The notes under the pieces: generated by a model
What the model saw: the letters and a program-made list of their open reading frames with translations, nothing else
The model's database searches: none
What the model was told of the DNA's origin: nothing
Made by a program: the position numbers and the translations under genes
Part shown: positions 1 to 51,914 of the stretch, one piece after another
Layout of the letters: each line of letters opens with the position of its first letter
Position numbering within the stretch: the stretch's first letter is position 1
Virus record (IMG/VR): IMGVR_UViG_3300045988_086792
Reading direction: 5' to 3' (one strand)
Source: a virus
Length of the DNA stretch: 51,914 bases

Positions 1-141
1 GACGGAATGCAATCTACTTTTTGCACAAAAACATGACGGAATGCTTGTGCAATTTTGCATGGCGGAATGCCGCTTGATTTGCTATAATATAATAAACGCG
101 CGCGAAAAGAGGTGATATGATGCCGATTTCGGAAAAAAAGA
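1..141. repeat. Terminal redundancy, left copy (identical to 51774-51914)
   Basis: Read base by base: 1-141 equals 51774-51914 (141/141). This implies a circularly closed contig with a unique length of 51,773 bp. Confidence 0.95.
80..88 (+). promoter_or_regulatory. Rightward extended -10 promoter TGCTATAAT (also at 51853-51861)
   Basis: TGnTATAAT motif about 30 nt upstream of the 117 start. Operator copy 4 lies where a -35 element would be. No good -35 is present. Confidence 0.5.
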
Positions 142-338
142 AAATCACAAATAGCCGGTATATCGCAAAATGCGATTCAATCCAAATCCGACCGCCGAAA
201 GATCGCGGCGGAGAAATCCGCGCCGCCGCCGCTGCTGCTGGGCAAAGTGTACAAGCGTATATCTTGCAGGCCTGCGCCGAAAGAATGGCCCGCGATGGAT
301 TCACCCCGGCGGAATCCGGGGAAGAAGGGGGACTATAG
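117..338 (+). CDS. Small ribbon-helix-helix (Arc/CopG-like) DNA-binding protein, candidate switch regulator
   Basis: 73 aa. IQIRPPKDRGGEIRAAAAAAGQSVQAYILQACAERMARDG fits a beta-strand plus two-helix RHH pattern. SD AGAGGTGA. The start may be 120. Confidence 0.5.
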   Translation: MMPISEKKKITNSRYIAKCDSIQIRPPKDRGGEIRAAAAAAGQSVQAYILQACAERMARDGFTPAESGEEGGL

Positions 339-339
339 G

Positions 340-1010
340 GGGTTACTGGGGCGGCATATATCCTAGTTCACCGTTACCTGTGGGGCGATATGCCGTTAGG
401 TGTAGAATCTGACCCCTCCGGCAGCGGCGAAAAGTACCGCCCCGCCGCCCCGCGAAAAGTACCCCGGCGGCATTCCGTGAAACGTGGGACCGTGGAGCAG
501 ATCGCCGCCAGCGCCGCCCACACTGGACGACCTCGCCGCCGCTGGGAAGAGAGAACAGCGGCAGACAGCACAACAGGCAGAGCAAGCCACACGGCCCGCC
601 CTGCCTGTTTTCTTTTTCTTCCGACTCCATCACAGCCCCGCCGCACAAGATGCCGCGCAGCCTGCGCCCTGCTGGATCACATCGCCGCGCTGCGGATCGG
701 TTCGCCATGGGAAGACCTCAGCGCCGCCCCGATGAGGACGCCGCCCACCAGATGAGCAGCAGACCGCGCCCCGCCGCCGCTCCCGATCTCCTGCCCTGAT
801 GCCCTGCACAGCAGCCAGCAGCAGCCCGCCGCCCTGCCCGCCCCGACCGGCGCGGCCCGCCCGATGAGCACTCCGCGCCCGCGCGAGGTACTGTGAGCGC
901 GCGCCCGCGTAATAGCGGGTCCAACAGCGCAAAAGTTTGCTAGTTTTTGAATCAAAAAATCCACTTCCGGCGGCTGGCCGGAAAAAAGGTGGGCGGGGGT
1001 CAAAAAATAT
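340..1010. other. GC-rich, C-skewed tract without a credible CDS
   Basis: Hand count for 721-900: 140/180 G+C, with 86 C versus 54 G. All six-frame ORFs here are Arg/Ala/Pro/Gly-rich and lack SD sites. The 12-mer GCGAAAAGTACC occurs twice (436-447, 461-472). Confidence 0.5.
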
Positions 1011-1048
1011 CACCAACATCTTATTATGGATGCTGGTGAATCTGCGAA

Positions 1049-1077
1049 TTGATTTCTATAAGAATCTATGCGACAAT
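1049..1077 (+). promoter_or_regulatory. Possible promoter of the lipoprotein gene
   Basis: TTGATT, 17 nt, GACAAT, about 40 nt upstream of the 1119 start. The -10 is weak. Confidence 0.3.
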
Positions 1078-1118
1078 AAAACTTACAAATTGCCATAGGC
1101 GAAAGGAGAAAAATTATC

Positions 1119-2171
1119 ATGAGAACGAAAATCTTCGGGGGGGGTAAACTCTCCCATGTGGCGGCGGTAGTTCTGTGCTGCGCGATGCTGGCAGGGTGTT
1201 CTAGTATCAAAAATCCCGCAAAGGCTCCATTCAGCGCGAAAGACTGCGCAGGCATGACGAGCGAAGAGGTTATGACCGATTTGCAGGATGCCGGGTTTAA
1301 GAACATCACCGTTACAGATGAAGAGACTACCACAAAGAAAGATGATGGAATTGTGGTGGAGGTTTCCATTGATGGTGAGACGGACTATAAGAAAAATGCC
1401 AAGTGGGAAGATACCGTACCCGTCGAGATCACAGCATATAAGCTAAAGCAGCTCGACGTGACGATGGAAGTCTCTGTGAGCGGAGAAGAGGGAAAGCCGG
1501 TATTCATTGTTCAAACAAATCTGCCGGATGGTCTGAAGCTGGACTTTACGTTGAGAAGTAGCGGCGGATACGCAAAGGCGCAGGATGCCAGAATTGAAAA
1601 CGGAAAGGCGGAGAGCCAACCGTTTACTGACAATGGGGCGGCGCTGAAAGGCGATTATACCTTGACAGTCACCATGACATTGACCGGGCAAGGGTTCCTT
1701 GCTCCGATGGGAGCCATTGGCAATGGTGATGTTCTGGCCGGGGATTTGATAAGCACTGACAAAGACGGACGACCGTGCGCATCTACAGAGTATGCTTACT
1801 CTTCCAACTTTGAACCTGCAATCTCGGAAGAGGATATGGAGGCTCTGCTGGAAATGGTGCTTGCCAACGATTCTGACATGTCCTATGAAGTAACGCCCTA
1901 TGACGATGGATTTATTGTAGATACATGGAGTGATGGCGTTGCCGATGGTGCAGCTTACGCGAAGCTGGGCATTTCGCCTTATGAAGAAATGTGGAAGCAG
2001 TTGACCCAGAATGCAAAAAGCTGTTCCAGTTCCCTGATGGCGTTGATGTCGGAGAACGGCTACGGAAACAAGCACCTGCTGTTCAACTTGATAAATGACC
2101 AAGACCCGGACAAAACGGACAATCTGCTCACGATCTTGGACGGCGTTGTAACGTACAACTATGCCTCCTAA
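1119..2171 (+). CDS. Lipoprotein (moron-like, possible surface or exclusion function)
   Basis: Signal peptide with lipobox: MRTKIFGGGKLSHVAAVVLCCAMLAGC|SS. SD AAAGGAGA. GC is lower than the flanking DNA. Confidence 0.75.
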   Translation: MRTKIFGGGKLSHVAAVVLCCAMLAGCSSIKNPAKAPFSAKDCAGMTSEEVMTDLQDAGFKNITVTDEETTTKKDDGIVVEVSIDGETDYKKNAKWEDTVPVEITAYKLKQLDVTMEVSVSGEEGKPVFIVQTNLPDGLKLDFTLRSSGGYAKAQDARIENGKAESQPFTDNGAALKGDYTLTVTMTLTGQGFLAPMGAIGNGDVLAGDLISTDKDGRPCASTEYAYSSNFEPAISEEDMEALLEMVLANDSDMSYEVTPYDDGFIVDTWSDGVADGAAYAKLGISPYEEMWKQLTQNAKSCSSSLMALMSENGYGNKHLLFNLINDQDPDKTDNLLTILDGVVTYNYAS

Positions 2172-2203
2172 ATAAAAGATGATACTCCATGATACTGATT
2201 TTG

Positions 2204-2212
2204 TGCTATAAT
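2204..2212 (+). promoter_or_regulatory. Late-operon promoter candidate, extended -10 TGCTATAAT
   Basis: Same 9-mer as the switch rightward promoter. It is preceded by the tandem 8-mer ATGATACT at 2179-86 and 2189-96. Confidence 0.45.
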
Positions 2213-2233
2213 TGATATAGTGGATTTTAGACG

Positions 2234-2267
2234 AAGCCCTGCGGCAGTGATGCCGTGGGGCTTTTTT
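2234..2267 (+). terminator. Intrinsic terminator 1 between the late promoter and the first late gene
   Basis: AAGCCCTGCGGCA-GTGA-TGCCGTGGGGCTT followed by TTTTTC. Confidence 0.7.
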
Positions 2268-2298
2268 CATCCCTGCGTGTCGGTAACGGCACAGAATA

Positions 2299-2335
2299 AA
2301 TGCTCTGTCGGGTTTACCCGGCAGGGCATTTTTTG
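2299..2335 (+). terminator. Intrinsic terminator 2 upstream of the first late gene
   Basis: AATGCTCTG-(14 nt)-CAGGGCATT followed by TTTTG. It ends 15 nt before the 2350 start. Confidence 0.6.
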
Positions 2336-2349
2336 TTGGAGGAAAAACA

Positions 2350-3102
2350 ATGCCAAGGCGGAGCGACAAAAGAGATGCCGCCCGCGAGGCGTATTTGAGC
2401 CGACGGCGGGACGGCAAGGAAGTAAACCTGCAAGAATTGGCGGAAGAGCTGGGGGTCAAGTACGATACCCTGCGCCGCTGGAAGTCTGCTGATAAGTGGG
2501 ATGAAGCGGAGCCACCGCATAAGCGGGCACGGGGTGGGCAGCCAAAGAATAAGAACGCTGTGGGCAACACCGGCGGCGCACCGCCCCGGAACCAGAACGC
2601 CCGGACGCACGGTGGATATGCCGCTATTTTCTTTGACCAGCTCACAGACGATGAACTGCTCATCATGGACAAAACCCCGAAGTTTGCCGTCAAGGCGCTG
2701 CGGGAAGAGCTTGGACTTCTGAAAGTTCAGGAGAAGCGGATACTTGACCAGATCATCGCGCTGGAAGATGCTGACCCGGATGAGCTGTATCTCAGCACTC
2801 TGCTGGATATGAGAGTCCCCGGTAAGGCCGGGACAGAAAAGAAAGACGGCGCACAGCAGAACATGGGAATGTACTCGAAAGAATCTGCTTTTACCCGCAA
2901 GATGCACCTGCAAGAAGCACTGAACAAAATCCAAGGCCGCATCGCAACCATCATCGGAAAGATTCAGCAGGCAGAGGAAAACGATGCCCGCATGAAACTG
3001 GAACGGGAAAAGCTGGAACTCCTGCGGCTGCGGGCAACCGGCAGGGTCGAGATCAAAGACGACGACAAGGAGGATGAGGACGATGACGCTTTACACGAGT
3101 AG
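2350..3102 (+). CDS. Terminase small-subunit-like HTH protein (YjcR/COG5484-like)
   Basis: N-terminal HTH (NLQELAEELGVKYDTLRRW), then GGQPKNKNAVGNTGGAPPRNQNARTHGGY repeats typical of this packaging-associated family. Confidence 0.55.
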   Translation: MPRRSDKRDAAREAYLSRRRDGKEVNLQELAEELGVKYDTLRRWKSADKWDEAEPPHKRARGGQPKNKNAVGNTGGAPPRNQNARTHGGYAAIFFDQLTDDELLIMDKTPKFAVKALREELGLLKVQEKRILDQIIALEDADPDELYLSTLLDMRVPGKAGTEKKDGAQQNMGMYSKESAFTRKMHLQEALNKIQGRIATIIGKIQQAEENDARMKLEREKLELLRLRATGRVEIKDDDKEDEDDDALHE

Positions 3103-3580
3103 GGTCGTGGCGCAGTACCTCAACCTCACTGAACGCCGAGTGCGTCAACTCCGGGACGAGGGCGTTATCAAGGAAAAGCGACCGGGACTGTATGACCTCA
3201 TCGACACCATGAGCCGGTACATCAAGTACATTGGCTCTGGCAGCAAAGCCGACCTGAACGAAGAACGCGCCAAGCTGACCAAAGCAAAGCGCAAAGCGGC
3301 AGAGATGGAAAACAAAGTGCGGAAAGCGGAACTGCTGGAAGTAGGCAGCGTGGAAAAAACCTACTCCACAGTGATAATGAACTTCCGCTCCCGCATCCTT
3401 GCCCTGCCGCAAAAGCTGGCTCCCGCCGTAGCGTCGATGGAGGGCGACCAGCAGCAGATACAAGACCTGATCCAAGCGGAACTTGAGGAAACTCTGGGCA
3501 CTCTGAGCCATGTCGAAGAAGCACTGGCCGAAGCGGAGGGTGAAACGGATGAAGAGGAAAAAGCGGCGGACACGGAATAA
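3083..3580 (+). CDS. Terminase small subunit, lambda Nu1-like
   Basis: Winged-HTH N-terminus (VVAQYLNLTERRVRQLRDEGV), then ERAKLTKAKRKAAEMENKVRKAELLEV. SD AAGGAGG 9 nt upstream of ATG 3083. It lies directly before the large terminase. Confidence 0.6.
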   Translation: MTLYTSRVVAQYLNLTERRVRQLRDEGVIKEKRPGLYDLIDTMSRYIKYIGSGSKADLNEERAKLTKAKRKAAEMENKVRKAELLEVGSVEKTYSTVIMNFRSRILALPQKLAPAVASMEGDQQQIQDLIQAELEETLGTLSHVEEALAEAEGETDEEEKAADTE

Positions 3581-3660
3581 AAATCCGTGCGCCGGTTGTC
3601 ATTGGGGCTACGTCCTGAACGAAGAGCAGGTCTATTGCCCTATGCCGAGGTGCGTCAAGG

Positions 3661-5514
3661 ATGAACGAGAAAAATCGAAAGATAATCGAAGTAGACCCGA
3701 ATGTGCTGGAACTGTTCACGCGGGTATTGCTGAAACTGAAACCGCCCCCGAAGCTGACGATCAGTGAGTGGGCAGACCAGTTTCGGCGGATGTCCCCGGA
3801 AGCCAGCGCACGTCCGGGACGGTGGCGCACGGACAGTGCCCCGTATCTGCGCGAGATTATGGATGCCATCAGCGACCCCCATGTTCATGAGGTGGTGCTC
3901 AAATCCTCTTCGCAGGTTGGCAAAACAGAAGTGATTCTGAATGTGCTGGGCTACAACATCGACTATAACCCGGCTCCGATTCTGGTATTGCAGCCGACGG
4001 TAGAGATGGGTCAGACCTTTTCCAAAGACCGGCTGGCTCCCATGATTCGGGATACCGTTGTGCTGCGAAAAAAGATGGACGCAAAGAGTCGCTTCTCCGG
4101 CAACACCATCATGCAGAAGACATTCCCCGGCGGTCATGTGACCATCGTTGGAGCAAACTCCCCGGCGGGCTTGGCAAGCCGCCCTATCAAAATCGTTCTG
4201 GCTGATGAGGTGGACCGTTACCCTAAAAGCGCCGGAACCGAGGGCGACCCGCTGAATCTGGCGCGGACCCGTCAGACGACATTCTGGGATAAGAAAACGG
4301 TGCTGGTGTCAACGCCTACCATCAAAGGCGACAGCCGCATTGAAGACGCTTGGCTGGAAAGCACGATGGAAGAGTGGACTGTGCCCTGCCCGGAATGCGG
4401 CGAGTATCAGCCGATGGTCTGGGCAAATGTGGTGTTCGACCGGGAACACTGGCCGAGAGGCGGTGTGCAGTACCGGTGTGAATCCTGCGGTTGCATCGCA
4501 GGTGAATACCGGTGGAAAGCACAGGGCAAGAAAGGCCGGTATGCCGCCCTGCACCCGGAACGGGAAATCCGGGGTTTCCACCTCAACGTGCTGGCTTCTT
4601 CTTTCTGCGCATGGTCCAACATCGTGACGGAATTTCTTTCTGCCAAAGAAGCGCTGGACCATGGCAACCCGGAGCTGATGAAAGTCTGGGTCAACACGAA
4701 ATTAGGTGAGACATGGGAAGAGCGCGGCGAAACGGCTGATGATATGGCTCTGCTGTCCCGCCGCGAGATGTATCCCGCAACCGTTCCGGCACAAGTGCTG
4801 GTGCTCACCTGCGGTATCGACGTGCAGGATGATCGCTTTGAGCTGGAACTTGTTGGCTGGGGAGTCGGAAAAGAGAGCTGGGGCATCCGGTATCAGAAGA
4901 TATACGGCGACCCGCTCAAGCCGCAGATTTGGGAGGACCTTGACCGATTCCTGCAAACGCGCTGGCGCAGGGAAGATGGCGTGGTGTTGGACATTCTGGC
5001 AGCGGCAATGGATACCGGCGGACATCATACGGACGCTGTGTATCGTTTCTGCCTTGACCGGTTTTATCGTCATGTTTACGCCATCAAGGGACGCGGCGGC
5101 ACAGAAACACCGTTCGTCTCGAAGCCGAGCACCGGCAACCGTGTTGGTGTTCCGCTGTACACCATTGGCGTTGACAATGGCAAGACGATGGTGTACCAGC
5201 GATTGAATGTGCAGGCTGAGGGGCCGAACTACTGCCACTTCCCACTGAACGAAGCGGCAGGATACGATGAGGTTTACTTTAAGGGGCTGACCGCAGAGAA
5301 GCAGGTCATCCGGTGGAAGAAAGGCCGGCCCTCTACGGCGTGGGAGCTGAAAGACCCGAACTATCATCGCAACGAACCGCTGGACTGTCGGGATTATGCG
5401 CTGGCCGCACTGGAAATTGCAAACCCCGTGTTGGAAAACCCGGAGGAAGAAACAGAAATGCAAACGCCCCAGCGCCAAGCTGGCCGCAGAATCGTATCGG
5501 GAGGTATCGGGTAA
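3661..5514 (+). CDS. terL: Terminase large subunit, lambda GpA family
   Basis: 617 aa. Walker-A-like KSSSQVGKTE. Zn-ribbon CPECGEY...CESCGC. Position and length fit GpA. Confidence 0.9.
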   Translation: MNEKNRKIIEVDPNVLELFTRVLLKLKPPPKLTISEWADQFRRMSPEASARPGRWRTDSAPYLREIMDAISDPHVHEVVLKSSSQVGKTEVILNVLGYNIDYNPAPILVLQPTVEMGQTFSKDRLAPMIRDTVVLRKKMDAKSRFSGNTIMQKTFPGGHVTIVGANSPAGLASRPIKIVLADEVDRYPKSAGTEGDPLNLARTRQTTFWDKKTVLVSTPTIKGDSRIEDAWLESTMEEWTVPCPECGEYQPMVWANVVFDREHWPRGGVQYRCESCGCIAGEYRWKAQGKKGRYAALHPEREIRGFHLNVLASSFCAWSNIVTEFLSAKEALDHGNPELMKVWVNTKLGETWEERGETADDMALLSRREMYPATVPAQVLVLTCGIDVQDDRFELELVGWGVGKESWGIRYQKIYGDPLKPQIWEDLDRFLQTRWRREDGVVLDILAAAMDTGGHHTDAVYRFCLDRFYRHVYAIKGRGGTETPFVSKPSTGNRVGVPLYTIGVDNGKTMVYQRLNVQAEGPNYCHFPLNEAAGYDEVYFKGLTAEKQVIRWKKGRPSTAWELKDPNYHRNEPLDCRDYALAALEIANPVLENPEEETEMQTPQRQAGRRIVSGGIG

Positions 5515-5748
5515 ATGGCAGGTATCACAAAAGAGCAGGCGGAAGCCAAGCTGCAAACATGGATGGAAGCCGAAGAGAAAATTGCCAGCGGACAAGGCTA
5601 CTCCATCGGCGACCGCCGCCTGACCCGCGCTGACCTCTATACGGTTCGCGGTGAAATCGAATACTGGAACAACAAGGTAAAAGAGCTGGAAGCGGCAGAA
5701 CAGAGCGGGCGCAACAGGATGTACCGCTTTGTGATACGCGACATCTGA
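5515..5748 (+). CDS. Head-tail joining protein, lambda gpW-like
   Basis: 77 aa, between terminase and portal as in lambda. AKLQTWMEAEEKIASGQGYSIGDRRLTRADL pattern. Confidence 0.6.
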   Translation: MAGITKEQAEAKLQTWMEAEEKIASGQGYSIGDRRLTRADLYTVRGEIEYWNNKVKELEAAEQSGRNRMYRFVIRDI

Positions 5749-5759
5749 CGGAGGGCGAC

Positions 5760-7379
5760 ATGGCAAAAATGAACCTCATAGACAGGGCGGTTGCTGTCGT
5801 CTCCCCGGAACGGGGCTTGCGCCGCGCGGCGGCAAGACAGAGTCTTGAATTTATCAATTCTGGCTACGGAAACTATGGCGCTTCCACAACCAAGAAATCT
5901 ATGCGCGGCTGGCAGTTTGCCGGTGGCGATGCAAAAAGCGACATCGAAGATAACCTCAAGACTCTGCGGGAGCGGAGTCGTGACGCTTACATGGGCGTTC
6001 CCATTGCGACCGGCGCACTGAAGACCATGCGGACAAACGTGGTGGCGGGCGGTCTGACCCCATCACCGCAGATCGACGCAGAGTTTCTGGGCATGACACC
6101 AGAGCAGGCAAATACCCTGCAAATGCAGATTCTCCGGGAATTTTCGCTGTGGGCGGACAGCCCGCTGTGTGACGCTGACCGGGTGGACAACTTCTATAAA
6201 CTCCAGCAGCTTGCGTTCCTTGCCTACATGATGAACGGAGACGCATTTGCGGTTTTGCCCATGCGGCACAACATCGGCCAGCCGTATGACTTGCGGGTGC
6301 AGCTCATCGAAGCCGACCGGGTGTGCAGCCCAGATCAGGATGACCGGCTGTTCCCGTGCGTTGTGGATGACCATGCGGTTTCCAGCATTGTGCAGGGCAT
6401 CGAAACGGATGACACGGGCATGGTGGTCGCTTACTGGATTTGCAACCAGCACCCGCTTTCGAGCATGGCAGCGATGCCGGAACCGATGAAGTGGCAGCGG
6501 GTGGAAGCCTACGGCGAAACGACAGGACGGCGGAACATTCTGCACATCATGAACCGGGAACGCTCCGGCCAGCGGCGCGGTGTTCCGATGCTTGCACCGG
6601 TGCTGGAAGCCCTCAAACAGTTGGGCAGATATACAGATGCAGAGATCACGGCAGCGGTCATCAGCGCGATGTTCACGGTTTTCATTTCCAAGAAAACGCC
6701 GTCCATTGGCCGTCCGCTGGGCGAAGTGATCCCGCCCAACCAGCAGATCGACGCACAGGACCGGGGAACCATTGAGCTGGCTGCCGGTGCGATCATCGAC
6801 CTTGACGAAAACGAGGAAGTGCAGTTCGCAGACCCGAAGCACCCCAATACCGGCTTTGATGCGTTCTCGACGGCCATCATCCGGCAGATTGCGGCGGCGC
6901 TGGAAATTCCGAGTGAGGTGCTCATGAAGCAGTTCACGGCCAGTTACAGTGCCGCGCGTGGTGCGCTGAATGAATTTTGGCGAACCTGTGACATGATGCG
7001 AAGCTGGTTCGTGGATGACTTCTGCCAGCCCATCTATGAAGAGTGGATGACGGAAGCAGTCGCTACCGGGCGCATCAATGCGCCGGGATTCCTCACAGAC
7101 CCGGCTGTTAAGAAAGCCTATACTTCCTGCACTTGGAATGGGCCAGCACGAACAAACCTAAACCCCGTGCAGGAAGTGGACGCTGCGGTGAAGCGCGTGG
7201 GCGCGGGATTCTCGACCGCAGATCAGGAAACCGCAACGATGAACGGCGGCAGCTATGCGATGAACATTCGCCAGCGGCTTATCGAGGCGAAGATGAAAAA
7301 GGAGGTGGACGACATTGCAAATGGCGAAACGGTACAGAATCGTAAATCAGACGGCGACCCTACCCAAAGTGAAAAATGA
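5760..7379 (+). CDS. Portal protein, lambda gpB family
   Basis: 539 aa. Assigned from synteny (terminase-W-portal-protease) and overall sequence character. Confidence 0.85.
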   Translation: MAKMNLIDRAVAVVSPERGLRRAAARQSLEFINSGYGNYGASTTKKSMRGWQFAGGDAKSDIEDNLKTLRERSRDAYMGVPIATGALKTMRTNVVAGGLTPSPQIDAEFLGMTPEQANTLQMQILREFSLWADSPLCDADRVDNFYKLQQLAFLAYMMNGDAFAVLPMRHNIGQPYDLRVQLIEADRVCSPDQDDRLFPCVVDDHAVSSIVQGIETDDTGMVVAYWICNQHPLSSMAAMPEPMKWQRVEAYGETTGRRNILHIMNRERSGQRRGVPMLAPVLEALKQLGRYTDAEITAAVISAMFTVFISKKTPSIGRPLGEVIPPNQQIDAQDRGTIELAAGAIIDLDENEEVQFADPKHPNTGFDAFSTAIIRQIAAALEIPSEVLMKQFTASYSAARGALNEFWRTCDMMRSWFVDDFCQPIYEEWMTEAVATGRINAPGFLTDPAVKKAYTSCTWNGPARTNLNPVQEVDAAVKRVGAGFSTADQETATMNGGSYAMNIRQRLIEAKMKKEVDDIANGETVQNRKSDGDPTQSEK

Positions 7380-8469
7380 ACCGTTCTGGAAGTTCCGTAA
7401 CTTGGCGGGTGATGACGAGAAAGCGGAACTGCTTCTCTATGGCGACATTGCAGAACGGAGCTGGTGGGACGATGCGGCAACTCCGAAAAAGTTCGCGGAG
7501 GACCTTGCGGCTCTGGGTGCTGTCAAAGAAATCACGGTTTATATCAACTCTGGTGGCGGCGATGTTTTTGCAGCGCAGGCCATCGGCAATATGCTGGAAC
7601 GCAACAGCGCAACGGTAATTGCACATATCGACGGCCTGTGCGCCAGTGCAGCAACCATTGTTGCCTGCCATGCCAATAAAGTTGTGGCGGCAGCAGATGC
7701 AAGTTACATGGTGCATCCGCCCAGCATGGGTGTGTGCGATTACCTTACCGCAGAGGATATGCGCAACTGTCTGAAAGCTCTGGACACCATCCGGGGCAAC
7801 ATCGTCGCTCTTTACGCCAAAAAGACCGGCAAGAGCGAGGACGAATGCGGAACATGGATGGACGAAACGAACTGGTGGACTGCCGCACAGGCCAAGGAGA
7901 ACGGCTTTGTGGATGAGGTGGACGATGAAGAGACGGACACCGTGGTGGAGAACCGGAACGGAATGCTGTTTGTGAACAGCATCGGTATGGGCCTGCCGTT
8001 CGATAAGGCTCCTGATTTTGTCAAAAGCCGCATGGGTGCAAAAACACCCGGCGGCTTTTCTAATGCCACAAATAATCCGGGACAGACCGGAACACAGGAG
8101 GAAGAAGCAATGGAAATCAAAAACAAAGATGACCTGATGAAAGCGTACCCGGATATGGTCAACGAGATCAGAAAGGATGCTGCCATCGACGCTATCAACC
8201 GGGAACGCGCCCGCATCAAGGACATTCAGGACATGACCCTGCCCGGTATGGAACAGGTGATGCAGGATGCCCTTTACGGTGAGCACCCGATGGATGCCAC
8301 CGCGTATGCAAAGGAAGTCGCCAAGGCCGCCAAGAAGCAGGCACAGAACCATGCCACGGCTCTGCACGATGACGCAAAGAACAGCGGTGCAAATGGTGTG
8401 CAGGGCGGCGGTGATGACCAGACCGACGTTTACATGGATGCCCTGCGCTCCATTGGCAAAAAGAAGTAA
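7315..8469 (+). CDS. Head maturation protease (ClpP/S49-type) with C-terminal scaffold-like region
   Basis: VYINSGGGDVFAAQAIGNMLE...IDGLCASAATIVAC is a ClpP-fold serine protease core. The C-terminal third is charged and helical. Confidence 0.8.
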   Translation: MQMAKRYRIVNQTATLPKVKNEPFWKFRNLAGDDEKAELLLYGDIAERSWWDDAATPKKFAEDLAALGAVKEITVYINSGGGDVFAAQAIGNMLERNSATVIAHIDGLCASAATIVACHANKVVAAADASYMVHPPSMGVCDYLTAEDMRNCLKALDTIRGNIVALYAKKTGKSEDECGTWMDETNWWTAAQAKENGFVDEVDDEETDTVVENRNGMLFVNSIGMGLPFDKAPDFVKSRMGAKTPGGFSNATNNPGQTGTQEEEAMEIKNKDDLMKAYPDMVNEIRKDAAIDAINRERARIKDIQDMTLPGMEQVMQDALYGEHPMDATAYAKEVAKAAKKQAQNHATALHDDAKNSGANGVQGGGDDQTDVYMDALRSIGKKK

Positions 8470-8481
8470 GGAGGAACCGTT

Positions 8482-8820
8482 ATGAGCATGAATCTTACGC
8501 CTGAAAAGTTTTCGTGTGAGCCGGAATACCTGCTGGCGGGCACGGACATTTGCGTTACTACTGCCGTCAAAAAGGCAGCCTCCGCTCTGAAAGCAGGTGC
8601 GCCGGTCAAGCTGGACAGTTCCGGCAAGGCGGCCCCCGTGGCAAAGGCGGATGGCACGACCGGTCTGTACGGCATCACCACCGAGGATTTCAAATCCGGT
8701 GAGGATGCCGTGATCTACCTGACCGGCGAGTTCTTTGCTGACCGGCTGGCGCTGGAAACCGGCGTGACCGCTGCTTCTCTGGAAGTGGCGTTCCGTAACA
8801 TTGGCATTTTCCTGAAGTAA
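8482..8820 (+). CDS. Head decoration protein, lambda gpD-like
   Basis: 112 aa, immediately upstream of the major capsid gene. Ends YLTGEFFADRLAL...IFLK. Confidence 0.6.
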   Translation: MSMNLTPEKFSCEPEYLLAGTDICVTTAVKKAASALKAGAPVKLDSSGKAAPVAKADGTTGLYGITTEDFKSGEDAVIYLTGEFFADRLALETGVTAASLEVAFRNIGIFLK

Positions 8821-8838
8821 GGAAAGGAGGATAACGAT

Positions 8839-9891
8839 ATGCCTAATGAAGTGAGCATTTATACCCCGCGATACCTTGCCGAAGTTGTGCGCATTGCACC
8901 TCCGGTGTATACCTTTTTCCGCGACACCTTTTTCACCAATGTCCATGTCTTCCCGACCAAGGCCATCGACTTTGATCTGGTGAAAGGCGACCGCCGCATG
9001 GCCGCTTTCGTTCATCCGCGCAAGGGCGCAAAAGTGCTGAGTTCTGCCGGTTACGAGACTCTGAGCTACAAGCCGCCCCTCATCAATCCCTATGACGTTA
9101 CCACCGCAGACCAGCTCATGAACCGTCTGCCCGGTGAAGAGATGTACAGTGGCTTGACTCCTGCACAGAGGGCGGCTCAGAAGCAGGTGGAAGAGTATAA
9201 CCGCCTGAATGATTCCGTGATCCGCCGTGAAGAGTGGATGTGTGCACAGGCCATCATGACTGGTCAGATTCCCATTGTTGGTGAGGGGGTCAACGAGATC
9301 GTGGACTTCGGCTTTACGAACAAGAAGAAGCTGACCGGTACGGCAGTCTGGGGCGGTGACAAAGCGGCCATTGCGGACAACCTGCGCGAATGGAAGCATG
9401 ATGTCGCTGTGAACGGTTTCTCCAATGTTGATATGTGCGTCATGGGCTGGAAAGCTCTGGGCCTGTTCCTCGCCGACCTCGACATCCGCAGCCGCCTTGA
9501 CACCAAGAACTATGGCTATGGTGCAATCAATGTCCAGCAGCTTCCGAACGGCCTGACCTACTACGGCCATCTGAACGATCCTGCGCTGGACATCTACTGC
9601 TATGATGAGCACTATCTGGATGACTGGACTGACCCGGAACACCCGGCTACCTATCCTCTCGTCGCAGACAACAAGGTGCTTCTCATCAACCATGCACCCA
9701 ACTACCTGCTGGGCTATGGCCTGTGTACTTACATCGACGATGCTTCTCAGCAGTGGGTCAGCGCTCAGACTGCCCGTCTGCTGCGCTCCTATGTTGAGCA
9801 TCATCCCGACCGCCGTATGCTGGAAGTTCAGTCTCATCCGCTGCCCATCCCCGACAAGGTGGATAGCTGGTTAGTGGCTGAAGTCTGCTAA
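8839..9891 (+). CDS. Major capsid protein, lambda gpE family
   Basis: 350 aa. N-terminus IYTPRYLAEVVRIAPPVYTFFRDTFF...IDFDLVKGDRRMAAFVHP matches the gpE-family pattern. Strong SD. Confidence 0.85.
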   Translation: MPNEVSIYTPRYLAEVVRIAPPVYTFFRDTFFTNVHVFPTKAIDFDLVKGDRRMAAFVHPRKGAKVLSSAGYETLSYKPPLINPYDVTTADQLMNRLPGEEMYSGLTPAQRAAQKQVEEYNRLNDSVIRREEWMCAQAIMTGQIPIVGEGVNEIVDFGFTNKKKLTGTAVWGGDKAAIADNLREWKHDVAVNGFSNVDMCVMGWKALGLFLADLDIRSRLDTKNYGYGAINVQQLPNGLTYYGHLNDPALDIYCYDEHYLDDWTDPEHPATYPLVADNKVLLINHAPNYLLGYGLCTYIDDASQQWVSAQTARLLRSYVEHHPDRRMLEVQSHPLPIPDKVDSWLVAEVC

Positions 9892-9898
9892 AGAGAAT

Positions 9899-9933
9899 GC
9901 TCCCTGCCGATACCCGGCGGGGAGCAGGTTTTT
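9899..9933 (+). terminator. Intrinsic terminator-like hairpin after the capsid gene
   Basis: GCTCCC-(14 nt)-GGGAGC followed by AGGTTTTT. Confidence 0.55.
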
Positions 9934-9944
9934 GAGGAAATCCA

Positions 9945-10286
9945 ATGTCAGATTTCAAAAAGCTACTCGAAGAAGACATTGATGCTGTGTTTCTTGATGC
10001 CGATATTTTTGCAGAGGAACACGCCATTGACGGGAAGCCGATGGTGGCGGTGATCTGCAATGACACGCTGAAAGAAGCGGGCGGTCATTGGGAGGGCGGC
10101 GTTCGCCAGAGCTACGGCACGGCGATTTACTCCACGAGTAAGAAACTGTATGTCAAGAAACAGGATTATGGGAGAATGCCGAAAATCGGGAATCCCATCC
10201 AAGTTGACGAGATGACGCTTTACATCCGGGATTTCGACGAGCAGCAGGGAATGTATGTGATGACCATAGACCGGAGACGACAATGA
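9945..10286 (+). CDS. Head-tail attachment protein, lambda gpFII-like
   Basis: 113 aa. Starts MSDFKKLLEEDID and ends DRRRQ, parallel to gpFII. Position after the capsid gene fits. Confidence 0.5.
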   Translation: MSDFKKLLEEDIDAVFLDADIFAEEHAIDGKPMVAVICNDTLKEAGGHWEGGVRQSYGTAIYSTSKKLYVKKQDYGRMPKIGNPIQVDEMTLYIRDFDEQQGMYVMTIDRRRQ

Positions 10287-11020
10287 GCTACACACGGTAC
10301 AATGCCGACAACCTCACGATAGAGCTTATCGGCGAGAAAGAAGTTGCGAAAGCGCTTGGAAACATTCCGCAGAAAGCCCCGCTGGTGATTCGGAATGCCG
10401 TCAATGAGACCGCAAAGGATGCCCGCAGGGTGATGATCCATGAGGCAAAAAAGCGGTACGCCCTGAACAGCAAGGGCCGCCAACATCTGAATGATTTGAA
10501 AATCAGACAGAGAGCGAAAGTGTCCGACCTTGGCGCGGAGCTGCATATCGGCGGTCCATCACAGAAGAAGCAGATGCGAAATGATCTTGGCTACTTCAAA
10601 ACGATTCCCAATAGGCCGTACATGGGCGTGGATGTGGCAAATGCGCCTGCCTATTTCAGAGGCAAAGTTCTGAAAAGTGGAAGCATGAAGCAACTGACCG
10701 GCCAAGGAAAACTGAGCAAAGGTTTTCTTGTGAAGTTCACGAATGGCACGACGGACGACAAGAACCATGTGGGTATGGTCCAGCGCATCGTTGGGTCGAG
10801 TGGCGGACCGGAAAAAACAAGAACAGGTGCACCGCGCTGGCGCAATGCACAGGGGAATGTAGAGAAAATCGTCACGATGGGCAGTCCGTCAGCGGCGGCA
10901 ATGCACCATGTCATATGGCAGCAGGTTGAGCCGCAGGTACAGGACACCTTGGAGAAAAAACTTGAAGCGTCGATTCAGAAAACGCTTGCACGAGCAGCAA
11001 AGAAAGGAGCCAGAAAATGA
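10283..11020 (+). CDS. Head-tail connector/neck protein (HK97 gp10-like)
   Basis: 245 aa. N-terminus LTIELIGEKEVAKALGNIPQKAPLVIRNAVNETAKDAR resembles gp10-family openings. Start and stop are coupled to the neighbouring genes. Confidence 0.4.
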   Translation: MSYTRYNADNLTIELIGEKEVAKALGNIPQKAPLVIRNAVNETAKDARRVMIHEAKKRYALNSKGRQHLNDLKIRQRAKVSDLGAELHIGGPSQKKQMRNDLGYFKTIPNRPYMGVDVANAPAYFRGKVLKSGSMKQLTGQGKLSKGFLVKFTNGTTDDKNHVGMVQRIVGSSGGPEKTRTGAPRWRNAQGNVEKIVTMGSPSAAAMHHVIWQQVEPQVQDTLEKKLEASIQKTLARAAKKGARK

Positions 11021-11526
11021 GTGAACAACTTGCCATGACTCCTTACATGATGCAGATTGCACTGAACAAAACGCTCAAGGAATACTTCAAAGGAAGGAAA
11101 TACTGCGGCCCCGGCGGAGAAAAAGAGCTGAATTTCTATGAACAAAATCTGCCCATAGATAACGGCTCCGACTACGAAGTAGACCTCCCGGCGGCGTGCT
11201 CTCCGTACATCATCACCGAGCTAGGGGATACCATATCTCCCGTGGGCGACAAGCCTATGACGGTCAAGGTAACGATGTATATTTGTGCATACGACGAGGG
11301 CCGGAACCGCCAAGGATACCGTGATGTCCTGAATATCGAGTATGCCATTATGCGCAGGTTTCGCGTGCGGCCGACGTTTGGACAGGCGTGTACCGTAGAT
11401 GGTGAGATCAAGGGGAAAATGTCAGAAGACGACTACCACCCCTATTATTTCGGAGCGGTGCAGATGACCTGCACTGCGCCGAATCCGACACCCGAAAGCG
11501 ACCCGGGAATAAAGGAAATGATATGA
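11017..11526 (+). CDS. Structural neck/tail-completion protein (unassigned)
   Basis: 169 aa, translationally coupled within the head-tail joining block. Confidence 0.45.
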   Translation: MSEQLAMTPYMMQIALNKTLKEYFKGRKYCGPGGEKELNFYEQNLPIDNGSDYEVDLPAACSPYIITELGDTISPVGDKPMTVKVTMYICAYDEGRNRQGYRDVLNIEYAIMRRFRVRPTFGQACTVDGEIKGKMSEDDYHPYYFGAVQMTCTAPNPTPESDPGIKEMI

Positions 11527-11786
11527 TGAAAGCAAAAGAAACGAATACCATGCGTGTGTACTGCGGCCCGTCCGTTCGCGGCGTTGCCAGACAGTATACG
11601 AGCTTCACCGGGGAGCTGCCCGAACCGATGAAAAAGCTGGTCGAACAGCACCCGGCGGTACAAAATCTGATCGTGCCATACGATAAGGTGGCGGAAACCC
11701 GTGAGCGGATGGAGCGCCCGGATGTTCCGGGGCAGCCCAAAACAACAGAGCGGGTCATTTATGAACTGCTCAAAGCGGAACTGTAA
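11523..11786 (+). CDS. Hypothetical structural-module protein
   Basis: 87 aa, overlaps the upstream stop (ATGA) and precedes the sheath gene. Confidence 0.45.
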   Translation: MMKAKETNTMRVYCGPSVRGVARQYTSFTGELPEPMKKLVEQHPAVQNLIVPYDKVAETRERMERPDVPGQPKTTERVIYELLKAEL

Positions 11787-11800
11787 TAGGAGGAACAACG

Positions 11801-13255
11801 ATGGCATATCGACATGGCGTATACATGAGCGAGATTCCGTCTACTGTCAAAGCTCCCATCGAAAGCGATGCAGGAGTCATCGTCGTGGTCGGCACGGCCC
11901 CGGTGAATATGGCGGATGATCCTTACCACGCAACGAATGTTCCTCTGCTGGTCCATACGATGGCAGAGGCGAAGAGCGCGGTGGGTTACAGCACTGACTT
12001 CAAAAACTACACGATCTGCGATGCGGTGTCTGCATCTTTTCGGGTCGTGAATGTGTCCCCGATGATTATTATTAACGTGCTGGACCCGTCCAAGACGGAG
12101 CATACCGCCGATGTGGTAGAGCGCTCTATGCAGGTCAATGACGGCTCGGTGAAGCTGGAAACCATTGGTCTGCTGTTGGACAAGCTGCTGGTCAAAGCGG
12201 ATGACGTGACGCTGAAAAATGGCACGGACTATACTGCTGCATTCAACGACGACGGCACGGTGACGCTGGTGATCCTGCCTACCGGTAAAGGCGCGGGCAA
12301 GGCACAGGTCACGGTTTCGGGCAAGCGCATTGCCCCGGAGAAGATCACCGGCGCGGATGTTGTCGGTGGCGTGTCCGCAGACGGCAAGGAAACTGGCATG
12401 GAGGTTCTGCGCCAGATTTTCCCGAAGCTCGGCATGGTTCCGGGCAACCTGATCGCACCTTGGTTCAGCAAGGATGCGGCCTGCGCAGCCATCATGCAGG
12501 CAAAGACCACGATGCTGAATGGCATCTGGCGGATGTTCTGCTGGGTCGATCTGGACAGCTCCGCCACCGGTGCGCAGAAGTACACCGATGTGCTCAAGCA
12601 GAAAACGAAGCAGGCACTCAATTCGCCGAACTGTGCGGCAGTTTGGGGCTGCCCGAAAGTTGGCGATGTAATGTACAGCCCCAGCGCGTTTGCGGCGGCG
12701 TACATTGCACGACAGGATGCAGAGAATGACGGCGTTCCCATGCCGCCCATGTCCAACATCGCCGTCAGCGCAACCGCCATCTGCACGGAGGACGGAAAAG
12801 AGATTTATCTCGATCTGGATCAGGCAAACTATGTCAACGGTGTTGGCATTGTGACGTTCCTGAATTTCAACGGGTTCAAACTGTGGGGCAACAATACTGT
12901 GGCCTACCCGTCGAATACGGACCCGAAAGACCGGTATATCTCTGCCCGCCGCTTCATGAGTTACGATGACAACAACTTCATTCTGTCCAATTTTGGCAAC
13001 GTGGATATGCGGGCAAATCCCCGCCTGCGCGAAGCCATCATTGAGCAGCAGAATGTCCTTGGCGCAAGTTATATTTCCAGCCAGATTTGCGCCCGGTACG
13101 AGATGATGTATCTCGACAGCGAGAATACGGAGCAAACGCTGGCGGACGGCAAGCTGTACTTCCACAAGTACGTCGCAATGTATCTCCCGGCGGAGGACAT
13201 TGAGGGCGTTGTGGAGTTTGACATCAGCGCCATTGCCGCCGCCATGTCTGCATAA
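11801..13255 (+). CDS. Contractile tail sheath protein
   Basis: 484 aa. MAYRHGVYMSEIPS...VVVGTAPV is a typical sheath N-terminus. The tube gene follows. Confidence 0.8.
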   Translation: MAYRHGVYMSEIPSTVKAPIESDAGVIVVVGTAPVNMADDPYHATNVPLLVHTMAEAKSAVGYSTDFKNYTICDAVSASFRVVNVSPMIIINVLDPSKTEHTADVVERSMQVNDGSVKLETIGLLLDKLLVKADDVTLKNGTDYTAAFNDDGTVTLVILPTGKGAGKAQVTVSGKRIAPEKITGADVVGGVSADGKETGMEVLRQIFPKLGMVPGNLIAPWFSKDAACAAIMQAKTTMLNGIWRMFCWVDLDSSATGAQKYTDVLKQKTKQALNSPNCAAVWGCPKVGDVMYSPSAFAAAYIARQDAENDGVPMPPMSNIAVSATAICTEDGKEIYLDLDQANYVNGVGIVTFLNFNGFKLWGNNTVAYPSNTDPKDRYISARRFMSYDDNNFILSNFGNVDMRANPRLREAIIEQQNVLGASYISSQICARYEMMYLDSENTEQTLADGKLYFHKYVAMYLPAEDIEGVVEFDISAIAAAMSA

Positions 13256-13269
13256 AGGAGGGCTGACGT

Positions 13270-13785
13270 ATGAATGCAGAAATCCCCGATAAGGTTGTAG
13301 GCTTTAACGTCTACACGCAGGGCACGCGGCTCGGAACCACCGGCAAAGTGGATACCCCTGAGTTCAAAATGAAGACCTCTACCATGTCTGGTGCGGGTAT
13401 CGGCGGCGACGTTGAAAGCCCGACTCCCGGCCAGTGGGAAGCAACGGAACACGAGATTCCGCTTACGCTGCTTGGCAAAGATCTGGCACTGCTGTTGCAG
13501 CAGGGTATGGACGTGCAGCTCATCTATCGCGGTGCAACGCAGGTCGCGTTGAAGTCCGGCGGTGCGGCGATGAAACAACTTCGCGTCGTTGAGGGTGGCA
13601 TGGTCAAGGGTTTCAAGGGCGGCTCTCTGGAAGCGGGCGGCCAGATGGAGGCAAGCGTCACCATCGAGACGGTCCGCTACAAGATGGAGTGTGCGGGCGA
13701 AGAGCTGATCGCCATCGACAAGTTCAACAATGTTTACCGCGTGAACGGCAAGGATATGCTGGCGGAACTTAACGCCATGACCTGA
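13270..13785 (+). CDS. Tail tube protein, P2 FII-like
   Basis: 171 aa. VVGFNVYTQGTRLGTTGKVDTPEFKMKTSTMSGAGIGGDVESP matches the FII-family pattern. Confidence 0.75.
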   Translation: MNAEIPDKVVGFNVYTQGTRLGTTGKVDTPEFKMKTSTMSGAGIGGDVESPTPGQWEATEHEIPLTLLGKDLALLLQQGMDVQLIYRGATQVALKSGGAAMKQLRVVEGGMVKGFKGGSLEAGGQMEASVTIETVRYKMECAGEELIAIDKFNNVYRVNGKDMLAELNAMT

Positions 13786-13789
13786 TAGA

Positions 13790-13824
13790 CAGCCACCTCG
13801 GAAGTCCGGGGTGGCTGATTTTTT
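13790..13824 (+). terminator. Intrinsic terminator-like hairpin after the tube gene
   Basis: CAGCCACC-(12 nt)-GGTGGCTG followed by ATTTTTT. Confidence 0.6.
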
Positions 13825-13844
13825 GGAAAGAAAGGAAAATCTCC

Positions 13845-14444
13845 ATGAACAAGGAACTCGTGATCGAACCGAAGAAGCCGTACCTCTTTGAAGATGAGGA
13901 ATACAAGACCATCGACCTGTCTGGTCTGGAAGAGCTGACCATGCAGGATGCCATTGAAGCGCAGAAGAATGTCGTCGGCTCTGGCGAGGATACGGTGGTC
14001 ATCTATGCGCCGGAAGCATCGCAGGCATTCATCGACGAAATTGCCGCGCTGGCGGCAAAGCAGCCGGTGGAATTTTTCAATGGCATGAACATCGGACTCA
14101 GTGGCAAGGTTCGTACTGCCGTGCAGAGCGTTTTCTCTGCTGACGGCGATAAGGACAAAAACCGCACGGTGGAATTTGATAAGCCCTACACCTACGGCGG
14201 TGAGACGGTAAGCGTGATGGACCTGTCCGGCGTGGAAGAGCTGACCAGTAAGGATGTGTCGGCGGCGGAAAATGAGGTGCTGAAAACCGGTGTCTACTCC
14301 GCGAACATGAAGAATTTCTTTGTGTACTCCTGCGCGCTGGCAGCCCGCGCCACTGGCAAGCCCATTGAGTTTTTCACCAAGATGCCGCTGAAAGATGCGG
14401 CCAAGGTACGCAGTACGGTGAACGCTGCATCTTTTTTCGAGTAA
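13845..14444 (+). CDS. Tail assembly chaperone (gpE/gpG-like), 0-frame product
   Basis: 199 aa, acidic, between the tube and tape measure genes. Confidence 0.7.
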   Translation: MNKELVIEPKKPYLFEDEEYKTIDLSGLEELTMQDAIEAQKNVVGSGEDTVVIYAPEASQAFIDEIAALAAKQPVEFFNGMNIGLSGKVRTAVQSVFSADGDKDKNRTVEFDKPYTYGGETVSVMDLSGVEELTSKDVSAAENEVLKTGVYSANMKNFFVYSCALAARATGKPIEFFTKMPLKDAAKVRSTVNAASFFE

Positions 14445-14602
14445 TTGGCGGAGCAAAAGACCTCCGCAAACTCGCCATTGCAGCGTCCAGTGCGACGCAT
14501 ACCGGTATAGATTTTTTCATGCAGATGCCAGTGATGGAGCTGCTTGATACCTGCAAGGATATACAGGAGATGCAAGAGCAATGGCGAAAAGCAATGCACT
14601 AG
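14432..14602 (+). other. Programmed -1 frameshift site and extension of the tail chaperone (E+E'-type product)
   Basis: Slippery heptamer T TTT TTC at 14432-14438 in the 0 frame. The -1 frame stays open to TAG 14600-14602 (RVIGGAKDLRKLAIAASSATHTGIDFFMQMPVMELLDTCKDIQEMQEQWRKAMH). Confidence 0.65.
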
Positions 14603-17196
14603 AACTCAGCATCAGGATCGCGGGCAAGGTGGATTCGTCTCTGTCGAAAGCCATCAAGACTGCACAGAACCAGACATCCGGGCTGGCGCGGGGCATGAGC
14701 ACCTTTGCGAAGACCTCTGCTGCCGCCATCGTCGGTGTGACGACTGCTGTTACCGGCGTGATGGGCTGCTGCGGAAAACAGGCCGCAGACCTCGAACAGG
14801 CGATGGCGCAGACCCGGACACTGCTGACCGGCACGACGGAGCAGACCGCAGCACGCACGGCGGAGCTGACGCAGGATGTCATGAACATCAGCCGCGTTAC
14901 CGGCAGAGCATCGACCGAAATCGCCGCAGGTTCCTATCAGGTTATTTCGGCATTTCAGGATACCGCCGACACGGCGAAAATTCTGGAAACGTCCGTAAAG
15001 GCTTCGATTGCCGGACAGGCGGAGACGGTGGACACCGTGAATGCGCTGGCCGCAGTTACGAAAGCATACGGCGATACTTCGGCCGGAGCGGTAGCCCATG
15101 TGTCGGACCTGTCTTTTGAGACCATCCGCCTTGGTCAGACTACCATGCCGGAACTGGCAAATGGTATCCAGAAAGCATCTGGTTCCGCCGCTGCCCTGAA
15201 AGTTTCGCAGGAAGAGTTGTATGCGGGCTTCGCTACGCTGACCGGCGTAATCGGCAACACCGATACTGTGGGCACGGCGCTGAATACCCTCTACACAAAA
15301 ATGCTGAAACCATCGGATGCGTTGGCTGCTGCCGTAGAAAATCTCGGATTTAAGTCAGCGTATGCAATGGTGCAGGCAAAAGGCCTTGGCGGGACCATCA
15401 AGGCGCTGGGCGAGTATACCGGCGGCGACGCAACAAAGTTTGCGGCATTATTCTCAATGCGCGATTTGAAAGCCGCACAAGGTATCCTGAACACGATGGA
15501 CGTGTATGAGGATAAACTTGCGCAGTTGCAGAATGTAGATGGAGCGACGGACCGCGCATTTGTTACTAGCATCAACAACTGGAATAGTTTGTTTGGAATT
15601 GCTGGGAACAAAGTTCAAGTTTTTGCGCAGCAGGTCGGCACGAAATTATTGCCATACGCAAAGAATTTCTTGGCTGACGTAATGCCAAAAGTGGACAGCC
15701 TTATGGATATTGCGTTGGCAGGCATCGACAAGTTCATGCCAAAAGTGGAGCAATTATTCAACTATTTGTCCAACAATGGCCCGCAGGTGGCTGGTACGGT
15801 TGGAGCAATCGGCTCTGTTTGGGCCGGCATGGTTGCCGCCCCGAAAATAGAGCAGGGCATGAAAGGAATTACGGGCTTGTTTTCCTCTGGCGGGAAGAAA
15901 GCCAAGAGCGGCGGCTCGAAGCTGTTTGGAAAAGTCAAGGGATTTGGCGGGTCGATGGTGAACAATATCAAAGACTTCCGTGCGAATCCGGGACTTATTC
16001 GGTCGCTTCCTATCTTTGGATGGGCGCAGAATGTGAAAAACATTCCGGCGAACGCCAAGGCATCAATGCTTCAGGAAATCAACAAGTCGGGCAGCCTTTT
16101 GAAAGTAGCGGGCGCTGGCTTAGGTTCGGTATTTGGAAAAGGTGGTCTGAATGTCGGAGGCATCGCAAAAGGTGCGGCTTCGCCATTTCTTGCAATGGGC
16201 AAAGTGTTCCTCGGAATGCTCAGCTCCACCGCACCGCTCATCCTTGCTATTGGTACGATCATTGCGCTGGTGAGTCTGCTGGGTGACAACCTTGACGATA
16301 TTCGCGGCATCATTCAGAATACGTTCGGCGAACAGGGCGTTGCCATCTTCGACGGATTTGCAGGTGTGGTGCAGAATGTGGCCGGGACGATCCAGAAAGC
16401 ATTCTCCCCGGAGGGATTGGCCGGAATCCAAGGCTTCATCACCGAAACCTTTGGTGCAGGAGCCGGACAGGCATTCGGCACATTTATTCCGCTGATCTCT
16501 ACGGTCGTCGGAATTTTTAACCAGTTGGTCGATCTTGGCGTGAACTACATCAAGCCACTGCTGGTGAGCGTGTTCGATTTTGCAATCAACAAAGGGCTTC
16601 CGGCTGTTATTCCGTTGCTCTCTGCGGTGGTCGGTCTGGTCGGAACAACGCTGGTGAATGCAATTAAGGTCGTGGTCGGTATCGTACAGACGCTCTTGCC
16701 CGTCGTGGAGCCTGTCATCATGGGCATCATCGGGCTTATCAAGGGCATCGTCTCGACGACGATCAGAGTAGTCAACGCAATCATCCGCGCGATGAACAAA
16801 TTCTCTGTCACAGTTCCAGATTGGGTTCCAAGCATCGGAGGTCAGACCTTTGGCTTTAACCTGACCGAAGTTGCGATGCCGAAGTTTGCGCAGGGCGGAT
16901 TCACCACAGGCCCGTCCATTGCGGGCGAAGCCGGAACGGAAGCAGTCATCAGCTTCCAGCAGGGTGTCCGCCAGCAGAATATCGACATCTGGAAGATGGC
17001 CGGTAAGATGCTGGGCGTAAGCAATAACGAGGATGGCGACGATATGCCGCAGATCGTGTTCTCTCCGAACATCACGTTTTCTAGTGATATGGACCCGGCG
17101 GAAGCTCGGCGTAAGGTGGAAGAACTGTACCGACTGTTTGAAGAGTTCATGGAACGCTGGTGGAAAAAGCACCGCAGGGTAGTCTACGGCGGATGA
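14581..17196 (+). CDS. Tape measure protein
   Basis: 871 aa, Ala/Gly-rich with hydrophobic central segments, in the canonical position. Confidence 0.9.
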   Translation: MAKSNALELSIRIAGKVDSSLSKAIKTAQNQTSGLARGMSTFAKTSAAAIVGVTTAVTGVMGCCGKQAADLEQAMAQTRTLLTGTTEQTAARTAELTQDVMNISRVTGRASTEIAAGSYQVISAFQDTADTAKILETSVKASIAGQAETVDTVNALAAVTKAYGDTSAGAVAHVSDLSFETIRLGQTTMPELANGIQKASGSAAALKVSQEELYAGFATLTGVIGNTDTVGTALNTLYTKMLKPSDALAAAVENLGFKSAYAMVQAKGLGGTIKALGEYTGGDATKFAALFSMRDLKAAQGILNTMDVYEDKLAQLQNVDGATDRAFVTSINNWNSLFGIAGNKVQVFAQQVGTKLLPYAKNFLADVMPKVDSLMDIALAGIDKFMPKVEQLFNYLSNNGPQVAGTVGAIGSVWAGMVAAPKIEQGMKGITGLFSSGGKKAKSGGSKLFGKVKGFGGSMVNNIKDFRANPGLIRSLPIFGWAQNVKNIPANAKASMLQEINKSGSLLKVAGAGLGSVFGKGGLNVGGIAKGAASPFLAMGKVFLGMLSSTAPLILAIGTIIALVSLLGDNLDDIRGIIQNTFGEQGVAIFDGFAGVVQNVAGTIQKAFSPEGLAGIQGFITETFGAGAGQAFGTFIPLISTVVGIFNQLVDLGVNYIKPLLVSVFDFAINKGLPAVIPLLSAVVGLVGTTLVNAIKVVVGIVQTLLPVVEPVIMGIIGLIKGIVSTTIRVVNAIIRAMNKFSVTVPDWVPSIGGQTFGFNLTEVAMPKFAQGGFTTGPSIAGEAGTEAVISFQQGVRQQNIDIWKMAGKMLGVSNNEDGDDMPQIVFSPNITFSSDMDPAEARRKVEELYRLFEEFMERWWKKHRRVVYGG

Positions 17197-17207
17197 GGTG
17201 ATGAACT

Positions 17208-17411
17208 ATGGCGTACACGACGGTCAGCGGCGATATGTGGGACACCATTGCCAAGAAAGTCTATGGGGATGAGTATTGCGCGGATGCCCTGATGCAAGCA
17301 AACCCGGAGCAGATCGGAGTATTCCGATTTGACTCCGGTATTGTTTTGCAAACGCCAGAACTTGAAACAGAAAAGAGCGGCAGCCAGCCGCCGTGGAAGG
17401 TGAGCGGATGA
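17208..17411 (+). CDS. Tail protein X (LysM-like), P2 gpX family
   Basis: 67 aa. YTTVSGDMWDTIAKKVYGDEYCADALMQANP is a gpX/LysM-type motif. Confidence 0.7.
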   Translation: MAYTTVSGDMWDTIAKKVYGDEYCADALMQANPEQIGVFRFDSGIVLQTPELETEKSGSQPPWKVSG

Positions 17412-18649
17412 AACCAAGAAGCGCGGGTGTAAAGCTGATCTACAACGGGAAGAACATCACGAACAACACGGACATTGCAGGAGACATCGAAAGTGTTTCC
17501 TATGAGGGAAATGCGGCTGACAACAGCAACAATGTAAGCGTGACCATCAACGCGATGAAAGATAAATGGCTGAACAACTGGATGCCGGAGAAAGGTACGA
17601 CGCTTGACCCGACAATTCTTGTCTACAACTGGCCGGAAGAGGGACAGGGCAGCGAGATGAACGGCGGCGTGATGATCGTCGATGACATCAGTTACAGTGA
17701 TGCTCCCTGCACAATGACCATGAGCGCAGCGTCTAAGCCGAACGACACCAGCTTTTCCGAAGAGGACCGGGAGTATATCTGGAAAAACACTTCTATCCAG
17801 ACCATCGCACAGACCATTGCAGGACGCTATGGGCTGACGCTGGGCTTTGAGGGAACGGACGCGGAAATTGTAAAGCGAGAGCAGCAGGCCACGGATAGCG
17901 CGTTTCTGGATGAGCTGTGCAAGGATTATGGTTTGATCCTGAAAGTTTACTCGAAGCGGCTATGGATATATGACCGGGAAGCGTTCAAGAAAAAGGCTGT
18001 TGCCGCGACGATTGACCGGACAGACATTGTACCGGGGTCCTTTAGCTTTAGTGATGGCTTCGATGGTGTGTATACACATGGTATCTGGGAGTATTCCAAC
18101 CAGACCAAGGGGGTGAAAATTCGGGCAGAAATCGGAAGCAGCGGCAGGACGAAGCGTATCCAGAAGTATGCCTCCAGCCAAGCGGATGCCGAGCGGCGCT
18201 TGCAAGCCGCGATGAACAACGCCAACCACAGCGCAACGCAGGTGAAGTTCACGCTGGCGCTGGCTCAAATTGAATTGAGCGAGTCGCAGACAATCCAACT
18301 TACCGGGTATGGAAAGCTGTCCGGTAAGTATTTTATCGACAAGGTTTCGCTGACGTACAGCCGGAACGGCCTTGAGATGCAGCTGGAATGCAGCAAGGTT
18401 CCTGATGCTGAGACGACGAAAGTGTCTGCCGCCGGTGCAAGTGTGACGCTGAACAATGCGCCGCTCTACTATACCAGTGTGGACAAGAAGCCCGTCCGCA
18501 AGGTCAGCGGCCATTATTTCCTTTACGATGGTATCAATGTGGCGGGACGATACAGAATTACGAATCTGAAATCCCGCTGCGGAAAAACACCGGTCGGAAA
18601 AAATGTGACCGGCTGGGTCAATGCGGCAGATGTCGGAGGTGTGACCTGA
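17408..18649 (+). CDS. Tail/baseplate hub protein, P2 gpD (late control D) family
   Basis: 413 aa from ATG 17408 (ATGA overlap with the gpX stop). Synteny X-D-V. Confidence 0.6.
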   Translation: MKPRSAGVKLIYNGKNITNNTDIAGDIESVSYEGNAADNSNNVSVTINAMKDKWLNNWMPEKGTTLDPTILVYNWPEEGQGSEMNGGVMIVDDISYSDAPCTMTMSAASKPNDTSFSEEDREYIWKNTSIQTIAQTIAGRYGLTLGFEGTDAEIVKREQQATDSAFLDELCKDYGLILKVYSKRLWIYDREAFKKKAVAATIDRTDIVPGSFSFSDGFDGVYTHGIWEYSNQTKGVKIRAEIGSSGRTKRIQKYASSQADAERRLQAAMNNANHSATQVKFTLALAQIELSESQTIQLTGYGKLSGKYFIDKVSLTYSRNGLEMQLECSKVPDAETTKVSAAGASVTLNNAPLYYTSVDKKPVRKVSGHYFLYDGINVAGRYRITNLKSRCGKTPVGKNVTGWVNAADVGGVT

Positions 18650-19323
18650 TGGAAGACACGATTCGCTTTGGCAAAGTTTCCAACATCGACTATGCCGCAG
18701 GAAAGATGGAAGTTGCATACGAAGACCGGGAAGACAGCGTAACAGATATGCTTGGTATGCTGTCGAACCGGGAATACCAGATGCCGAAAGTCGGTGACAT
18801 TGTTGCGGTGATCCACAATTCCAACGGCGCGGAAGAGGGTATCGTGCTGGGCACACACTGGTCGGACACGAACCCGCCGCCGGAGGGCGAAGAAAAGCTC
18901 TACCGGAAAGACTATGACGAAGAACCGGGGAAGTGCATGACCCGGTACGACGGCCAGAAAGAAGAATTTCTTTTCCATACCGATGGCGAAGTGATAACTG
19001 AGATCAAGAAAGACCGGACGGAGACGGTGGAGCAAAACCAGAAGAGCACCGTCAAAGGCGACGCAACGCTGGAAGTTAAAGGCAAGCTGACTGTGAAAGT
19101 CGGGAGCTGCACCGTGACCATCCAAGGCGGCACGGTGGAAATCAAAGGAGGAGCAAAACTCAGCATGAGCGCTCCGACGATTTCCATTGACGGCAGTACG
19201 GTAAATATTACCGGCGGTGGCGGCGATGCAAAGATCGCTGGAATCAGTCTGGTAAATCATACCCACAAATACACTGCGCCGCTGCATCAGTCTGGATTGG
19301 CCGAGACTATAAAACCGACATAA
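18649..19323 (+). CDS. Baseplate assembly protein V / central spike
   Basis: 224 aa. FGKVSNIDYAAGKMEVAYEDREDSVTDMLGML...GDIVAVIHNSNGAEEGIVLG is a gpV OB-fold pattern. Confidence 0.7.
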   Translation: MEDTIRFGKVSNIDYAAGKMEVAYEDREDSVTDMLGMLSNREYQMPKVGDIVAVIHNSNGAEEGIVLGTHWSDTNPPPEGEEKLYRKDYDEEPGKCMTRYDGQKEEFLFHTDGEVITEIKKDRTETVEQNQKSTVKGDATLEVKGKLTVKVGSCTVTIQGGTVEIKGGAKLSMSAPTISIDGSTVNITGGGGDAKIAGISLVNHTHKYTAPLHQSGLAETIKPT

Positions 19324-19344
19324 CCGGGCAGGAGGTGAAGCTAG

Positions 19345-19737
19345 ATGTGGATTGGCTGTTTCGGCGAGCTGGTCTTTTCCGTAAGCAGCCGCAGGATTTT
19401 TACACCTGATGGAATCAGCGGGAGTACGGGCAGCGAATGGGCAACGCATAACGTCATTGGCGGAAAGCCGAAAAGCGAGATGACCGGAGCAAAGCTCAAG
19501 AAATACAAATTCACGGTTACGCTCGACTCCAAACTTGGAGAGCCGCCGCGCATTATGCTGGCGCTGATCCACAAGATGGTTGAAGAGGGCAGGGTTGACT
19601 ACCTGATTATCGGAAGCGCTCCGGTTGGAATGTGCCAATACAAGATGACGGATGTTTCGGAAGAATGGGAATGCGTCGTGGCGGGCGGGAAGCTGGTACG
19701 CTGCAAAGTTGAGATCACCTTGGAGGAATATGTATGA
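19345..19737 (+). CDS. Tail protein, P2 gpU-like
   Basis: 130 aa. FSVSSRRIFTPDGISGSTGSEWATHNVIGGKPKSEMTGAKLKKYKFTVTL fits the GpU-family pattern. Confidence 0.6.
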   Translation: MWIGCFGELVFSVSSRRIFTPDGISGSTGSEWATHNVIGGKPKSEMTGAKLKKYKFTVTLDSKLGEPPRIMLALIHKMVEEGRVDYLIIGSAPVGMCQYKMTDVSEEWECVVAGGKLVRCKVEITLEEYV

Positions 19738-20039
19738 CGCTTGGAACTGCACAGATCGTCTTTGAATCTTCGACCATAGAAGAAGCGGAAGATGTCTGCG
19801 AATGCCTGAAAGTGCTGTATTCCACAAGGGCCGGAGAGCTGGGGCTTGACCGGGACTTCGGGATTTCCGTGGATGCAGTTGACCGTCCAATCGCTGTTGC
19901 AAAAGCGCTCATCTCTGCCGAAATCGTCCGAAAGACCAAAAAATATGAGACCCGCGTTGAAGTTGCCCGCATTGAGTGGGACGACTCAAAAGTTGGCGGG
20001 GGAATTTTGATCCCAAAGGTGGTGTTGCAGAGTGTCTGA
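19734..20039 (+). CDS. Baseplate wedge protein, gpW/gp25-like
   Basis: 101 aa. LKVLYSTRAGELGLDRDFGIS is a GPW_gp25-type motif. Confidence 0.65.
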   Translation: MTLGTAQIVFESSTIEEAEDVCECLKVLYSTRAGELGLDRDFGISVDAVDRPIAVAKALISAEIVRKTKKYETRVEVARIEWDDSKVGGGILIPKVVLQSV

Positions 20040-21183
20040 AATTGCCCAGCTTAAAAATCTGCCAGAGATCAGCTTTATTGACAATCTCACGATGAAAGAG
20101 GTTGAAGAAATTGCAAAAAGCGGATACAGCGAGTCGGTCAAAGCAGCGACTGGCAAAACGCCAACGCTCTATCCGGCCAGCGTTCCGGCGGTAATCCTGA
20201 AAGAAATGACGCTGCTCGCATACCAGATTTTGCAGTATGTTGATGCCGGCCCGAAGCAGACGCTTTTGAAATACTCTGCTCATGAGAATCTGGACAATCT
20301 GGCCGGAAACTATGGCCTGACCCGGCGGCAGGCAGAAAAGGCTACGGTGACGATCCGCTTCACACTGGCGGACGCAAAGCAGCCCGGTGCCGTTGGCATT
20401 CCTGCGAAAACCCGCGTGAGAACTGAAGACGGCATCTACTTTGAAACGATGGAGTATGCGGAAATCTCACCCGGTTCCCAAAGTGTCGATGTGGAAGCCG
20501 AAGCGCTGGAAGAGGGCGCAGGTTCGTCCGGCATCGAAGAGGGTCAGATCAACCAACTGGTTGACCCGATTCCGTATGTTGCATCGGCGGTCAACGTGAC
20601 GGCCAGCAGCGGGGGAACAGACATCGAAAGCGATGATTCGCTGACGGAGAGAACGTATCTGGTTCCCTCTACCTACGGATGCGCAGGAACGCCGGACTCG
20701 TATGAGTATTTTGCGAAAGCATGGCGCAACGATGTGAAAGATGTGTCCGTGGAAAGCCCGTCTCCCTGTGTGGTGGATATTTATTTCACCTTGGCAGATG
20801 GCACGATTCCGAGCAAGGCAGACTGCGAAGCTATGCAGGAGCATCTGCGGGATGATGCCCGCCGCCCGCTGACGGATTTGGTGAACTGCAAAGCTCCGAC
20901 CGAGATCGAGTACAACATCAATGTCACCTATACCATCGCACAGAGTAAATCCAAAATTGCGATTACCGTTCAGAATGCGGTCAATGCAGCAATCGAAGAA
21001 TTCAAAGTGTGGCAGAGGTCAATGGGCAGAGATATTGACCCGGCGGAACTGATCGCGCAAATCAAAAACGCGGGAGCAAAGCGGGTGAAAATCACAGCAC
21101 CGACAGATGTTGTGGTGGCGAACACGCAGATTCCGAAGCTGGCAAGCTGCAACGTGGTGTACGGAGGGCTGGAAGATGACTGA
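20032..21183 (+). CDS. Baseplate protein J-like
   Basis: 383 aa, between the W-like and I-like genes. Confidence 0.75.
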   Translation: MSEIAQLKNLPEISFIDNLTMKEVEEIAKSGYSESVKAATGKTPTLYPASVPAVILKEMTLLAYQILQYVDAGPKQTLLKYSAHENLDNLAGNYGLTRRQAEKATVTIRFTLADAKQPGAVGIPAKTRVRTEDGIYFETMEYAEISPGSQSVDVEAEALEEGAGSSGIEEGQINQLVDPIPYVASAVNVTASSGGTDIESDDSLTERTYLVPSTYGCAGTPDSYEYFAKAWRNDVKDVSVESPSPCVVDIYFTLADGTIPSKADCEAMQEHLRDDARRPLTDLVNCKAPTEIEYNINVTYTIAQSKSKIAITVQNAVNAAIEEFKVWQRSMGRDIDPAELIAQIKNAGAKRVKITAPTDVVVANTQIPKLASCNVVYGGLEDD

Positions 21184-21811
21184 TCTCCGAGACGCGAGGC
21201 TGACGGATGTGCTTCCGAAGGCAGTTGCAGACCAGCAGGAGGCCAAGTCTCTGTCCGACGCATGGCATGACCTTACGGTGCTGATCCTTGATTTTGCAGA
21301 CAATGCGAAAATCTACACCGCCATCGACAGGGCATCGGATGAGCTGCTGGATATTCTGGCAGTTCAGTTCCGTACTCCAAGATACCGGCAGGATTACGAC
21401 ATTGAAACCAAGCGGCGCATGGTAAAGTCGTCGCTTCCGTATTACATGACCGTCGGCACAAAAGCAGCCGTGGAAGATGTCATGCGGGAAATGTACGGCA
21501 AGGCGTATGCGAAAGAATGGTTTGAGTACAACGGAACACCCGGCTGCTTCAGAATCAAAATCGACGCAGAAAAGCCTATTGACATTGAAGAACTGCTGGA
21601 CATTCTGCATCACGTCAAAAGGACAAGCGCCCATCTGGATACGCTGGAACTCTCCACAGAAGAAGTGCATGACCTCTTTTTCGGTTTTGCTTCTGTGACC
21701 GTTGGCAAGTGGTTTGGCTCCACGGTGAGCGGAGAAGAAACATTTGACTGGCTCGTAGATGCGGATGGGAATGCGCTGATGGATGCTGACAAAAATATCC
21801 TGACAGAATAG
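21176..21811 (+). CDS. Tail protein, P2 gpI-like
   Basis: Start at ATG 21176 (MTDLRDARLTDVLPKAV...), overlapping the J stop. ELLDILAVQFRTPRY motif. Confidence 0.7.
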   Translation: MTDLRDARLTDVLPKAVADQQEAKSLSDAWHDLTVLILDFADNAKIYTAIDRASDELLDILAVQFRTPRYRQDYDIETKRRMVKSSLPYYMTVGTKAAVEDVMREMYGKAYAKEWFEYNGTPGCFRIKIDAEKPIDIEELLDILHHVKRTSAHLDTLELSTEEVHDLFFGFASVTVGKWFGSTVSGEETFDWLVDADGNALMDADKNILTE

Positions 21812-21819
21812 GAGGAACA

Positions 21820-23310
21820 ATGTTTTTTCCGAAACTGATCCTTACGGATGCGGGCAGGGCGCTGATCGTAAAAGCGCTGAACGGAACCGCAATCAATTTT
21901 ACGAAGTTTGCGCTGGGCGATGGCACGGCTCCGAAAGAGCCGCGAAAGCTGAAAGCGCTGGTCCATCTGGCAGCCAATATGCAGATCAACAGCATTGAGC
22001 TTTCCGCAAACTGCGCAGTGCTGGAATCGACCTATACCAACAGTGGCTTGAAGTCAAAGCTGGTTGCGCGGGAGCTTGGCATCTTTGCCACAGACCCGGA
22101 TGAGGGAGAAATCCTCTATGCGTATGCCAATGCTGGAAGTGAAGCATCGGTCGTGCCGCCCGAAAGCGGCGATATGACTGTGCAGGAAACATTCCACATG
22201 GTTGTGACCGTGGGAGATGCAACGACCGTCACGGCAACATTGGGCGAGTATTCTGGTTATGCCAGCAAGGCAGACCTACAAAGCCATATTGACGACAAGA
22301 ATAACCCGCACAATGTCACGGCAGAGCAAATCGGCCTTGGCAATGTCCCGAATGTGACCCCGGCAAACCAGCAGCCGGTGTTCTCAAATGACTACATTAT
22401 GAAGTCGGATGGCTCCTATGATGTGCAGAACATCGCTTCCGGCGAAAAGATGGGAAATATCCTGCGCAAAATCCGCACAGCGGTTGCGGCATTTGTCGCA
22501 CACCTTTCTGCAAAGAATCCGCACAACATCTCAGCGGCGGATATTTCGGCGGCGGCGGAAGACCATAAGCACAGCGCGAACGATGTGACGACTGGAATTT
22601 TCCCTGTTTCCCGTGGCGGCACAGGTGCGGCGACGGCTACCGAAGCGAGAGAAAAACTTGGCGTTGCTGCAAAGGATCACAAGCACAATGCAAGCGATAT
22701 TCAGGGCGGAATGATTCCGGTTGCGAACGGCGGCACGGGTGCAAACAATGCTGCGTCGGCGTGCAGTAATCTTGGTGCGATGCGTACAGCGGGCGGAACA
22801 TTCAGTGGAACCGTTTATTTCGGCAGCAGCACATATTACGTCAACGCTTCCGGTGTGGCAAATTTCGCCAAGGCATATGGCGCAATGTACAACGATTACG
22901 CGGAGTTTTTTCCACGCGGCGGAAAAACTTCCCCCGGTGACATCGTTGCACTGGACGTGAGCAGCCAGAAAGAAAGATATGTCCGGGCAGATGCGGAAAG
23001 CCGTATGGTCGTCGGCATCCATTCGGATGAGTACGCTATGCTGATTGGCGGCGAGTCCGCGTTGGATGGCGAGGATTATGTAGAAAAGAACATCAAAAAT
23101 TATATCCCTGTTGCGCTGGCAGGCCGCGTTATGACGCGCGTGACCGGGCCGGTTCGCACCGGGGATATTATTATTCCGTCTGAATTTCCGGGTGTTGGCC
23201 GCGCCGCGATTGACGGGGACGCGCTTTCTTATTGGAACATCGTCGGATATGCTGTTGAGGGTGACAACCGCACAGATGAACGCAAGCTGCGCGTTCGAGT
23301 CGGGAGGTGA
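21820..23310 (+). CDS. Tail fibre protein (P2 gpH-like N-terminus)
   Basis: 496 aa. N-terminus FPKLILTDAGRALIVKALNGTAINFTKFALGDG. Repeated HKH(S/N)A.D...GGTGA units. Confidence 0.8.
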   Translation: MFFPKLILTDAGRALIVKALNGTAINFTKFALGDGTAPKEPRKLKALVHLAANMQINSIELSANCAVLESTYTNSGLKSKLVARELGIFATDPDEGEILYAYANAGSEASVVPPESGDMTVQETFHMVVTVGDATTVTATLGEYSGYASKADLQSHIDDKNNPHNVTAEQIGLGNVPNVTPANQQPVFSNDYIMKSDGSYDVQNIASGEKMGNILRKIRTAVAAFVAHLSAKNPHNISAADISAAAEDHKHSANDVTTGIFPVSRGGTGAATATEAREKLGVAAKDHKHNASDIQGGMIPVANGGTGANNAASACSNLGAMRTAGGTFSGTVYFGSSTYYVNASGVANFAKAYGAMYNDYAEFFPRGGKTSPGDIVALDVSSQKERYVRADAESRMVVGIHSDEYAMLIGGESALDGEDYVEKNIKNYIPVALAGRVMTRVTGPVRTGDIIIPSEFPGVGRAAIDGDALSYWNIVGYAVEGDNRTDERKLRVRVGR

Positions 23311-23316
23311 TGGAGG

Positions 23317-24186
23317 ATGGCAGTAAGCAGAGAAAATCTTATTTCTCCGCAGGATTATATCACGCTGAAAGAGCTGGTCAAGAAAGAAATTCAGCGCAGG
23401 AGCAATGCGGCAAGCGTTGGTTCCATGTCGGCCTATGCCGGGTCGAACTACGACTATTCCGTAACGCCTGCATCGAGAACCCAGAAGATCACAGACGAGC
23501 ATATCCAGAAGATCACGAAGCCGCTGGATGCGGTGACGGGCGGAAGCCTGACCCCGGCAGTACACGGGATGGTACTGGCAGAAGCGCTGAACTCGGCAGC
23601 GACCATGGTTGCTAACCTGTCGAAGAAAAGTGAAACATCTTCCGACACGGGATGCAAGGCGCAATGTTCGGGTCTGTGCTTTAGCAGCTGCTTTTCATCC
23701 TGCTCCGGTTGCACTGGAACTTGTACGGGAAGCTGTACTTCAAACTGCAAGGACTCCTGCACGGTGGATTGCACGGGGAGCTGCACCGGAACGTGCACTG
23801 GAACTTGTACGGGTAGTTGCTCTGACAGTTGTTCCGGTTGCGGCGGGTCTTGTTCCAATGACTGCACAGGAAGCTGTAAAGGGAATTGTCTGAACGGATG
23901 CAGTACGACATGTAAAAATGGCTGTTCAGGAAGCTGCAAGGGAACCTGCGATAGTACCTGTTCGGGTTCCTGCTCTGGCGACTGTTCCGGCTGCGGTGGC
24001 TCCTGCTCGAACGACTGTTCTGGCAGTTGCTCCGGCGACTGCACAGACGACTGCGAAACTTGCTATGCGGGGTGCGCCCGTGGCTGTGCGACTGGATGTC
24101 GAGATACTTGCTCGGTACAGTGCGACGATGAGGCGGCGTGTCATGGAACTTGCTCAGGAAATTGCTCTGGCGGATTTATGTGGTAA
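23317..24186 (+). CDS. Cys-rich CXXX-repeat protein (putative radical-SAM substrate; possibly structural)
   Basis: 289 aa. After residue 112 I count 44 Cys, almost all with a 4-residue period (CTGSCTGTCTGTCTGSCSDSC...). SD GGGAGGTG. Confidence 0.8.
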   Translation: MAVSRENLISPQDYITLKELVKKEIQRRSNAASVGSMSAYAGSNYDYSVTPASRTQKITDEHIQKITKPLDAVTGGSLTPAVHGMVLAEALNSAATMVANLSKKSETSSDTGCKAQCSGLCFSSCFSSCSGCTGTCTGSCTSNCKDSCTVDCTGSCTGTCTGTCTGSCSDSCSGCGGSCSNDCTGSCKGNCLNGCSTTCKNGCSGSCKGTCDSTCSGSCSGDCSGCGGSCSNDCSGSCSGDCTDDCETCYAGCARGCATGCRDTCSVQCDDEAACHGTCSGNCSGGFMW

Positions 24187-24200
24187 GGGTGGAAAGCGAT

Positions 24201-24794
24201 ATGAAAGAAAAAATCGTTCCCAATATGGAGCCGTTGTTTCTCTCTTATGAACGGCATAAGTGCTTGTGCGGATTCCTGACGATGCAGCACTTCAGCTCGG
24301 AAGATTTCGCAAAGGAGCTTCGGTATCTGCCGGATGAGAACAAGTTCTATCACGGCCTGTGTTACCTTGGCCTTTATCAGAATATCGGCGTTGATGATTT
24401 TTCCGCATGGCTGGACAATGCCCGGTCGGCGATTTCTGCCTTGGCGGAAGCCTGCGGACTGGAATTTGAAAACAATGTGGAAAAGGAACTGTATGCGTGG
24501 GGGCTTGCGGCAAGGAGTTTTCCGTTCGACGAATGGCACTCGGCGTTCCCGGTAGACGAAGAGGTGCTGCATTCTTTTATGGAAATGCAGATCGACACGA
24601 AGGAAAAAGTCTGGGCATTTTACAATGTCGGGACGGCGGCGCTGGATAAGATGGAGTTCACGCGGGGAGAGCAGAGGGACGCGTCACTGTTCATTCAGCT
24701 CATGAAAAAGACGCTGGATGCCAAAACGGACTACGAAACCCTCAAGAAAATCCATTACGACATGGAGAAAGGCGGAATCGTCTATGGAGAATGA
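24201..24794 (+). CDS. Hypothetical protein of the CXXX/rSAM cassette
   Basis: 197 aa from ATG 24201, 15 nt after the CXXX gene stop. No recognisable motif. Confidence 0.55.
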   Translation: MKEKIVPNMEPLFLSYERHKCLCGFLTMQHFSSEDFAKELRYLPDENKFYHGLCYLGLYQNIGVDDFSAWLDNARSAISALAEACGLEFENNVEKELYAWGLAARSFPFDEWHSAFPVDEEVLHSFMEMQIDTKEKVWAFYNVGTAALDKMEFTRGEQRDASLFIQLMKKTLDAKTDYETLKKIHYDMEKGGIVYGE

Positions 24795-25083
24795 AAAAAC
24801 TTTCATGCTGGCTGAAAGAGAGAACCTTTTGGTCGAGCGGCTGAATTACATCTTTGAGAGCAACCGCGCCATGGTAGCCATCTTGGCGCGGGAACTGGCC
24901 GGTGCGGAGAACACAACAGCGAAAGAAATGTTGCTGGAAGAAAAAGAAAGCTGCAAGCGGGCATTTCTTGAACTGCGTGTGGCGCAGGATGCTGTGCTGG
25001 ATGCAAAATTTTCCGGTCATCGCCCGGATAATATCCAGTTCAAATTCGACTTTCCCAACCGGGAGGTGACGTGCCAGTGGTGA
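24784..25083 (+). CDS. Hypothetical helical protein of the CXXX/rSAM cassette
   Basis: 99 aa. Overlaps the upstream stop by 11 nt and the rSAM start. Confidence 0.5.
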   Translation: MENEKTFMLAERENLLVERLNYIFESNRAMVAILARELAGAENTTAKEMLLEEKESCKRAFLELRVAQDAVLDAKFSGHRPDNIQFKFDFPNREVTCQW

Positions 25084-26411
25084 AGAAAAGCAAGATGTTC
25101 CGTCGCGGGGAGGACTACACGAATTTTGTACAGCGAATGTACCCCAAAACGGAAAATGGCGGCGTGGCCTGCCGGAACATTACATTCCAGATCACCGATG
25201 ACTGCAACATGAGATGCTCGTACTGCTATGAGCACCACAAAGCCTGCGGTGCAATGAGCTTGAAAACGGGCAAGCAGGTGGTGGACTACCTGCTGAACCT
25301 GTATGAACAGAACGACTCCGATTTCATCAATCAGCATACGAAAGGCGTTGTGTTGGACTTCATCGGCGGAGAGCCGCTGCTGGAAGCGGCGTTGATCGAG
25401 AGAATCTGTGATTACTGGTTTGCAGAGTGCTGGCGGCGCAAAATCCCGCTGGGGCCGTACACCCGCATTTCCTTTGCGACAAACGGCCAGTTGTGGTTCT
25501 CCCCGGCGGCGCAGCACCTTTTCCACAAGTACCATGATCTCATGTCGGTCACGGTGAGCATCGACGGCATCAAGGAGCTGCACGACAAGTACCGGCTGGA
25601 TGTGAACGGTATCGGCAGCTTCGACAAAGCATGGGCGGCGTTTCAGGATGGCAAGAAGTACGGCTGGCTGAACAGCAAGATGACGTTTGTGCCAGACAGT
25701 TTCAGTTACATCTACCCCAGCATCAAGATGATGGCAGAGCAGGGCTGCAAGGAAATCCATTGCAACTATGCACATGAGCCGGAGTACACGGAGGCTGACG
25801 CGGCTGCACTGTACCGGGAGCTGAAACGTGTGGCGGATTACCTCATCGGCGAAGCACCAGATGTCTGGGTGAGCATTCTGGGAGAACAGATCGGCAACCC
25901 GCACCCGGAAGACAAGAACTGGTGCGGCGGTACGGGTGCGATGTTGTCTTTCGCACCGGACGGAAAGGCGTATCCGTGCATCCGGTACGCACCAATCTCC
26001 GTCGGCAAAGAACTGGCCGCGCCGATGTGCCTTGGCAACTGCCGGGACGGCCTTTATACCACGGAGCAGCAGCGGAAGACCAAAGAAATGCTGGACGCGA
26101 TCACACTCACCACGCAGTCCACACAGGAATGTATCGACTGCCCGGTGGCGACCGGCTGTTCTTGGTGTTCCGGCTTCAACTATGAGGTCTACGGAACGCC
26201 CAATAAGCGCGTAACAAGAATCTGCAAGGCGCACAAGGGCCGCGTGCTGGCATCGTGCTACTTCTACAACCTGCGCAGCATCAAGTTGAGCGATGCAGAG
26301 CCGAAGAAAATCAACCTGCCCCGCGAAGAGGTTGAGCGGCTGATCGGAAAGCCGGAAGCGGATGCGCTGTTTGCTCTTGAAAAGGAGGCGGCGGAGCAAT
26401 GGGAATGGTAA
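25077..26411 (+). CDS. Radical SAM enzyme with C-terminal SPASM domain (peptide/protein maturase, anSME-like)
   Basis: CNMRCSYC (CxxxCxxC, nt 25203-25226). GGEPLL. SPASM-type C-x12-G-x4-C and CIDCPVATGCSWC. The start could be 25071, 25077 or 25095. Confidence 0.85.
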   Translation: MVKKSKMFRRGEDYTNFVQRMYPKTENGGVACRNITFQITDDCNMRCSYCYEHHKACGAMSLKTGKQVVDYLLNLYEQNDSDFINQHTKGVVLDFIGGEPLLEAALIERICDYWFAECWRRKIPLGPYTRISFATNGQLWFSPAAQHLFHKYHDLMSVTVSIDGIKELHDKYRLDVNGIGSFDKAWAAFQDGKKYGWLNSKMTFVPDSFSYIYPSIKMMAEQGCKEIHCNYAHEPEYTEADAAALYRELKRVADYLIGEAPDVWVSILGEQIGNPHPEDKNWCGGTGAMLSFAPDGKAYPCIRYAPISVGKELAAPMCLGNCRDGLYTTEQQRKTKEMLDAITLTTQSTQECIDCPVATGCSWCSGFNYEVYGTPNKRVTRICKAHKGRVLASCYFYNLRSIKLSDAEPKKINLPREEVERLIGKPEADALFALEKEAAEQWEW

Positions 26412-26659
26412 AACTGCCCGAAAAGGAACTGGCAACGGCATTCGCGGCGGCAGACTACATTCTGATCGTGCAGAAACGCACTGACGGAAAGCTGGACATC
26501 CGCCGTGCTACGCCGGAGCAGGTGGCAAAGGTGGTCGGTGACACGCTGGAAATCCAGAAGATCAAGGAAAACCAGAACAATGTAAAGCTGACCGCTACCA
26601 CCGATGCGCAGGGCGTTGTGACGCTTTCGCTTGGAGGTAGGACCGCATGGAAAACGTGA
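26399..26659 (+). CDS. Hypothetical fibre-module protein
   Basis: 86 aa. SD AAAGGAGG. Overlaps the rSAM stop. Confidence 0.5.
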   Translation: MGMVKLPEKELATAFAAADYILIVQKRTDGKLDIRRATPEQVAKVVGDTLEIQKIKENQNNVKLTATTDAQGVVTLSLGGRTAWKT

Positions 26660-26889
26660 TTCGCACAAAGTATGTCCGGGTTGACGGCGTACTGTACCAG
26701 CTTGTTGATGGAGAAGTACCGGAATGGGCGAAAGAAGAAGTCCCGGATGCCACCTTACTGCAAGAGGGCAAGGCGGCGGATGCCAAGAAAACCGGACAGG
26801 AAATCCAAAAACTGAAAGACCGACCGCATTTTTTCTACGATGAAGAGGGATACCTTACTTTCGACGATGGACGGGAGGAAGAACAATGA
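26647..26889 (+). CDS. Hypothetical fibre-associated protein
   Basis: 80 aa. DATLLQEGKAADAKKTGQEIQKLKD resembles motifs seen in fibre proteins of Firmicutes phages. Confidence 0.5.
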   Translation: MENVIRTKYVRVDGVLYQLVDGEVPEWAKEEVPDATLLQEGKAADAKKTGQEIQKLKDRPHFFYDEEGYLTFDDGREEEQ

Positions 26890-28625
26890 ATACTCACATG
26901 GCATCGGATGAATCCTTGATTAAGATTTTCAACGCTGTGTCTGGCTCCGCGCTGTCTGCCGCCGGTGACGGCAGAACCGCCGTACTGGCAACGGGCAATG
27001 TGGATGCAATCGACGGCTTCTACAACATGATGGCGAAAAAGGCAACCACGCAGAAAGAGATGAACGCACTGTTCATCGACTGGTGGACGGCGAACTGGGA
27101 CCCGACTTTGAGCACCTACAACGGGATGCTGGAACGCTGGTTCGGCACAGTCCTGAATGACAACCGTGTGCATGGCGTGAAGTTCCCGCTGTTCAGCACG
27201 TCCAATACGGCAATCGGCGAGCTGACCGATGACAGCGTTGGTCTGGCCTGCTCTCCTTCTACGGCAACCACGGCCAGCGTGGACGATTTCGCCGCCCTGC
27301 CGCAGTTCTGGTGCGTCGAAGTTGCGGCAGAGAAGAACGCAGACGGCAGCCACACCATTTACGCCTGCCAGTACATCGACGATGACGATGTGGTGCGTGG
27401 CTCGAACCATCTGGTGTGGGTGCTTCAGAAGAACACCTTTACCCGTGAGCGCAACGAGAACGGCTACCGCATTTTCAAGATGCGCTGCAACCCCTCGGCG
27501 GGCTATGAACAGTGGCCGCAGGGTACGGACCGCACCGGAAAGGTCTATCCGTATATCGCCAACCCCAAATATTTTGCCGGTATGCAGGATGACGGCAAAA
27601 TCGGCGGACACACCGGCCTTGCCCCGGTCAACTATACATCGCACACCAAGGGCGTGCAGCTCTGGCGGCAGCGCGGTCCTCAGTATGCGGGCGCATCTGG
27701 CCGCACCCTGAAATGGCAGCTCCGCATGATCTGGCTGAAATATGCCCGTAAGGGTAACTCCGGTACGATTGAGGGTTGCACCTCTTACAACTATCAGTAC
27801 CGCGCAGCATTCAGCGCGGAGAGCGTGAACTACTTCCCGCTGACCGCTGCACAGGCGGCGAATCTGCTGGTTGGTTCGTGGGTCGCAATCGGCAGCCACA
27901 ACAAAGACACGACCGACCGAAACGATGCCAGTCTGCACGACATCCTGACCGAAGCGCAGATCACCCGCATTGAGGACATCGCAGTGGATGATGTGACCTA
28001 CAAGGCCATCTATGTGGACAGCGGTGACGCAACGTGGGATGTGGTGAAGGATCAGTCCATGATCTCCACCATGCCCTACGGCAGCGGCTACAACGATACC
28101 GTGCTGGGCAATGACGGCAGCCGCACCAACTACACCAACGGCAAGGAACCCGGCCTGATCCAGAAGACGGAGTTCCAGAACGGTGCATATCTGATCGTGG
28201 CGGACGAGCTGTGGAAGTGGGACAAAGACGGCGACGGCAACTATACGTTCGACGTTTACACCTGCCACGACCAGACGAAGATCACCACGGACGGCACTAT
28301 TTCGGCGGACTATACCAAGTGCGAAGACCTGACCCTGCGCTTTGCGGATGGTACGCCGAACGCATGGCAGTGTATCGAGGATACTGCCATCAGCGGTGAC
28401 CCGGCGGTGCTGTGGCCTGCTGCTGTTTCAAACCGCGCTGGCAGTGGTACGGGCGTTAAGGCTGGCTTCTACGTCCATCCGGCGGCGTCCGGTGTCCGCG
28501 CGGCTTGGCGGTGCTGCGCCTTGGCCGACGGCGGCTACGCGTCTTTGGCGGCGGCGCCCTCGGGCAGCTGGGTCGGTTACGCGAACTGGCACGGCGGGGT
28601 CGGTGTGCCTGATCTCGCTGGGTAA
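26886..28625 (+). CDS. DGR target (variable) protein, putative receptor-binding protein
   Basis: 579 aa. The last 55 codons contain the VR (GFYVHPAASGVRAAWRCCALADGGYASLAAAPSGSWVGYANWHGGVGV). Confidence 0.85.
   Translation: MNTHMASDESLIKIFNAVSGSALSAAGDGRTAVLATGNVDAIDGFYNMMAKKATTQKEMNALFIDWWTANWDPTLSTYNGMLERWFGTVLNDNRVHGVKFPLFSTSNTAIGELTDDSVGLACSPSTATTASVDDFAALPQFWCVEVAAEKNADGSHTIYACQYIDDDDVVRGSNHLVWVLQKNTFTRERNENGYRIFKMRCNPSAGYEQWPQGTDRTGKVYPYIANPKYFAGMQDDGKIGGHTGLAPVNYTSHTKGVQLWRQRGPQYAGASGRTLKWQLRMIWLKYARKGNSGTIEGCTSYNYQYRAAFSAESVNYFPLTAAQAANLLVGSWVAIGSHNKDTTDRNDASLHDILTEAQITRIEDIAVDDVTYKAIYVDSGDATWDVVKDQSMISTMPYGSGYNDTVLGNDGSRTNYTNGKEPGLIQKTEFQNGAYLIVADELWKWDKDGDGNYTFDVYTCHDQTKITTDGTISADYTKCEDLTLRFADGTPNAWQCIEDTAISGDPAVLWPAAVSNRAGSGTGVKAGFYVHPAASGVRAAWRCCALADGGYASLAAAPSGSWVGYANWHGGVGVPDLAG
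28459..28608 (+). repeat. DGR variable region (VR)
   Basis: 150-nt alignment to 28717-28866 at offset 258. There are 15 differences, every one at a TR adenine. Confidence 0.9.
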
Positions 28626-28640
28626 AGACGGGGTGAATTG

Positions 28641-28656
28641 CCCGGATACTTCCGGG
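28641..28656 (+). promoter_or_regulatory. Hairpin downstream of the VR (candidate DGR target-recognition stem-loop)
   Basis: CCCGGA-TACT-TCCGGG, a 6-bp stem with a 4-nt loop, 32 nt after the VR/TR homology ends. Confidence 0.45.
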
Positions 28657-28660
28657 CAAG

Positions 28661-28681
28661 AGGGGCAGTCAGCCCCTTTTT
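28661..28681 (+). terminator. Intrinsic terminator after the DGR target gene
   Basis: AGGGGC-AGTCA-GCCCCT followed by TTTTT. Confidence 0.65.
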
Positions 28682-28716
28682 GACGATATAGAGATTTTGG
28701 GATGTATGGTGTCCAC

Positions 28717-28866
28717 AGGCTGGCTTCTACGTCAATCCGGCAGCGTCCGGTGTCCGCGCGGCTTGGCGGTGCTGCAACTTGAACAACGGCGGCAACGCGT
28801 CTTTGGCGGCGGCGAACTCGAACAACTGGGTCGGTAACGCGAACTGGAACGGCGGGGTCGGTGTGC
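28717..28866 (+). repeat. DGR template repeat (TR)
   Basis: Non-coding copy of the VR with 25 adenines and 11 AAY codons in the VR frame. 125/125 non-A positions are identical to the VR. Confidence 0.9.
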
Positions 28867-29068
28867 AACTGGTTCAAAAAATCATCATTCATTGCATCAT
28901 ATATTCCACGCTTATGTGCGAAAATTTCTTGAAACCAGCATCACGGCGCTGCGTCCGCAGGAAAGGGCGGGTCCATCCGTGGCGGCAGGACAAGGAACCT
29001 GCTGGCGGCTAGTAGCATAGGCCGAAAGGCTGAACCCGAAAGCCGTTGAAGAACCAGATGATTTTTAT

Positions 29069-30304
29069 ATGAAAACTTATTGTAAACCGAAAGATGTTGA
29101 CATTGAGGATACCAATTTCAACATGGAAGCGGTGCATTGTGCATTCGGAAATGGAAAGCTCCGGCGGCGGGATTTCAGAACGGTTTTGACAAAGACCGGG
29201 AAAATCTCGGAACCGGAGCTGTTTTATGAGCGGAAAGAGCACAAGTGCCACAAGATCATTGATGCCATTGACGCGGTGGCTGAACAGGAAACGCAGAAGA
29301 TTCGGGACGAATGCCTGAACCTGAAACCGGTCCGGCAGTTCAAACGCATTGACGGAACCAAGATGAAAGAGCGAAATCTCTGTCAGGAGTCGCCGGAACA
29401 GCAGGTGCATGAATACATCCTCGTTCATGCACTTCAACCGCTGTTCCGCGCAAAGTTCCTGCCGGCCCAATTCGGGAGCATCCCGGGAAAAGGACAAGTG
29501 GCTGGAACCAGACTGATCGAGCGGATCATCCGAAAGAGAATCCTCGGAAAACTGGATGCGGTAAAAGGCGACGTGCATCATGCGTACCCATCCACCACGA
29601 CGCTCTGCGTCATAACGCTGCTGAAACGCGACGTCGGGAAAAACAAAAAGCTGATCTGGTATGCCGGGGCGGTGACAGAAAACTACCCGGACGGCGTTCT
29701 TCTGATTGGCGGATATTTCTCAACATGGGCGTTCAACTACATTATGAGCTACGTCCTGCGCTATCTGATGTCTCTGGTGCAGGTGCGCCGGGGCAGCGGG
29801 TCTAAGCTGGTGCGGGAAATCGTGTGCTATGCAGATGATTTTGTGCTTATCGGGCACGCTTCGCAGCTCATGAAAGCAATGAAGAAAGCAACGAGGTGGG
29901 CAAAGTCTGCGCTGGGGCTTGAGATCAAACGGGCATGGCAGGAAGTGCGGTTTGCATCTTTCGAGAAAGAAAAACAGGTGAAAGCCGCGCGGGCGGCGGG
30001 CAGCCATTACCGGACACCGGCGTTGGACATGATGGGATTTGCGGTACGCCGCACCTATACCATCGTCCGCAAAGGAGTATTCCGCAGAATCCGGCGGCAG
30101 CTGCTCCGCGCCGCTCGTGATCTTGCAACGCTTGGATTTGTTCCGCATTGGAGAGCATCCAAACTGACGGCTTACAATGGTTGGTTTACAAACAGCGACA
30201 GTACAAACCTTGAGGAAAAGTACGATGTCGAGAAAATCATGCGGGCGGCGCGATGGAGCGTTGCCCGCTGGTCTATGATCCAGAACAGGAGGAAAGCAGC
30301 ATGA
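29069..30304 (+). CDS. DGR reverse transcriptase
   Basis: 411 aa. YADDFVLIG (motif C). LLIGGYFSTWAFNY (IGxxxS-type motif). It starts 202 nt after the TR. Confidence 0.85.
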   Translation: MKTYCKPKDVDIEDTNFNMEAVHCAFGNGKLRRRDFRTVLTKTGKISEPELFYERKEHKCHKIIDAIDAVAEQETQKIRDECLNLKPVRQFKRIDGTKMKERNLCQESPEQQVHEYILVHALQPLFRAKFLPAQFGSIPGKGQVAGTRLIERIIRKRILGKLDAVKGDVHHAYPSTTTLCVITLLKRDVGKNKKLIWYAGAVTENYPDGVLLIGGYFSTWAFNYIMSYVLRYLMSLVQVRRGSGSKLVREIVCYADDFVLIGHASQLMKAMKKATRWAKSALGLEIKRAWQEVRFASFEKEKQVKAARAAGSHYRTPALDMMGFAVRRTYTIVRKGVFRRIRRQLLRAARDLATLGFVPHWRASKLTAYNGWFTNSDSTNLEEKYDVEKIMRAARWSVARWSMIQNRRKAA

Positions 30305-30687
30305 AAGAAATCTATTCGTTCCAGCCGGAAGCGGTCGAGGTGTTCCGCGTAGGTGACGATACCGACTTGATCCTGCGCAAGAACATCGAGAAGCAGCAGA
30401 TGACCGACGATGAGGGTAAGGCGTATACCGTTTACGCCTGCGATGAACGGCAGGTGCGCTACGCCGGGGTGCTGACCGCCGAAGAGGTCCAGAAGAACTT
30501 CGACAAGTGGTGGGACTATGCGCCGCCCACGCCCGTGCCCGTGCCGGAGAAAAAGAAGTTGGAAGACCGGGTGAAAGAGCTGGAAGCGCAGAGTACCACC
30601 ATGGCAGACCAGCTCACCAGTACCCAGATGGCACTTTGCGATGTGTACGAACAGGTGCTGAGCGCAACCAGCACCGCCACAGAATGA
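30301..30687 (+). CDS. Hypothetical protein (XkdW-position)
   Basis: 128 aa from ATG 30301 (ATGA overlap with the RT stop, SD CAGGAGGA). The C-terminus is coiled-coil. Confidence 0.55.
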   Translation: MKEIYSFQPEAVEVFRVGDDTDLILRKNIEKQQMTDDEGKAYTVYACDERQVRYAGVLTAEEVQKNFDKWWDYAPPTPVPVPEKKKLEDRVKELEAQSTTMADQLTSTQMALCDVYEQVLSATSTATE

Positions 30688-30704
30688 GCACGGAGGTATG
30701 AACT

Positions 30705-30830
30705 ATGAGCACTGACTACATGGCGACGGTCTATGCAGACCTGATCCGCAAGGGCAAGAAGACTCTGGCGCAGGTGCCGAAGAGCTTGCAGAAAAAGGTG
30801 AAAGCCCTGCTGGCGGAGGATAACAAGTGA
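30705..30830 (+). CDS. Small CD1375-like phage protein, copy 1
   Basis: 41 aa: MSTDYMATVYADLIRKGKKTLAQVPKSLQKKVKALLAEDNK. SD GGAGG 7 nt upstream. Below the ORF-track size cutoff. Confidence 0.55.
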   Translation: MSTDYMATVYADLIRKGKKTLAQVPKSLQKKVKALLAEDNK

Positions 30831-30883
30831 GTATCCTTCGCGAGCTGATGCTTAAAATCTTGCTGAGAAAGGAGGTGGACGTG

Positions 30884-31000
30884 ATGGCAGTTGTCTATGC
30901 TACCCTTATCATCAAGGGCAGGAAGACCATTGATCAGGTTCCGGCAATCATCCGGGATGAGGTCAAGCAGATTCTGAAGGACCTTGAGGTTGAGGTCTGA
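30884..31000 (+). CDS. Small CD1375-like phage protein, copy 2
   Basis: 38 aa: MAVVYATLIIKGRKTIDQVPAIIRDEVKQILKDLEVEV, a paralogue of copy 1. SD AAGGAGGTGG. Confidence 0.55.
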   Translation: MAVVYATLIIKGRKTIDQVPAIIRDEVKQILKDLEVEV

Positions 31001-31010
31001 GGAAAGAGGC

Positions 31011-31043
31011 GGGGTGCGGCGGGAGCTGCACCCCATTTTATTT
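31011..31043 (+). terminator. Intrinsic terminator before the lysis cassette
   Basis: GGGGTGC-(10 nt)-GCACCCC followed by ATTTTATTT. Confidence 0.65.
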
Positions 31044-31059
31044 GAAAGGACGTGATCGT

Positions 31060-31482
31060 ATGGCACTGAACGTATATTCCCTTGAACGGGACGGCGAAAA
31101 AAGCCTGTCTAAAAATTTCAAGGTGAGGGAGTTCCGCTGCAAGGATGGATCTGATCCGATCTTCATTGACAGCGAGTTGGTGGAAATTTTGCAGAAAGTC
31201 CGGGATCACTTCGGCTCGCCGGTGCACATCAACAGTGCATATCGGACTGCCGCTTACAATCTGAGCAAGAAGGTGGGCGGCGCAAAGTTCAGCCAGCACC
31301 AGTATGGCAAGGCAGCAGACATCTACATCCAAGGCATCCTCATCACGAAGCTGGCCGAGTATGTGGAGACGCTGATGCCCAACAAAGGCGGCATTGGTAT
31401 CTATCCCATCAAGCCCGGTGTGCGGGACTGTGCCTTTGTCCATGTGGATGTCAGGGCGGCCAAGAGCCGCTGGAGAGGCTAA
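31060..31482 (+). CDS. Endolysin, zinc peptidase M15-type (D-Ala-D-Ala carboxypeptidase-like)
   Basis: FKVREFRCKDG...INSAYRTAAYN...GGAKFSQHQYGKAADI...FVHVDV carries the H-x6-D...H metal ligands. ATG 31060 is preferred over TTG 31042. Confidence 0.75.
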   Translation: MALNVYSLERDGEKSLSKNFKVREFRCKDGSDPIFIDSELVEILQKVRDHFGSPVHINSAYRTAAYNLSKKVGGAKFSQHQYGKAADIYIQGILITKLAEYVETLMPNKGGIGIYPIKPGVRDCAFVHVDVRAAKSRWRG

Positions 31483-31506
31483 TATAAAAAGACAGGAGGA
31501 AGCAAC

Positions 31507-31902
31507 ATGACTGAGATTCTGAAATCCTTTTTGATGATCTTCCCTGAATGGCTTGCAGCCATTCTTGTGATGGTTGGCGTGGTCGTTGCCGCGCTGGGTC
31601 TGGTCCGTCTGGGCTACGGTCTTTTCGTGGCGAAGACGGTGTACAAGTGGATCGTCAACGCAGAGGAGAAGTTCGGCACGGGTGCAGGCGCGGAGAAGAA
31701 AGCACACGTTATTGCGGTGCTGCGCGGCTACACCCCGGACTGGCTGGACTGGGCAATCAACGAGAAAACGCTGGACTGGATCGTGCAGTTTGTTTTCAAC
31801 ATGACCAAGAAAAGACTCGAAGAGTACATGGCAAAGAAATCCAAAGAAACCGCAACTGTGGCCCATTTCGGTAAGGTGGGGGAGGACAAGTGGAATGACT
31901 AA
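31507..31902 (+). CDS. Putative holin (LL-H-like)
   Basis: 131 aa with an N-terminal hydrophobic segment (WLAAILVMVGVVVAALGLV), adjacent to the endolysin. Confidence 0.5.
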   Translation: MTEILKSFLMIFPEWLAAILVMVGVVVAALGLVRLGYGLFVAKTVYKWIVNAEEKFGTGAGAEKKAHVIAVLRGYTPDWLDWAINEKTLDWIVQFVFNMTKKRLEEYMAKKSKETATVAHFGKVGEDKWND

Positions 31903-32212
31903 TGAGGAGCTGGAACATCGCTTGACGGATGTTGAAAACAGAAGCAAGAGCAATACCCGCCGACTCGACGGCATGGAAAAGCTGACCGATGCGGTAAATG
32001 GCATGAACACCAACATCAAGCTGACAATCCAGCAACTCGAAACCACAAACAAGAACCTCGAAAATGTAACGGCTCAGAATAAAAAGCAGGACGACCGCCT
32101 GACCGCGTTAGAAAAAGCCCCCGGAGCTTTCGGAAACAAGCTCTGGTGGGCTGTCATTGCGGCCTTTATCTCTGGCTTCGTAGCCTATGAGCTGGCTGCA
32201 CTCCTGCACTGA
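31895..32212 (+). CDS. xhlA: XhlA-like lysis-associated membrane protein
   Basis: 105 aa. N-terminal coiled coil plus a C-terminal TM (LWWAVIAAFISGFVAYELAALL). Confidence 0.5.
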   Translation: MTNEELEHRLTDVENRSKSNTRRLDGMEKLTDAVNGMNTNIKLTIQQLETTNKNLENVTAQNKKQDDRLTALEKAPGAFGNKLWWAVIAAFISGFVAYELAALLH

Positions 32213-32219
32213 AACTGAA

Positions 32220-32265
32220 ATCCCCCGCTGGCAATCCGAAAGGAAAGCTGGCGGGGGATTTTTTG
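32220..32265 (+). terminator. Terminator at the end of the late operon
   Basis: ATCCCCCGCTGGC-(14 nt)-GCTGGCGGGGGAT followed by TTTTT. Confidence 0.75.
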
Positions 32266-32287
32266 CGTGTATGGGAAAGTTTCCACA

Positions 32288-33633
32288 AATTCAACGGTGA
32301 AAATGTTGAGAAGTTGCCTAATTGAAAATAGCTGGGAAGTGGGTTATTATTGAAATGCGAAGAAATGCGAAAGAATGCGACACGAAAGGAGGTAAAACAG
32401 TGTGAGAACATTCCGGCATTTGACGTGGATAGACCGACTTCGGATTGAAAAATGGCTGAGGCAGGGACTAAAACCAAAGGACATTGCAGGAAAACTGAGA
32501 GTGCATATCTCGACGGTGTACAATGAACTGCGCCGGGGAGCATATGAAAAGTTGGACAGTGACACATGGGAGCTGGTGCAGGCGTACAGCCCGGACATTG
32601 CAGAGCAGAAATATCAAGCGCATTTAAGGGAAAAAGGCCCGGACTTGAAAATTGGTAAAGACCATGAGCTTGCCAATTATATTGAAACCACAATCCTTGA
32701 TAAAGAATGTAGTCCGGCGGCGGTGCTTGGCTATGCAAAGCAGGAGGGCAGATGTTTTCAGACGAGCGTTTCCGTGCAAACGATATACCACTATATCCAG
32801 AAAGGCTTGTTTCTAAACCTGACTCAAAAAGAGCTGCCCCGGCACGGAAAGCGGAAACAGCCGTACAAAAAAGTCTGCAAAAAAGCGTCGGCCCGCGCAC
32901 CAGCAGGAGAAAGCGTTGAGCAGCGTCCGCCGGAAGTCAACGACCGGGAAGAGTTCGGACATTGGGAGGGCGATACGGTGTATAGCGGCAAGGGAAAGGT
33001 TAAAACTACCTGCGCACTGTTCACGATGACAGAACGCAAAACCCGAAACGAGATTATTATAGGTGTGCCGAACCGGAAAGCAGAAACCATTGTGCGGGCA
33101 GTCGATGCACTGGAACGGAAACTGGGAGCAAGAAAGTTCCGCGCGATTTTCAAGAGCATCACGTTTGATAATGGAACGGAGTTTGCAGCGGCGGAGAGCT
33201 TGGAACGGTCGTGTATCAACAAGACCATTCCCCGAACGAGAGTCTATTACTGCCACCCCTATTCATCGTGGGAACGCGGTAGCAATGAACACGTTAATGG
33301 AATGATCCGGCGCAGGCATCCGAAAGGAACGGATTTCTCTAAGGTGTCCAAGGAAGAAATCGCGGCGACCGAGAAGTGGATCAATGAGTACCCACGGCGG
33401 ATTTTTGGGTACAAGAGCAGCGCGATTATGTTCCAAGAGTGCTTAAACGAACTAGGCATCGCCATCTGAAAACAGGGCAGACCTGCACAAAAACGGGAGG
33501 CGGAGAGCGAAAATATGATGAATTGAATAGGCAAACGGGAAGCTGCAAGAAAAAATAACGTCTTGGCGGCTTATTTGCGATTATGCAAAATAAATAGAAT
33601 TTTTGCAAAAATTTTGGAGAATTTAACGGTTGA
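32288..33633 (+). mobile_element. IS30-family insertion sequence (boundaries approximate)
   Basis: Carries the transposase gene. Near-palindromic AATT(C/T)AACGGT boxes at 32288-32300 and 33619-33633 flank it. It is AT-richer than the phage backbone. Confidence 0.55.
32402..33469 (+). CDS. IS30-family DDE transposase
   Basis: 355 aa. N-terminal HTH. GHWEGD, FDNGTEF and ERGSNEHVNG catalytic-region motifs. Confidence 0.85.
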   Translation: MRTFRHLTWIDRLRIEKWLRQGLKPKDIAGKLRVHISTVYNELRRGAYEKLDSDTWELVQAYSPDIAEQKYQAHLREKGPDLKIGKDHELANYIETTILDKECSPAAVLGYAKQEGRCFQTSVSVQTIYHYIQKGLFLNLTQKELPRHGKRKQPYKKVCKKASARAPAGESVEQRPPEVNDREEFGHWEGDTVYSGKGKVKTTCALFTMTERKTRNEIIIGVPNRKAETIVRAVDALERKLGARKFRAIFKSITFDNGTEFAAAESLERSCINKTIPRTRVYYCHPYSSWERGSNEHVNGMIRRRHPKGTDFSKVSKEEIAATEKWINEYPRRIFGYKSSAIMFQECLNELGIAI

Positions 33634-33732
33634 TTTTTCAGTGCTGAATAGTTAAAATAAATGCGAAAGAAATCGAAAGGTTTCTTCCGCATTATTTTTT
33701 TGCGCAAAAATCGGGAAAGGGGGCCGAAAAGC

Positions 33733-33954
33733 ATGGGCGGAAGACGTTTGACGCTGGAAGACCGGAAGAAAATTGAAGATCGCTGGCTTGCCGGTGACAG
33801 CATTGCCGACATCGCGGCGTGTGTGGGCGCTCATTGTTCGACGATTTATCTTGAGATGAAGCGCGGCGACACGGGGAAGATGGACTGCAACGGTCGCGGA
33901 GGTTATAGTGCAGAGCTGGCACAGAAAGCAATCTTCACCCGGCGGCATCATTAA
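33733..33954 (+). CDS. IS30-like N-terminal HTH-only ORF (truncated paralogue or small regulator)
   Basis: 73 aa: LTLEDRKKIEDRWLAGDSIADIAACVGAHCSTIYLEMKRG, parallel to the transposase N-terminus. Its upstream AAATGCGAAAGAAAT box resembles 32353-32390. Confidence 0.45.
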   Translation: MGGRRLTLEDRKKIEDRWLAGDSIADIAACVGAHCSTIYLEMKRGDTGKMDCNGRGGYSAELAQKAIFTRRHH

Positions 33955-33974
33955 AAATAGTGGAGGTGAAGAAA

Positions 33975-34136
33975 ATGGGAGTGGTAGCGGTGGCAATCGT
34001 GGTTGTATGCGCCGCACTCTATACGGCGTTTGAACTCATCGAACGCCGAAAGCGGCGTAACTTTGAAGAGCAGCTACGCCAGTACATTAAAGAGCACAAA
34101 GGAGATTGGGACAATGCCAATGAAAACTTGCATTGA
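33975..34136 (+). CDS. Small membrane protein
   Basis: 53 aa: MGVVAVAIVVVCAALYTAFELIERRKRR... SD GGAGGTG. Below the ORF-track cutoff. Confidence 0.45.
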   Translation: MGVVAVAIVVVCAALYTAFELIERRKRRNFEEQLRQYIKEHKGDWDNANENLH

Positions 34137-34413
34137 CTGCGGCATGGTCTTCCCGGCGGAAAACTCTAGCGCGAAACGCTGCTGTCTCTGCGTTGCAAAA
34201 CATAGAGCAAAGGGAGCGTTGGTAAAGGCGTATCCGAAACCGGCAGTCGATGCCCTGACCAGAGATGTTCGGCTGGCGGATGCCGCCGGCAAGTCCTATG
34301 GAGTTTGGCGAAAGGATCAGATGCTTGCCGAACAAAAGGCGCGGGAAGAACTGGAAGCGGCGCTGGCCCGGAATGAGAAGCACCGCAAAAAGAAAGAGAG
34401 GCAGAGTGAATGA
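34114..34413 (+). CDS. Zinc-ribbon protein (hypothetical)
   Basis: 99 aa from ATG 34114 (SD AAAGGAG). CIDCG...CCLC. Confidence 0.5.
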   Translation: MPMKTCIDCGMVFPAENSSAKRCCLCVAKHRAKGALVKAYPKPAVDALTRDVRLADAAGKSYGVWRKDQMLAEQKAREELEAALARNEKHRKKKERQSE

Positions 34414-34667
34414 ATATCGGGAAGTGTAGTGGCTGCGGTCGGCCTATTATCTGGATCGTCACCACGAACGGAAAGAAAATGCCTTGCAATCCCGGTGCGC
34501 ACACGGCGTTCAAGGGGCCGACCGGCAACAAGGATAAAATCGTGACCGGAACGGGCATGGTTGTTTCCTGCGACTTGAGCCAGAGCGGCGGTGTTCTTGC
34601 TGGCGTTGGGTATATTCCACATTGGGCAACCTGTCCGGCAGTGAGTAAGTTCAAGAAAGGAAAATAG
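34410..34667 (+). CDS. Hypothetical Cys-containing protein
   Basis: 85 aa. CSGCG...C...HWATC. Coupled start and stop. Confidence 0.5.
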   Translation: MNIGKCSGCGRPIIWIVTTNGKKMPCNPGAHTAFKGPTGNKDKIVTGTGMVVSCDLSQSGGVLAGVGYIPHWATCPAVSKFKKGK

Positions 34668-34668
34668 C

Positions 34669-34860
34669 ATGAAAAGCGAAAAGAGCGTGGAAATCGTTGC
34701 AGGAATTTTGACTGCGGTGATAAGTGGCCTTATGACGTGGGCGGTCTTTTCCGGTGCATCTTGTGTAATCTGCTGGCTGGTAGGCTGGAAATTTAGCTTG
34801 AGAATTTCAACGGCGGTTTGGATAGGATGTTGCCTTGTCCGGTGGATGCTGAACGGCTGA
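34669..34860 (+). CDS. Small membrane protein
   Basis: 63 aa with two hydrophobic segments. Confidence 0.45.
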   Translation: MKSEKSVEIVAGILTAVISGLMTWAVFSGASCVICWLVGWKFSLRISTAVWIGCCLVRWMLNG

Positions 34861-35038
34861 CCGGAAAAAAGGTCTGGGTGAACCACAACACACCCACCGT
34901 GCGACCGGAAACGTGGGGACGCAGATGGTCGCCCCGGTCATCCGACAGCCGGGGGTCCTACCTACTGAGGACTGAAAGAATACATAGGGCGGCCCGCATG
35001 GGCAGAGGGCGGTGTCCTGTCAACATCGCCTTTTCTAT

Positions 35039-35102
35039 GGAGTATGCAGGCGCATCCGGGGGAGTAGCCCCGGAACTGGTTCGATTCCAGAGTGCTCCAC
35101 CA
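35039..35102 (+). ncRNA. tRNA-like minihelix B (acceptor stem, hairpin, T-arm, ACCA end)
   Basis: GGAGTAT pairs with GTGCTCC (two G-U pairs). Hairpin CCGGGG/CCCCGG. T-arm CTGG-TTCGATT-CCAG. Ends A-CCA. Preceded by hairpin 35008-35030 and TTTTCTAT. Not a canonical cloverleaf. Confidence 0.45.
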
Positions 35103-35140
35103 GATCGAATATTCACCCGAAAGTAGAAAGGATGCTCGAA

Positions 35141-35479
35141 ATGACCAAAGAAGAAGCTATCAAGATGTTCCTTGATGATGGAGCGGCTGAACTGTCCGTA
35201 AAAGCTGAACAGGGGGGGCACGTCACGACGGAACTTCGCGGAGAAGTTCATAAACTGGGCTGGATGGTAGCGAAAGCAGCCAACGGGATTTTCTCCGAAA
35301 TCAAAGATGCGCGTATCGTGGAAGCGCTGGACCTTGCGATTACGAAGACCATTCACGAGATGGCGGCGCACCGCATCGCGCAGATCAAGAAAACGGACAC
35401 GCCTTTTGACCTGACTGTGGAGATGAGTGCTGTTCCGTTCAACGTGAACGACATCATTAAAACGATTCTCGGAAAGTAA
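35141..35479 (+). CDS. Hypothetical protein
   Basis: 112 aa from ATG 35141 (35132 is also possible). SD AAAGGA. Confidence 0.5.
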   Translation: MTKEEAIKMFLDDGAAELSVKAEQGGHVTTELRGEVHKLGWMVAKAANGIFSEIKDARIVEALDLAITKTIHEMAAHRIAQIKKTDTPFDLTVEMSAVPFNVNDIIKTILGK

Positions 35480-35490
35480 GGAGAAGCAGT

Positions 35491-35748
35491 ATGGTAAAAG
35501 CGGTAATCCATGTGGAACTCACGGAAGAGAACGGGAAGCAAACCGTCAGCGTCAAGGCTGATGGCGACGGGCTGGACCTGCTGGACATGACGGCTCAGAT
35601 CGCGGCAGACATTATTGCGATGGGCGCGGATGACAAAGACCTCATTGAACGCAGGAAGCAATATTTCTTCTTGGCTACGGAGAACGACCTGAAAAATGAA
35701 AGCAATCTTGGTGACAGACCCGGACTGGTCGAGCCGGACAACAAGTGA
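35491..35748 (+). CDS. Hypothetical acidic protein
   Basis: 85 aa. SD AAGGAGAAG. Confidence 0.5.
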   Translation: MVKAVIHVELTEENGKQTVSVKADGDGLDLLDMTAQIAADIIAMGADDKDLIERRKQYFFLATENDLKNESNLGDRPGLVEPDNK

Positions 35749-36226
35749 TTGGAGCGACTGTGCTGACCGGAATATCTGGGATGACCTGTATGACATGATG
35801 TCTGCGATTCAAGAAAAGTGGAAAACACTTGAAGAGATGCTAAAAGAAATCGCGGAAATTACAGACTGTTCCAAAATCGAAAGTCTTGCCAGACTTTGGG
35901 AAGCGGAAGAAGTAAAGGAAGCAACGAAAAAATTCTTTGAGGAACATCCACTGCTTCTTCGCCGTTGCCGCAGATCGCGAGAAGTTCGGTGCAGGGTGCG
36001 GCTGAACACAACACCACTTGGTACAGCAACCTACTTATACAAAGCAAAAGAAATGAAGAACCTCGCAAGAAGCACTAAGACCAATACCGCCCGCAAGGGC
36101 AGTATAAAGAGTGAACAGTGCAAACACACGTTCGAGATAACCAAAGCGCACTGTGCGCCGTGCGCTGGTTATAACGCGAACTGCAAGGACTACGAAAAAC
36201 GAAATGCTGCTGATACAAAATTGTAG
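35696..36226 (+). CDS. Hypothetical protein (start uncertain)
   Basis: 176 aa ORF overlapping the upstream gene by 53 nt. ATG 35795 is an alternative start. C-terminal Cys cluster CKHT...CAPCAGYNANC. Confidence 0.45.
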   Translation: MKAILVTDPDWSSRTTSDWSDCADRNIWDDLYDMMSAIQEKWKTLEEMLKEIAEITDCSKIESLARLWEAEEVKEATKKFFEEHPLLLRRCRRSREVRCRVRLNTTPLGTATYLYKAKEMKNLARSTKTNTARKGSIKSEQCKHTFEITKAHCAPCAGYNANCKDYEKRNAADTKL

Positions 36227-36237
36227 TTCTTGAAGAA

Positions 36238-36299
36238 GCCGCCCGGTAGAAAATCGGCGGACAAGCGTTGTCTTGTGTTGTAACCGGGCGGTTTTATAT
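36238..36299 (+). terminator. Terminator-like long hairpin plus TTTTATAT
   Basis: CCGCCCGGT (36239-47) pairs with ACCGGGCGG (36283-91), followed by TTTTATAT. Confidence 0.5.
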
Positions 36300-36368
36300 G
36301 GCGCGGGGCGGATGGACTACTGGTAACGGTCCGCTCGCCGGAAGCGGGGTCAAACCCCGTCCGTGCCG
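36300..36368 (+). ncRNA. tRNA-like minihelix A
   Basis: GGCGCGG pairs with CCGTGCC (one G-U). T-arm-like GCGGG-GTCAAAC-CCCGT. Internal stem GCGGA/TCCGC. No D-arm or anticodon-arm geometry. Confidence 0.35.
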
Positions 36369-36622
36369 CTTGTTGCATGGGCATCATGGAAGCTGGTGCG
36401 GTTTTGCGTATATTTTACGCACCAACAGGGCGAAAGAGTGCCGTATGGCAGCGCTCCTCCTAACGCCGCAAGCCGGTGGAAAACCGTGCTGCTCCTAGCC
36501 AAGTCGCACCCAACATGACGGCAACGGAAGCCGAAAGGGTGCGCCGCCGCGTGAGCGAAGAAACGCCTTGTCCAACTCGCCCAAGACAAAGGCGAGAGGT
36601 CTGGTTTGGTAGACTGGACCGC

Positions 36623-36657
36623 CCGCCGCGTTACTCTCTGACGCGGCGGCTTTATAT
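36623..36657 (+). terminator. Terminator-like hairpin plus CTTTATAT
   Basis: CCGCCGCG-(11 nt)-CGCGGCGG followed by CTTTATAT. Confidence 0.5.
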
Positions 36658-36731
36658 GCGGGTGCATAAGGCTGTTGCCTGTCTATGATTCCCCATCAAC
36701 AGGCAAGCCGGTTCGATACCGGCCACCCGTG
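36658..36731 (+). ncRNA. tRNA-like minihelix C
   Basis: 73 nt plus a discriminator. GCGGGTG pairs with CACCCGT. Perfect T-arm GCCGG-TTCGATA-CCGGC. An 8-bp hairpin TTGCCTGT/ACAGGCAA replaces the anticodon arm. Confidence 0.45.
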
Positions 36732-36757
36732 CAAGAAAATAAAAAGGAGACGGAAAA

Positions 36758-37081
36758 ATGATTGCTCCGATGCCAGAAGAATTTCAGGAAAGAAATGACA
36801 TTGCCTTCATCGTCACCGCAGCAAAATACGCTCCCGTTGAATGCACATGGGGCTTTATAAGGGCACACCATGCGGAGCTTTCGAATGACTGTTTAGAGTC
36901 ACTTGCAGGAATATTTAACGGAAAGGCTGAAATGCCAGATGCAAAATATTACCCGCTGGCGGAGCAGGGTTCTTGGAAGTACGAAGAAACTCTGCGTCTT
37001 ATAGAAGAAAAGAAAAACTGGCTCTTCATGGCAAAGAACATAAGGGAACTCTTGGAAAAAAGACGAAAGGCTGGGAAATAA
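36758..37081 (+). CDS. Hypothetical protein
   Basis: 107 aa. SD AAAAGGAGA. Confidence 0.55.
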   Translation: MIAPMPEEFQERNDIAFIVTAAKYAPVECTWGFIRAHHAELSNDCLESLAGIFNGKAEMPDAKYYPLAEQGSWKYEETLRLIEEKKNWLFMAKNIRELLEKRRKAGK

Positions 37082-37083
37082 AT

Positions 37084-38711
37084 GTGATTCACCTTGGAGA
37101 TATTACGAAAATCTGCGGCGACCAGATAGAACCGGTGAATTGCATCACATTCGGAAGCCCTTGCCAAGACCTTTCCATTGCTGGCCGCAGAGCTGGTCTT
37201 GCAGGTGAACGGTCGGGACTTTTCATGGAAGCGATTCGGATCATAAAAGAAATGAGGGCAAAAACGAATGGAATGTATCCAACTTTCGCTATTTGGGAGA
37301 ATGTCCCCGGAGCTTTCAGCTCTAACAGCGGAGAAGATTTCCGCGCAGTGCTGGAAGAACTTGCCCGCGTGGAACAACCAGACGCTTCAATTCCTCGACT
37401 TGCGGGGGGGGGCAGCGTTGGAAACGAGCAGGGACAATCATCGGAGACGGATGGAGTTTGGCTTGGCGACAGATTGATGCTCAATATTGGGGAGTCCCCC
37501 AGCGCCGCAAAAGAATCGCTCTTGTCGTGGATTTTGCAGGTGGACGCGCCGGAGAAATATTATTTGAGCGCGAGAGCCTGCCGGGGCATCCTGACCAGAG
37601 CATCCCGACGTGGAAAGAAGCTGCCGAAACTGCTGGAAACTGCGTTGCTGGAAATGATCGAGTGGTGGGAGAACGAAGTTTCTGCATCAGCGGAAACACC
37701 GTTGACCGAACCACAAACCAAAATGGAACAGGCGTGAAAGAAAATGCTGCTTTTACGGTGAATACGGTTGACCGTCATGCGGTGGCCTACACGTTGAAAA
37801 TCCGTTCGGGGTGCGCCGGAGGCGGAAAGGGCGCATTGGTGCAGACAGAAAAAGTCGGGACGCTATCGACACTCCAAGATCAGACTCTTTTTCAACCGGT
37901 CGTTTTTGACGCACGGGGCAACGGAGATGGGAAGATAGCTCCGACCATTACCGGGGACCATGAAAGCAGAATCACGGATTACACCGCCGTTGCAGTTGAT
38001 TTGTATAACGGCGCTGTGACTGGCGACAAAACTGCATCCATTACTTGCAGGAGCATCGGGTCACATTCTGGGCCGCAGGTGGTGGAGCAAAAAACTTTTG
38101 CAGAACAATCATACAGCAGTTTCAAAATGGAAGAAACGAGCGGAACAATCAAAGGCTGCGGTGGAGGCACTGGATATAGTGGAGAATGCTTAATTGCAGA
38201 AAAGAATTGCCTGACTCCGTGGGATTCGCAAGGACGAAGAGTCTATGACGAAAACGGAAAATTTCCATCTCTTCAGGCACGAGAAAAAGCCGGGGGAAAT
38301 CAGCAAACAGTGTTGACAGAAATAGCGCCGATGGAGAAGATGATTCGATGGATCGTGCGCAGGTTGACCCCGACAGAATGTGAACGTCTGCAAGGATACC
38401 CGGATGGCTGGACGGACATCGGAGAATGGACGGACACCAAAGGGAAAAGGCATAAACCAGCAGACACTCCGCGCTATAAGGCGCTGGGCAACAGCATTGC
38501 GCTTCCGCAATGGTTCTGGATTGCCCAGAAAATGAAACAATATCTTCCAGCAGGTGCAACGCTGGGCAGTCTGTTTGACGGCATCGGCGGTTTTCCTCTA
38601 GTGTGGGAGACTACATACGGGAAAGGGACTGCCCGGTGGGCATCGGAAATCGAAGAATTTCCTATTGCCGTGACAAAGAAATGGTTTGCAGATGAGGAAT
38701 CGTTGAAATGA
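37084..38711 (+). CDS. DNA (cytosine-5) methyltransferase, circularly permuted motif order, out of frame at a G9 tract
   Basis: The first frame has GSPCQ (IV) and WENVPG (VI). After G9 the 37458 frame has AQYWGVPQRRKR (VIII), RRLTPTECERLQGYPDGW (IX), YKALGNS (X), then SLFDGIGGF (I) and WASEIEEF (II) at the C-terminus. One extra G gives a single frame of about 540 codons. The start is uncertain (GTG 37084 or ATG 36973). Confidence 0.75.
37404..37412 (+). repeat. Poly-G tract (G9) inside the C5-methyltransferase gene
   Basis: CTTGC-GGGGGGGGG-CAGC. The frame changes exactly here. G10 or G7 would be in frame. Confidence 0.9.
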
Positions 38712-39244
38712 GAAAAAATGTACTGCCGAAAGTATCAGTGACTTTGAGCTGCATTGCCCTTGGACTGGCGATTTTTAACGGAGCCGCCAAAGATACACGG
38801 ATTCAGCAGCTCGAACAGGACCGGGATATTTACAAGAGCCGATTCCAGAATTGGTCGGAACGTGCAATGCAGGACGAAGAAACGATAGAACGTCTCCAAG
38901 AAGAAGTTCTGCCGGAGGGGATGACTGCTGAGTATGCGGGAGAATTTCTCTGCACGTCGTATTGCACGGAGAAATATCCGCATATCTGCGGAACTGGAAC
39001 CGGAATTACAGCCAGCGGCGTTCCGGTAACGGCAGACCTGACGGTGGCGGCAGATCAAGGCGTGTTCCCGTTTGGAACGATTCTGTATATTGAGGGCATC
39101 GGCATTCGGGTGGTTCAAGACCGGGGCGCAGATATTCAAGGACGGCACCTTGACGTTGCAGTTGCCGGAACACATGAGGATGCACTGAACTGGGATGGTT
39201 ATGGAGAACATCGGGTGTGGATTGTTAAAGAGGAAAACAAATGA
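38708..39244 (+). CDS. Membrane-anchored 3D-domain protein (cell-wall hydrolase-like)
   Basis: N-terminal TM, a coiled coil, then TSYCTE...GTGTGITASGVPV...TVAADQGVFPFGTILYIEG...VQDRGADIQG..LDV is a 3D/MltA-like barrel pattern. Confidence 0.6.
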   Translation: MRKNVLPKVSVTLSCIALGLAIFNGAAKDTRIQQLEQDRDIYKSRFQNWSERAMQDEETIERLQEEVLPEGMTAEYAGEFLCTSYCTEKYPHICGTGTGITASGVPVTADLTVAADQGVFPFGTILYIEGIGIRVVQDRGADIQGRHLDVAVAGTHEDALNWDGYGEHRVWIVKEENK

Positions 39245-39543
39245 GCACTTTTGATAAAATGCTGGAAGATATTCTTGCCCAATACCGGCGCATAGGGTTT
39301 CAGACACAAGTTTGGAGACAAAAAGAGAATGAGGAAGTATTTGTAACGCTGAGACTGGGACGGGTTAAAGCCAGTATGATAATTTCCATGAATGAACAGG
39401 AAAATTTTCACAGGCTATGTGATTCGCAGAGTCAAAAAGAATGGTTGGAAAGTATGACAAAGCAGCTTGAATGCAAGATTACAGAGTATTATGCAAGTAG
39501 CGTGGAGATACGCTATGCGAGAATGCAGGAGGATGGAGAATGA
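39241..39543 (+). CDS. Hypothetical protein
   Basis: 100 aa with coupled start and stop. Confidence 0.5.
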   Translation: MSTFDKMLEDILAQYRRIGFQTQVWRQKENEEVFVTLRLGRVKASMIISMNEQENFHRLCDSQSQKEWLESMTKQLECKITEYYASSVEIRYARMQEDGE

Positions 39544-40104
39544 AATTGCCCGACAAGAAATATTCCGTGATCTACGCCGATCCACCGTGGAGCTACCGCC
39601 AGCATGGAACCGGGCCGAAAAGTCGGGGGAATGCGGCACAGCACTATCACACGATGACGACAGAAGACATCTGCGCGCTACCCATTCGCCAGCTTGCGGG
39701 GGGGGGGGCAAGGATGTGTGCTGTTCATGTGGGCGACATTTCCGCAAGTGGCCGATGCGCTCCGAGTTATGGAAGCGTGGGGCTTTACATACAAAACAGC
39801 GGCTTTCGTCTGGGTGAAGAAAAACCGGAAAAGCAACACTCCATTTTGGGGTATGGGCGCATATACCAGAGCAAACGCGGAAATCTGCTTACTTGGTGTG
39901 ACACCGGATTTCAGACCGGCAGCGCAGATCAAGAGCCATGCAGTGCATCAAATTATCGAAGCACCAATTATGGCTCATAGCGTAAAGCCAGATGAAACCC
40001 GCCGCAGGATTGTTCAGCTACTTGGAGATGTTCCCAGAATAGAGCTGTTTGCTCGTCAATGTGTGCCCGGATGGGATGCTTGGGGCGACGAGATAACAGA
40101 GTGA
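39540..40104 (+). CDS. N6-adenine DNA methyltransferase, MT-A70-like, out of frame at a G10 tract
   Basis: YSVIYADPPWSY (DPPW) lies before the tract. CVLFMWATFPQVADALRVMEAWGFTYKTAAFVWVK follows it in the +1 frame. Removing one G gives a single frame of about 187 codons. Confidence 0.75.
39698..39707 (+). repeat. Poly-G tract (G10) inside the MT-A70-like methyltransferase gene
   Basis: CTTGC-GGGGGGGGGG-CAAGG, the same flanks as the G9 tract. G9 would be in frame. Confidence 0.9.
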
Positions 40105-40116
40105 ATCTAGCAAAGA

Positions 40117-40145
40117 GCCGCCCGCGCGGCGGTTTCTTTTTATAT
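40117..40145 (+). terminator. Terminator after the MT-A70-like gene
   Basis: GCCGC-CCGC-GCGGC(GG) followed by TTTCTTTTTATAT. Confidence 0.55.
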
Positions 40146-40187
40146 GAGCATGGGGCAGGCCCCGCCCGGTTCAAGTCCGGAGATGCT
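40146..40187 (+). ncRNA. tRNA-like minihelix D (shortest copy)
   Basis: AGCAT pairs with ATGCT. Hairpin GGGG-CAGG-CCCC. T-arm CCGG-TTCAAGT-CCGG. Confidence 0.35.
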
Positions 40188-40219
40188 AAACGAAAAATAA
40201 AGGAAAGCGGTGAAATAAA

Positions 40220-40366
40220 ATGGAAGCTCAAATTGTAGAGACAATTATGATGTGGGTTGGTGCGGCGTATTTGATATGTGTCGCGGTGGCGCTGGTTATC
40301 CTTGTGTTCGGAATGGTAATCGGTGCTATTGCGGAAAGCGTGGAAAATCTTAGGAAGCAGTGGTGA
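40220..40366 (+). CDS. Small membrane protein
   Basis: 48 aa: MEAQIVETIMMWVGAAYLICVAVALVILVFGMVIGAIAESVENLRKQW. Its stop abuts the next start. Confidence 0.45.
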   Translation: MEAQIVETIMMWVGAAYLICVAVALVILVFGMVIGAIAESVENLRKQW

Positions 40367-40558
40367 ATGATGGACAAATACGACGTGACGCTCTATGGCG
40401 TGGACTCCTACACCGAGTATCCAGTAGCACTTACTTACAGACTTGAAGCAGAAAGCGTGGGAATAGCAGTTGATCTTGCGCGACTGGCTGCAACCGGAAG
40501 CTATCCGGAGTTTACGGAAGACTATGGCCTTTATAAAGAAAGGATGGGAGAAAAATGA
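40367..40558 (+). CDS. Hypothetical protein
   Basis: 63 aa, coupled to its neighbours. Confidence 0.45.
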   Translation: MMDKYDVTLYGVDSYTEYPVALTYRLEAESVGIAVDLARLAATGSYPEFTEDYGLYKERMGEK

Positions 40559-41136
40559 AACTTTCGGCGTTGGCAGCGCTCATCAAAGACTGTGGCCACT
40601 GCTGCCAGATTACGGCGGCAAATGGGCGGCGATTCATCAGCACCGGCTATGCTGTGTACAACATGGACGGATACCCCAAGGCGAAGAATAAGAATGAACT
40701 GGCCGCAATGCTGAGTATCCCGGAAAAGAAGATGGAGGACATCTACTTTGAAGAGAAAACAGCAGAAAACAATGTTGTCTACGGGGTTTCTCTGGCGGAT
40801 GATCCGGACAACGAAGAACCGGTGGACAAGCTGGGCACTCGAATTGTTGTCAACGGAGAAGAACACATTGCTCTGCGGCATCCCACAGGGACAATCGGTT
40901 TTATTCGCACGGCACAGCTCAAGCCGGTGGAAAGTGAACTGACGAAAGAGTATGCAGCAATCTGCGTGAGATGGGGCGACTGGCGAGACGGTACGCCTGT
41001 CTATGCAATAAAAGACGGGATGTATCTGCGGGCAATCATTCTTCCGGCAAAGCTGGGCAGCGCAACAGCGGATGATTTGAACGAAATTCTTGCCAATATG
41101 CTGGAAAACCAGCAGAAAACAGCAGATAAGGAGTAA
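40555..41136 (+). CDS. Hypothetical protein
   Basis: 193 aa with ordinary composition. Confidence 0.55.
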   Translation: MKLSALAALIKDCGHCCQITAANGRRFISTGYAVYNMDGYPKAKNKNELAAMLSIPEKKMEDIYFEEKTAENNVVYGVSLADDPDNEEPVDKLGTRIVVNGEEHIALRHPTGTIGFIRTAQLKPVESELTKEYAAICVRWGDWRDGTPVYAIKDGMYLRAIILPAKLGSATADDLNEILANMLENQQKTADKE

Positions 41137-41139
41137 ATC

Positions 41140-41478
41140 ATGGATGTTGTGATGAATGATGTTCGGCTGCTGGTCAAAAAAGAACTGGCAGCGGCGAACA
41201 AAAAGTTTCCGATGTTTGCCAGTGCCCACGAGGGCTGGGCGGTGATCCGGGAAGAGCTGCAAGAAGTGAAAGACGACCACTATATGCTGGAACAGTATCT
41301 CGAAAATCGTCTTTGGAATGAAGTTCGGTACAACAACGAAATTCCGAAAGAGGATTTGAAAGAAGCGCAGCATTGGGCTGTTCACATGGCGGTTGAAGCA
41401 ATCCAGACGGCGGCGATGATCTGCAAACTGGAACGGAGCCAGAGGCGTTGGAAAAGAAAGGCTGGAAAATCGGCATGA
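41140..41478 (+). CDS. Hypothetical helical protein (weak MazG-like NTP-pyrophosphohydrolase resemblance)
   Basis: 112 aa. FASAHEGWAVIREELQEVKDD resembles MazG-type helix motifs. The resemblance is weak. Confidence 0.4.
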   Translation: MDVVMNDVRLLVKKELAAANKKFPMFASAHEGWAVIREELQEVKDDHYMLEQYLENRLWNEVRYNNEIPKEDLKEAQHWAVHMAVEAIQTAAMICKLERSQRRWKRKAGKSA

Positions 41479-41858
41479 TTTTGGAAAAAGAAACCATCGA
41501 AAAGGCCGTCAACTGGTGGGCGGAAAAAGTGACTGCCAACCAGCCGCACAGTAATGGAGATAATAGTAATACGTCCATTGTGGTGCGCCTCTTCATAGAC
41601 TCGATGTCGAAGAAAATATCCGAGGAACAAGTTGAAGTCTTCAAAAAAGAACTGGCAATGAGGATTGAGGAAGAAGCAAAGGCGTGGACAAAAATCTCCG
41701 TTGGGTGCGATTACTGGCCGTGCATAATGCTGGAACAGGCTGCCCTTGAAGCGGGCATTCCGGCTGCAAATTTCCCATTCAAGACATGGATGTACATTTC
41801 AGAAAAAGACGGCATAGTGGTGCGCGACGGATACGGAGCGCCGCCTGTAAGAATTTGA
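41475..41858 (+). CDS. Hypothetical protein
   Basis: 127 aa from ATG 41475 (ATGA overlap). Confidence 0.5.
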   Translation: MILEKETIEKAVNWWAEKVTANQPHSNGDNSNTSIVVRLFIDSMSKKISEEQVEVFKKELAMRIEEEAKAWTKISVGCDYWPCIMLEQAALEAGIPAANFPFKTWMYISEKDGIVVRDGYGAPPVRI

Positions 41859-41867
41859 GGTGACAGC

Positions 41868-42347
41868 ATGAGCAAGAAAAAAGACACCCCGGCGGAAGTC
41901 GAAACCGTTACGGTAACGATGAGCCGCCCGGTGGCGGAAGCTGTGCAGGCTGCTTGCGAGATGTATTTACGCCTACACATGGGCCAGTTCAATGATCTGG
42001 CGGAAGACCTCTGTATGGCGAAGCACTATGCCGATATGGGTGCGAAGCGATTCAAAAATGCAGAGGCCCAAAAAGAGGATTTTTACCGGGCGTTGGAAAA
42101 TCGGAACATGATGCAGGATGATATGGATAGAGCCTATCAGATGTTTGCCTGTCACCCGCTCATCGAAGACGGTATGAGGGTTCCGTATCGCGCAGAAACG
42201 GTCTGGCTGGGCATCCGTCATGCGCTGGCGTGGCACGATAAGCCGGAGGGTGACTGGACAAATGTAAGGTTTGACCCGCCGCTCAATCGTTCCGACCAGC
42301 CGCAGCCGGTGGTGAAACTCTATGAAAAACAGGAGGAAAAGAAATGA
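41868..42347 (+). CDS. Hypothetical protein
   Basis: 159 aa. Confidence 0.55.
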   Translation: MSKKKDTPAEVETVTVTMSRPVAEAVQAACEMYLRLHMGQFNDLAEDLCMAKHYADMGAKRFKNAEAQKEDFYRALENRNMMQDDMDRAYQMFACHPLIEDGMRVPYRAETVWLGIRHALAWHDKPEGDWTNVRFDPPLNRSDQPQPVVKLYEKQEEKK

Positions 42348-42586
42348 GAAGAATTTTTATGGTGGGTGTATCTGCGGTGGCAAGCATTCTGCTGATGGCA
42401 GGATGCAACAAGCAGGTGATTGATCTGACCTACGAATATTCGCAGGCGCAAATCAAAATGCCGGATGGCACTGTCATTGAGGGAAAAGTGGACAGTTGGA
42501 ATGATTACGAGGGCGACCAGTTACAGGTCAAAATTAACGGAACAACATATCTGGTCCATTCGTCAAACGTGATCCTCTGGCACTGA
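42344..42586 (+). CDS. Small lipoprotein
   Basis: 80 aa. Lipobox ILLMAGC|NK. Confidence 0.55.
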   Translation: MRRIFMVGVSAVASILLMAGCNKQVIDLTYEYSQAQIKMPDGTVIEGKVDSWNDYEGDQLQVKINGTTYLVHSSNVILWH

Positions 42587-42623
42587 GCAAAAGCGGAGTC
42601 CGACGGAAAGGAGCATCCAGAGA

Positions 42624-42839
42624 ATGAGGAAGAACGGTGCAATGTTCATCTGTAACCGATGCAGGAAACAGACGTTTGCAGAACGATTTGACGACGGAGT
42701 GTTTGACAAAGACGCTTTGCAGGGCTGGGCGCTTGACCATGAAGACGTTTGGGATGTTGGTGATTTGTGCCCGGAATGTTTCAAAAAATATCGTGATGTA
42801 ATGGACGAGTTCTGGGAAAGGAAGAATTACTGTGGCTAA
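42624..42839 (+). CDS. Zinc-ribbon protein
   Basis: 71 aa. CNRC...CPEC. Confidence 0.5.
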   Translation: MRKNGAMFICNRCRKQTFAERFDDGVFDKDALQGWALDHEDVWDVGDLCPECFKKYRDVMDEFWERKNYCG

Positions 42840-42996
42840 AGAAATCTGCGAAAGGTGCGGTAAGGTCTTTGAAGCCGGCCCGAACTCCTACTACTGCAAA
42901 AAATGCAGGAGTGCAATTTTAAGCGCGGCGGCAAAGAAGAGAAATCTAAATGCGCTGGGATTGGCAGCCAGAAAGAAAAAGCAGCATGAAATCTGA
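42832..42996 (+). CDS. Small zinc-ribbon protein (GTG start)
   Basis: 54 aa: VAKEICERCGKVFEAGPNSYYCKKCRSAIL... Overlaps the upstream stop. Below the ORF-track cutoff. Confidence 0.4.
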   Translation: MAKEICERCGKVFEAGPNSYYCKKCRSAILSAAAKKRNLNALGLAARKKKQHEI

Positions 42997-43124
42997 AAAT
43001 GTCTGTTGCACCTGCTACTGGCATTTTAGCTTTTCATGGGCGTGCTTTAATAGACTGTCCCCAAAGCACACAGAAATCACGGACCCGGAAGATGGCTGCC
43101 GATTCTGGCAGAAAAGGAGCGAGT

Positions 43125-43334
43125 ATGACCACGAAACGTCTCAAAAAACTGCTGATGGCGATGGGGCTGTCCCGCAACCAAGTAAACAGGATGGTCAAGG
43201 AACAGCGCAGCGTCGGCTCCAAGAAAGTGAGCAACGCGCTTTACTACCATGTGTTCAAGCGGAACTTTAAGCTGTTCACATCTCCCTGCGGCGGCGAAGT
43301 GCTGCCGTATCTCAACAGTTTTGTTTTGCAGTGA
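43125..43334 (+). CDS. Small basic HTH-like protein
   Basis: 69 aa from ATG 43125 (SD AAAAGGAG): MTTKRLKKLLMAMGLSRNQVNRMVKEQRS. Confidence 0.45.
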   Translation: MTTKRLKKLLMAMGLSRNQVNRMVKEQRSVGSKKVSNALYYHVFKRNFKLFTSPCGGEVLPYLNSFVLQ

Positions 43335-43464
43335 CGGCAAAGTACCCCAATAACATGATGAGGTGAAAGTCCTCTCTTGGGGGCTTGTATACCCGTTATT
43401 TCTGTGACTGTGATGTTTTACAGAAAAGAAAATAACACAGGAAGTTGACCGAAACAGGATAGTG

Positions 43465-44346
43465 ATGGAGATGCGCAGAAACTATATCAGAGAAAAGAAA
43501 ATCCTCTGCGGTGACAGCTATATGGCTGTGTGTCTCTACGCCATCACTCCGCAGGAACGAAAAGCCAGAGGGAAAAAGCGGAAAGAATCCAGTACGGACC
43601 AGAAATCCAGAAATAAGATGTCCTCTCTGCGCAAAAAACAGAGAAAGGCCATTGCGAATTTCGACAAGTACGGATTTTTCCTCACCGGAACATTTGAGGA
43701 AGCGTTCCTGCCGGACAACATTCTGGCCTGCAAGCGGGAAGTTGTAAACTACAAGCGCCGGGTGATTGCGGCAGTGTGTAAGCGCTTTGGCATAAGCCGG
43801 GATAAAATCCGCATGATGCTCTGGGCGGTACGCAAAGGCGAAGCTGGCCGGTTACATATGCACGGCTTTGTGGAATGCGTGGGCATGGGGCAGAGCGACC
43901 GCCGCGAGTTTCGCGAAATGCTGGAAGACCTTTGGCGGCGGCGCATCCCCGGCACAAACGAATATGAACCGCTCGGAACAATGAATGCGGACAGAATCGA
44001 CATGAAGAAGCTGCTGGGCAATGACGGGACTACGCAGGGAAAGCATGGAACCATCGGCTATATCTACGGCCACAAAGAGCGCATCTGCGTGGAGAGCAAA
44101 AATCTGAAGTTGCCGGTGGAACAAGCACCGAACGACACCAAGTGGAGCAAAAAGCAGTTACGGACCGCTTGCGGCGATATGCAGAACGACGCTTACTGGT
44201 GGGGAACACATTTCCCCGGCTGGGCATTGGAAAAGTGCGTGGTCTATGATCCGGGAGAACTGCATCAATCCGACCAGCAGCGGGAAGACGGCTGGGAAGT
44301 CACAGAGCCGCAATGCTATGTGATTTTGAGCAGAAAGGGGCAATGA
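43465..44346 (+). CDS. Rolling-circle replication initiator (HUH endonuclease-like)
   Basis: FFLTGTF (motif 1-like), LHMHGFV (HUH), GTIGYIYGHK (Tyr motif). Confidence 0.5.
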   Translation: MEMRRNYIREKKILCGDSYMAVCLYAITPQERKARGKKRKESSTDQKSRNKMSSLRKKQRKAIANFDKYGFFLTGTFEEAFLPDNILACKREVVNYKRRVIAAVCKRFGISRDKIRMMLWAVRKGEAGRLHMHGFVECVGMGQSDRREFREMLEDLWRRRIPGTNEYEPLGTMNADRIDMKKLLGNDGTTQGKHGTIGYIYGHKERICVESKNLKLPVEQAPNDTKWSKKQLRTACGDMQNDAYWWGTHFPGWALEKCVVYDPGELHQSDQQREDGWEVTEPQCYVILSRKGQ

Positions 44347-44879
44347 TGAGCACCAGAATGGAACTGGAAGACCTGCCGCCGCGCTACCGGGCGCAGGCAG
44401 AAGCCCAGATTGCACGGCGCACAAGGGGAAAGTGTACCCCGGCGCAGCAGACGTTGGCGGATGCGGCAAAATCTGCCGGGAAAATCGGGAGAACTTTCGA
44501 GAGCCGGGGAGAGTACGAGTATTACATGTCCGTGGTGATACCGGGAATTGAATCGGGCAGGATCATCAAGGCAACGCCGCACGTTGCCTTTCCTCTGTTG
44601 CCGCAGAAGGAATATTGTGGGATTGTGCTGCCTGCTGCACGGTATACGGCGGACTATGTGCTGGTATATGCAGACGGCACGGTGGAAGTGGTGGAAATCA
44701 AGTCGAAATTCACCCGGCGGGCGCAGCGGGACTACATTTACCGCCGCAGGCTGTTTATTGACCTGATCGCAGAGCCAAAAGGTTACAAGTTTACAGAAAT
44801 CATCACGCCAGACAGCAAAAACGAAATCAAAGAGTGGAAACGCCTTGCAGAACAGGTGGGAAGGAGCGAAAAGCTGTGA
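44343..44879 (+). CDS. DUF1064-like PD-(D/E)xK nuclease
   Basis: FESRGEYEYYMSV...GRII...FPLLP...YTADYVLVYADGTVEVVEIKSKFT fits the DUF1064 pattern. Confidence 0.6.
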   Translation: MMSTRMELEDLPPRYRAQAEAQIARRTRGKCTPAQQTLADAAKSAGKIGRTFESRGEYEYYMSVVIPGIESGRIIKATPHVAFPLLPQKEYCGIVLPAARYTADYVLVYADGTVEVVEIKSKFTRRAQRDYIYRRRLFIDLIAEPKGYKFTEIITPDSKNEIKEWKRLAEQVGRSEKL

Positions 44880-45166
44880 CAGATGAAGAAAAGGCAAGGT
44901 TTGAGACAAACGCGGTGTTTCTTTGCCGTGAAATCAGCAAAGAAACCGGCCAGATCGCGGTCTATGAGCTGGATGTGCCGGTAGATGGTCACATGATCTT
45001 CTGCCTGCGCATTCGCCAGCAGTTCAACCCGGAACTGCGGTATTTTGTGGTCGGAGAAAAATTCTACACGGCACACAAGCGAGAAATCATTGCCAGCTTG
45101 AAAAAGCGCCGGGTGCTGAAAGATAAAATTGAAATCATGGGGCCTATTGTCGAACTGGGCCGCTGA
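44876..45166 (+). CDS. Hypothetical protein (GTG start)
   Basis: 96 aa. GTG 44876 overlaps the upstream TGA. SD GGAAGGAG. Confidence 0.45.
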   Translation: MTDEEKARFETNAVFLCREISKETGQIAVYELDVPVDGHMIFCLRIRQQFNPELRYFVVGEKFYTAHKREIIASLKKRRVLKDKIEIMGPIVELGR

Positions 45167-45179
45167 GAGGTGAGTAAAC

Positions 45180-45314
45180 ATGAGCAAATCACGAAGAAAA
45201 CCATTCCCGGAGTATTTTAAGAAATCTCTGGGACTGCAAGTAAAGCAGAAACAGGCGGCCCGCCGGAAAATGGCGCTGGAAGCAAAGAAAGCCGCCGAAA
45301 CAAAAAAACAGTAA
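45180..45314 (+). CDS. Small basic protein
   Basis: 44 aa: MSKSRRKPFPEYFKKSLGLQVKQKQAARRKMALEAKKAAETKKQ. SD GAGAGGTGAG. Confidence 0.4.
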   Translation: MSKSRRKPFPEYFKKSLGLQVKQKQAARRKMALEAKKAAETKKQ

Positions 45315-45341
45315 GCAGAATGTCGCAGGAGGGCACAGCGG

Positions 45342-45824
45342 ATGCGGGTTGATGAGGCAAGAACGATTTTGGAGTATGCAGCAGATATTCCGGCCAAGCT
45401 GCGCACCATTGCGGCAGAAAAAGCGGAGATCGAGGGAGAACTGAACTGTCTCCACGGTATTGAATACGGCGGGATGCCGCACGGCAGCGGCCACAGCGAC
45501 ACCACGGCGGACATTGCGGAGCGGGCGGATGCTCTGGGCTACCTTGACCGGCTGCGGATGCTGGAAGTACAGGAAACCATTTTACGCGGGGACCTTGCCC
45601 GGATCAAAGAACAAATCTGGACACTAAAGGATGTGTACACCACCGTCATATCGGAAATATGCCTTTGTGGCCACAGTTTTGAGGAAGCTGCCCCCAAAAT
45701 CGGATACAGCGTATCCCACACGAAGCGGATAAAGTCGGAAGCGATTTTGCGGCTTGCGGAAGCTCTGGACGGCATGATGCAGGCGGACGAGATTCGCGCC
45801 CGCGCATATAACGCGCGTAAATAG
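45342..45824 (+). CDS. Sigma-70 region-4-like transcriptional regulator (RinA/DUF1492-type late activator candidate)
   Basis: 160 aa. C-terminal HTH SFEEAAPKIGYSVSHTKRIKSEAILRLAEAL. Last gene of the rightward early block. Confidence 0.5.
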   Translation: MRVDEARTILEYAADIPAKLRTIAAEKAEIEGELNCLHGIEYGGMPHGSGHSDTTADIAERADALGYLDRLRMLEVQETILRGDLARIKEQIWTLKDVYTTVISEICLCGHSFEEAAPKIGYSVSHTKRIKSEAILRLAEALDGMMQADEIRARAYNARK

Positions 45825-45898
45825 AGCAACCAGCAAAATTCACCCGCCCCGGTAGGGGCAGGATGAAACGTGCAGGGGCTTGGTGCGGAAAATCGGCA

Positions 45899-45917
45899 GT
45901 CTCTATGATATAGAGAC
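45899..45917. repeat. Perfect 8-bp-arm palindrome GTCTCTAT-GAT-ATAGAGAC
   Basis: Read directly, in the convergent intergenic region between the early blocks. Confidence 0.8.
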
Positions 45918-46007
45918 AAATTCGGACGGGAAAGATTACGCAACTGTGAAGCATTTCCGAAAAGTCTGAAAATGCCGTGGGGAAACAACTCGAATACCCG
46001 GAACGAT

Positions 46008-46057
46008 GAAAAATGAGCAAAGAAATACCCGGCGGGCTGCGTGGCCTGCCGGGTATT
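46008..46057 (-). terminator. Terminator of the leftward island
   Basis: 10-bp stem AATACCCGGC/GCCGGGTATT. On the minus strand it is followed by TTCTTTGCTCATTTTT. Confidence 0.6.
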
Positions 46058-46062
46058 GTTCT

Positions 46063-46437
46063 CTATATGTCGTTCTCGCTGTTTGGTGCATGGCGCTTGA
46101 TGATGATTCTGGGGTTACCTGCATCGGTTGGTGTGCCCTCTTTGGCGATACGGTCAAGCAGACCGGTGGGAAAGCCTTGCTCATCCAGCGGGCCGGCATA
46201 TCCGTCGTAGTCAACGACCGTTACGACCGGTGGCTGCGGCAGGGCTTTATAGTATTGCCCATCTTCATAGTTTGCATCGGTAACACGATCCCACCATACA
46301 ATGTCGCCGTGCTGGGTCTGGGCGGCGCTCATCGCGTCTACGGCCTGCCGCTCGGTCAAACCGTCGAACGTCAGGCGGGAGCCGTCGGAAAATGCGCCAA
46401 CAATGCGCCAAGGGGCGAAAAACTCCGTTTCACTCAC
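46063..46437 (-). CDS. Hypothetical protein (island gene a)
   Basis: 124 aa, GTG start, SD AAATGAGGTG. It has its own upstream TGTTATACT extended -10 at about 46520. Confidence 0.55.
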   Translation of the reverse strand: MSETEFFAPWRIVGAFSDGSRLTFDGLTERQAVDAMSAAQTQHGDIVWWDRVTDANYEDGQYYKALPQPPVVTVVDYDGYAGPLDEQGFPTGLLDRIAKEGTPTDAGNPRIIIKRHAPNSENDI

Positions 46438-46580
46438 AAAAACACCTCATTTCTGAACGCTTAACCCGGATTTTGATACAAATATGCGCATTTTGAGAAC
46501 ATAAGCACCAGAAAAACGCATATTCAAGACAGCAATAGTATAACACAAGATGCCCCGGCGGGCTACCGGGGCAAGATGGC

Positions 46581-46850
46581 TTAGACCTGCTCGAAGTGCG
46601 AAATGATGCGCCGGGACAGCGCAAAGGCAATGGCGGGAACATCATCGTCCGTTTCGCTGACGGCTTTGATCGCTTCGGCGATTCGGGCCAGATCATCCAC
46701 TGTGATGCCGCCCGGTTTGCGGCTGGACGTGTCCGCGTCGGCCAGAATGCGGTCATATTCTTCACAATCGCAGCGGGTGCAGTAGTCGTTGGCAATGCAG
46801 GCGTAACGTGCGCCCTCAGCGTCAAGAATGCGGGTTTCCTTGAGTTTCAT
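46581..46850 (-). CDS. Hypothetical Cys-containing protein (island gene b)
   Basis: 89 aa. CIANDYCTRCDC. SD GGAGG. Confidence 0.55.
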   Translation of the reverse strand: MKLKETRILDAEGARYACIANDYCTRCDCEEYDRILADADTSSRKPGGITVDDLARIAEAIKAVSETDDDVPAIAFALSRRIISHFEQV

Positions 46851-47011
46851 GTAAATACCTCCAAAGTGATGTGCATTTGCTCGTCCCGGTAGGGATTCGA
46901 GTTTTTAGATTTGCCGGTCTGGGTATATAGATACCGGGGCTGGCGGCGGGTGTTGCCCTTGCGGGCTGGGATGGGGCTGCTTTACGGTGCAACCCCGTCA
47001 GAGTATCCGTT
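46851..47011 (-). repeat. Structured leader repeat R1
   Basis: Core at 46968-47010 (plus strand GGGATGGGGCTGC-TTTACGGT-GCAACCCCGT...AGTATCC), with compensatory changes relative to R2-R5. Shares the CCCGGTAGGG...GCCCTTGCGGGCTGGG block with R2. Confidence 0.65.
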
Positions 47012-47923
47012 TTACTGCTGGCCGTCCAGAACCTCCATGACGCGGTGAGCGGCATACTTACCATTGTCGTTGAGCTGGCGCTGCCAAGCTCCCTGCGACG
47101 GGGCCCATTTGAAACCGTTCCGCTTGAGAAGCGTTCTGGTTTCATCATCGGGCTTGCCGTCGAAAAGAAACTGGACACGCATTGCTTCTGTATTCTCCCG
47201 GTAGGTGTAGCCGTCGTGCTCATCTTCCACAGGCTGTGCAGCTTTGGCCGCTTCGAGCTGGGCAATGCGTTCCTTTACTCGCTTGATGGTCGCATTGCTG
47301 TTTTGCAGCTCATAGGACGGGAAAAGACAGCCGTAGACCGAAAGCGGGGAACCGCTGGCGAAAGCATGGCCGTTTTCAAGCCAGTTTCGGGTCTTTTCCG
47401 TGATGCCGGGGCAATCGTCAAGTGTTTTGTGCTTGCGGTAGTAGGCATTCGCGTCTTTCATGGTCTGGTGTGCGGTTTGGAGCTGGTCGAGCTTGGCGTG
47501 GAGATAATCCAGCACTTCGGGATCATCAGACTTGACCGCGAACGTGTGCGCCCGCTTGAGCATCTGCAAATAGTGGTCAGCCTTGCGGAAATTCTCCCGG
47601 TTCGCGTCCCACGCTGCTACCTGCTTCTCTTTCTTGTGAACAGGGAAGTTTGCAGGGCCGCAGATGAGCACAGACGGGCAGCGGGTCCCAATCTCGTTTT
47701 CGCGGTTGATTGCTTCGGCCAGAACGGCACAGTACCGGTTGTACAGCCATTCGGCCCGCTCCCGCTGGTCTGCGGTGGCGCACTTGGGCTTGACCTGCTC
47801 AAGAATTGCGGCAGCCTTGGCGCATTGGGCGTTGTAGCTGGCGGTGGCGCTGCCCTCCACATAGTCAGAGAAAGAAGAAAGTTCTTTCGCAATGCGGGCG
47901 GCGGATTCGTTGATAATAGCCAT
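47012..47923 (-). CDS. DUF3560-like protein (island gene c)
   Basis: 303 aa from ATG 47923. C-terminus RVQFLFDGKPDDETRTLLKRNGFKWAPSQGAWQRQL is typical of DUF3560 proteins of plasmids and ICEs. Confidence 0.6.
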   Translation of the reverse strand: MAIINESAARIAKELSSFSDYVEGSATASYNAQCAKAAAILEQVKPKCATADQRERAEWLYNRYCAVLAEAINRENEIGTRCPSVLICGPANFPVHKKEKQVAAWDANRENFRKADHYLQMLKRAHTFAVKSDDPEVLDYLHAKLDQLQTAHQTMKDANAYYRKHKTLDDCPGITEKTRNWLENGHAFASGSPLSVYGCLFPSYELQNSNATIKRVKERIAQLEAAKAAQPVEDEHDGYTYRENTEAMRVQFLFDGKPDDETRTLLKRNGFKWAPSQGAWQRQLNDNGKYAAHRVMEVLDGQQ

Positions 47924-48065
47924 GATAAAAGCCTCCAATATTCAGTTCTCAAAATGCGTTCCGCTTTCCCCGGTAGGGGTCCGCGTTTTCGTGCTGCCCT
48001 TGCGGGCTGGGGCGGGGTCGCTTTACGGTGCGGCCCTGCTGAGGTATCCGGGGCGGTTACTGCCG
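47924..48065 (-). repeat. Structured leader repeat R2
   Basis: Core at 48009-48052 (GCGGGGTCGC-TTTACGGT-GCGGCCCTGC, then TGAGGTATCCGG). Box TATTCAGTTCTCAAA at 47939-53 next to the SD. Confidence 0.8.
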
Positions 48066-48578
48066 CTAAAGAATGGAACTGATCCATGTAGAGGGGTCGG
48101 AGTAGTCAACCAACTTGGCGTAATGTTTGCATTGAACAAGGCTGTACGCATACTGCATGGTGTAGGAGCCGGTGTAAAATTCGCGGCTGCAAAACTCTTC
48201 GACGTTGTGACGGGTGTGCCATGCAAGCGGCGGCAGGACGTTCAAGGCGTCGTCGAACTGCTGTTCGGTGATCTCCTGCATGGGGTCGGAGAGCAGGCGC
48301 TCCCGCTGGGCGTTCAGAAAGTCGCCGTAGGTCATGGTGGAGAATGTGCGGGCCTTTGCTGCTTCAAGGCATTCCGTCCAATACTCTTTCCGGTCGTCAT
48401 ACCTGCCAGAGTTCAGAATATTTTCGTACCGGCGGACATCATCGGCGGCGCTGTCCTGAGCGGCTTTCAAGACCTCTTCCGGGGTGCGGGGGCCGCGCCA
48501 GCTCGACGCGGTGAAATCGTAGAGGGTGCAGGTGAATGTATCCACCACGACAAGCTCCATTTTCTCTTGTTCAGTCAT
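48066..48578 (-). CDS. Hypothetical protein (island gene d)
   Basis: 170 aa from ATG 48578 (SD AAAGGAG). The upstream in-frame extension is the type-2 repeat, not coding. Confidence 0.55.
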   Translation of the reverse strand: MTEQEKMELVVVDTFTCTLYDFTASSWRGPRTPEEVLKAAQDSAADDVRRYENILNSGRYDDRKEYWTECLEAAKARTFSTMTYGDFLNAQRERLLSDPMQEITEQQFDDALNVLPPLAWHTRHNVEEFCSREFYTGSYTMQYAYSLVQCKHYAKLVDYSDPSTWISSIL

Positions 48579-48606
48579 GTTGCAAAACTCCTTTCGTGGG
48601 CTGTAA

Positions 48607-48679
48607 CCCATGAGCGCCCGCCCCGGCGGGGGCGGCTGGGCTTGCACCAGCGGCGGCGGGATGCCGTCGGCCTTGCGGG
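48607..48679 (-). repeat. Type-2 intergenic repeat, copy 1
   Basis: About 73 nt, near-identical to 51416-51489 (one 1-2 nt indel in a hairpin loop and one substitution). Contains the hairpin CCGCCCC-loop-GGGGCGG. Confidence 0.85.
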
Positions 48680-49264
48680 TCATTCGGAAAACATCTTTTT
48701 GCAGAGCGCTTCTACCTCTTCAGTGGGCTTGATAGGGCACATGACCATTGAAATGGTCGGATCGCTGGCACAGACGGCGTACACCGGCGCATAGCCGGAC
48801 GCTTTGCCGTAGTAGATGAATTGTGCCGGGTTTACCATGCTGTCATAGATGACGTTCACCAAGATGGGCGCGGGGCCGACGTGAAAAAGCCTTGCAAGAC
48901 CGCTTTTCTTCTTGCCGGTGGGGATGTCCTGCAAAAACGGGGTGCGCTGTACAGTCTTTTCCTTGCAGGCGGCGCTTTTGAAGATGTCCACCAGATCGGG
49001 GGCGTGTTCGTCCACCTCAAAACCGTACTGGGCGGAAACGATGGTCACGCCGTCGGCGGGGCACTCGCGGAGCGTTACGGGCTGGATGATGTCAGGGTAG
49101 AGCATCGCAGGGAGCTTGAACGCGGTGTGCGGGGTCATGATGTAAACCAGATCGCCCCGGCGGGTGACGCGGATGCCGCGCTGATCCTTGGCCTGCTCCT
49201 TGAGGTGGGATTGAATCGCCTTGATGTTCAGGCCGAAAAGGGTAAAATCGTTAGAAAGTTTCAT
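48680..49264 (-). CDS. Hypothetical protein (island gene e)
   Basis: 194 aa. SD AGGAGG. Confidence 0.6.
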   Translation of the reverse strand: MKLSNDFTLFGLNIKAIQSHLKEQAKDQRGIRVTRRGDLVYIMTPHTAFKLPAMLYPDIIQPVTLRECPADGVTIVSAQYGFEVDEHAPDLVDIFKSAACKEKTVQRTPFLQDIPTGKKKSGLARLFHVGPAPILVNVIYDSMVNPAQFIYYGKASGYAPVYAVCASDPTISMVMCPIKPTEEVEALCKKMFSE

Positions 49265-49365
49265 GATATGGTCCTCCTGTTATTCAGTTTTCAAATGGTC
49301 CCGGCGGTGTGCCGGGTGTGGGGCGGGGCCGCTTTTCTGGGTGCGGCCCTGCTGGGGTATCCCAT
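49265..49365 (-). repeat. Structured leader repeat R3
   Basis: Core at 49320-49363. Hairpin CCCGGCGGTGTGCCGGG at 49300-16. Box TATTCAGTTTTCAAA at 49281-95. Confidence 0.8.
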
Positions 49366-50205
49366 TCAGCAGAAAGAAATCTGCTCACAGTATGCCGGGG
49401 CGCTGTCTGCGCTGGGCGCGGGGTCTGCTTTGGGCTGGGGCTTTGCTTCGGGTTCCGGCGCGGGAGCAGGTGCGGCGGCTTGTGGGGCTGTCTCTGCGGC
49501 TTTCCGGGTTTCGGTAGCCTTGCGCCACTTTGCCAGCGCTTTCGCTTGGGCGGGGCGGTCCTCTTCGGACACGGCCATAAATTCGTGCATCGCTTTCCGC
49601 TCTGCTCTCTTGAGATCGGCCGCGCTGGGCGCTGCTTTCTGCTTGGGGGCCGGGGCAGGCGGTTCGGCGGGTTTCGGCTCACTCTGGGGCTTGTCCTGCT
49701 GGGCGGCAGCCTTTGCGGCTTTGCGCTGGTCGGCCAGCATTTTGTTATAGGCCCGGATTTCGTCGAGACTCTGAAACCGTCCGGCGGGCTTGGGCTGCTG
49801 CTTCTCGACCTGCCCACGGTGGAACAGGTGAGCTTTTGCCAGATAGTAATAGCCTTTATCCTGTTCGGCGGCGGCTTTGGTCAGCTCGTCAGCATCCGGC
49901 GCGGGCTGCTTCTTCTTGTCGTTGAACTTCCACAGTTCGCAGGTGATCGCGGCTTTTTCGCCGCGCTTGACGGTCAAGCCGTCCCTGTGCCACTCTGCCC
50001 AAGTGTGAAATAGGCCAGCACACAACAGGGATTCAGCGCTTTCGATGGGGTCCGGGGTGTTGCCGTTGTCATCGGGAACAAGTTCCAGACCGGCGGCGAT
50101 GCCCTGCACCTGTTCGGCGGTATAGAACCGGCTCACCAGATCGTGACGCTGGGCGGAATCGTAGTTGCTGCAAACTTCGTTGAAGATGATTTGCTCGTTG
50201 GTCAT
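49366..50205 (-). CDS. Protein with weak ArdC-N-like (ssDNA-binding, antirestriction-type) N-terminus and Ala/Pro/Lys-rich tail (island gene f)
   Basis: 279 aa. FHTWAEWHRDGLTVKRGEKA resembles the W..G..V.KGEKG motif of ArdC N-domains. The C-terminal half is low-complexity. Confidence 0.35.
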   Translation of the reverse strand: MTNEQIIFNEVCSNYDSAQRHDLVSRFYTAEQVQGIAAGLELVPDDNGNTPDPIESAESLLCAGLFHTWAEWHRDGLTVKRGEKAAITCELWKFNDKKKQPAPDADELTKAAAEQDKGYYYLAKAHLFHRGQVEKQQPKPAGRFQSLDEIRAYNKMLADQRKAAKAAAQQDKPQSEPKPAEPPAPAPKQKAAPSAADLKRAERKAMHEFMAVSEEDRPAQAKALAKWRKATETRKAAETAPQAAAPAPAPEPEAKPQPKADPAPSADSAPAYCEQISFC

Positions 50206-50304
50206 GGTAAAACCTCCTGTATTCAGTTCTCAAATTGTCCCGGCGGTGTGCCGGGTGTGGGGCGGGGTCGCTTTATCCGGTGCGGCCCTGCTAAGGCATC
50301 CGGG
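50206..50304 (-). repeat. Structured leader repeat R4
   Basis: Core at 50259-50304. Hairpin CCCGGCGGTGTGCCGGG at 50239-55. Box TATTCAGTTCTCAAA at 50220-34. Confidence 0.8.
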
Positions 50305-50502
50305 TCAATGATATTTCTTCTTCAGCCGCTCGACCGCTGCGGACGCTTCGCGGTGGGTGTCACAGTGGCAGCTTTCGTAAACGATGAAAGCGGACATTGT
50401 TACACCGGGGCAGCCGGTCGGGTTTGGCTCTCCGCCTTTGTGGGCATACCCGGCGGAAACTGTGAAACCGCCGCGGCTGGAGGGGGTGATTTTGTACTCC
50501 AT
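50305..50502 (-). CDS. Small hypothetical protein (island gene g)
   Basis: 65 aa. SD AAAGGAG. Confidence 0.5.
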   Translation of the reverse strand: MEYKITPSSRGGFTVSAGYAHKGGEPNPTGCPGVTMSAFIVYESCHCDTHREASAAVERLKKKYH

Positions 50503-50520
50503 GCGGTGCGCTCCTTTCGG

Positions 50521-50892
50521 TCAGTCCTCTTCATCGGGGCAGCAGCTCCAAAGAACGTCGGCAAAATAGTCATCGTCGAAGTCGTCCGGCGTTCCGTTGC
50601 TGTTCATGATGAGGATGCAGCGTTGACCCACGGCGGGCAGGTCGTCGCGGCGGCTGATCTCTGCAAGTGCATCAGCGCAGATGATCCAGCGTTCCCCGTC
50701 GTCGTCGGTGATCCAGTAAACAAGATCGTCGTCAGCGGTAAAGACACGCTCAACCTCTGCCCCGGCGATGTACAGACCGAACGCGCCGGGGGTGCGGTTG
50801 ACATTGGCGGCGCTGGCTTTCGGGGTAGAACCTGCCAGCAGGGCGGCGGACAGCGCCAGCGCGGCGGCTGTGGTGGTGATTTTCTTCTTCAT
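50521..50892 (-). CDS. Secreted acidic protein (island gene h)
   Basis: 123 aa. Sec signal MKKKITTTAAALALSAALLAGSTPKASA|AN. SD AAAGGAGAAG. Confidence 0.6.
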   Translation of the reverse strand: MKKKITTTAAALALSAALLAGSTPKASAANVNRTPGAFGLYIAGAEVERVFTADDDLVYWITDDDGERWIICADALAEISRRDDLPAVGQRCILIMNSNGTPDDFDDDYFADVLWSCCPDEED

Positions 50893-51006
50893 GGCTGCTT
50901 CTCCTTTCGGGTTGTGGGTTTGCGTTCGGATGATCTCCCGGCTGTTGTCGGGGTAGTGGGACGGGGTCGCTTTACGGTGCGGCCCTGCTGAGGTGTCCGG
51001 CGGTGG
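50893..51006 (-). repeat. Structured leader repeat R5
   Basis: Core at 50958-51003 (ACGGGGTCGC-TTTACGGT-GCGGCCCTGC, then TGAGGTGTCCGG). Confidence 0.75.
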
Positions 51007-51192
51007 TCATTCAAGCGCCGCCAGTGCGGCGGTTAGACCTGCTTCAAAAAGTTTTTCGTTCTCTTCGTCGGTTTTGCTCAGATCGTTGGAGTAGTTGCAG
51101 GCGGGCCACAGCGGGCAGTTGCACGGCCCGCGCTGCGTCCAGTTCCGGCGGCAAAACTCTTGCTCAATCCGCTTTTCGGTTTCGGCTGTCAT
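51007..51192 (-). CDS. Small Cys-rich protein (island gene i)
   Basis: 61 aa. CRRNWTQRGPCNCPLWPAC. SD AAAGGAGA. Confidence 0.5.
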   Translation of the reverse strand: MTAETEKRIEQEFCRRNWTQRGPCNCPLWPACNYSNDLSKTDEENEKLFEAGLTAALAALE

Positions 51193-51415
51193 GTTCTGTG
51201 TCTCCTTTCGCTGCTTTGAATTTTCCCGGCGGTGTGCCGGGGGTGCTTGTTGAGCCGGATTTTAGCCGGTCCTTTCTGCCCCGTCAAGGCCCCGTTTTCC
51301 GTTCCCCTTGTCCCCCCTACGGGGGACAGGGGAAGAAAATTTGCACCAAAAAACGCTTGATGTTTTGGCGATTTTCACGGCGCGGGGGAGTATAGAGGGG
51401 GTATAGGAGTAAAAC
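51193..51415 (-). repeat. Leader region R6 (partial member of the repeat family plus a long hairpin)
   Basis: Hairpin CCCGGCGGTGTGCCGGG at 51224-40. A 12-bp-stem hairpin CCCCTTGTCCCCC/GGGGGACAGGGG at about 51305-35. It lacks the R1-R5 core. Confidence 0.5.
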
Positions 51416-51489
51416 CCCATGAGCGCCCGCCCCGGCTTGGGGCGGCTGGGCTTGCACCAGCGGCGGTGGGATGCCGTCGGCCTTGCGGG
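51416..51489 (-). repeat. Type-2 intergenic repeat, copy 2
   Basis: See 48607-48679. Confidence 0.85.
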
Positions 51490-51573
51490 GCGGGCTTGCT
51501 TTCACGTCCTTTCTGTGGTAAAATGGCTTACAAGATGGACCGTCGAAAATTCATCTTGCAGCCTGTCACCTGC

Positions 51574-51672
51574 TCAGCGGGTGGCGGGCTTTTTCTTTTG
51601 CCACTCTGCCAGCAGTGCGGCCCAAATGGCGCGCTTGGTGGATTCGGGAAGTTCAAAAAACTTTGCGCTCAT
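51574..51672 (-). CDS. First small ORF of the leftward operon (island gene j)
   Basis: 32 aa: MSAKFFELPESTKRAIWAALLAEWQKKKPATR. SD AAAGGAGAA 8 nt upstream. About 60 nt downstream of the leftward promoter. Confidence 0.4.
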   Translation of the reverse strand: MSAKFFELPESTKRAIWAALLAEWQKKKPATR

Positions 51673-51740
51673 GTGTGCTTTTCTCCTTTCGCAGACTCGC
51701 AACCGCTTCGGCTGTTTGCCGTGGCGCTTGCTGTGGCATT

Positions 51741-51769
51741 ATCTTAGCATGACGGAATGCCATTGTCAA
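51741..51769 (-). promoter_or_regulatory. Leftward early promoter (near-consensus sigma-70 type)
   Basis: The reverse complement reads TTGACA, 17 nt, TAAGAT. Operator copy 1 fills the spacer. It points into the minus-strand gene island. Confidence 0.65.
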
Positions 51770-51843
51770 GCATGACGGAATGCAATCTACTTTTTGCACA
51801 AAAACATGACGGAATGCTTGTGCAATTTTGCATGGCGGAATGC
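51748..51843 (+). promoter_or_regulatory. Operator/iteron array: four direct 13-bp repeats CATG(A/G)CGGAATGC
   Basis: Copies at 51748-60, 51771-83, 51805-17 and 51831-43. The last two recur at 32-44 and 58-70 in the overlap. They sit within or next to both divergent promoters. Confidence 0.8.
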
Positions 51844-51914
51844 CGCTTGATTTGCTATAATATAATAAACGCGCGCGAAAAGAGGTGATATGATGCCGAT
51901 TTCGGAAAAAAAGA
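51774..51914. repeat. Terminal redundancy, right copy (identical to 1-141)
   Basis: Same 141 nt as the window start. It re-includes the rightward promoter and the first codons of the 117..338 gene. Confidence 0.95.

Follow-up and report, generated by a model that had tools for sequence, protein, structure and literature searches.

The window analysed here is a 51,914-nucleotide stretch of viral DNA (IMG/VR record IMGVR_UViG_3300045988_086792). It encodes, all on the plus strand and in this order, a cysteine (Cys)-repeat protein (23317-24186; an open reading frame of 289 aa), two further proteins designated orfB (24201-24794; 197 aa) and orfC (24784-25083; 99 aa), and a radical-SAM (rSAM)/SPASM maturase (25071-26411). 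The likely true starts of orfB and orfC are the ATG codons at 24201 and 24784; for the rSAM gene the candidates are GTG at 25071 and GTG at 25077, of which the latter is favoured because GGAGG lies at 25062-25066. Baseplate and tail-fibre genes form the upstream flank, including a tail-fibre gene (21820-23310) whose whole protein has PHROG tail-fibre matches (phrog_7037, 3e-37), and a genuine DGR forms the downstream flank, as the first-pass annotation had described from the sequence alone. From the tail fibre to the DGR target the junctions are tight or overlapping, each with a Shine-Dalgarno-like sequence ahead of it. Within 17000-31000, sites resembling promoters or terminators are no commoner than in shuffled sequence.

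Conservation of the cassette and its linkage to the tail fibre

The proposal that these four genes form a coupled cassette is well supported. All of orfB, orfC, and the rSAM gene are present at 64 of 64 phage loci found via the N-domain of the Cys-repeat protein alone, the gene order is kept at 19/19 loci found via the rSAM, and no homologous phage was found to carry one gene without the other. Together they make up a single conserved four-gene cassette, in which orfB and orfC are real, conserved genes. The phages that carry it are temperate and contractile-tailed, with Faecalibacterium and Gemmiger as hosts, and some of the protein clusters are large, with memberships ranging from hundreds of sequences to over 2,000.

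The location in the tail module, to which the first-pass annotation drew attention, is conserved as well. A tail-fibre homologue lies directly upstream of the Cys-repeat gene at every one of 67 loci, and all 67 upstream genes match residues ~275-496 of the window tail fibre, while their N-terminal parts differ. Only the C-terminal ~200 aa of the fibre (~220 aa in the window, 22642-23310) are found wherever the cassette is. This domain and all four cassette genes are missing together from three phages whose baseplate protein is 79% identical and which have other fibre genes instead; the five parts are gained or lost as one module. The domain matches no PDB sequence, and its weak matches to Pfam PF11962 (Peptidase_G2 IMC; seen in 4 of 10 members, with E = 0.0015 at best) suggest that it may be an intramolecular-chaperone or autoproteolytic domain.

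Both small proteins evolve fast. Relatives of orfB share only 10 to 32% identity in alignment and no conserved Cys; none was detected beyond this phage group, and searches of Pfam, NCBIfam, PHROG, and the PDB gave no match. TIGR04119 ("CXXX repeat peptide maturase," a second maturase of cellular CXXX systems) was rejected as an identity for orfB, which lacks conserved Cys and gave P = 0.44 by hhalign against a TIGR04119-like profile. orfC is predicted by AlphaFold to adopt a beta-alpha-alpha-beta-beta fold (pLDDT 95.3) that has no structural neighbour with E < 0.24 in the PDB and matches solely uncharacterised phage proteins in BFVD. Direct HMM search found no match between orfC and TIGR04116 ("CXXX repeat peptide modification system protein"), but hhalign against a TIGR04116-like profile gave P = 0.037, and a deeper profile gave P = 0.0013 (probability 18%), compared with P >= 0.058 in all of about 34 control comparisons. 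Its size and position also fit TIGR04116 (~90 aa), of which orfC may be a diverged counterpart.

Genes right downstream of tail-fibre genes commonly encode fibre chaperones. One explanation is that the modified Cys-repeat protein, together with orfB and orfC, acts as a chaperone or scaffold that folds or trimerises the fibre C-terminal domain and is absent from the mature particle. Besides gene position, the specific covariation of the cassette with this domain, the domain's weak likeness to an intramolecular-chaperone autoproteolytic domain, and the rapid evolution of orfB and orfC, as in fibre-specific partners, all point this way. However, a chaperone has no obvious need for 13 to 64 modified Cys or for an array of variable length, and the same type of array occurs in cellular Tat-exported proteins that have no fibre to fold. 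We consider an assembly role unlikely.

The Cys array and the radical-SAM enzyme

All 44 Cys of the Cys-repeat protein fall within residues 113-283 (23653-24165), the presumed substrate region. The four-residue period noted at first pass is genuine: among the 43 gaps between successive Cys, 38 are of 4 residues, four of 3, and one of 6, and when the C-terminal part was shuffled 20,000 times, no shuffle had more than 13 gaps of 4. A unit SGC-GGSC-SNDC, earlier counted three times, proved less frequent, as the exact CSG-CGGS-CSND occurs only twice (aa 172-183 and 223-234); the third CSG of the array precedes CTGT, and one CET unit is present. The periodicity resides at the protein level, as Tandem Repeats Finder detects in the gene just three tiny 12-nt arrays of ~2 copies each. 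Within the CXXX units, X1 is mainly S/T, X2 mainly G, and X3 mainly S/T/D/N/G. The array matches phrog_6085 and passes the cut-off of the TIGR04114 repeat model (25.7 bits versus 20), and its score against TIGR04117 (Syntroph_Cxxx), 25.4 bits, falls below the cut-off of 50. It is conserved in relatives, with 13 to 64 Cys in phage proteins of 158-372 aa.

The N-domain (aa 1-112; 23317-23652) is phage specific and, in alignments of relatives, strongly conserved (E-I-x-RR, SVGSM..Y.G, and EHIQKIT.PLDA), and it has no match in Pfam or NCBIfam. AlphaFold predicts three helices for it at low confidence. The protein terminates in SGGFMW (24166-24186, with the stop codon), and endings in the phages include GGFMW, GFLW, GLWLY, and GFWLM.

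The rSAM enzyme contains the cluster motif CNMRCSYC that had been read in its sequence (C45/C49/C52, numbered from GTG 25071; CX3CX2C at nt 25203-25226), as well as the SPASM pattern C285-x12-G-x4-C303, C354-x2-C-x5-C-x2-C366, and C385, with its seven Cys located within nt 25923-26225. C45/C49/C52, C285, C303, C354/C357/C363/C366, and C385 are invariant in the phage clade and in the canonical cellular enzyme. The enzyme class is identified as radical-SAM/SPASM (Pfam Radical_SAM and Fer4_12; phrog_1802), and by far the best family is TIGR04115, "radical SAM peptide maturase, CXXX-repeat target family" (5e-93, 312.4 bits, model positions 2-359 of 359). A family of this kind had been mentioned at first pass, and it does exist in NCBIfam. 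The score is under the curated NCBIfam cut-off of 350 bits, as are those of five phage-clade relatives (280-303 bits).

PapB (NF047865) is the runner-up family, aligned full length at 141 bits, and was rejected as an identity given its cut-off of 340. Grouping with sulfatase maturases or cofactor enzymes did not occur. The anaerobic sulfatase maturase model (TIGR03942) scored 48.5 bits versus a cut-off of 349, and the anSME match in the PDB (E = 3e-5) covers the rSAM core alone. Also rejected were the SCIFF maturase (TIGR03974; 76 bits versus 425, with the N-terminal RRE lacking) and QhpD/QhpC (TIGR03906; 70 bits versus 453). The closest solved relative is CteB (5wgg; E = 1.2e-17). No N-terminal RRE domain is present in the window enzyme, which has only ~35 aa ahead of CX3CX2C and carries a ~50-aa C-terminal extension that is absent from the canonical enzyme.

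Cellular and jumbo-phage counterparts

The canonical CXXX system, sampled here as locus L028 and 80 gut-metagenome loci, consists of a TIGR04114/04117 target, a TIGR04115 rSAM, TIGR04119, and TIGR04116. At L028 the target has a Tat signal (SRREFFK) and is accompanied by TatA and TatC; TatC is present at 55 gut-metagenome loci. The canonical enzyme is 38% identical to the phage rSAM, with a shared architecture and all cluster Cys. Canonical targets that adjoin a bona fide TIGR04115 enzyme, scoring 629 bits, match the phage protein in array composition, in the start motif C.G.C[SY]GLC, and in ending with CSGG and a hydrophobic or aromatic tail (GGAIFVSY or GGVVFVSY). Target and rSAM genes are adjacent in both systems, and an accessory protein of ~90-100 aa is possibly common to both (P = 0.0013). 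The L028 enzyme scores 629 bits, whereas the phage clade reaches 280-312, and the chromosomal export locus, with its Tat signal and TatA/TatC, contrasts with a tail-fibre module in which a 110-aa N-domain occupies the place of the signal and orfB is present. The phage cassette contains neither Tat genes nor a Tat signal, the N-domain being non-signal, and NCBIfam searches of the cassette gave no match to TIGR04119 even at E <= 10. Our literature search returned no mention of the CXXX-repeat rSAM family, and the canonical chemistry is likewise uncharacterised there.

The Cys density of the array (25%) and the small polar residues that separate the Cys could also be taken to indicate a metal- or Fe-S-binding array, either metallothionein-like or forming a metal column in the fibre, with an rSAM that does not crosslink Cys. 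Iron-binding phage fibres and spikes are known and offer a precedent, and the Tat signal of the cellular homologues would suit the export of cofactor-loaded proteins. However, Tat export would be just as suitable for a protein that is crosslinked beforehand and cannot be threaded, the array matches no metallothionein or ferredoxin family, and it is tied at 64/64 loci to an enzyme of the rSAM/SPASM type, the closest characterised relatives of which form Cys thioethers. We regard metal binding as very improbable.

As the canonical relatives are exported, products of the CXXX family could act outside particles. The N-domain might be a long leader and the Cys array a core, freed at lysis as a RiPP-like bacteriocin, signal, or host-interaction factor and encoded by a "moron" in the fibre region, outside the tail. 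Enzymes of this rSAM/SPASM clade are classically RiPP maturases, the invariant N-domain motifs resemble a recognition leader, and the canonical relatives are secreted via Tat. On the other hand, the phage cassette has no protease, exporter, or leader-removal gene, and proteins of 158-372 aa are far bigger than typical RiPPs. Coupling to the fibre C-terminal domain at 67/67 loci, gain and loss of the module together with the fibre, and translational coupling inside the late structural operon also speak against a released product, as does the recurrence of such genes in jumbo phages that are strictly lytic, where they lie beside baseplate-fibre genes. We judge it quite unlikely.

These jumbo phages (SPN3US, Phobos, and pEa_SNUABM_29), unrelated to the Faecalibacterium/Gemmiger phages, provide an independent recurrence of the tail-module location. 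In their genomes a tandem pair of CXXX ORFs precedes two rSAM genes, and the group adjoins a virion structural gene and the gene for gp168, a baseplate-periphery tail protein in SPN3US (PMC5105663). In the rSAM pair of SPN3US (gp163/gp164) and its Erwinia phage homologues (phrog_1802), the rSAM/SPASM enzyme also has TIGR04115 as its best family (126 bits) and likewise lies just downstream of the CXXX ORFs in a tail/baseplate-fibre neighbourhood. However, it is only 26% identical to the window enzyme, the two targets are short (128-134 aa) with an N-terminal part unlike that of the window protein, and the loci include a further, small rSAM gene as well as accessory proteins that show no relation to orfB or orfC. 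The CXXX ORFs are unannotated, having been left out of the deposited genomes or placed on the wrong strand there, which indicates an annotation blind spot. The SPN3US virion-proteomics text mentions neither the Cys ORFs nor gp165-gp167, a point that would favour a released product. It is conceivable, if speculative, that two unrelated phage lineages, the temperate Faecalibacterium/Gemmiger myoviruses and the lytic enterobacterial jumbo phages, use a dedicated rSAM enzyme to turn a cysteine-ladder protein into a stapled, covalently crosslinked rod of tunable length within the tail-fibre apparatus.

A possible stapled tail component and its known parallels

The explanation that we tentatively prefer is that the cassette is a phage-adapted, diverged CXXX-repeat rSAM/SPASM maturation system, located in an exchangeable distal tail-fibre module, whose product functions with the tail fibre. 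The pairing of enzyme and substrate is suggested by the family definition and by co-occurrence. Late in infection, the five co-inherited parts (the fibre C-terminal domain, the Cys-repeat protein, orfB, orfC, and the rSAM) would be expressed from the structural operon. Having no fused peptide-recognition domain, the enzyme would probably need orfC and/or orfB together with the substrate N-domain, and it would proceed processively from one CXXX unit to the next in the anaerobic cytoplasm of the host. Many of the 13-64 Cys would be converted into intramolecular crosslinks, most likely thioethers from Cys sulfur to carbon, a model taken from the nearest characterised relatives, PapB and CteB. The stapled, length-variable product would resist proteases and redox change and would work together with the distal fibre, most probably as a rod or appendage carried by the virion. 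Given a Cys at every fourth residue and an enzyme of crosslinking type, phages may enzymatically staple a tail-associated protein. The first-pass interpretation, in which the Cys-repeat protein is a modified virion component, is partly supported: it stands with respect to family, cassette, and location, and a place in the virion would agree with strong evidence from gene context. Counted against it are the absence of TIGR04119 and the placement of the clade under the TIGR04115 cut-off; against the explanation set out here, we also count the AlphaFold result for the array, which shows no confident fold (pLDDT ~30), the silence of the SPN3US proteomics text on the Cys ORFs, the export of the canonical relatives, and an array spacing to which the PapB-type acceptor geometry cannot apply.

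The CXXX-repeat rSAM family was previously defined by genome context only. Faecalibacterium is a dominant commensal of the human gut, and a diverged branch of the family is now tied to the exchangeable distal tail-fibre module of its abundant prophages. The same enzyme-target pairing is found in jumbo phages that can be cultivated and are genetically tractable, SPN3US among them. To our knowledge, enzymatic stapling of a tail-associated protein by phages has not yet been described. Should the Cys-ladder protein prove to be a crosslinked part of the virion, it would represent a new principle of virion construction, a new scaffold chemistry with dozens of thioether staples per protein, the first case in which an enzyme installs RiPP-type crosslinks in a structural protein of a virion, and the first functional foothold for an uncharacterised family. 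Even as an assembly factor or released product, it would provide an accessible substrate-enzyme pair for studying the chemistry of the family.

Among characterised systems, PapB, the maturase of the ranthipeptide freyrasin, is an rSAM/SPASM enzyme like that of the window and installs several Cys-to-Asp/Glu thioethers from the Cys of a repeated motif (PMC12373016). It joins Cys to a carboxylate residue C-terminal to the Cys, whereas in the window array position i+4 is Cys and Asp is occasional; since i+4 is Cys in 38/43 spacings, the PapB-type Cys-x3-Asp geometry is inapplicable. The PapB substrate is also a short peptide, in contrast to a phage protein of 158-372 aa. CteB (the SCIFF/thermocellin maturase; 5wgg/5why) has the rSAM core and SPASM clusters in common with the window enzyme, which lacks the N-terminal recognition domain of CteB, as the alignment begins at CteB residue 96. 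QhpD/QhpC is a precedent in which an rSAM/SPASM enzyme places Cys thioether crosslinks in the subunit of a protein and not in a small peptide, but it acts on another substrate, with no repeat array and no phage context. In the HK97 capsid chainmail, autocatalytic isopeptide crosslinks stabilise a virion component, and it is this covalent stabilisation that the proposed phage system would share. However, HK97 crosslinks its capsid autocatalytically, whereas the cassette implies a dedicated radical enzyme acting on a tail-associated Cys array that is a putative part of the virion.

The Cys-repeat protein and its radical-SAM partner

Both open reading frames singled out in the first-pass annotation, one for a Cys-repeat protein and one for a radical-SAM (rSAM)/SPASM enzyme, lie exactly where they had been placed. 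The former (23317-24186, + strand) encodes 289 aa, and residues 113-283, following a 112-aa N-terminal domain, hold all 44 Cys. The Cys-to-Cys spacing is 4 in 38 of 43 cases (3 in four cases and 6 in one), whereas shuffling of the C-terminal part gave at most 13 spacings of 4 in any of 20,000 trials. In the CXXX units, X1 is mainly S, T, or K; X2 is Gly in half; and X3 is S, T, D, G, or N; Lys and Arg are sparse across the array. The CSG-CGGS-CSND unit said to punctuate the array is present, but it occurs twice rather than three times. Tandem Repeats Finder detected only three 12-nt arrays of about two copies each. The periodicity is kept at the protein level and does not derive from recent DNA slippage. 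Among relatives, proteins of 158 to 372 aa carry arrays of 13 to 64 Cys behind an N-terminal domain of constant length. The protein passes the NCBIfam repeat model TIGR04114 (25.7 bits; cut-off, 20), and its array is of the genuine CXXX target type. AlphaFold2 modeling of the protein with 17 homologues reached a mean pLDDT of 39, and the array took no usable fold. Long "mirror" ORFs overlie the array at 23454-24044 (- strand) and 23609-24250 (other + frames), including a 196-aa PEQ-rich ORF; these are by-products of repetitive codon composition, not genes.

The enzyme (25071 or 25077 to 26411) combines a CX3CX2C motif with the full set of seven SPASM Cys, and every Cys of both is invariant among relatives. 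The rSAM family with a "CXXX-repeat target" that the first-pass annotation mentioned does exist: it is NCBIfam TIGR04115 (radical SAM peptide maturase, CXXX-repeat target family), and it is the best match of the enzyme, over the whole model (E = 5e-93, 312.4 bits). Scores against PapB (141 bits), CcpM (82), the SCIFF maturase (76), and the sulfatase maturase (48) are far lower, and on the scores of this HMM search, which had been proposed, identities as a sulfatase maturase or cofactor enzyme were rejected. The scores of the window enzyme and of the tested clade relatives (280 to 303 bits) all fall below the curated TIGR04115 cut-off of 350 bits, whereas a cellular homologue (locus L028) reaches 629 bits. 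The phage enzymes therefore lie outside the curated family, as a diverged group that is sister to it. The closest solved structure is the thioether-forming SCIFF maturase CteB (E = 1.2e-17). As the alignment begins at CteB residue 96, the phage enzyme lacks a fused N-terminal recognition domain. Sequence comparison places it in the thioether-maturase clade of rSAM/SPASM enzymes. The phage clade also has a C-terminal extension of about 50 aa (LRSIKL...EKEAAEQWEW; window 26250-26411, residues ~395-446) that the canonical enzyme does not have, and this could be a phage-specific docking element. Overall, we hold the identity of the components with high confidence.

Two further genes lie between this pair: orfB (24201-24794, 197 aa) and orfC (24784-25083, 99 aa). 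Lax NCBIfam scans with all members of both families yielded no match to TIGR04116 or TIGR04119, the models for the modification system protein and the second maturase of canonical CXXX systems. The idea that orfB is a diverged TIGR04119 protein was rejected (hhalign P = 0.44, no conserved Cys). The product of orfC is TIGR04116-like in size and position, and a profile-profile comparison gave P = 0.037, which fell to 0.0013 (probability 18%) once the profile was deepened, with about 34 controls at P >= 0.058; this resemblance is suggestive of a TIGR04116 counterpart but does not establish one. An AlphaFold model of the protein (pLDDT 95) has a beta-alpha-alpha-beta-beta topology, with a long helical hairpin on a three-stranded sheet. 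Foldseek searches of the PDB returned only generic helical hairpins (best E = 0.24), on which ground a PqqD-like RRE assignment was dropped, and matches in BFVD were exclusively uncharacterised phage proteins. The orfC family comprises only 25 clusters among 1.84 billion representatives.

A co-inherited unit in the late structural operon

The window phage is contractile-tailed, with terminase, portal, major head, sheath, tape measure, baseplate, and fibre genes all on the + strand. In a scan of genome contigs covering close relatives, the hosts were Gemmiger formicilis and Faecalibacterium, the latter with six species-level genomes, among them a complete F. prausnitzii chromosome. A prophage of this kind is present in F. 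prausnitzii strain 2 (NZ_CP186691; locus L026). Gut metagenomes contain 1,452 related proteins at E <= 1e-20, some in clusters of more than 2,000 members, and at least one relative has already been named automatically as "CXXX-repeat target family [Caudoviricetes sp.]." A 355-aa ORF downstream of the structural operon (32402-33469) matches phrog_4646, "transposase," very strongly (E = 9e-127) and could be a mobile element or serve a transposition-type replication function. Both window ends (46000-51914 and 1-1000) are richer in G+C (0.58-0.62), and from about 46 kb the AT skew is negative, which suggests an opposite-strand gene block or host flanking DNA.

A search of viral contigs with the enzyme recovered 18 loci at 61 to 99% identity, plus one GenBank faecal phage contig, and the order tail fibre, Cys-repeat protein, ~195-aa ORF, ~100-aa ORF, rSAM is kept in all 19. 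An independent search with the N-terminal domain of the Cys-repeat protein alone picked out 146 viral contigs, and 80 of these were retained. Where flanking sequence sufficed, orfB, orfC, and the rSAM gene follow in every case (64/64), and a tail-fibre homologue lies immediately upstream in every case (67/67). The four genes are thus a single cassette, as the first-pass annotation had proposed, and the neighbourhood comparison it called for found the Cys-repeat and rSAM genes always paired in viral contigs, with no lone gene of either kind.

In the tail-fibre gene (21820-23310), only the C-terminal ~180 to 220 aa (window residues ~275-496) are conserved across lineages, and the N-terminal parts are exchanged. 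The core of this domain (22642-23310), NDYAEFFPRG..PGDIxALD..GxHxDExAxLIGG..YIPVxLAGRV..VGYAVEGD, is strongly conserved. Weak Pfam matches to Peptidase_G2, an intramolecular-chaperone (IMC) autoproteolytic domain, occur in 4 of 10 members (best E = 0.0015); as a lead only, they raise the possibility that the domain may be cut away once the fibre has assembled. Against PDB sequences, profile searches with orfB, orfC, and the fibre C-terminal domain gave nothing meaningful.

A search with the baseplate J-like protein provided 12 relatives with the module and three, with a baseplate 79% identical, in which the fibre C-terminal domain, Cys-repeat protein, orfB, orfC, and rSAM are all absent together. 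We conclude that these five parts behave as one exchangeable distal-fibre module. The three module-free relatives (IMG/VR contigs L201-L203) have different fibre genes and a different diversity-generating retroelement (DGR) in its place. The whole distal-fibre region is occupied by other fibre-like ORFs, a different reverse transcriptase (RT), and a protein of 583 aa that ends in WWLRSPYY...; this protein is another DGR-type target, and DGR-bearing fibre modules are swapped between these phages. The DGR of the window (26886-30304) is genuine: its template repeat (TR, 28717-28866) and variable repeat (VR, 28459-28608) are 150 nt long and ~90% identical, with mismatches within the repeat exclusively at TR adenines. 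The VR forms the 3' end of a 579-aa ORF (26886-28625; phrog_17147), and the RT (29069-30304) weakly matches RVT_1 and group-II-RT. From the fibre gene to the DGR target, genes are 6 to 14 nt apart or overlap, with a Shine-Dalgarno-like sequence before each; promoter- and terminator-like sites in 17000-31000 are no commoner than in shuffled sequence. The four genes and the fibre C-terminal domain are a co-inherited unit within the late structural operon. It is rather improbable that the modified protein is a released RiPP-like product; enzymes of this kind are classically RiPP maturases, but the strongest argument against such a product is that the module comes and goes together with the fibre domain and encodes no protease or exporter.

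Recurrence in jumbo phages

The enzyme also matches phrog_1802 and, at 26% identity, the protein called "radical SAM superfamily protein 1" in Salmonella phage SPN3US and in many jumbo phages of Erwinia, Cronobacter, and Proteus. Among NCBIfam families, that protein too scores best against TIGR04115 (126 bits). Two tandem CXXX ORFs lie just upstream of an rSAM pair in SPN3US (NC_027402; locus L029, 3094-3486 and 3497-3901), Erwinia phage Phobos (L190, 3178-3564 and 3577-3975), and pEa_SNUABM_29 (L191, 3100-3492 and 3502-3903). Each encodes 128 to 134 aa with 20 or 21 Cys, 86% at spacing 4, and they adjoin the gene of a "virion structural protein" and that of gp168, a giant tail protein. The SPN3US authors have likened gp168 to phiKZ gp131, which is at the baseplate periphery and possibly fibre-associated (PMC5105663). 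One of the two CXXX ORFs, on the complement strand of NC_027402 at roughly 143.83-144.22 kb, is unannotated in the SPN3US RefSeq record, and the two Erwinia records call opposite-strand ORFs instead; Cys-repeat genes lend themselves to such miscalls, since an open frame also runs along their reverse complement. The parallel occurrence in jumbo phages is hidden by this mis-annotation. What recurs is confined to the pairing of enzyme with array and to the fibre neighbourhood. The accessory proteins of these phages (gp161, gp162, gp165, and the small rSAM) are unrelated to orfB, to orfC, and to the N-terminal domain.

The SPN3US virion-proteomics papers and supplements make no mention of gp165-gp167 or the Cys ORFs. 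We give a virion location of the Cys-repeat protein roughly even chances; that it instead assists fibre assembly and is not retained, though compatible with a place beside the fibre gene, seems unlikely.

Proposed function and relation to the cellular CXXX system

Given the family definition and the perfect co-occurrence, we infer that the enzyme acts on the CXXX array. That so Cys-rich an array simply binds metal is quite improbable beside this constant pairing with a maturase. By analogy with PapB and CteB, the products would be Cys-derived thioether crosslinks, a chemistry to which we assign about an even probability. PapB forms thioethers from Cys to Asp/Glu (PMC12373016). In the array, the i+4 residue is Cys (38/43 spacings), so the crosslink geometry must differ. 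The N-terminal domain and orfC, perhaps with orfB, may stand in for the missing recognition domain, and the product would work with, and probably on, the distal tail fibre. Taken as a whole, a thioether-stapled, tail-fibre-associated virion protein is our tentative reading, at slightly less than even odds.

The canonical system is illustrated by L028 (2222-6270 of MT837480, "UNVERIFIED Bacteriophage sp."), which encodes, in order, the target, TIGR04115, TIGR04119, TIGR04116, TatA, and TatC. The target, a CXXX protein of 174 aa, bears the twin-arginine signal SRREFFK. The TIGR04119 "CXXX repeat peptide maturase" (321 aa, 235 bits) has a SPASM-like C terminus, and the TIGR04116 "modification system protein" has 91 aa (105 bits). 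A further 80 gut and rumen metagenome loci, most with the same partner set, lie on contigs of up to 3.79 Mb; as near-identical loci are among them, MT837480 probably represents cellular DNA. In the cellular relatives, a Tat signal and dedicated TatA and TatC are consistent with cytoplasmic maturation that leaves the substrate non-threadable ahead of its export; the phage form needs no export because assembly is cytoplasmic.

These rSAM/target families were reportedly defined by Haft and Basu in 2011. Our literature searches found nothing relevant on the CXXX repeat, TIGR04115, or phage combinations of rSAM/SPASM and tail fibres; the system is already known, but as database models only, its chemistry being unpublished in the literature searched. 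Array composition is essentially identical in the phage, canonical, and jumbo-phage proteins, and the phage arrays share with the canonical ones the opening C.G.C[SY]GLC and the ending CSGG followed by a hydrophobic/aromatic tail, which argues for homologous substrates and the same chemistry. In contrast, the phage target has a conserved 110-aa N-terminal domain in place of the signal peptide, and the phage cassette has neither a TIGR04119 counterpart nor Tat genes. We conclude that the phage form is a distinct variant: its enzyme clade is sub-threshold, its accessory proteins and the N-terminal domain of its target are new, TIGR04119 and Tat export have been lost, and the system has become part of an exchangeable tail-fibre module.

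Follow-up and report, generated by a model that had tools for sequence, protein, structure and literature searches.

A diversity-generating retroelement without a detectable Avd gene in the tail-fibre module of a contractile-tail phage

Since diversity-generating retroelements (DGRs) are both well known and frequent in gut phages, it is unsurprising that the one described here exists. To our knowledge, everything learned so far about DGR biochemistry and structure comes from work on the Avd-dependent Bordetella element. Avd is present in about 74% of DGRs and is essential in this prototype, and its sequences are poorly conserved. In the prototype, the DGR of Bordetella phage BPP-1 (mtd - avd - TR - brt), a variable repeat (VR) at the 3' end of a tail-fibre/receptor-binding gene receives adenine-specific changes from a template repeat (TR) just upstream of the reverse transcriptase (RT) gene, and a GC-rich hairpin with a 4-nt loop follows the GC-rich homology end downstream of the VR. 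In the Bordetella DGR RNA, a duplex, a stem-loop, and adenosines make up what Handa et al. call the cPRT Stop (bioRxiv 10.1101/2023.10.23.563531). Among the 372 DGRs of Wu et al. (2018, PMC5758913), 29% consist of a TR-RT core without avd, HRDC, or MSL, for which Avd-independent homing was proposed; the same study describes CH1, a small acidic accessory candidate (160 to 169 aa, pI 4.7) from Bacteroides-type elements that occurs only in avd-less DGRs. The DGRs of Faecalibacterium prausnitzii phages (Cornuault et al. 2018, PMC5883640) have TR/VR pairs of 100 to 135 bp, some targets of unknown function, and a detected Avd in only two cases.

Here, we analyse IMG/VR record IMGVR_UViG_3300045988_086792 over its whole length (51,914 nt, the window), a complete 51.8-kb genome, with a 141-nt terminal repeat, of a contractile-tail gut phage. 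An earlier note on this DNA had described a DGR that targets the C terminus of a 579-aa protein for adenine-specific mutagenesis, and this core reading is borne out by the TR/VR signature, by the relatives, and by the affinity of the RT. The element sits in the tail-fibre module in the order target/VR - TR - RT, with no Avd gene (Table 1), and we consider it very probably functional and recently active. It shares with the BPP-1 DGR each of the features listed above for the prototype's repeats, their positions, and the hairpin past the VR.

Table 1. Positions of the DGR components and associated features in the window
Feature	Position	Strand	Remarks
CxxxC-repeat protein, likely rSAM cassette substrate	23317-24186		
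DGR target gene, 579 aa, last structural gene of tail-fibre module	26886-28625	+	ORF; phrog_17147 (function unknown), 1.7e-82
VR, codes for residues 525-575 of 579	28459-28608	+	15 differences from TR, all at TR adenines
GC-rich 3' end of VR/TR homology (IMH-like), GGCGGGGTCGGTGTGC	28593-28608	+	Identical in VR and TR; homology stops here
Hairpin 29 nt past VR, 9-bp stem, 4-nt loop; candidate target-recognition hairpin/cruciform	28638-28659	+	DNA fold
Terminator-like hairpin and T-run after target gene	28661-28681	+	DNA fold; not called by consensus scan
TR-flanking RNA duplex, 5' strand, TGGGATGTATGGTGT	28698-28712	+	Uninterrupted 15-bp pairing with 28894-28908
TR, non-coding, intergenic, 25 adenines, 11 AAY in VR frame	28717-28866	+	Nearly invariant in 10 related loci
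CTGGTT directly 3' of TR	28869-28874	+	Complementary to AACCAG (29052-29057) just before RT start
TR-flanking RNA duplex, 3' strand, GCATCATATATTCCA	28894-28908	+	Pairs with 28698-28712
Short hairpin CGC-TTATGT-GCG, then GAAAA(TT) run	28909-28925	+	2/3 hairpin pairs with compensatory changes
Structured TR-RT spacer, four helices	28941-29046	+	RNAalifold
RT, 411 aa, YADDFV, IGGYFSTW	29069-30304	+	phrog_1423 reverse transcriptase, 6e-42
Small acidic ORF, 128 aa, pI 4.5, candidate accessory factor	30301-30687	+	Start overlaps RT stop (ATGA)

The repeat pair and its target protein

A repeat finder returned one 150-nt direct repeat (90% identity), and base-by-base comparison confirms the coordinates, the spacing of 258, and the gapless alignment that had been reported. 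The homology ends sharply on both sides (28458/28716 and 28609/28867), and the genome holds a single VR. Our recount of the TR (25 A and 125 non-A positions) agrees with the previous one: 15 adenines differ in the VR (A>G 7, A>C 6, A>T 2), and all 125 non-A positions are the same (125/125). This adenine-specific TR-to-VR signature is a direct observation. That an ordinary duplication came to differ at adenines through chance, selection, or recombination, without reverse transcription, is exceedingly improbable: the chance of placing all 15 mismatches on 25 A among 150 positions is P = 2.0e-14 at this one locus, the pattern is independently repeated in more than 50 loci, the adenines are substituted by all three other bases, and the non-coding TR is the conserved copy.

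Read in the target frame, 10 of the 11 AAY codons are altered in the VR, with the residue changes previously listed (N>H,A,A,D,Y,P,G,S,Y,H), and one extra A>G (GCA>GCG) leaves the residue unchanged. Within the last 55 target residues, randomisation affects 11 Asn codons (AAY) plus a single Tyr codon (TAC), for about 1e13 combinations. The GC-rich end of the homology could be located as described, and relatives bear an alternative end, GGCGGCGCTGGCGTGC, again the same in their own VR and TR. Past the VR, the expected hairpin with a 4-nt loop is present (TTGCCCGGA-TACT-TCCGGGCAA); its stem is 9 bp by DNA folding, not the 6 bp first given, and this stem is kept in nine loci with a variable loop.

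The target ORF, recovered at the length and position reported, follows the genes for the sheath, tape measure, baseplate, and tail fibre and precedes the endolysin gene. Its homologues carry N-terminal collagen or BppU_N extensions. We found no Pfam match for the target, including FGE, DUF1566, and DUF6273, and no PDB sequence match for its C-terminal domain; unlike the BPP-1 target, it is not detectably Mtd-like. A model of the C-terminal 180 aa (pLDDT 73) is mostly beta, with the VR segment below 50. Foldseek comparison of this model, with its low-confidence VR segment, found nothing in the PDB (best E 1.2), and in BFVD the sole, weak match is a TvpA-annotated viral protein (E 0.46, TM 0.38). 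The C-type-lectin fold that the earlier note had proposed to look for is thus not confirmed, as no C-type-lectin structure matched the prediction. On a tentative reading that is less likely than not, the diversified C-terminal domain could be a structurally undescribed scaffold that accommodates massive variation. It flags a large phage tail-tip domain family that is absent from Pfam and tolerates randomisation at about 12 positions. We infer receptor binding by the target, and variation in the VR presumably changes receptor specificity. The suggestion that a neighbouring rSAM cassette provides a second route to altering the receptor-binding end is speculative: its likely substrate is the separate CxxxC-repeat protein, not the DGR target, and more distant DGR relatives lack the cassette.

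Variation among related loci

Eight related IMG/VR contigs hold both repeats. Their TRs are nearly invariant, those of related loci differing among themselves by only 0 to 7 nt, and every VR is different, almost only at A sites. In seven of these eight loci, the mismatches at A number 17/17, 17/17, 18/19, 15/15, 14/14, 15/16, and 11/11; the eighth, L020, has six non-A TR/VR mismatches, indicating that decay does occur in this element family. Further, point changes in a TR reappear in the VR of the same locus, as does the alternative 3' end of the homology, so that the passing of non-A TR changes to the cognate VR is seen directly, as is the contrast, from genome to genome, between an invariant TR and hypervariable VRs.

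Similarly, we compared 12 full-length target proteins from independent assemblies that fall into one 90% cluster. All 11 AAY sites show 5 to 8 residues each and Y529 (TAC) shows three; 30 of the other 566 positions are variable, with at most three alleles each. The VRs of the 12 proteins are all distinct, and a different VR in each of 12 genomes with near-identical targets points to turnover faster than ordinary divergence. The prediction that variability is confined to sites opposite TR adenines therefore holds among relatives (8 DNA loci, 12 proteins).

These data also bear on whether the element is a fossil, once active and no longer homing in the present genome, its VR differences inherited. 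We regard this as quite unlikely. The evidence for hypervariability, and with it for activity in the present genome, comes from comparing assemblies, and L020 illustrates how such an element decays. Against a fossil, however, the present TR retains all 25 adenines with zero non-A mismatches, and the 12 clustered targets show few differences outside a VR that is different in each.

We also see this cassette in 50 loci and prophages that are more distant, with RT identities of 51 to 59%. Their repeats span 76 to 159 nt (only one being shorter than 124 nt), have mismatches nearly all at TR A, and lie 126 to 233 nt upstream of the RT. Among the deposited phage genomes in the collection searched, none is closer than 31% for the RT or 61% for the target, the latter an unannotated contig. 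F. prausnitzii phages are temperate gut Bacillota phages with comparable DGRs; only the FP_Epona RT matches ours, at 24% identity.

The reverse transcriptase and the structured RNA around the TR

As the earlier note stated, an RT with YADDFV begins 202 nt past the TR. Its homologues, more than 550 proteins of 405 to 430 aa, form a family found widely among gut Clostridia, in their phages and prophages. YADD and I-G-G are invariant across 20 homologues. The pattern [LIV]GxxxSQ in motif 4 is a commonly cited DGR RT signature and not a strict requirement. Motif 4 here departs from it: in IGGYFSTW (family consensus IGGYLPTW), the S is not conserved and the Q is absent, T-W standing in place of the SQ of the BPP-1 RT. 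A profile of 20 homologues finds its best solved relative in 8ub7_A (E 2.6e-6), a 328-aa RT chain with I181-G-S-L-T-S-Q that we take to be the Bordetella bRT; group-II-like RTs come next (0.06 to 0.11). Compared with this nearest solved relative, the present RT is longer (411 versus 328 aa), with extra N- and C-terminal segments, and its C-terminal 92 aa have a pI of 11.6.

Could the RT instead be part of a different retroelement (group II intron, retron, or defence RT), with the repeat an unrelated duplication? Pfam RVT_1 scores only 22 bits, under its gathering cutoff, and the sole NCBIfam match is a group II maturase model. That match, however, reaches 25.8 bits against a cutoff of 300, and the bRT-like chain ranks well ahead of group-II-like RTs. 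PADLOC matched no retron, Abi, or DRT model to the RT, and Rfam found no group II or retron RNA across 28400-29200, only two matches at chance level. Moreover, the upstream repeat with its A-specific differences accompanies this RT family in all 50 distant loci. Another origin of the RT thus has next to no probability, and profile ranking, NCBIfam, PADLOC, and Rfam agree in rejecting both the group II intron and the retron that had been named as possible refutations. By these sequence comparisons, the RT appears related to DGR RTs, not to group II, retron, or defence RTs.

An RNA spanning the TR and the spacer before the RT is predicted to be structured, and both its conservation and its covariation are observed among relatives. 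The uninterrupted duplex that flanks the TR has an equivalent helix of 13 to 17 bp, with covarying sequence and compensatory changes, in 21 of 22 loci. It is followed by the short hairpin and an A-run, GAAAA(TT), that is unchanged in all aligned spacers, paralleling the duplex, stem-loop, and adenosines of the Bordetella cPRT Stop. CTGGTT and AACCAG are both kept in long-spacer relatives, and by inspection their counterparts have changed together in one locus, L062 (TGATTTGT / ACAAATCA). The spacer helices (28941-46/28977-82, 28983-89/28998-29004, 29005-10/29041-46, and 29020-23/29028-31) show compensatory changes in 17 of 31 pairs by RNAalifold, with 96.4% of cells paired versus 79.3% in shuffles (0/500 reach 96.4%) and 29 to 44% when slid. 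The spacer RNA matches no Rfam family. Loci with just 87% identity in the RT protein share about 98 to 100% identity in this spacer, a sequence pattern pointing to strong purifying selection.

This conservation again speaks against a fossil element, as does an intact RT ORF with all invariant family residues; on the other side, neither an Avd nor a promoter was found, a consensus scan returning no consensus promoter for the TR RNA.

Absence of Avd and a proposed mechanism

The earlier note had called the DGR complete. Target, VR, TR, and RT are indeed present, but the term needs a qualifier because an Avd gene was not found anywhere in the genome. Pfam searches of the target-RT interval and of 26 small ORFs genome-wide gave no Avd homologue, NCBIfam searches of the RT-flanking and rSAM-region ORFs gave no Avd or four-helix-bundle match, and no Avd was called in a related prophage (L022). 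A very divergent Avd could have escaped these searches. In contrast to BPP-1, the VR-TR gap is only 108 nt and contains no avd, and the 3' strand of the duplex follows the TR after only 27 nt, leaving no room for the 9-bp Avd-binding stem-loop. With no Avd homologue found, the Bordetella mechanism cannot apply unchanged.

The Avd-less layout matches the already known "Architecture A" DGRs; the likeness to "Architecture A1" (target, TR-RT; PMC5758913) is one of description, in the TR-RT core without avd. What appears new, judging from sequence, is the covariation-supported RNA around the TR (15-bp duplex, hairpin, and A-run) and the conserved acidic 128-aa ORF after the RT. In 90 of 91 related loci, the RT gene is directly followed by a homologue of this ORF, which has no Pfam or PDB match. 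At 115 to 128 aa and in phages of Clostridia, it is reminiscent of CH1 (PMC5758913) by description. Tentatively, and with the odds rather against it, the RT family could represent a distinct Avd-independent way to run a DGR, in which an enlarged, very basic RT, a lineage-specific RNA without the Avd-binding stem-loop, and the small acidic protein replace Avd and its stem-loop.

We propose that an RNA of about 28690-29068, comprising the TR and a structured 3' spacer of roughly 200 nt, would be transcribed. The TR would be bracketed by the 15-bp duplex, formed by upstream sequence with sequence 28 nt downstream, with the short hairpin and A-run next. The RT, encoded immediately downstream, would bind this RNA and copy the TR into cDNA, misincorporating opposite adenines. 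At the 3' end of the target gene, this cDNA would then take the place of the VR, perhaps guided by the GC-rich homology end and by the 9-bp hairpin past the VR. We infer cis-priming, termination at the flanking duplex, and the homing mechanism itself.

The DGR is another instance of a well-known system type, in a little-studied form without the usual helper protein. Its value lies in being a clean, well-supported Avd-less example with a compact cassette. Its family offers a candidate partner protein and an RNA, supported by covariation, that parallels the Bordetella cPRT Stop. It also provides hundreds of natural variants, one of which is a prophage in the cultured isolate Coprococcus intestinihominis CLA-AA-H190. 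Together, the compact cassette, defined RNA, candidate partner, and natural variants make Avd-independent mutagenic retrohoming directly testable.

Adenine-restricted variation in the window and its relatives

A repeat finder returned a single long direct repeat in 26000-31000, a 150-nt pair with a spacing of 258 and 90% identity, formed by the VR at the 3' end of the target gene and the intergenic TR. Base-by-base comparison of the two copies reproduced all of the numbers that the earlier note had given for them. The TR holds 25 adenines and 125 other bases, and all 15 mismatches place a non-A base in the VR opposite a TR adenine (7 G, 6 C, and 2 T), a distribution with a chance probability of P = 2e-14 (hypergeometric). 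The homology stops abruptly at either end. In the frame of the target ORF, the TR contains 11 AAY codons, 10 of which are altered in the VR (N to H, A, A, D, Y, P, G, S, Y, H), and one extra change is silent. No second VR was found in the window genome. The hairpin that the earlier note had placed after the VR is present with its 4-nt loop, but the stem measures 9 bp and not 6 bp. A promoter/terminator scan called no promoter for the TR RNA, nor did it call the visible terminator-like hairpin.

Coordinates of the DGR and of neighboring features
Feature	Coordinates	Strand	Remarks
Direct terminal repeat	1-141 and 51774-51914		141 nt, exact
Tail-fiber protein	21820-23310
CxxxC-repeat ORF	23317-24186	+	289 aa; C-terminal array of ~170 aa with 44 Cys, e.g., CTGTCTGSCTSNCKDSCTVDCTGSC
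Radical SAM/SPASM enzyme	25071-26411	+	two genes downstream of the CxxxC-repeat ORF
Target ORF	26886-28625	+	579 aa
VR	28459-28608		150 nt
Hairpin after VR	28638-28659		9-bp stem, 4-nt loop
Terminator-like hairpin with T-run	28661-28681		next after the 9-bp hairpin
TR-flanking helix, 5' strand	28698-28712		ends 5 nt before the TR
TR	28717-28866		150 nt
CTGGTT	28869-28874		just past the TR
TR-flanking helix, 3' strand	28894-28908
Short hairpin	28909-28920		directly after the 3' strand of the helix
AACCAG	29052-29057		just before the RT start
RT ORF	29069-30304		starts 202 nt past the TR; YADDFV present
ORF128	30301-30687	+	128 aa, pI 4.5; start on the RT stop codon (ATGA)
M15 peptidase endolysin	31042-31482	+	lysis cassette directly after the DGR (31042-32212)
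Membrane protein, weakly holin-like	31507-31902	+	lysis cassette
Coiled-coil protein, C-terminal transmembrane segment	31895-32212	+	lysis cassette

An exact-pattern scan with the TR adenines masked, together with a protein-guided RT scan, recovered 13 related IMG/VR contigs. Eight loci among these contigs contain both repeats, with TRs that differ from that of the window by only 2 to 7 nt and a different VR in each. In seven of the eight, the mismatches at TR adenines number 17/17, 17/17, 18/19, 15/15, 14/14, 15/16, and 11/11. The remaining locus, L020 (2777-3181), has six non-adenine mismatches in addition to eight at A, which points to decay of this copy or to errors in sequencing or assembly. 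Non-A changes in a TR are mirrored in the VR of the same locus (AAC to AAT and GCG to GCT in the related locus L010, for example), and the alternative 3' end GGCGGCGCTGGCGTGC of a second subclade is likewise common to the TR and VR of the same locus, as unidirectional transfer from TR to VR predicts.

The 90% cluster around the target contains 445 members, and residue variability was counted in 12 that are full length and come from independent assemblies. No two of them have the same VR. Five to eight different residues occur at each of the 11 AAY positions, and Y529 (TAC) appears as Y, F, and C; 30 of the other 566 positions vary, with at most three alleles each. The A-site-restricted variability that the earlier note had proposed to look for in mapped reads is thereby seen across assemblies, as opposed to within one read set.

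A profile-guided scan extended the family to 80 viral loci (RT identity, 51 to 97%), and a genome scan added 12 prophage loci, whose hosts are gut Clostridia (Lachnospiraceae, Oscillospiraceae, Lawsonibacter, and the cultured Coprococcus intestinihominis CLA-AA-H190). A VR/TR pair is present in 41 of the 56 viral-set loci with enough upstream DNA (counting the NCBI prophage locus L022) and in 9 of the 11 genome prophage loci scanned; in both sets, mismatches lie nearly exclusively at TR adenines. Every pair lies upstream of the RT, with a VR-to-TR offset of 255 to 437 nt and 126 to 233 nt from TR end to RT start. Repeat length is 124 to 159 nt, except for one 76-nt pair (L088). A megablast search of 26886-30700 against deposited phages gave no match.

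Among the loci lacking a pair, L019 (~5530-5800), L021 (5700-6000), and L031 (3150-3500) had been suspected of representing a TR-less variant. Inspection ruled this out: the body of the target gene continues straight into an intact TR, with the spacer behind it, a fusion of the target ORF onto the TR that amounts to VR/TR collapse. The same fusion is found in Logan proteins of 616 to 622 aa in the target cluster (P0121, P0250, P0251, and P0253), and about one-quarter of related contigs show it, with the VR and the VR-TR interval missing. These loci most likely reflect assembly collapse of the repeat where the VR is heterogeneous; recombination between VR and TR is a less likely origin. Collapsed entries leave false "target" C termini in databases.

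Reverse transcriptase and the RNA around the TR

The RT matches PHROG 1423 ("reverse transcriptase," 6e-42) and scores weakly against Pfam RVT_1 (22 bits; cutoff, 29.6). More than 550 homologs of 405 to 430 aa were found, none of them named. With a profile of 20 such homologs, the best solved match is 8ub7_A (328 aa, nine related entries; E = 2.6e-6), which we take to be bRT, the Bordetella DGR RT, from the cryo-EM series of Handa et al., since its aligned segment P180-IGSLTSQ fits Ile181 of that enzyme. Group-II-like RTs have E values of 0.06 to 0.11 in the same search, a group II maturase model gives 25.8 bits against a cutoff of 300, and PADLOC returned no retron, Abi, or DRT match. These results argue against a group II or retron type, the outcome that the earlier note had named as damaging to its reading. 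DGR RTs are commonly described as carrying [LIV]GxxxSQ; in its place, the family described here has IGGY[LF][PS]xW, with I-G-G and YADD invariant. The RT start codon in the window (region 29050-29071) is without a recognizable Shine-Dalgarno sequence (…GAAGAACCAGATGATTTTTATATG), and several relatives have AAGGAGG there.

Loci with RT proteins of only 87% identity have TR-RT spacers (~200 nt) that are 98 to 100% identical. RNAalifold on 11 divergent spacers gave 31 pairs, 17 of which show compensatory changes. Within this structure, 96.4% of cells pair versus 79.3% in shuffles (0 of 500 reach 96.4%), and only 29 to 44% do so when partners are slid by 1 to 3 columns. MFE folding of the full TR region showed no gain in stability over shuffles (z = +0.9); the structure is drawn from covariation and not from energy. 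Rfam holds no family for the TR/spacer RNA.

The TR is flanked by a helix of 15 uninterrupted bp, the 3' strand of which begins 28 nt past the TR. Of 22 loci, 21 have an equivalent helix of 13 to 17 bp, whose sequences differ and co-vary (such as GGGATGTATGGTG/CATCATATATTCC, GGGATATACGGTGC/GCACCGTATATTCC, and GGGATGCACGATGC/GCATCGTGCATTCC), and the short hairpin after its 3' strand is followed by an invariant GAAAA. Further, the CTGGTT and AACCAG motifs are complementary to each other and change together in the related locus L062. Since AACCAG occupies the Shine-Dalgarno position, translation of the RT may be linked to folding of the RNA.

The "cPRT Stop" of Bordetella DGR RNA, which positions priming and ends cDNA synthesis, is built from an upstream/downstream duplex (~13 bp), a stem-loop, and adenosines, and an Avd-binding stem-loop lies just past the TR (Handa et al., bioRxiv 10.1101/2023.10.23.563531); the survey in that study was limited to DGRs with Avd, the helper protein of the Bordetella element. 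The duplex, hairpin, and A-run are matched in the window RNA, whereas the Avd-binding stem-loop is not: the interval between the TR and the 3' strand of the duplex is just 27 nt long, which leaves no room for it. This lack of space would agree with the absence of Avd.

Absence of Avd and the neighboring ORF128

No Avd was found beside the cassette or, by Pfam searches, in the 26 small ORFs across the genome, and the VR-TR gap is only 108 nt. Accessory-free "Architecture A" accounts for 29% of 372 DGRs, and one lineage is wholly without avd (Wu et al. 2018, PMC5758913). Avd was detected in just two of the DGR-bearing Faecalibacterium phages (Cornuault et al. 2018, PMC5883640). Avd-less DGRs are therefore already known.

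In 90 of 91 related loci, the gene immediately downstream of the RT encodes the N-terminal domain of ORF128 (~75 aa). The domain also follows the RT in the related locus L113, and a weak likeness to it follows an RT of 27% identity in MT836575.1. Searches for ORF128 relatives in Pfam, PDB, and PADLOC gave nothing meaningful, and among the loci compared no homolog was seen apart from a DGR cassette. ORF128 could be a lineage-specific accessory factor of an Avd-less lineage, and an acidic protein, CH1, is confined to avd-less DGRs (Wu et al. 2018, PMC5758913). It could also be a tail-module gene that is merely syntenic.

Target protein, tail module, and class of the element

The target has no match in Pfam and is a member of PHROG 17147, to which no function is assigned. 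Its homologs often have N-terminal collagen or BppU_N segments, and its C-terminal 180 aa recur as the terminal module of proteins of 200 to 1700 aa (162 clusters at 50% identity). These domain arrangements would support a distal fiber or receptor-binding role. An AlphaFold2 model of all 579 aa (25 homologs) was unusable, with a mean pLDDT of 49.8 and a C terminus below 50. A model of the C-terminal 180 aa (29 diverse homologs) reached a pLDDT of 73 and a pTM of 0.65 and is nearly all beta, with the VR segment below 50. Foldseek found no PDB match for it (best E, 1.2; TM, ≤0.22). Against BFVD, the only matches were the homolog H7BV43 and two weak ones, to a viral protein annotated as TvpA (E = 0.46; TM, 0.38) and to a crAss-like tail fiber (E = 0.12). 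A full-length target profile matched no PDB sequences, the C-terminal-domain profile gave one chance-level match (E = 0.58), and Pfam matches were at chance level only (E of 0.014 or weaker). None of these results confirms a C-type-lectin fold, which the domain may still have.

The terminal repeat shows that the window spans an entire phage genome (51,773 bp) that is either circular or terminally redundant. Its genes run from terminase through portal, capsid, sheath, tape measure, P2 GpU, gp25-like, and baseplate-wedge proteins to the tail-fiber protein, followed by the rSAM cassette, target, TR, RT, ORF128, M15 endolysin, and holin-like genes. The radical SAM/SPASM enzyme has its closest match in a peptide maturase family, "CXXX-repeat target" (TIGR04115), with a score of 312 bits that falls just short of the cutoff of 350; together with the CxxxC-repeat protein, it looks like a substrate/maturase pair inside the tail-fiber module. 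The pair is kept in close relatives (L010-L019) and absent from the L022 prophage. We rejected the rSAM cassette as a part of the DGR, since it comes with a substrate gene of its own and distant DGR relatives lack it. On the same grounds, the earlier note's proposal that it provides a second route of diversification finds no backing; its likely substrate is the CxxxC-repeat protein.

The defining features of a DGR are all present: adenine-specific TR/VR differences, an adjacent DGR-like RT, a VR in the coding 3' end, and natural hypervariability. The reading of the element as a DGR in the earlier note therefore stands. With the Bordetella DGR, the element shares the signature, the layout, the RNA bracket around the TR, and a hairpin downstream of the GC-rich end of homology. 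It departs from that DGR in having no Avd, in the greater length of its RT, which lacks the SQ signature, and in a target domain that belongs to no known family. These differences place it in the recognized Avd-less class. Some description of the RNA and of the conserved ORF128 is new; the DGR class itself is ordinary. Were the VR to sit on a surface hairpin of a C-type-lectin fold, the target would be an ordinary one, and any other fold, if true, would make it a new scaffold for variation. The window DGR should serve well as a model in which Avd-independent retrohoming can be tested.

Follow-up and report, generated by a model that had tools for sequence, protein, structure and literature searches.

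MALAT1 and MEN-beta are eukaryotic nuclear lncRNAs in which a triple helix serves as the end-protecting structure. RNase P cuts their transcripts once, and this cut gives both the upstream RNA its mature 3′ end and the tRNA-like mascRNA its 5′ end; mascRNA, a near-complete cloverleaf, receives or carries CCA. In plant mitochondria, tRNA-like processing signals known as t-elements are cleaved by RNase P and RNase Z, and the cuts define where the upstream RNA ends and where the downstream RNA begins (PMC1920247). The non-tRNA substrates of bacterial RNase P include tmRNA, in the form of its precursors, and SRP RNA, among others (PMC10731613).

Here, we describe four tRNA-like modules in a Faecalibacterium phage, all located in the + strand early operon, in the order A, C, D, B, within a stretch of 51,914 nt that was analysed as a whole (hereafter, the window; Table 1). 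Each module consists of a GC hairpin of the intrinsic-terminator type, a single-stranded, U-rich leader of ~7–9 nt with U as the last base, and a G-started tRNA-like minihelix of 43–74 nt; the preliminary description of this sequence had reported four such modules, and all are present where it placed them. In the minihelix, a closing stem is stacked on a T-arm-like hairpin to form ~12 layers (7 + mismatch + 4 in subfamily A1, 6 + mismatch + 5 in A2–A4, 7 + 5 in D and 7 + 5/6 in C), and a variable hairpin replaces the D and anticodon arms. The canonical loop UUCRANN is found in A1, B and D, with an invariant AGG or GG facing it. All four T arms had been taken to be canonical-looking, which holds for A, D and B but not for C, where a 6-bp stem carries a 5-nt loop of varying sequence and no true T loop. 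The U at −1 and the G at +1, likewise pointed out before, recur in every family and relative examined, the exception being one D variant (L128) with an A at +1 that pairs with U.

Table 1. Positions of the modules and associated features in the window
Feature	Position	Strand	Description
Short hairpin	34989..35003	+	GCGGCCCGCAUGGG(C), stem GCCC/GGGC, 4-nt loop; 5′ of module A terminator
Module A terminator-type hairpin and leader	35005..35038	+	GGCG..CGCC core, leader UUUUCUAU; from sequence
tRNA-like element A	35039..35102	+	7-bp closing stem GGAGUAU/GUGCUCC; from fold
Leader motif	35104..35117	+	CGAAnAUUyAC; between element A and next ribosome-binding site
Module C hairpin and leader	36239..36299	+	9-bp stem CCGCCCGGU/ACCGGGCGG, 35-nt insert, leader UUUUAUAU; from sequence
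tRNA-like element C	36300..36368	+	7-bp closing stem GGCGCGG/CCGUGCC; z −3.6
X, conserved structured non-coding RNA region	36369..36622	+	Between C and D
Module D hairpin and leader	36623..36657	+	CCGCCGCG..CGCGGCGG, leader CUUUAUAU; terminator-like; doubles as 3′ end of X
tRNA-like element D	36658..36731	+	7-bp closing stem GCGGGUG/CACCCGU; z −3.8
Module B terminator hairpin and U tract	40115..40145	+	GAGCCGCC..GGCGGUUU, long U tract UUUCUUUUUAUAU; terminator-like by scanner
tRNA-like element B (mini)	40146..40192	+	Imperfect 6-layer closing helix

The upstream half of each module shares with Rho-independent terminators a GC-rich stem-loop with a U tract directly after it, and the leader length equals the ~7–9 nt that usually separate the stem of an intrinsic terminator from the RNA 3′ end. 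The modules depart from ordinary terminators in that all four hairpins are fused, at a fixed distance of 7–9 nt, to a tRNA-like element, and in that the loop of the D hairpin is conserved whereas its U run is weak in most relatives (GGGUUCUGAUAU). A terminator scanner calls the hairpins of modules D and B; in modules A and C, the hairpins fit by eye but have loops beyond the limit of the scanner. All four strong intergenic hairpin/U-tract sites within the + strand early operon have such an element directly 3′, and none follows the operon-end terminator at 46024. Like the t-elements (Forner et al., 2007), the phage elements are intergenic, are not functional tRNAs and carry acceptor/T-arm-like features; t-elements are, however, organellar, with mapped cleavage, whereas the phage elements are coupled to terminator hairpins, are known here from sequence and show no sequence homology to them. 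In MALAT1, too, the tRNA-like element lies directly 3′ of an end-protecting structure, but a triple helix and a near-cloverleaf stand there in place of the GC hairpin and the tRNA top half of the phage.

Several lines of evidence show that these structures are not products of chance. A strict motif (a loop UUCRANN closed by ≥4 bp, a 7/7 closing stem, and U(−1) followed by G(+1)) occurs at three loci in the window, namely A, D and a weak, G.U-rich match at 46896 in a coding region, against a chance expectation of 0.055 loci on average (200 Markov shuffles). When the whole window was searched on both strands with a covariance model built from the D module alone, the C module ranked second (E 0.001) and the A module third (E 0.016); applied to relatives, the same model finds their C, A and B modules with scores similar to those of real tRNA-Pro genes of the host. 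Comparison with shuffled sequences, a check proposed in the preliminary description, yields z-scores of −2.7 for A (MFE −28.8 kcal/mol), −3.6 for C and −3.8 for D, whereas B, at −0.7, falls short and is not significant on its own. The same description had named a lack of conservation and covariation in relatives as the outcome that would speak against the structures; instead, all four elements are found at equivalent positions in Faecalibacterium phages Toutatis and Lelie and in ~80 IMG/VR contigs, and compensatory base-pair changes are many in A, C and D, B being conserved yet weak. Pairing in variable cells reaches 96%–97% in D and C, compared with 33%–58% when the partners are slid, and the G.U pairs are compatible with the + strand only, which points to selection at the RNA level. 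In the relative L146, elements C, D and B are all present as fully compensated versions. By contrast, the middle hairpins of C and A vary freely in length and sequence, as expected if the top half alone matters. We conclude that the four elements are real RNA structures under selection and that they imitate the acceptor/T-arm half of tRNA.

Element A comprises the closing stem, a 9-nt linker with AGG, a 7-bp hairpin (CCGGGG..CCCCGG), a T arm (CUGG-UUCGAUU-CCAG) and an encoded ACCA; this ending had been ascribed to copy B, but the ACCA copy is the first one (35039–35102). The acceptor stems of the four A subfamilies differ (GGAGUAU, GGUGCG, GGUACG and GGCGCG) and all are compensated, as is the stem of the preceding hairpin (GGCGGC..GCCGCC, GGCGGU..ACCGCC), which is always followed by the U-rich leader of ~7–9 nt. 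All four subfamilies encode NCCA, with the exception of a CACA variant at about ten loci. The discriminator and acceptor identity change by subfamily (A, C/U, G and U), and the 3:70 pair is A3-U70 in A1 and U-A or C-G in A2–A4. Downstream, the leader motif CGAAnAUUyAC is kept in A1–A3 despite unrelated downstream genes, and A4 has CCGAAUAUAAAAC in its place.

In element C, the closing stem is combined with a long, variable hairpin, a linker of 4 nt, the 6-bp GC stem and a discriminator G, without CCA. In 97.5% of its cells the partners pair, six pairs show double changes and the covariation score is reached by 0 of 500 shuffles; the acceptor of L146 is compensated (GACGCGG/CCGCGUC). The module C hairpin is simple and covarying in relatives (GACACCCCGC/GCGGGGUGUC, GCAGCCC/GGGCUGC) and is followed by UUUUAURU. 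In element D, a 10-nt D-loop-like linker with an invariant GG precedes an 8-bp hairpin whose loop is C-rich (GAUUCCCCAU), a T arm with a 5-bp stem (GCCGG-UUCGAUA-CCGGC) and a discriminator G. Its partners covary as well (96% of cells paired, eight pairs with double changes, observed values reached in 0 of 500 shuffles): the acceptor has six variants, each of them pairing, and in L146 the acceptor, the T stem (GUUGG/CCAAC) and the middle hairpin (UUUAUCUC/GAGAUAAA) are all compensated. All D variants, even the diverged L146 and L128, have the C-rich loop. The D hairpin has a conserved CUCUCU in its loop and double changes in 4 of its 10 stem pairs. The region X between C and D, which together with this hairpin measures ~290 nt, is predicted to form 57 pairs, of which 30 show compensatory changes among 10 diverse sequences, and its G.U pairs, too, are compatible with the + strand alone. 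The ORFs antisense to X conserve neither lengths nor starts among relatives, and Rfam covariance models give no match to X at E ≤ 10. X is a new, covarying structured RNA flanked by C and D.

Element B contains a short hairpin, the AGG loop of which is invariant, and a 4-bp T stem with the loop UUCAAGU. Its core is nearly invariant in 15 distinct relatives and its flanks vary, with a conserved A.C mismatch and one or two unpaired bases between the stems. The closing stem is compensated in L146 (GAGCAA/UUGCCC), and the B elements of L137 and L146 are matched by the D-module model at an E of about 0.012. The stem base of the preceding hairpin covaries in relatives (GGAGCC/GGCUCC, GCAGCC/GGCUGC). 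In the window, the closing stem has 5 bp only and the tail reads AACG, compared with the family consensus ACCG; the window's B is a degenerate member of its family.

None of the elements is a tRNA or tmRNA gene. With canonical tRNA genes they share a 7-bp acceptor-like stem, UUCRANN (A1, B and D), G at +1 and, in A, NCCA, but they lack the D arm, the anticodon arm and the anticodon and score below all thresholds. The acceptor, T stem and UUCRANN loop of a tRNA are found in D (without CCA) and in A1 (4-bp T stem with a mismatch, ACCA), in part in B and not in C, with its variable 5-nt loop. Canonical tRNA was rejected since one variable hairpin occupies the place of the D and anticodon arms, so that no cloverleaf forms, as had been noted before; ARAGORN, tmRNA mode included, finds no tRNA or tmRNA gene in the window, and the best Rfam match of A, tRNA-Sec over the acceptor and T arm, remains sub-threshold (22.6 bits versus a cutoff of 47). 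None of the 4227 Rfam covariance models reaches its gathering score for the four elements or X, matches at E ≤ 10 being at chance level, and Rfam searches of the relatives likewise gave no matches. The likeness to the tRNA-like domain of tmRNA, also drawn earlier, is apt for A and D: phage element and tmRNA domain alike combine an acceptor stem and T arm with an unpaired counterpart of the D loop and with a helix at the site of the anticodon stem. In A1, moreover, the ACCA-terminated 3′ half conforms to the pattern of tmRNA and tRNA-Ala. Nevertheless, the mRNA-like domain, tag ORF and pseudoknots are absent, a short loop caps the helix and A has A3-U70; a tmRNA was rejected on the lack of G3.U70 in A and the negative ARAGORN and Rfam results.

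The anatomy of the elements is best fitted by a model, which we give a probability of roughly 0.45, whereby they would act in cis as processing signals for host RNase P and the tRNA 3′-end enzymes. The host RNase P would recognize the minihelix and elbow mimic and cut between U(−1) and G(+1), leaving an upstream RNA that ends in a hairpin and U tract, identical to the 3′ end that termination there would produce, and a downstream RNA that starts with a base-paired 5′ end. Alternatively, the 3′ tRNA-processing enzymes might also release the tRNA-like piece, by RNase Z-type cleavage in the case of C, D and B and by exonuclease trimming to the encoded CCA in the case of A. Cuts at the modules would divide the polycistronic early transcript where cassettes meet, and C and D jointly would excise the 290-nt RNA X. 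The structure expected of an element of the t-element or mascRNA type is found here, namely a non-tRNA intergenic structure with acceptor/T-arm geometry, the T-loop consensus, U(−1)/G(+1) and covariation, and in function the proposed mechanism would come closest to the plant mitochondrial t-elements. Efficient termination at the hairpins would, however, leave the elements rarely transcribed, so that this processing model needs read-through or antitermination. Furthermore, cleavage by RNase P can be about 10-fold slower where a stable stem-loop lies near the cut (PMC10731613), and both C, without a real T loop, and B, with its A.C mismatch and unpaired bases, would be poor canonical RNase P substrates. 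The encoded CCA of A is superfluous for a mere cut site, and the kept C-rich loop of D and the near-invariance of B exceed what a pure cleavage signal needs, which hints at extra or trans functions. Elsewhere in the same phage, seven motifs of the self-cleaving-ribozyme type (twister-sister and RAGATH-5) lie between genes of another operon, making RNA-level punctuation of its transcripts plausible.

Such trans functions are the substance of another reading, which we consider unlikely, namely that the elements are released as small RNAs that mimic tRNA and bind, titrate or decoy host factors reading the top half or CCA, or that D base-pairs with mRNAs through its C-rich loop. Candidate targets include SmpB/EF-Tu-type binders, defence toxins that modify CCA or cleave acceptors, and tRNA-modifying enzymes; decoying of anticodon nucleases is impossible for lack of an anticodon arm. 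The encoded NCCA of all four A subfamilies, the C-rich loop in every D variant and the nearly invariant sequence of B agree with a trans-acting mimic, as does the position in an early region that also holds DNA methyltransferases next to the elements, the kind of surroundings typical of anti-defence functions. The 3′ half of A1 fits the 3′-end pattern of tRNA-Ala/tmRNA (GGUUCGAUUCCnGnnUGCUCCACCA), yet A3-U70 replaces G3.U70, and A1 would presumably resemble the tmRNA/tRNA-Ala acceptor without being chargeable by AlaRS. However, the four families differ in sequence, CCA is confined to A, and the changes of discriminator and acceptor between A subfamilies mean that no single protein-identity code is conserved; nor does a decoy role explain the strict coupling to a hairpin and U leader at a gene boundary. 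That coupling to boundaries might also be viewed from the side of the next gene: A, D and B end 27–38 nt before the next start codon, just 5′ of the ribosome-binding site, and a conserved leader motif follows A, so that the elements could be uncleaved 5′-UTR structures that stabilize the downstream mRNA against 5′-to-3′ decay, as structured 5′ ends do in Firmicutes, or regulate its translation, the tRNA-likeness being incidental or recruiting a tRNA-binding regulator. This appears quite improbable given that C precedes a non-coding RNA rather than a gene and that the T-loop consensus, NCCA and U(−1)/G(+1) would remain unexplained. In addition, no promoter-like site is present between hairpin and element, so that a 5′ end at the element would still need a cut. 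The modules persist although the downstream genes differ between relatives, with at least five BLASTP-unrelated groups after A and about five after D, and BLASTP finds no similarity between the genes downstream of A, D and B in the window and those in Toutatis; such interchangeability argues against gene-specific regulation.

The location of the modules at junctions where relatives swap flanking genes, together with the GAGCCGCC..GGCGGCU and UUUUAURUG shared by the B and C hairpins, which suggests duplication, would suit decayed phage tRNA genes or cassette-boundary sequences kept by recombination, without a present RNA function. Relics, however, would not retain pairing through double substitutions, as do the six acceptor variants of D and the compensated T stem and middle hairpin of L146, and the 96%–97% pairing of variable cells, compared with 33%–58% for slid partners, and the strand-specific G.U pairs render this explanation very unlikely. 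Least credible is the proposal, made for the CCA-bearing copy in the preliminary description, that A is an attP core copying the 3′ end of a host tRNA or tmRNA gene, which is already largely refuted. In its favour, A has a terminal ACCA, the final 23 nt match a pattern common to tRNA-Ala and tmRNA genes, and a Ruminococcus contig carries a repeat of a tRNA-Ala 3′ part such as integrated elements typically have. Nevertheless, a scan of 185,579 species genomes for this 3′ end gave 76 genome matches, none with a record title naming Faecalibacterium, and the ten loci read proved to be tRNA-Ala genes, tmRNA genes and att-like repeats of other taxa only, with the actual sequence of A in 0 of 10. The 5′ strand of A also covaries with the 3′ strand in the four subfamilies, which an att core would not require. 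Finally, related prophages adjoin the host tRNA-Pro(GGG) gene, and other relatives carry its 3′ 46 nt alone, elsewhere; this fragment is likely the real att core.

Processing in cis and action in trans might also be combined. In such a joint reading, which we regard as doubtful, the lineage would use two RNA-punctuation systems, with host tRNA-processing enzymes acting on the top-half mimics of the early operon and twister-sister and RAGATH-5 ribozymes in another operon, C and D would excise the undescribed 290-nt X, and A would mature to a stable, CCA-ending mimic of the tRNA/tmRNA acceptor, whose target in trans would be a tRNA-binding factor of the host or a defence system.

The short hairpin 5′ of the module A terminator occupies the place expected of a lambda-type boxB/nut hairpin. 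The block GCGGCCCGCATGGG at this site is invariant in A1, A2 and A4, with diverging flanks, and carries a single substitution (GCAGCCCGCATGGG) in the A3 locus L010.

The tRNA-like elements A, C, D and B (named in window order) are selected, structured RNAs that resemble the top half of a tRNA and are fused to terminator-type hairpins at the boundaries of gene cassettes; their structure is well supported. All four modules, each comprising a GC hairpin, a U-rich leader and a G-started helix, are present where the preliminary description had placed them, and single-sequence folding reproduced the folds it had drawn. The leader is single-stranded, about 8 nt long (about 7-9) and ends in U, whereupon the G-started helix of the element encloses a pair of internal hairpins, a T-arm-like one coming second. 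A strict scan of the 52 kb, for which a locus needed U at -1, G at +1, seven uninterrupted pairs in the closing stem and a UUCRANN loop capping 4 bp or more, recovered A, D and one weak match in a coding region, against 0.055 loci expected in shuffled sequence. A covariance model trained on relatives of module D alone and searched against both strands of the whole window ranked module C next after D (24 bits, E 0.001), followed by module A (19 bits, E 0.016). Taken together, the scan and this ranking indicate that the recurrent architecture is real rather than a product of matching by eye. Two further tRNA-like loci (46830-46914 and 49898-49991), which have weak G.U-rich stems and lie partly or wholly inside minus-strand ORFs in a region dense with them, were taken as chance occurrences.

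Coordinates of the tRNA-like elements, neighbouring features and ribozyme-type motifs (window coordinates unless Toutatis is named)
Feature	Coordinates	Strand	Remark
Element A	35039-35102	+	shuffle z -2.7
Element C	36300-36368	+	shuffle z -3.6
Element D	36658-36731	+	shuffle z -3.8
Element B (folded span)	40146-40190	+	shuffle z -0.7
X, RNA between C and D	36369-36657	+	
Small hairpin GCGGCCCGCAUGGG(C)	34989-35003	+	
Loop of hairpin before D	36634-36642		CUCUCU
Hairpin loop of D	36684-36697		GAUYCCCCCA
Genes directly 3' of modules A, D, B, window	35141-35479, 36758-37081, 40220-40366		not detectably homologous to Toutatis counterparts
Genes directly 3' of modules A, D, B, Toutatis (L001)	2497-2844, 4634-4834, 9022-9207		modules themselves homologous
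Twister-sister	48601-48683, 51410-51493	-	Rfam
RAGATH-5	46960-47010, 48001-48051, 49312-49364, 50251-50303, 50950-51000	-	Rfam

The window belongs to a Faecalibacterium phage with ~73% DNA identity to FP_Toutatis (NC_047915) and Lelie (PP479942), and positional homologues of all four modules are present in Toutatis. Searching with single neighbour proteins yielded only one near-identical contig; related loci were collected by two DNA-pattern scans of IMG/VR, which returned ~80 contigs. Conservation and covariation in related phages, proposed earlier as a check, are evident in both D and C. Among 19 distinct D sequences, 96% of cells are paired, versus 33-53% when the partners are slid, and both sides have changed at eight pairs, the observed values being reached in 0 of 500 shuffles. 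All acceptor variants of D pair (GCGGGUG/CACCCGU, GCGGGUG/CAUCCGC, GCGGACG/CGUCCGU, GUGGGUG/CACCCAC, GUGGGCG/CGCCCAC and ACGGGUG/CACCCGU), and L146, a diverged phage, also shows full compensation in its T stem (GUUGG/CCAAC) and middle hairpin (UUUAUCUC/GAGAUAAA). For C, 97.5% of cells are paired, with double changes at six pairs, and its middle hairpin ranges from 5 to ~12 bp among relatives, the sequence being wholly changed and the pairing kept. The G.U pairs are compatible with a plus-strand RNA only. Element A falls into four subfamilies, each with an encoded NCCA (CACA in one variant of about ten loci), which differ in the 5' strand of the acceptor and in the 3' tail: A1, the window's own (GGAGUAU, ACCA), A2 (GGUGCG, C/UCCA), A3 (GGUACG, GCCA) and A4 (GGCGCG, UCCA). 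Covariation in B is sparse because its sequence is almost invariant; nevertheless, L146 carries a compensated GAGCAA/UUGCCC, and the window copy resembles a tRNA less closely than does its family consensus, which has G1-C72, a conserved A.C mismatch and the tail ACCG.

The region between C and D, denoted X, is a conserved RNA of ~290 nt rather than a spacer. Of its 57 predicted pairs, 30 show compensatory changes among ten diverse sequences, and it contains a long-range helix (GGA/UCC), a hairpin with the invariant loop GAGCGNAGAA and, before D, a hairpin with a conserved loop. X is without a match in Rfam and appears to represent a new RNA class. Short motifs reminiscent by eye of RNase P RNA or the tmRNA body were followed up and both identities were ruled out: a 541-nt query gave nothing against the Rfam RNase P and tmRNA models even at E<=10, and a separate covarying stem closes each of C and D. 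A minus-strand gene was likewise rejected, the 105-aa antisense ORF (36350-36667) being inconsistent in length and start and absent from some relatives. All-against-all column covariation within X was too noisy for defining tertiary pairs. The flanking of X by C and D recalls engineered or natural tRNA-ncRNA-tRNA arrays.

None of the elements is a genuine tRNA or tmRNA, in agreement with the earlier remark that none folds as a cloverleaf. ARAGORN found no tRNA or tmRNA gene in the window, its sole match in 46 related loci being the host tRNA-Pro, and Rfam at gathering thresholds reported only ribozyme-type motifs in the window, all away from the elements. At E<=10, the sole tRNA-clan signal was a tRNA-Sec alignment of A (22.6 bits vs a cutoff of 47), which is confined to the T arm, the acceptor and a single hairpin; a D arm and an anticodon loop are absent from all four elements. 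The D-module model nonetheless matches genuine host tRNA-Pro genes with scores like those of modules A, B and C, which is an unbiased sign of tRNA likeness. Every family preserves the closing stem and its stacking on the T-like stem, ~12 layers in all. A1, B and D also retain UUCRANN as their T loop, and their linker or loop carries an invariant AGG/GG that would lie opposite the T loop in the manner of tRNA G18-G19. The leader consensus is UUUAUAU|G; the U(-1) and G(+1) of the preliminary description hold in the relatives examined, save for one D variant with A at +1, paired to U. By contrast, conservation does not extend to which base pairs make up the acceptor, to the discriminator base or to the middle hairpin of A and C. 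Such a pattern is expected for readers of tRNA shape, namely RNase P, RNase Z and the CCA-adding enzyme, and not for an aminoacyl-tRNA synthetase or the ribosome. The C-rich motif in the D hairpin loop occurs in every variant, and the CUCUCU loop before D is also kept. In Firmicutes sRNAs, pyrimidine-rich seed loops pair with Shine-Dalgarno sequences, and both loops resemble these by analogy.

The modules sit in the plus-strand early region, among small genes without known function, DNA methyltransferases and a 3D-domain protein. Inside this operon there are four strong hairpin/U-tract sites, each 5' of an element, and the operon-end terminator at 46024 is not followed by one. The next start codon lies 27-38 nt past the ends of A, D and B, and the genes that follow show no BLASTP similarity between the window and Toutatis. 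Across loci, at least five unrelated gene groups follow A and about five follow D; consequently, the modules persist at cassette boundaries whatever genes they separate. Judging from a common loose sequence pattern (..G..DL......I...V), the proteins after A may form a fast-evolving family. The small hairpin GCGGCCCGCAUGGG(C), just 5' of the first early-operon terminator, shows no change across A1, A2 and A4 and differs by a single substitution in an A3 locus; speculatively, its position could be likened to that of a lambda-type boxB/nut site. Toutatis gp11 (L001 3379-3945), an HD-domain protein that carries the annotation YhaM-like 3'-5' exoribonuclease, is encoded upstream of the C-X-D locus at a distance of one small gene. 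No HD domain was detected in the ten window ORFs scanned against Pfam.

We tentatively propose, with a probability of about 0.45, that the elements are cis-acting processing signals cut by host RNase P. Cleavage between U(-1) and G(+1) would leave the upstream RNA with a protective hairpin at its 3' end, whereas the downstream RNA would begin with a paired 5' end or be freed of the element by 3' tRNA-processing enzymes, and X would be cut out between C and D. Since the released 3' end of a terminated transcript usually lies ~7-9 nt from the terminator stem, a distance equal to the leader length here, such a cut would reproduce the terminated end. The closest analogues are the MALAT1/mascRNA arrangement, a tRNA-like element in a eukaryotic lncRNA, and the t-elements of plant mitochondria, which are tRNA-like processing signals (PMC1920247). 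Bacterial RNase P has non-tRNA substrates, including tmRNA and SRP RNA, but works more slowly when a stem-loop lies near the leader (PMC10731613), a caveat for the proposed cut at the modules. A check of the early region in 11 loci revealed no ribozymes in place of the elements; such a replacement would have shown functional equivalence.

The elements could instead act in trans as decoys or sponges, an unlikely reading that is nonetheless favoured by the conserved NCCA of A, the resemblance of A1 to the 3' end of tRNA-Ala or tmRNA with G3.U70 disabled, the universal C-rich loop of D and the near-invariance of B. Less probable still, they might serve as uncleaved 5' stabilisers, for which there is no promoter to make the 5' end; a promoter within the U-leader (UAUAU) was considered and dismissed, given that the site has no promoter-like call and the wrong spacing to +1. 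That they are relics or boundary sequences is very improbable and fails on the compensatory changes. The suggestion that the CCA-ending element A copies a host gene as an attP core can be given hardly any weight: both strands of its stem covary, its 3' end is absent from the genome matches read, and relatives adjoin tRNA-Pro(GGG) or hold the 3' 46 nt of that gene elsewhere. Prophages L037 (8063-8140), L006, L011, L017, L020 and L036 adjoin a host tRNA-Pro(GGG) gene with its own promoter, and L005, L028 and L044 carry partial copies of just its 3' ~46 nt, which probably represent the true att core in these phages; no copy of the fragment is present in the window. On a Ruminococcus MAG contig (CAYZOV010000011.1; L050, L051), the 3' end of an intact tRNA-Ala(CGC) is repeated once more as a 23-nt copy, a pair that looks like attL/attR of an unrelated integrated element.

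Organelles and a few eukaryotic lncRNAs are where tRNA-like processing signals have been established. In the literature searched, no bacteriophage operon is described as carrying conserved mimics of the tRNA top half joined to terminator hairpins, the GenBank records of Toutatis and Lelie carry no annotation at the C-X-D locus, and their feature tables have nothing at the A and B gaps. The principle is known, but its embodiment here was not found in the searched literature, Rfam or GenBank annotation: a phage setting, four non-homologous families, elements fused in a fixed manner to terminator hairpins, and a new large RNA with an element on either side. If confirmed, cleavage by RNase P would explain identical ends for terminated and read-through early transcripts of a temperate gut phage, RNA-level insulation of interchangeable gene cassettes and release of a new large structured RNA. 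For RNase P, RNase Z and the CCA-adding enzyme, the elements would also be minimal substrates of natural origin, from Faecalibacterium, an abundant, poorly tractable gut genus, and they give the unexplained abundance of self-cleaving ribozymes in phage genomes a parallel that can be tested. The window itself has seven Rfam matches above gathering score on the minus strand (46960-51493), all classed by Rfam as ribozyme-type; in the two stretches read, these motifs lie between minus-strand operon genes and have no preceding terminator hairpin. A relative, L007, carries two copies of RAGATH-5.

Follow-up and report, generated by a model that had tools for sequence, protein, structure and literature searches.

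Why should the two DNA methyltransferase genes of one phage each be broken at a long run of G, and in opposite senses? The question is raised by a stretch of viral DNA of 51,914 nucleotides (IMG/VR record IMGVR_UViG_3300045988_086792, hereafter the window), which resembles a short-read assembly and has a 141-nt terminal overlap. As the original prediction had it, the frame of a C5-cytosine methyltransferase gene changes at a G9 run (CTTGC-G9-CAGC), and both the tract count and the frames bear this out: the frame before the run opens at the GTG at 37084, and the frame after it extends to 38711. For the second gene, of the MT-A70 family, the prediction was right that the tract holds one G too many, but it had counted ten Gs (39698-39707) where there are eleven, and it named G9 as the length that would restore the frame, when that length is G10. 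The G10 length in fact restores both genes and gives them a common 17-mer (CTT GCG GGG GGG GGG CA); relative to it, tract 1 is one G short and tract 2 one G long, and the predicted need for an additional G in one gene and one fewer in the other therefore holds. Inside each flank context, the frame offset follows the tract length modulo 3, i.e., length changes shift the frame.

Under a first-order Markov model of the window, 0.44 runs of at least nine Gs (with a probability of 0.07 for two or more) and 0.027 runs of at least eleven would be expected, and the occurrence of G runs by itself is only moderately unlikely. What marks the tracts as non-random is that both lie inside the sole two methyltransferase genes, which make up 4.2% of the genome, and, above all, their behavior in relatives. 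The CTTGC flank common to both tracts is partly a coincidence. A single origin of the tracts, or recombination between them via the identical CTTGC-G10-CA 17-mers, was rejected, as the sequence 5' of the C5 run in relatives is cgacCtgc, acctccga or ttcgggta, and the identity of the 17-mers is therefore lineage-specific.

Features of the window that bear on the poly-G tracts (positions in the whole stretch)
Feature	Position	Strand	Remarks
G8 run, candidate fourth switch	1137-1144	+	signal-peptide region of PASTA-domain lipoprotein ORF 1119-2171, MRTKIFGGGKLSH...LAGC
Third variable poly-G tract, G7	35212-35218	+	in 112-aa ORF (35141-35479)
Circularly permuted C5-cytosine DNA methyltransferase gene	37084-38711	+	GTG start; 542 aa with one more G; PF00145
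ORF as present at G9, 217-aa chimera	37084-37737	+	methyltransferase N-terminal part (motifs IV-VI) and X C-terminal part
Embedded overlapping gene X, about 156 aa at G10	37268-37737	+	+1 frame of C5 methyltransferase, over motifs VI-VIII
Poly-G tract 1, G9	37404-37412	+	CTTGC-G9-CAGC; inside C5 methyltransferase and gene X; homologous tract G6-G14 in relatives
MT-A70-family (DPPW) N6-adenine-type DNA methyltransferase gene	39540-40104	+	187 aa with one G removed; PF05063
Poly-G tract 2, G11	39698-39708	+	inside MT-A70 methyltransferase; in frame at G10; homologous tract G4-G13 in relatives

The identity of the two enzymes is clear from profile searches. At G10 the C5 gene reads ...RLAGGGQRWKRAGTIIGDGW...QYWGVPQRRKR and, as had been predicted, runs without interruption through motif VIII, in an ORF of 542 aa that matches PF00145 (E = 5e-32). 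This reading holds motifs I (FxGxG), IV (PCQ), VI (ENV), VIII (QxRxR), IX and X in a permuted order, namely IV-VI, the tract, VIII, the target-recognition region, IX-X and I-II, and in an alignment with M.HhaI, motif IV falls at residues 5-89, VIII at 128-148, IX at 421-444 and I at 491-511. Circularly permuted C5 methyltransferases such as M.BssHII and plant DRM2 are known, as are overlapping or split arrangements (dcm-vsr and the two-subunit M.AquI); the window's enzyme resembles the permuted ones in having motifs I-II after motif X, and its PDB matches include DRM-type chains. At G9, no one ORF carries all of the C5 motifs, and intact G10 alleles exist in the same phage species (L167-L170). 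The MT-A70 gene, which at G10 reads ...QLAGGGQGCVLFMWATFP, matches PF05063 over profile positions 1-172 of 172 (E = 1.6e-25), with the DPPW catalytic motif at residues 14-17 of the protein. When aligned to the MT-A70 structure 7f4r, the GGG encoded by the tract is a three-residue insertion preceding the strand LFMWA. The ORFs neighboring the methyltransferases have a 3D domain only, or are without a Pfam match, and a nuclease may lie unrecognized among them.

Among about 170 related loci, nearly all from short-read assemblies in which long G runs are error-prone, the length of the tracts is hypervariable. Thirteen loci with C5 genes at least 99.6% identical, including those of the cultured phages Toutatis (G9) and Lelie (G14), have tracts of 7, 7, 8, 8, 8, 9, 9, 9, 10, 10, 11, 12 and 14 Gs, and several of these genes are 100% identical apart from the tract. 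The window's own species has G8, G9, G10 and G12 at the C5 tract, of which the G10 is found in four contigs from different runs, and the G8 (L003) stands at an assembly gap with an N. In MT-A70 clusters of at least 97% identity, the tract lengths are 12, 9, 10, 8, 12 and 10 in one, 9, 10, 10, 9, 8, 10, 10, 8 and 7 in another, and 10 and 13 in a third. Of 29 pairs of nearest neighbors on the gene tree, 19 have tracts of unequal length, and phylogenetic clustering is absent (p = 0.59).

Could such variation be the product of sequencing or assembly error, with the real tracts in frame and the G9, the G11 and the variation of the relatives all artefactual? Long G runs are prone to error, the window looks to be a short-read assembly, L003 has its N and gap at the tract, and the contig of L171, of the window's species, terminates within a run of at least 13 Gs at the MT-A70 site. 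Even so, this explanation is extremely improbable. The opposite offsets within a single contig would require errors in opposite directions, which, as the original prediction noted, a one-directional homopolymer miscall would not produce; in addition, G5-G14 occur in genes that are otherwise identical and come from many independent samples and from two cultured phages, and the G10 of the window's species is agreed upon by four independent runs. Other homopolymers of the same genes are also stable: within the Toutatis cluster those of five or more bases differ in 1 of about 260 comparisons, versus 8 of 9 at the tract of the same loci, and a second G7 run, also in these C5 genes, keeps its seven Gs in 34 of 35 loci, which excludes a generic G7-to-G8 miscall. 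The constancy of that second run also means that run length alone is insufficient to explain the variation, and that selection or sequence context must be invoked.

Near-identical genes that differ in tract length only, against a background of stable homopolymers, lend strong support to the slipped-strand phase switches originally proposed. Based on these comparisons, both runs are, with good probability, hypermutable slipped-strand contingency loci that switch the methyltransferases of a Faecalibacterium-type gut phage. A scan of genome contigs produced only three loci, one of which is on a contig of a Faecalibacterium tardum isolate and supports the assignment of the host; in that contig the MT-A70 gene is out of frame, and the C5 gene is out of frame via a second tract. 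The idea that two switches would give four states is matched by the contigs with both genes, in which all four ON/OFF combinations of frame are present.

Out-of-frame alleles are frequent (34 of 70 for C5 and 25 of 71 for MT-A70), a frequency that neutral drift of a dispensable gene would also give over short times. The genes might accordingly be decaying pseudogenes, i.e., dispensable accessory genes under loss in which the G runs are merely the first point to break, and the approximate half of alleles out of frame and a share of in-frame long tracts near or below the neutral one third are in keeping with this. In favor of contingency loci is a dependence on length at the MT-A70 tract: 26 of 27 alleles of up to six Gs are in frame, and 13 of 37 of those with at least eight, where about one third is expected from a random walk. 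Decay is nonetheless very unlikely, given that correction of the tract alone returns an unbroken ORF of 400 aa or more in 37 of 38 out-of-frame C5 alleles, which thus have no further lesion, and that, across the methyltransferase motifs, amino-acid diversity falls far short of synonymous diversity. For MT-A70, 83 of 84 loci yield ORFs of at least 150 aa. Furthermore, nearest neighbors flip state, species-level clusters mix in-frame and out-of-frame alleles, and proteins of 50-97% identity have kept the tract at one and the same codon position. Tracts fixed and out of frame in all relatives, which the original prediction had named as the mark of pseudogenes, are not what is seen, since lengths vary and in-frame alleles coexist.

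The same device recurs in a third, unrelated family, which is also difficult to reconcile with decay. Faecalibacterium phage Lagaffe has a Dam-type methyltransferase that is out of frame at a G7 run, and when the same prophage was independently re-sequenced, exactly one extra G was found at the run (PMC11792537). The poly-G runs in three unrelated methyltransferase families are a case of convergence. The one-G difference between the two Lagaffe sequencings and the assembly breaks at the tracts of L003 and L171 are hints of switching within a clonal population.

That both genes of the window are OFF, as first claimed, is correct insofar as both are out of frame, but the C5 gene at G9 is not plainly so. 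Its tract lies within a dual-coding segment, and the G9 state is therefore a chimera, MTase-N::X-C, that joins the methyltransferase to the product of an embedded and previously unannotated gene, X. This gene starts MECIQLSLFG..., contains ...YYLSARACRGILTRASRRGKKLP..., and in the window is cut by the G9 tract into 37268-37477 and the frame 37413-37737; like the C5 gene, it is in frame when tract 1 is G7, G10 or G13. Gene X has the attributes of an overlapping gene, namely a long alternative-frame ORF, low synonymous variation (C5-frame synonymous diversity is 0.19 within the overlap versus 0.46 elsewhere, p = 1e-24), start signals of its own (the ATG at 37268 is kept in 58 of 59 sequences, and a GAGG Shine-Dalgarno in 57 of 59) and conservation beyond that of the host frame. 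On many contigs gene callers predict it as a separate gene. Its conservation in the same frame extends to phages of Bacillota, Pseudomonadota (including P1 dmt), Actinomycetota and Cyanobacteriota, with a size of about 140-220 codons and a dual-coding segment of about 470 nt, and about 4,000 clusters of the protein library match it. When the window is compared with P1, the YYLS...LP stretch is better conserved in the X frame than in the methyltransferase frame.

The possibility that X is an in-frame domain of canonical methyltransferases was rejected, as, relative to the annotated CDS, X is in the +1 frame in 8 of 8 phage C5-methyltransferase genes examined, P1 dmt included, and among 148 representatives none has the X-C motif downstream of motif VIII in one polypeptide, bar one of atypical motif order. 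The arrangement recalls dcm-vsr, in that a C5 methyltransferase gene shares part of its length with another gene in a different frame, but X overlaps about 150 mid-gene codons (motifs VI-VIII) rather than a few codons at the 3' end, and resembles neither Vsr nor any family of Pfam or PHROG. Searches of Pfam, NCBIfam, PHROG and the PDB gave no sequence match from which a function could be read, and the AlphaFold model of X is poor (pLDDT 46) and confident solely for a helical hairpin near the C-terminus (residues 102-142). Our literature search did not find an overlapping gene in C5 methyltransferases described. If translated, X would be an ancient overlapping gene within a widely annotated enzyme family, that of phage P1 dmt included, and a test case for the co-regulation of overlapping genes. 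The chimera is not peculiar to the window, as gp14 of Toutatis is the same type of product as its 217-aa ORF. A similar embedded gene in MT-A70, suggested by a long out-of-frame ORF after the tract, was rejected; the alternative frames are short in relatives, and synonymous diversity is without a dip, showing that there is no embedded gene there.

The simple ON/OFF model does not explain one feature of the C5 tract, an excess of G8 (19 of 37 alleles with at least eight Gs). Programmed recoding would: if RNA polymerase slippage or ribosomal frameshifting yielded the full-length enzyme, and possibly alternative-frame products, from any allele, with the DNA length tuning the product ratio, then G8 would be common due to its being one step from both productive frames. 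It would also suit recoding that all alleles keep intact ORFs on either side of the tract and that, after the C5 tract, each of the two non-junk frames codes for conserved protein. Transcriptional slippage on long A/T homopolymers is established, but to our knowledge slippage on G runs is poorly documented in bacteria. At a programmed frameshift or slippage site, relatives are expected to share a fixed slippery length and context, whereas here tracts of 4 to 14 Gs occur in differing flanks, and the MT-A70 gene behaves alike without a second coding frame. Recoding thus seems unlikely to us, though less far-fetched than error or decay.

Returning to slippage in the DNA, we lean slightly towards the C5 tract being something other than a plain on/off switch, with its length picking among three outcomes and X potentially an obligate partner of the methyltransferase, e.g., a regulator or a counter-measure to methyl-dependent restriction, with which it would be switched together. 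At G10, the methyltransferase and X would both be made; at G9, as in the window, the MTase-N::X-C chimera; and at G8 or G11, a fusion of the X N-terminal part with the methyltransferase C-terminal part (X-N::MTase-C).

In the mechanism that we envisage, Gs would be gained or lost by slipped-strand mispairing as the phage or prophage DNA is replicated, and each methyltransferase gene would cycle through three frame states, with full-length enzyme only at G7, G10 or G13. The Gly-Gly(-Gly) loop encoded by the run may accommodate the changes in length, and selection would keep the genes, although single genomes are often out of frame. A phage population would then be a mix of particles with C5 methylation, N6 methylation, both or neither in their DNA. 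By analogy with T2 agt, the most likely benefit would be bet-hedging over Faecalibacterium hosts, of which those with classical restriction-modification would cut unmethylated DNA and those with type IV systems methylated DNA. Another possible benefit is less methylation of the lysogen's chromosome.

Phasevarions are familiar from the Type III mod genes of Haemophilus and Neisseria, the poly-G/C methyltransferases of Helicobacter and Campylobacter cj0031. The tracts described here share with them an intragenic simple-sequence repeat, slippage that would switch an enzyme, and several switches per genome. They differ in that the genes are phage-borne putative orphans (a permuted C5 enzyme and a small MT-A70) rather than chromosomal restriction-modification mod subunits, in that the host is a Gram-positive gut commensal, and in that the presumed beneficiary is phage DNA and not a bacterial regulon. 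The closest precedent is the A-run of T2 agt: in T2/T4, reversible frameshifts at this run switch DNA modification between sensitivity to TgvAB and to McrBC (bioRxiv 10.1101/2025.10.21.683753). There, too, a homopolymer lies in a phage DNA-modification gene, and modified and unmodified progeny trade restriction sensitivities. However, agt has poly-A in a glucosyltransferase gene of a virulent coliphage and was shown experimentally to switch, whereas the present case is one of comparative genomics, with poly-G of 9-11, two methyltransferases and a temperate-type Faecalibacterium phage that has two or three switches per genome. Hypermutable poly-G tracts are also reported in receptor-binding genes of Campylobacter Fletchervirus (Sorensen et al. 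2021), and one is noted in the methylase gene of Bordetella phage BPP-1, where it is not known to have been analyzed (bioRxiv 10.1101/2025.10.21.683753). G7-G11 runs in phage ORFs are reported to create phenotypic subpopulations in these cases as well, and that of BPP-1 is likewise in a methylase, but the Fletchervirus tracts are in tail-fibre genes and change host range through adsorption. Poly-G switching in methyltransferases of Faecalibacterium or gut phages was not found described in our literature search.

Phase-variable methyltransferases are known as bacterial devices, and phage contingency loci have been demonstrated only recently, for the T-even glucosyltransferase. Should the present reading be true, abundant human-gut phages of the key commensal Faecalibacterium would use contingency switching, with two or three unrelated methyltransferase families switched at once, widespread over many independent metagenomes. 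A phage population would then have no fixed methylation state but a variable one, with a bearing on host-range prediction and on methylation-based linking of phages to hosts in metagenomes. It also matters for annotation, as such genes are routinely split or called pseudogenes.

Two further runs of the window deserve mention, for each of which the IMG/VR searches for relatives gave one locus. The run at 1137 showed no length variation, being G8 also in the one relative found (L175). The tract at 35212 is G7 in the window, L003, L168, L170 and L171, but G8 in L167 and G9 in L169, all of them near-identical phages.

The window, related most closely among named phages to FP_Toutatis and Lelie, two Faecalibacterium prophages (~77% nucleotide identity in the region of interest), has two methyltransferase genes that are each interrupted at a poly-G run. 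Tract 1, in a C5-cytosine methyltransferase gene (PF00145), has the nine Gs originally predicted for it, while tract 2, in an MT-A70 gene (PF05063), proved to be G11 and not G10 as claimed. One G more at tract 1 makes the C5 gene, which starts with GTG at 37084 (ATG at the same codon in Toutatis), continuous to 38711 for a 542-aa protein, and one G fewer at tract 2 makes the MT-A70 gene (39540-40104) continuous for 187 aa. The direction of change predicted for the latter therefore holds, with an in-frame length of G10 rather than G9; both genes are thus in frame at G10, a state in which the two tracts lie in an identical 17-mer, CTT GCG GGG GGG GGG CA, coding for L-A-G-G-G-Q. Together the genes take up 4.2% of the genome, for which a Markov model gives an expectation per window of 0.44 runs of at least nine Gs and 0.027 of at least eleven. 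By its alignment to M.HhaI the C5 methyltransferase is circularly permuted, with motif IV N-terminal (residues 5-89), VIII at 128-148, IX at 421-444 and motifs I-II C-terminal (I at 491-511), an order common to the window, Toutatis and most IMG/VR relatives; permuted enzymes of the plant DRM type are among its PDB matches. In the MT-A70 protein, aligned to structure 7f4r of that family, the tract 2 glycines lie within a three-residue insertion directly before the strand LFMWA.

Coordinates of features in the window
Feature	Position	Strand	Remarks
Terminal direct repeat	1-141 and 51774-51914		exact, 141 nt
G8 run	1137-1144		codes GGG in signal peptide of PASTA-domain lipoprotein (MRTKIFGGGKLSH...LAGC), ORF 1119-2171
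Reverse-transcriptase gene	29069-30304	+	phrog_1423
Third variable poly-G tract, G7	35212-35218		ORF 35141-35479, 112-aa protein
G+C-rich, apparently non-coding stretch	36230-36757		~530 nt, upstream of methyltransferase module
Tract 1, G9	37404-37412		C5 methyltransferase gene
Tract 2, G11	39698-39708		MT-A70 gene
RAGATH-5 RNAs (5)	46960-47010, 48001-48051, 49312-49364, 50251-50303, 50950-51000	minus	Rfam, above gathering threshold
Twister-sister ribozymes (2)	48601-48683, 51410-51493	minus	Rfam, score above gathering threshold

IMG/VR was searched with both frame-corrected proteins (80 loci each), and further relative loci were drawn from GenBank phages, GTDB genomes and public assemblies. 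A G run occupies the homologous codon in nearly all C5 relatives, with protein identities of 48-97% and flanks of several kinds, and the length of the run modulo three sets the frame offset exactly. The 70 non-redundant alleles range from G4 to G14, with 36 in frame. Thirteen loci with C5 genes at least 99.6% identical, several of them identical outside the tract, span G7 to G14 and include Toutatis (G9, with the gene split into two annotated CDS) and Lelie (G14). Within the window's own species, four contigs from different runs (L167-L170) have G10 and an intact 542-aa ORF, L171 has G12, and L003 has G8 beside an N. In the acctccga clade, C5 tract length differs between nearest neighbours in 19 of 29 cases, and no phylogenetic clustering of length was found (p = 0.59). 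Gene decay is hard to reconcile with the out-of-frame C5 alleles, 37 of 38 of which become an intact ORF of at least 400 aa by tract correction alone; with such differences between near-identical genes, the core of the original prediction, a phase-variable poly-G switch, is supported.

Assembly error as the source of the variation is also hard to reconcile with the behaviour of other homopolymers. Among 38 of at least five bases in the Toutatis cluster, the poly-G tract differs in eight of nine comparisons and all the others yield a single difference. Many C5 genes carry a second G7 run ~268 nt downstream of tract 1, which holds that length in 34 of the 35 loci; generic miscalling of G7 as G8 therefore fails to explain the 19 G8 alleles at tract 1. 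In the window's cluster, variation in run length is confined to the C5 tract, the third tract (G7 at 35212), a single A6 and a single G5.

MT-A70 relatives hold G4-G13 at the same position, ~158 nt from the start of the gene. Within clusters of at least 97% identity the lengths are [12, 9, 10, 8, 12, 10], [9, 10, 10, 9, 8, 10, 10, 8, 7] and [10, 13], and length is constant, with the gene in frame, in clusters whose runs are G4-G6 or interrupted; of the non-redundant alleles, 26/27 are in frame at G6 or less versus 13/37 at G8 or more. One contig of the window's species breaks off at this site within a run of at least 13 Gs. Contigs with both genes show all four in-frame/out-of-frame combinations, and the near-identical L132 and L138 differ at both tracts. 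A third case is FP_Lagaffe (MG711461), in which a G7 run at 41195-41201 interrupts the gene for a Dam-type N6-adenine methyltransferase; its CDS is annotated only from just past the run, and G8 would restore the frame (...DWGGYCVFCNPPYGR). The independent re-sequencing of this prophage found a single inserted G exactly at the G7 run (PMC11792537), which restores the frame. With Lagaffe, three unrelated methyltransferase families of Faecalibacterium phages therefore have poly-G runs, and this is convergence.

On these comparisons, a description of the tracts as hypermutable contingency loci fits the data. It is unlikely that programmed recoding is the main expression route, because neither tract length nor context is conserved; leaky slippage on runs of this length might partly account for the excess of G8 alleles. 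Switching would make the methylation of progeny or lysogen DNA heterogeneous, and we infer that it may balance the risk of methylation-sensitive restriction against that of the methylation-dependent type. The nearest experimental precedent is an A-run in T2 agt, in a preprint that also mentions poly-G in receptor-binding genes of Campylobacter phages and in the methylase of a Bordetella phage (bioRxiv 10.1101/2025.10.21.683753). In the literature, no account was found of poly-G methyltransferase switching in Faecalibacterium or other gut phages, nor any description of the embedded gene, X, considered next. The overlapping gene X, which shares the switch, is possibly more novel than the switch itself.

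Translation of all frames 3' of the C5 tract at every locus left, besides the methyltransferase frame, a second frame open for 90-130 codons, with the conserved peptide ...W(L/H)GDS.TLNIGE.P......LLS.IL....P.KYYLSA.AC.GILTRASRRGK.LP.LL..ALL..IEWW. and a stop-rich third frame. Against 5.8 billion proteins this peptide gave 468 matches, most of them 135-186 aa, lacking a Pfam domain and beginning M(E/D)CIQLSLFGK..., and the N-terminal part is coded upstream of tract 1 in the methyltransferase +1 frame (ATG 37268 in the window). X spans the poly-G run and has the same in-frame tract lengths as the methyltransferase. Synonymous diversity in the methyltransferase frame is 0.19 in the overlap (codons 62-217) versus 0.46 outside (Mann-Whitney p = 1e-24), with a minimum of 0.07 where methyltransferase amino-acid diversity peaks; the same analysis of the MT-A70 gene gave no synonymous dip. 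Of 59 unique sequences, 58 retain the X ATG, including those in which the overlapping methyltransferase codon specifies a different residue (AAT, CAT or GAT), and the Arg codon upstream of the ATG is AGG in 57 of the 59, which puts GAGG nine bases before the ATG. X was found in 137 GenBank phages (tblastn), and it lies in the +1 frame, open for 135-221 codons, in all eight annotated C5-methyltransferase CDS examined (Toutatis, Streptococcus Javan105, P1 dmt, Enterobacter CobraSix, Vibrio CP-T1, Mycobacterium Lucky2013, Caulobacter DMCA and Pseudanabaena Pan4). The low synonymous diversity, the kept ATG and GAGG, and this constant frame are evidence that X is an overlapping coding gene. In a direct comparison of the window with P1 over YYLS...AL, the X frame is conserved at 16/30 positions and the methyltransferase frame of the same DNA at 4/21. 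A profile search produced 4,056 clusters at E<=1e-3; X had no match in Pfam, NCBIfam, PHROG or PDB, and its AlphaFold model is confident for a C-terminal helical hairpin only.

A G10 tract leaves the methyltransferase and X both intact. The window's G9 gives a predicted 217-aa ORF (37084-37737) in which motifs IV-VI, forming the N-terminal part of the methyltransferase, run in frame into the C-terminal part of X, a type of product also represented by Toutatis gp14. With G8 or G11, the first 48 aa of X would be joined to the C-terminal part of the methyltransferase. The second run (L173 4588, for example) is G8 in L084 and in a related 53.9-kb contig from a Faecalibacterium tardum isolate; in both, the methyltransferase is truncated and X is joined to its C-terminal half. 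In some lineages (P0122, P0124, L084 and L173) a shift at this run joins X to the target-recognition, motif IX and motif X part of the methyltransferase, and roughly one in five of the 148 best representatives have such fusions. The second run lies at the 3' limit of the X overlap and is absent from the window. L178 (2660-4107), a distant relative, has the canonical motif order and no homopolymer; in it, motifs I-IV and X with the target-recognition, IX and X part lie in one frame and V-VIII in another; an A-run there, at GGGAAAAG, is apparently one base short relative to its relatives. The 368-aa X-fusion ORF is present in five contigs.

Among near-identical phages, the third variable tract is G8 in L167 and G9 in L169. 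The G8 run in the lipoprotein gene, a candidate fourth switch, is likewise G8 and in frame in L175, the sole relative found. The terminal direct repeat makes the window a circular genome of 51,773 bp, and the length of the overlap suggests a short-read assembler with k=141. Its genes include those for terminase, portal, major head, tape-measure, tail-fibre, reverse transcriptase, a radical-SAM protein and a transposase; the related prophage Lelie can be induced (PMC11792537). The reverse transcriptase probably belongs to a diversity-generating retroelement, such as has been described in prophages of Faecalibacterium (PMC11792537), and if so the phage would combine such an element with poly-G switches. 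The G+C-rich stretch had no tRNA match and no Rfam match at the gathering threshold, and the ribozymes and RAGATH-5 RNAs are placed at about one per gene.
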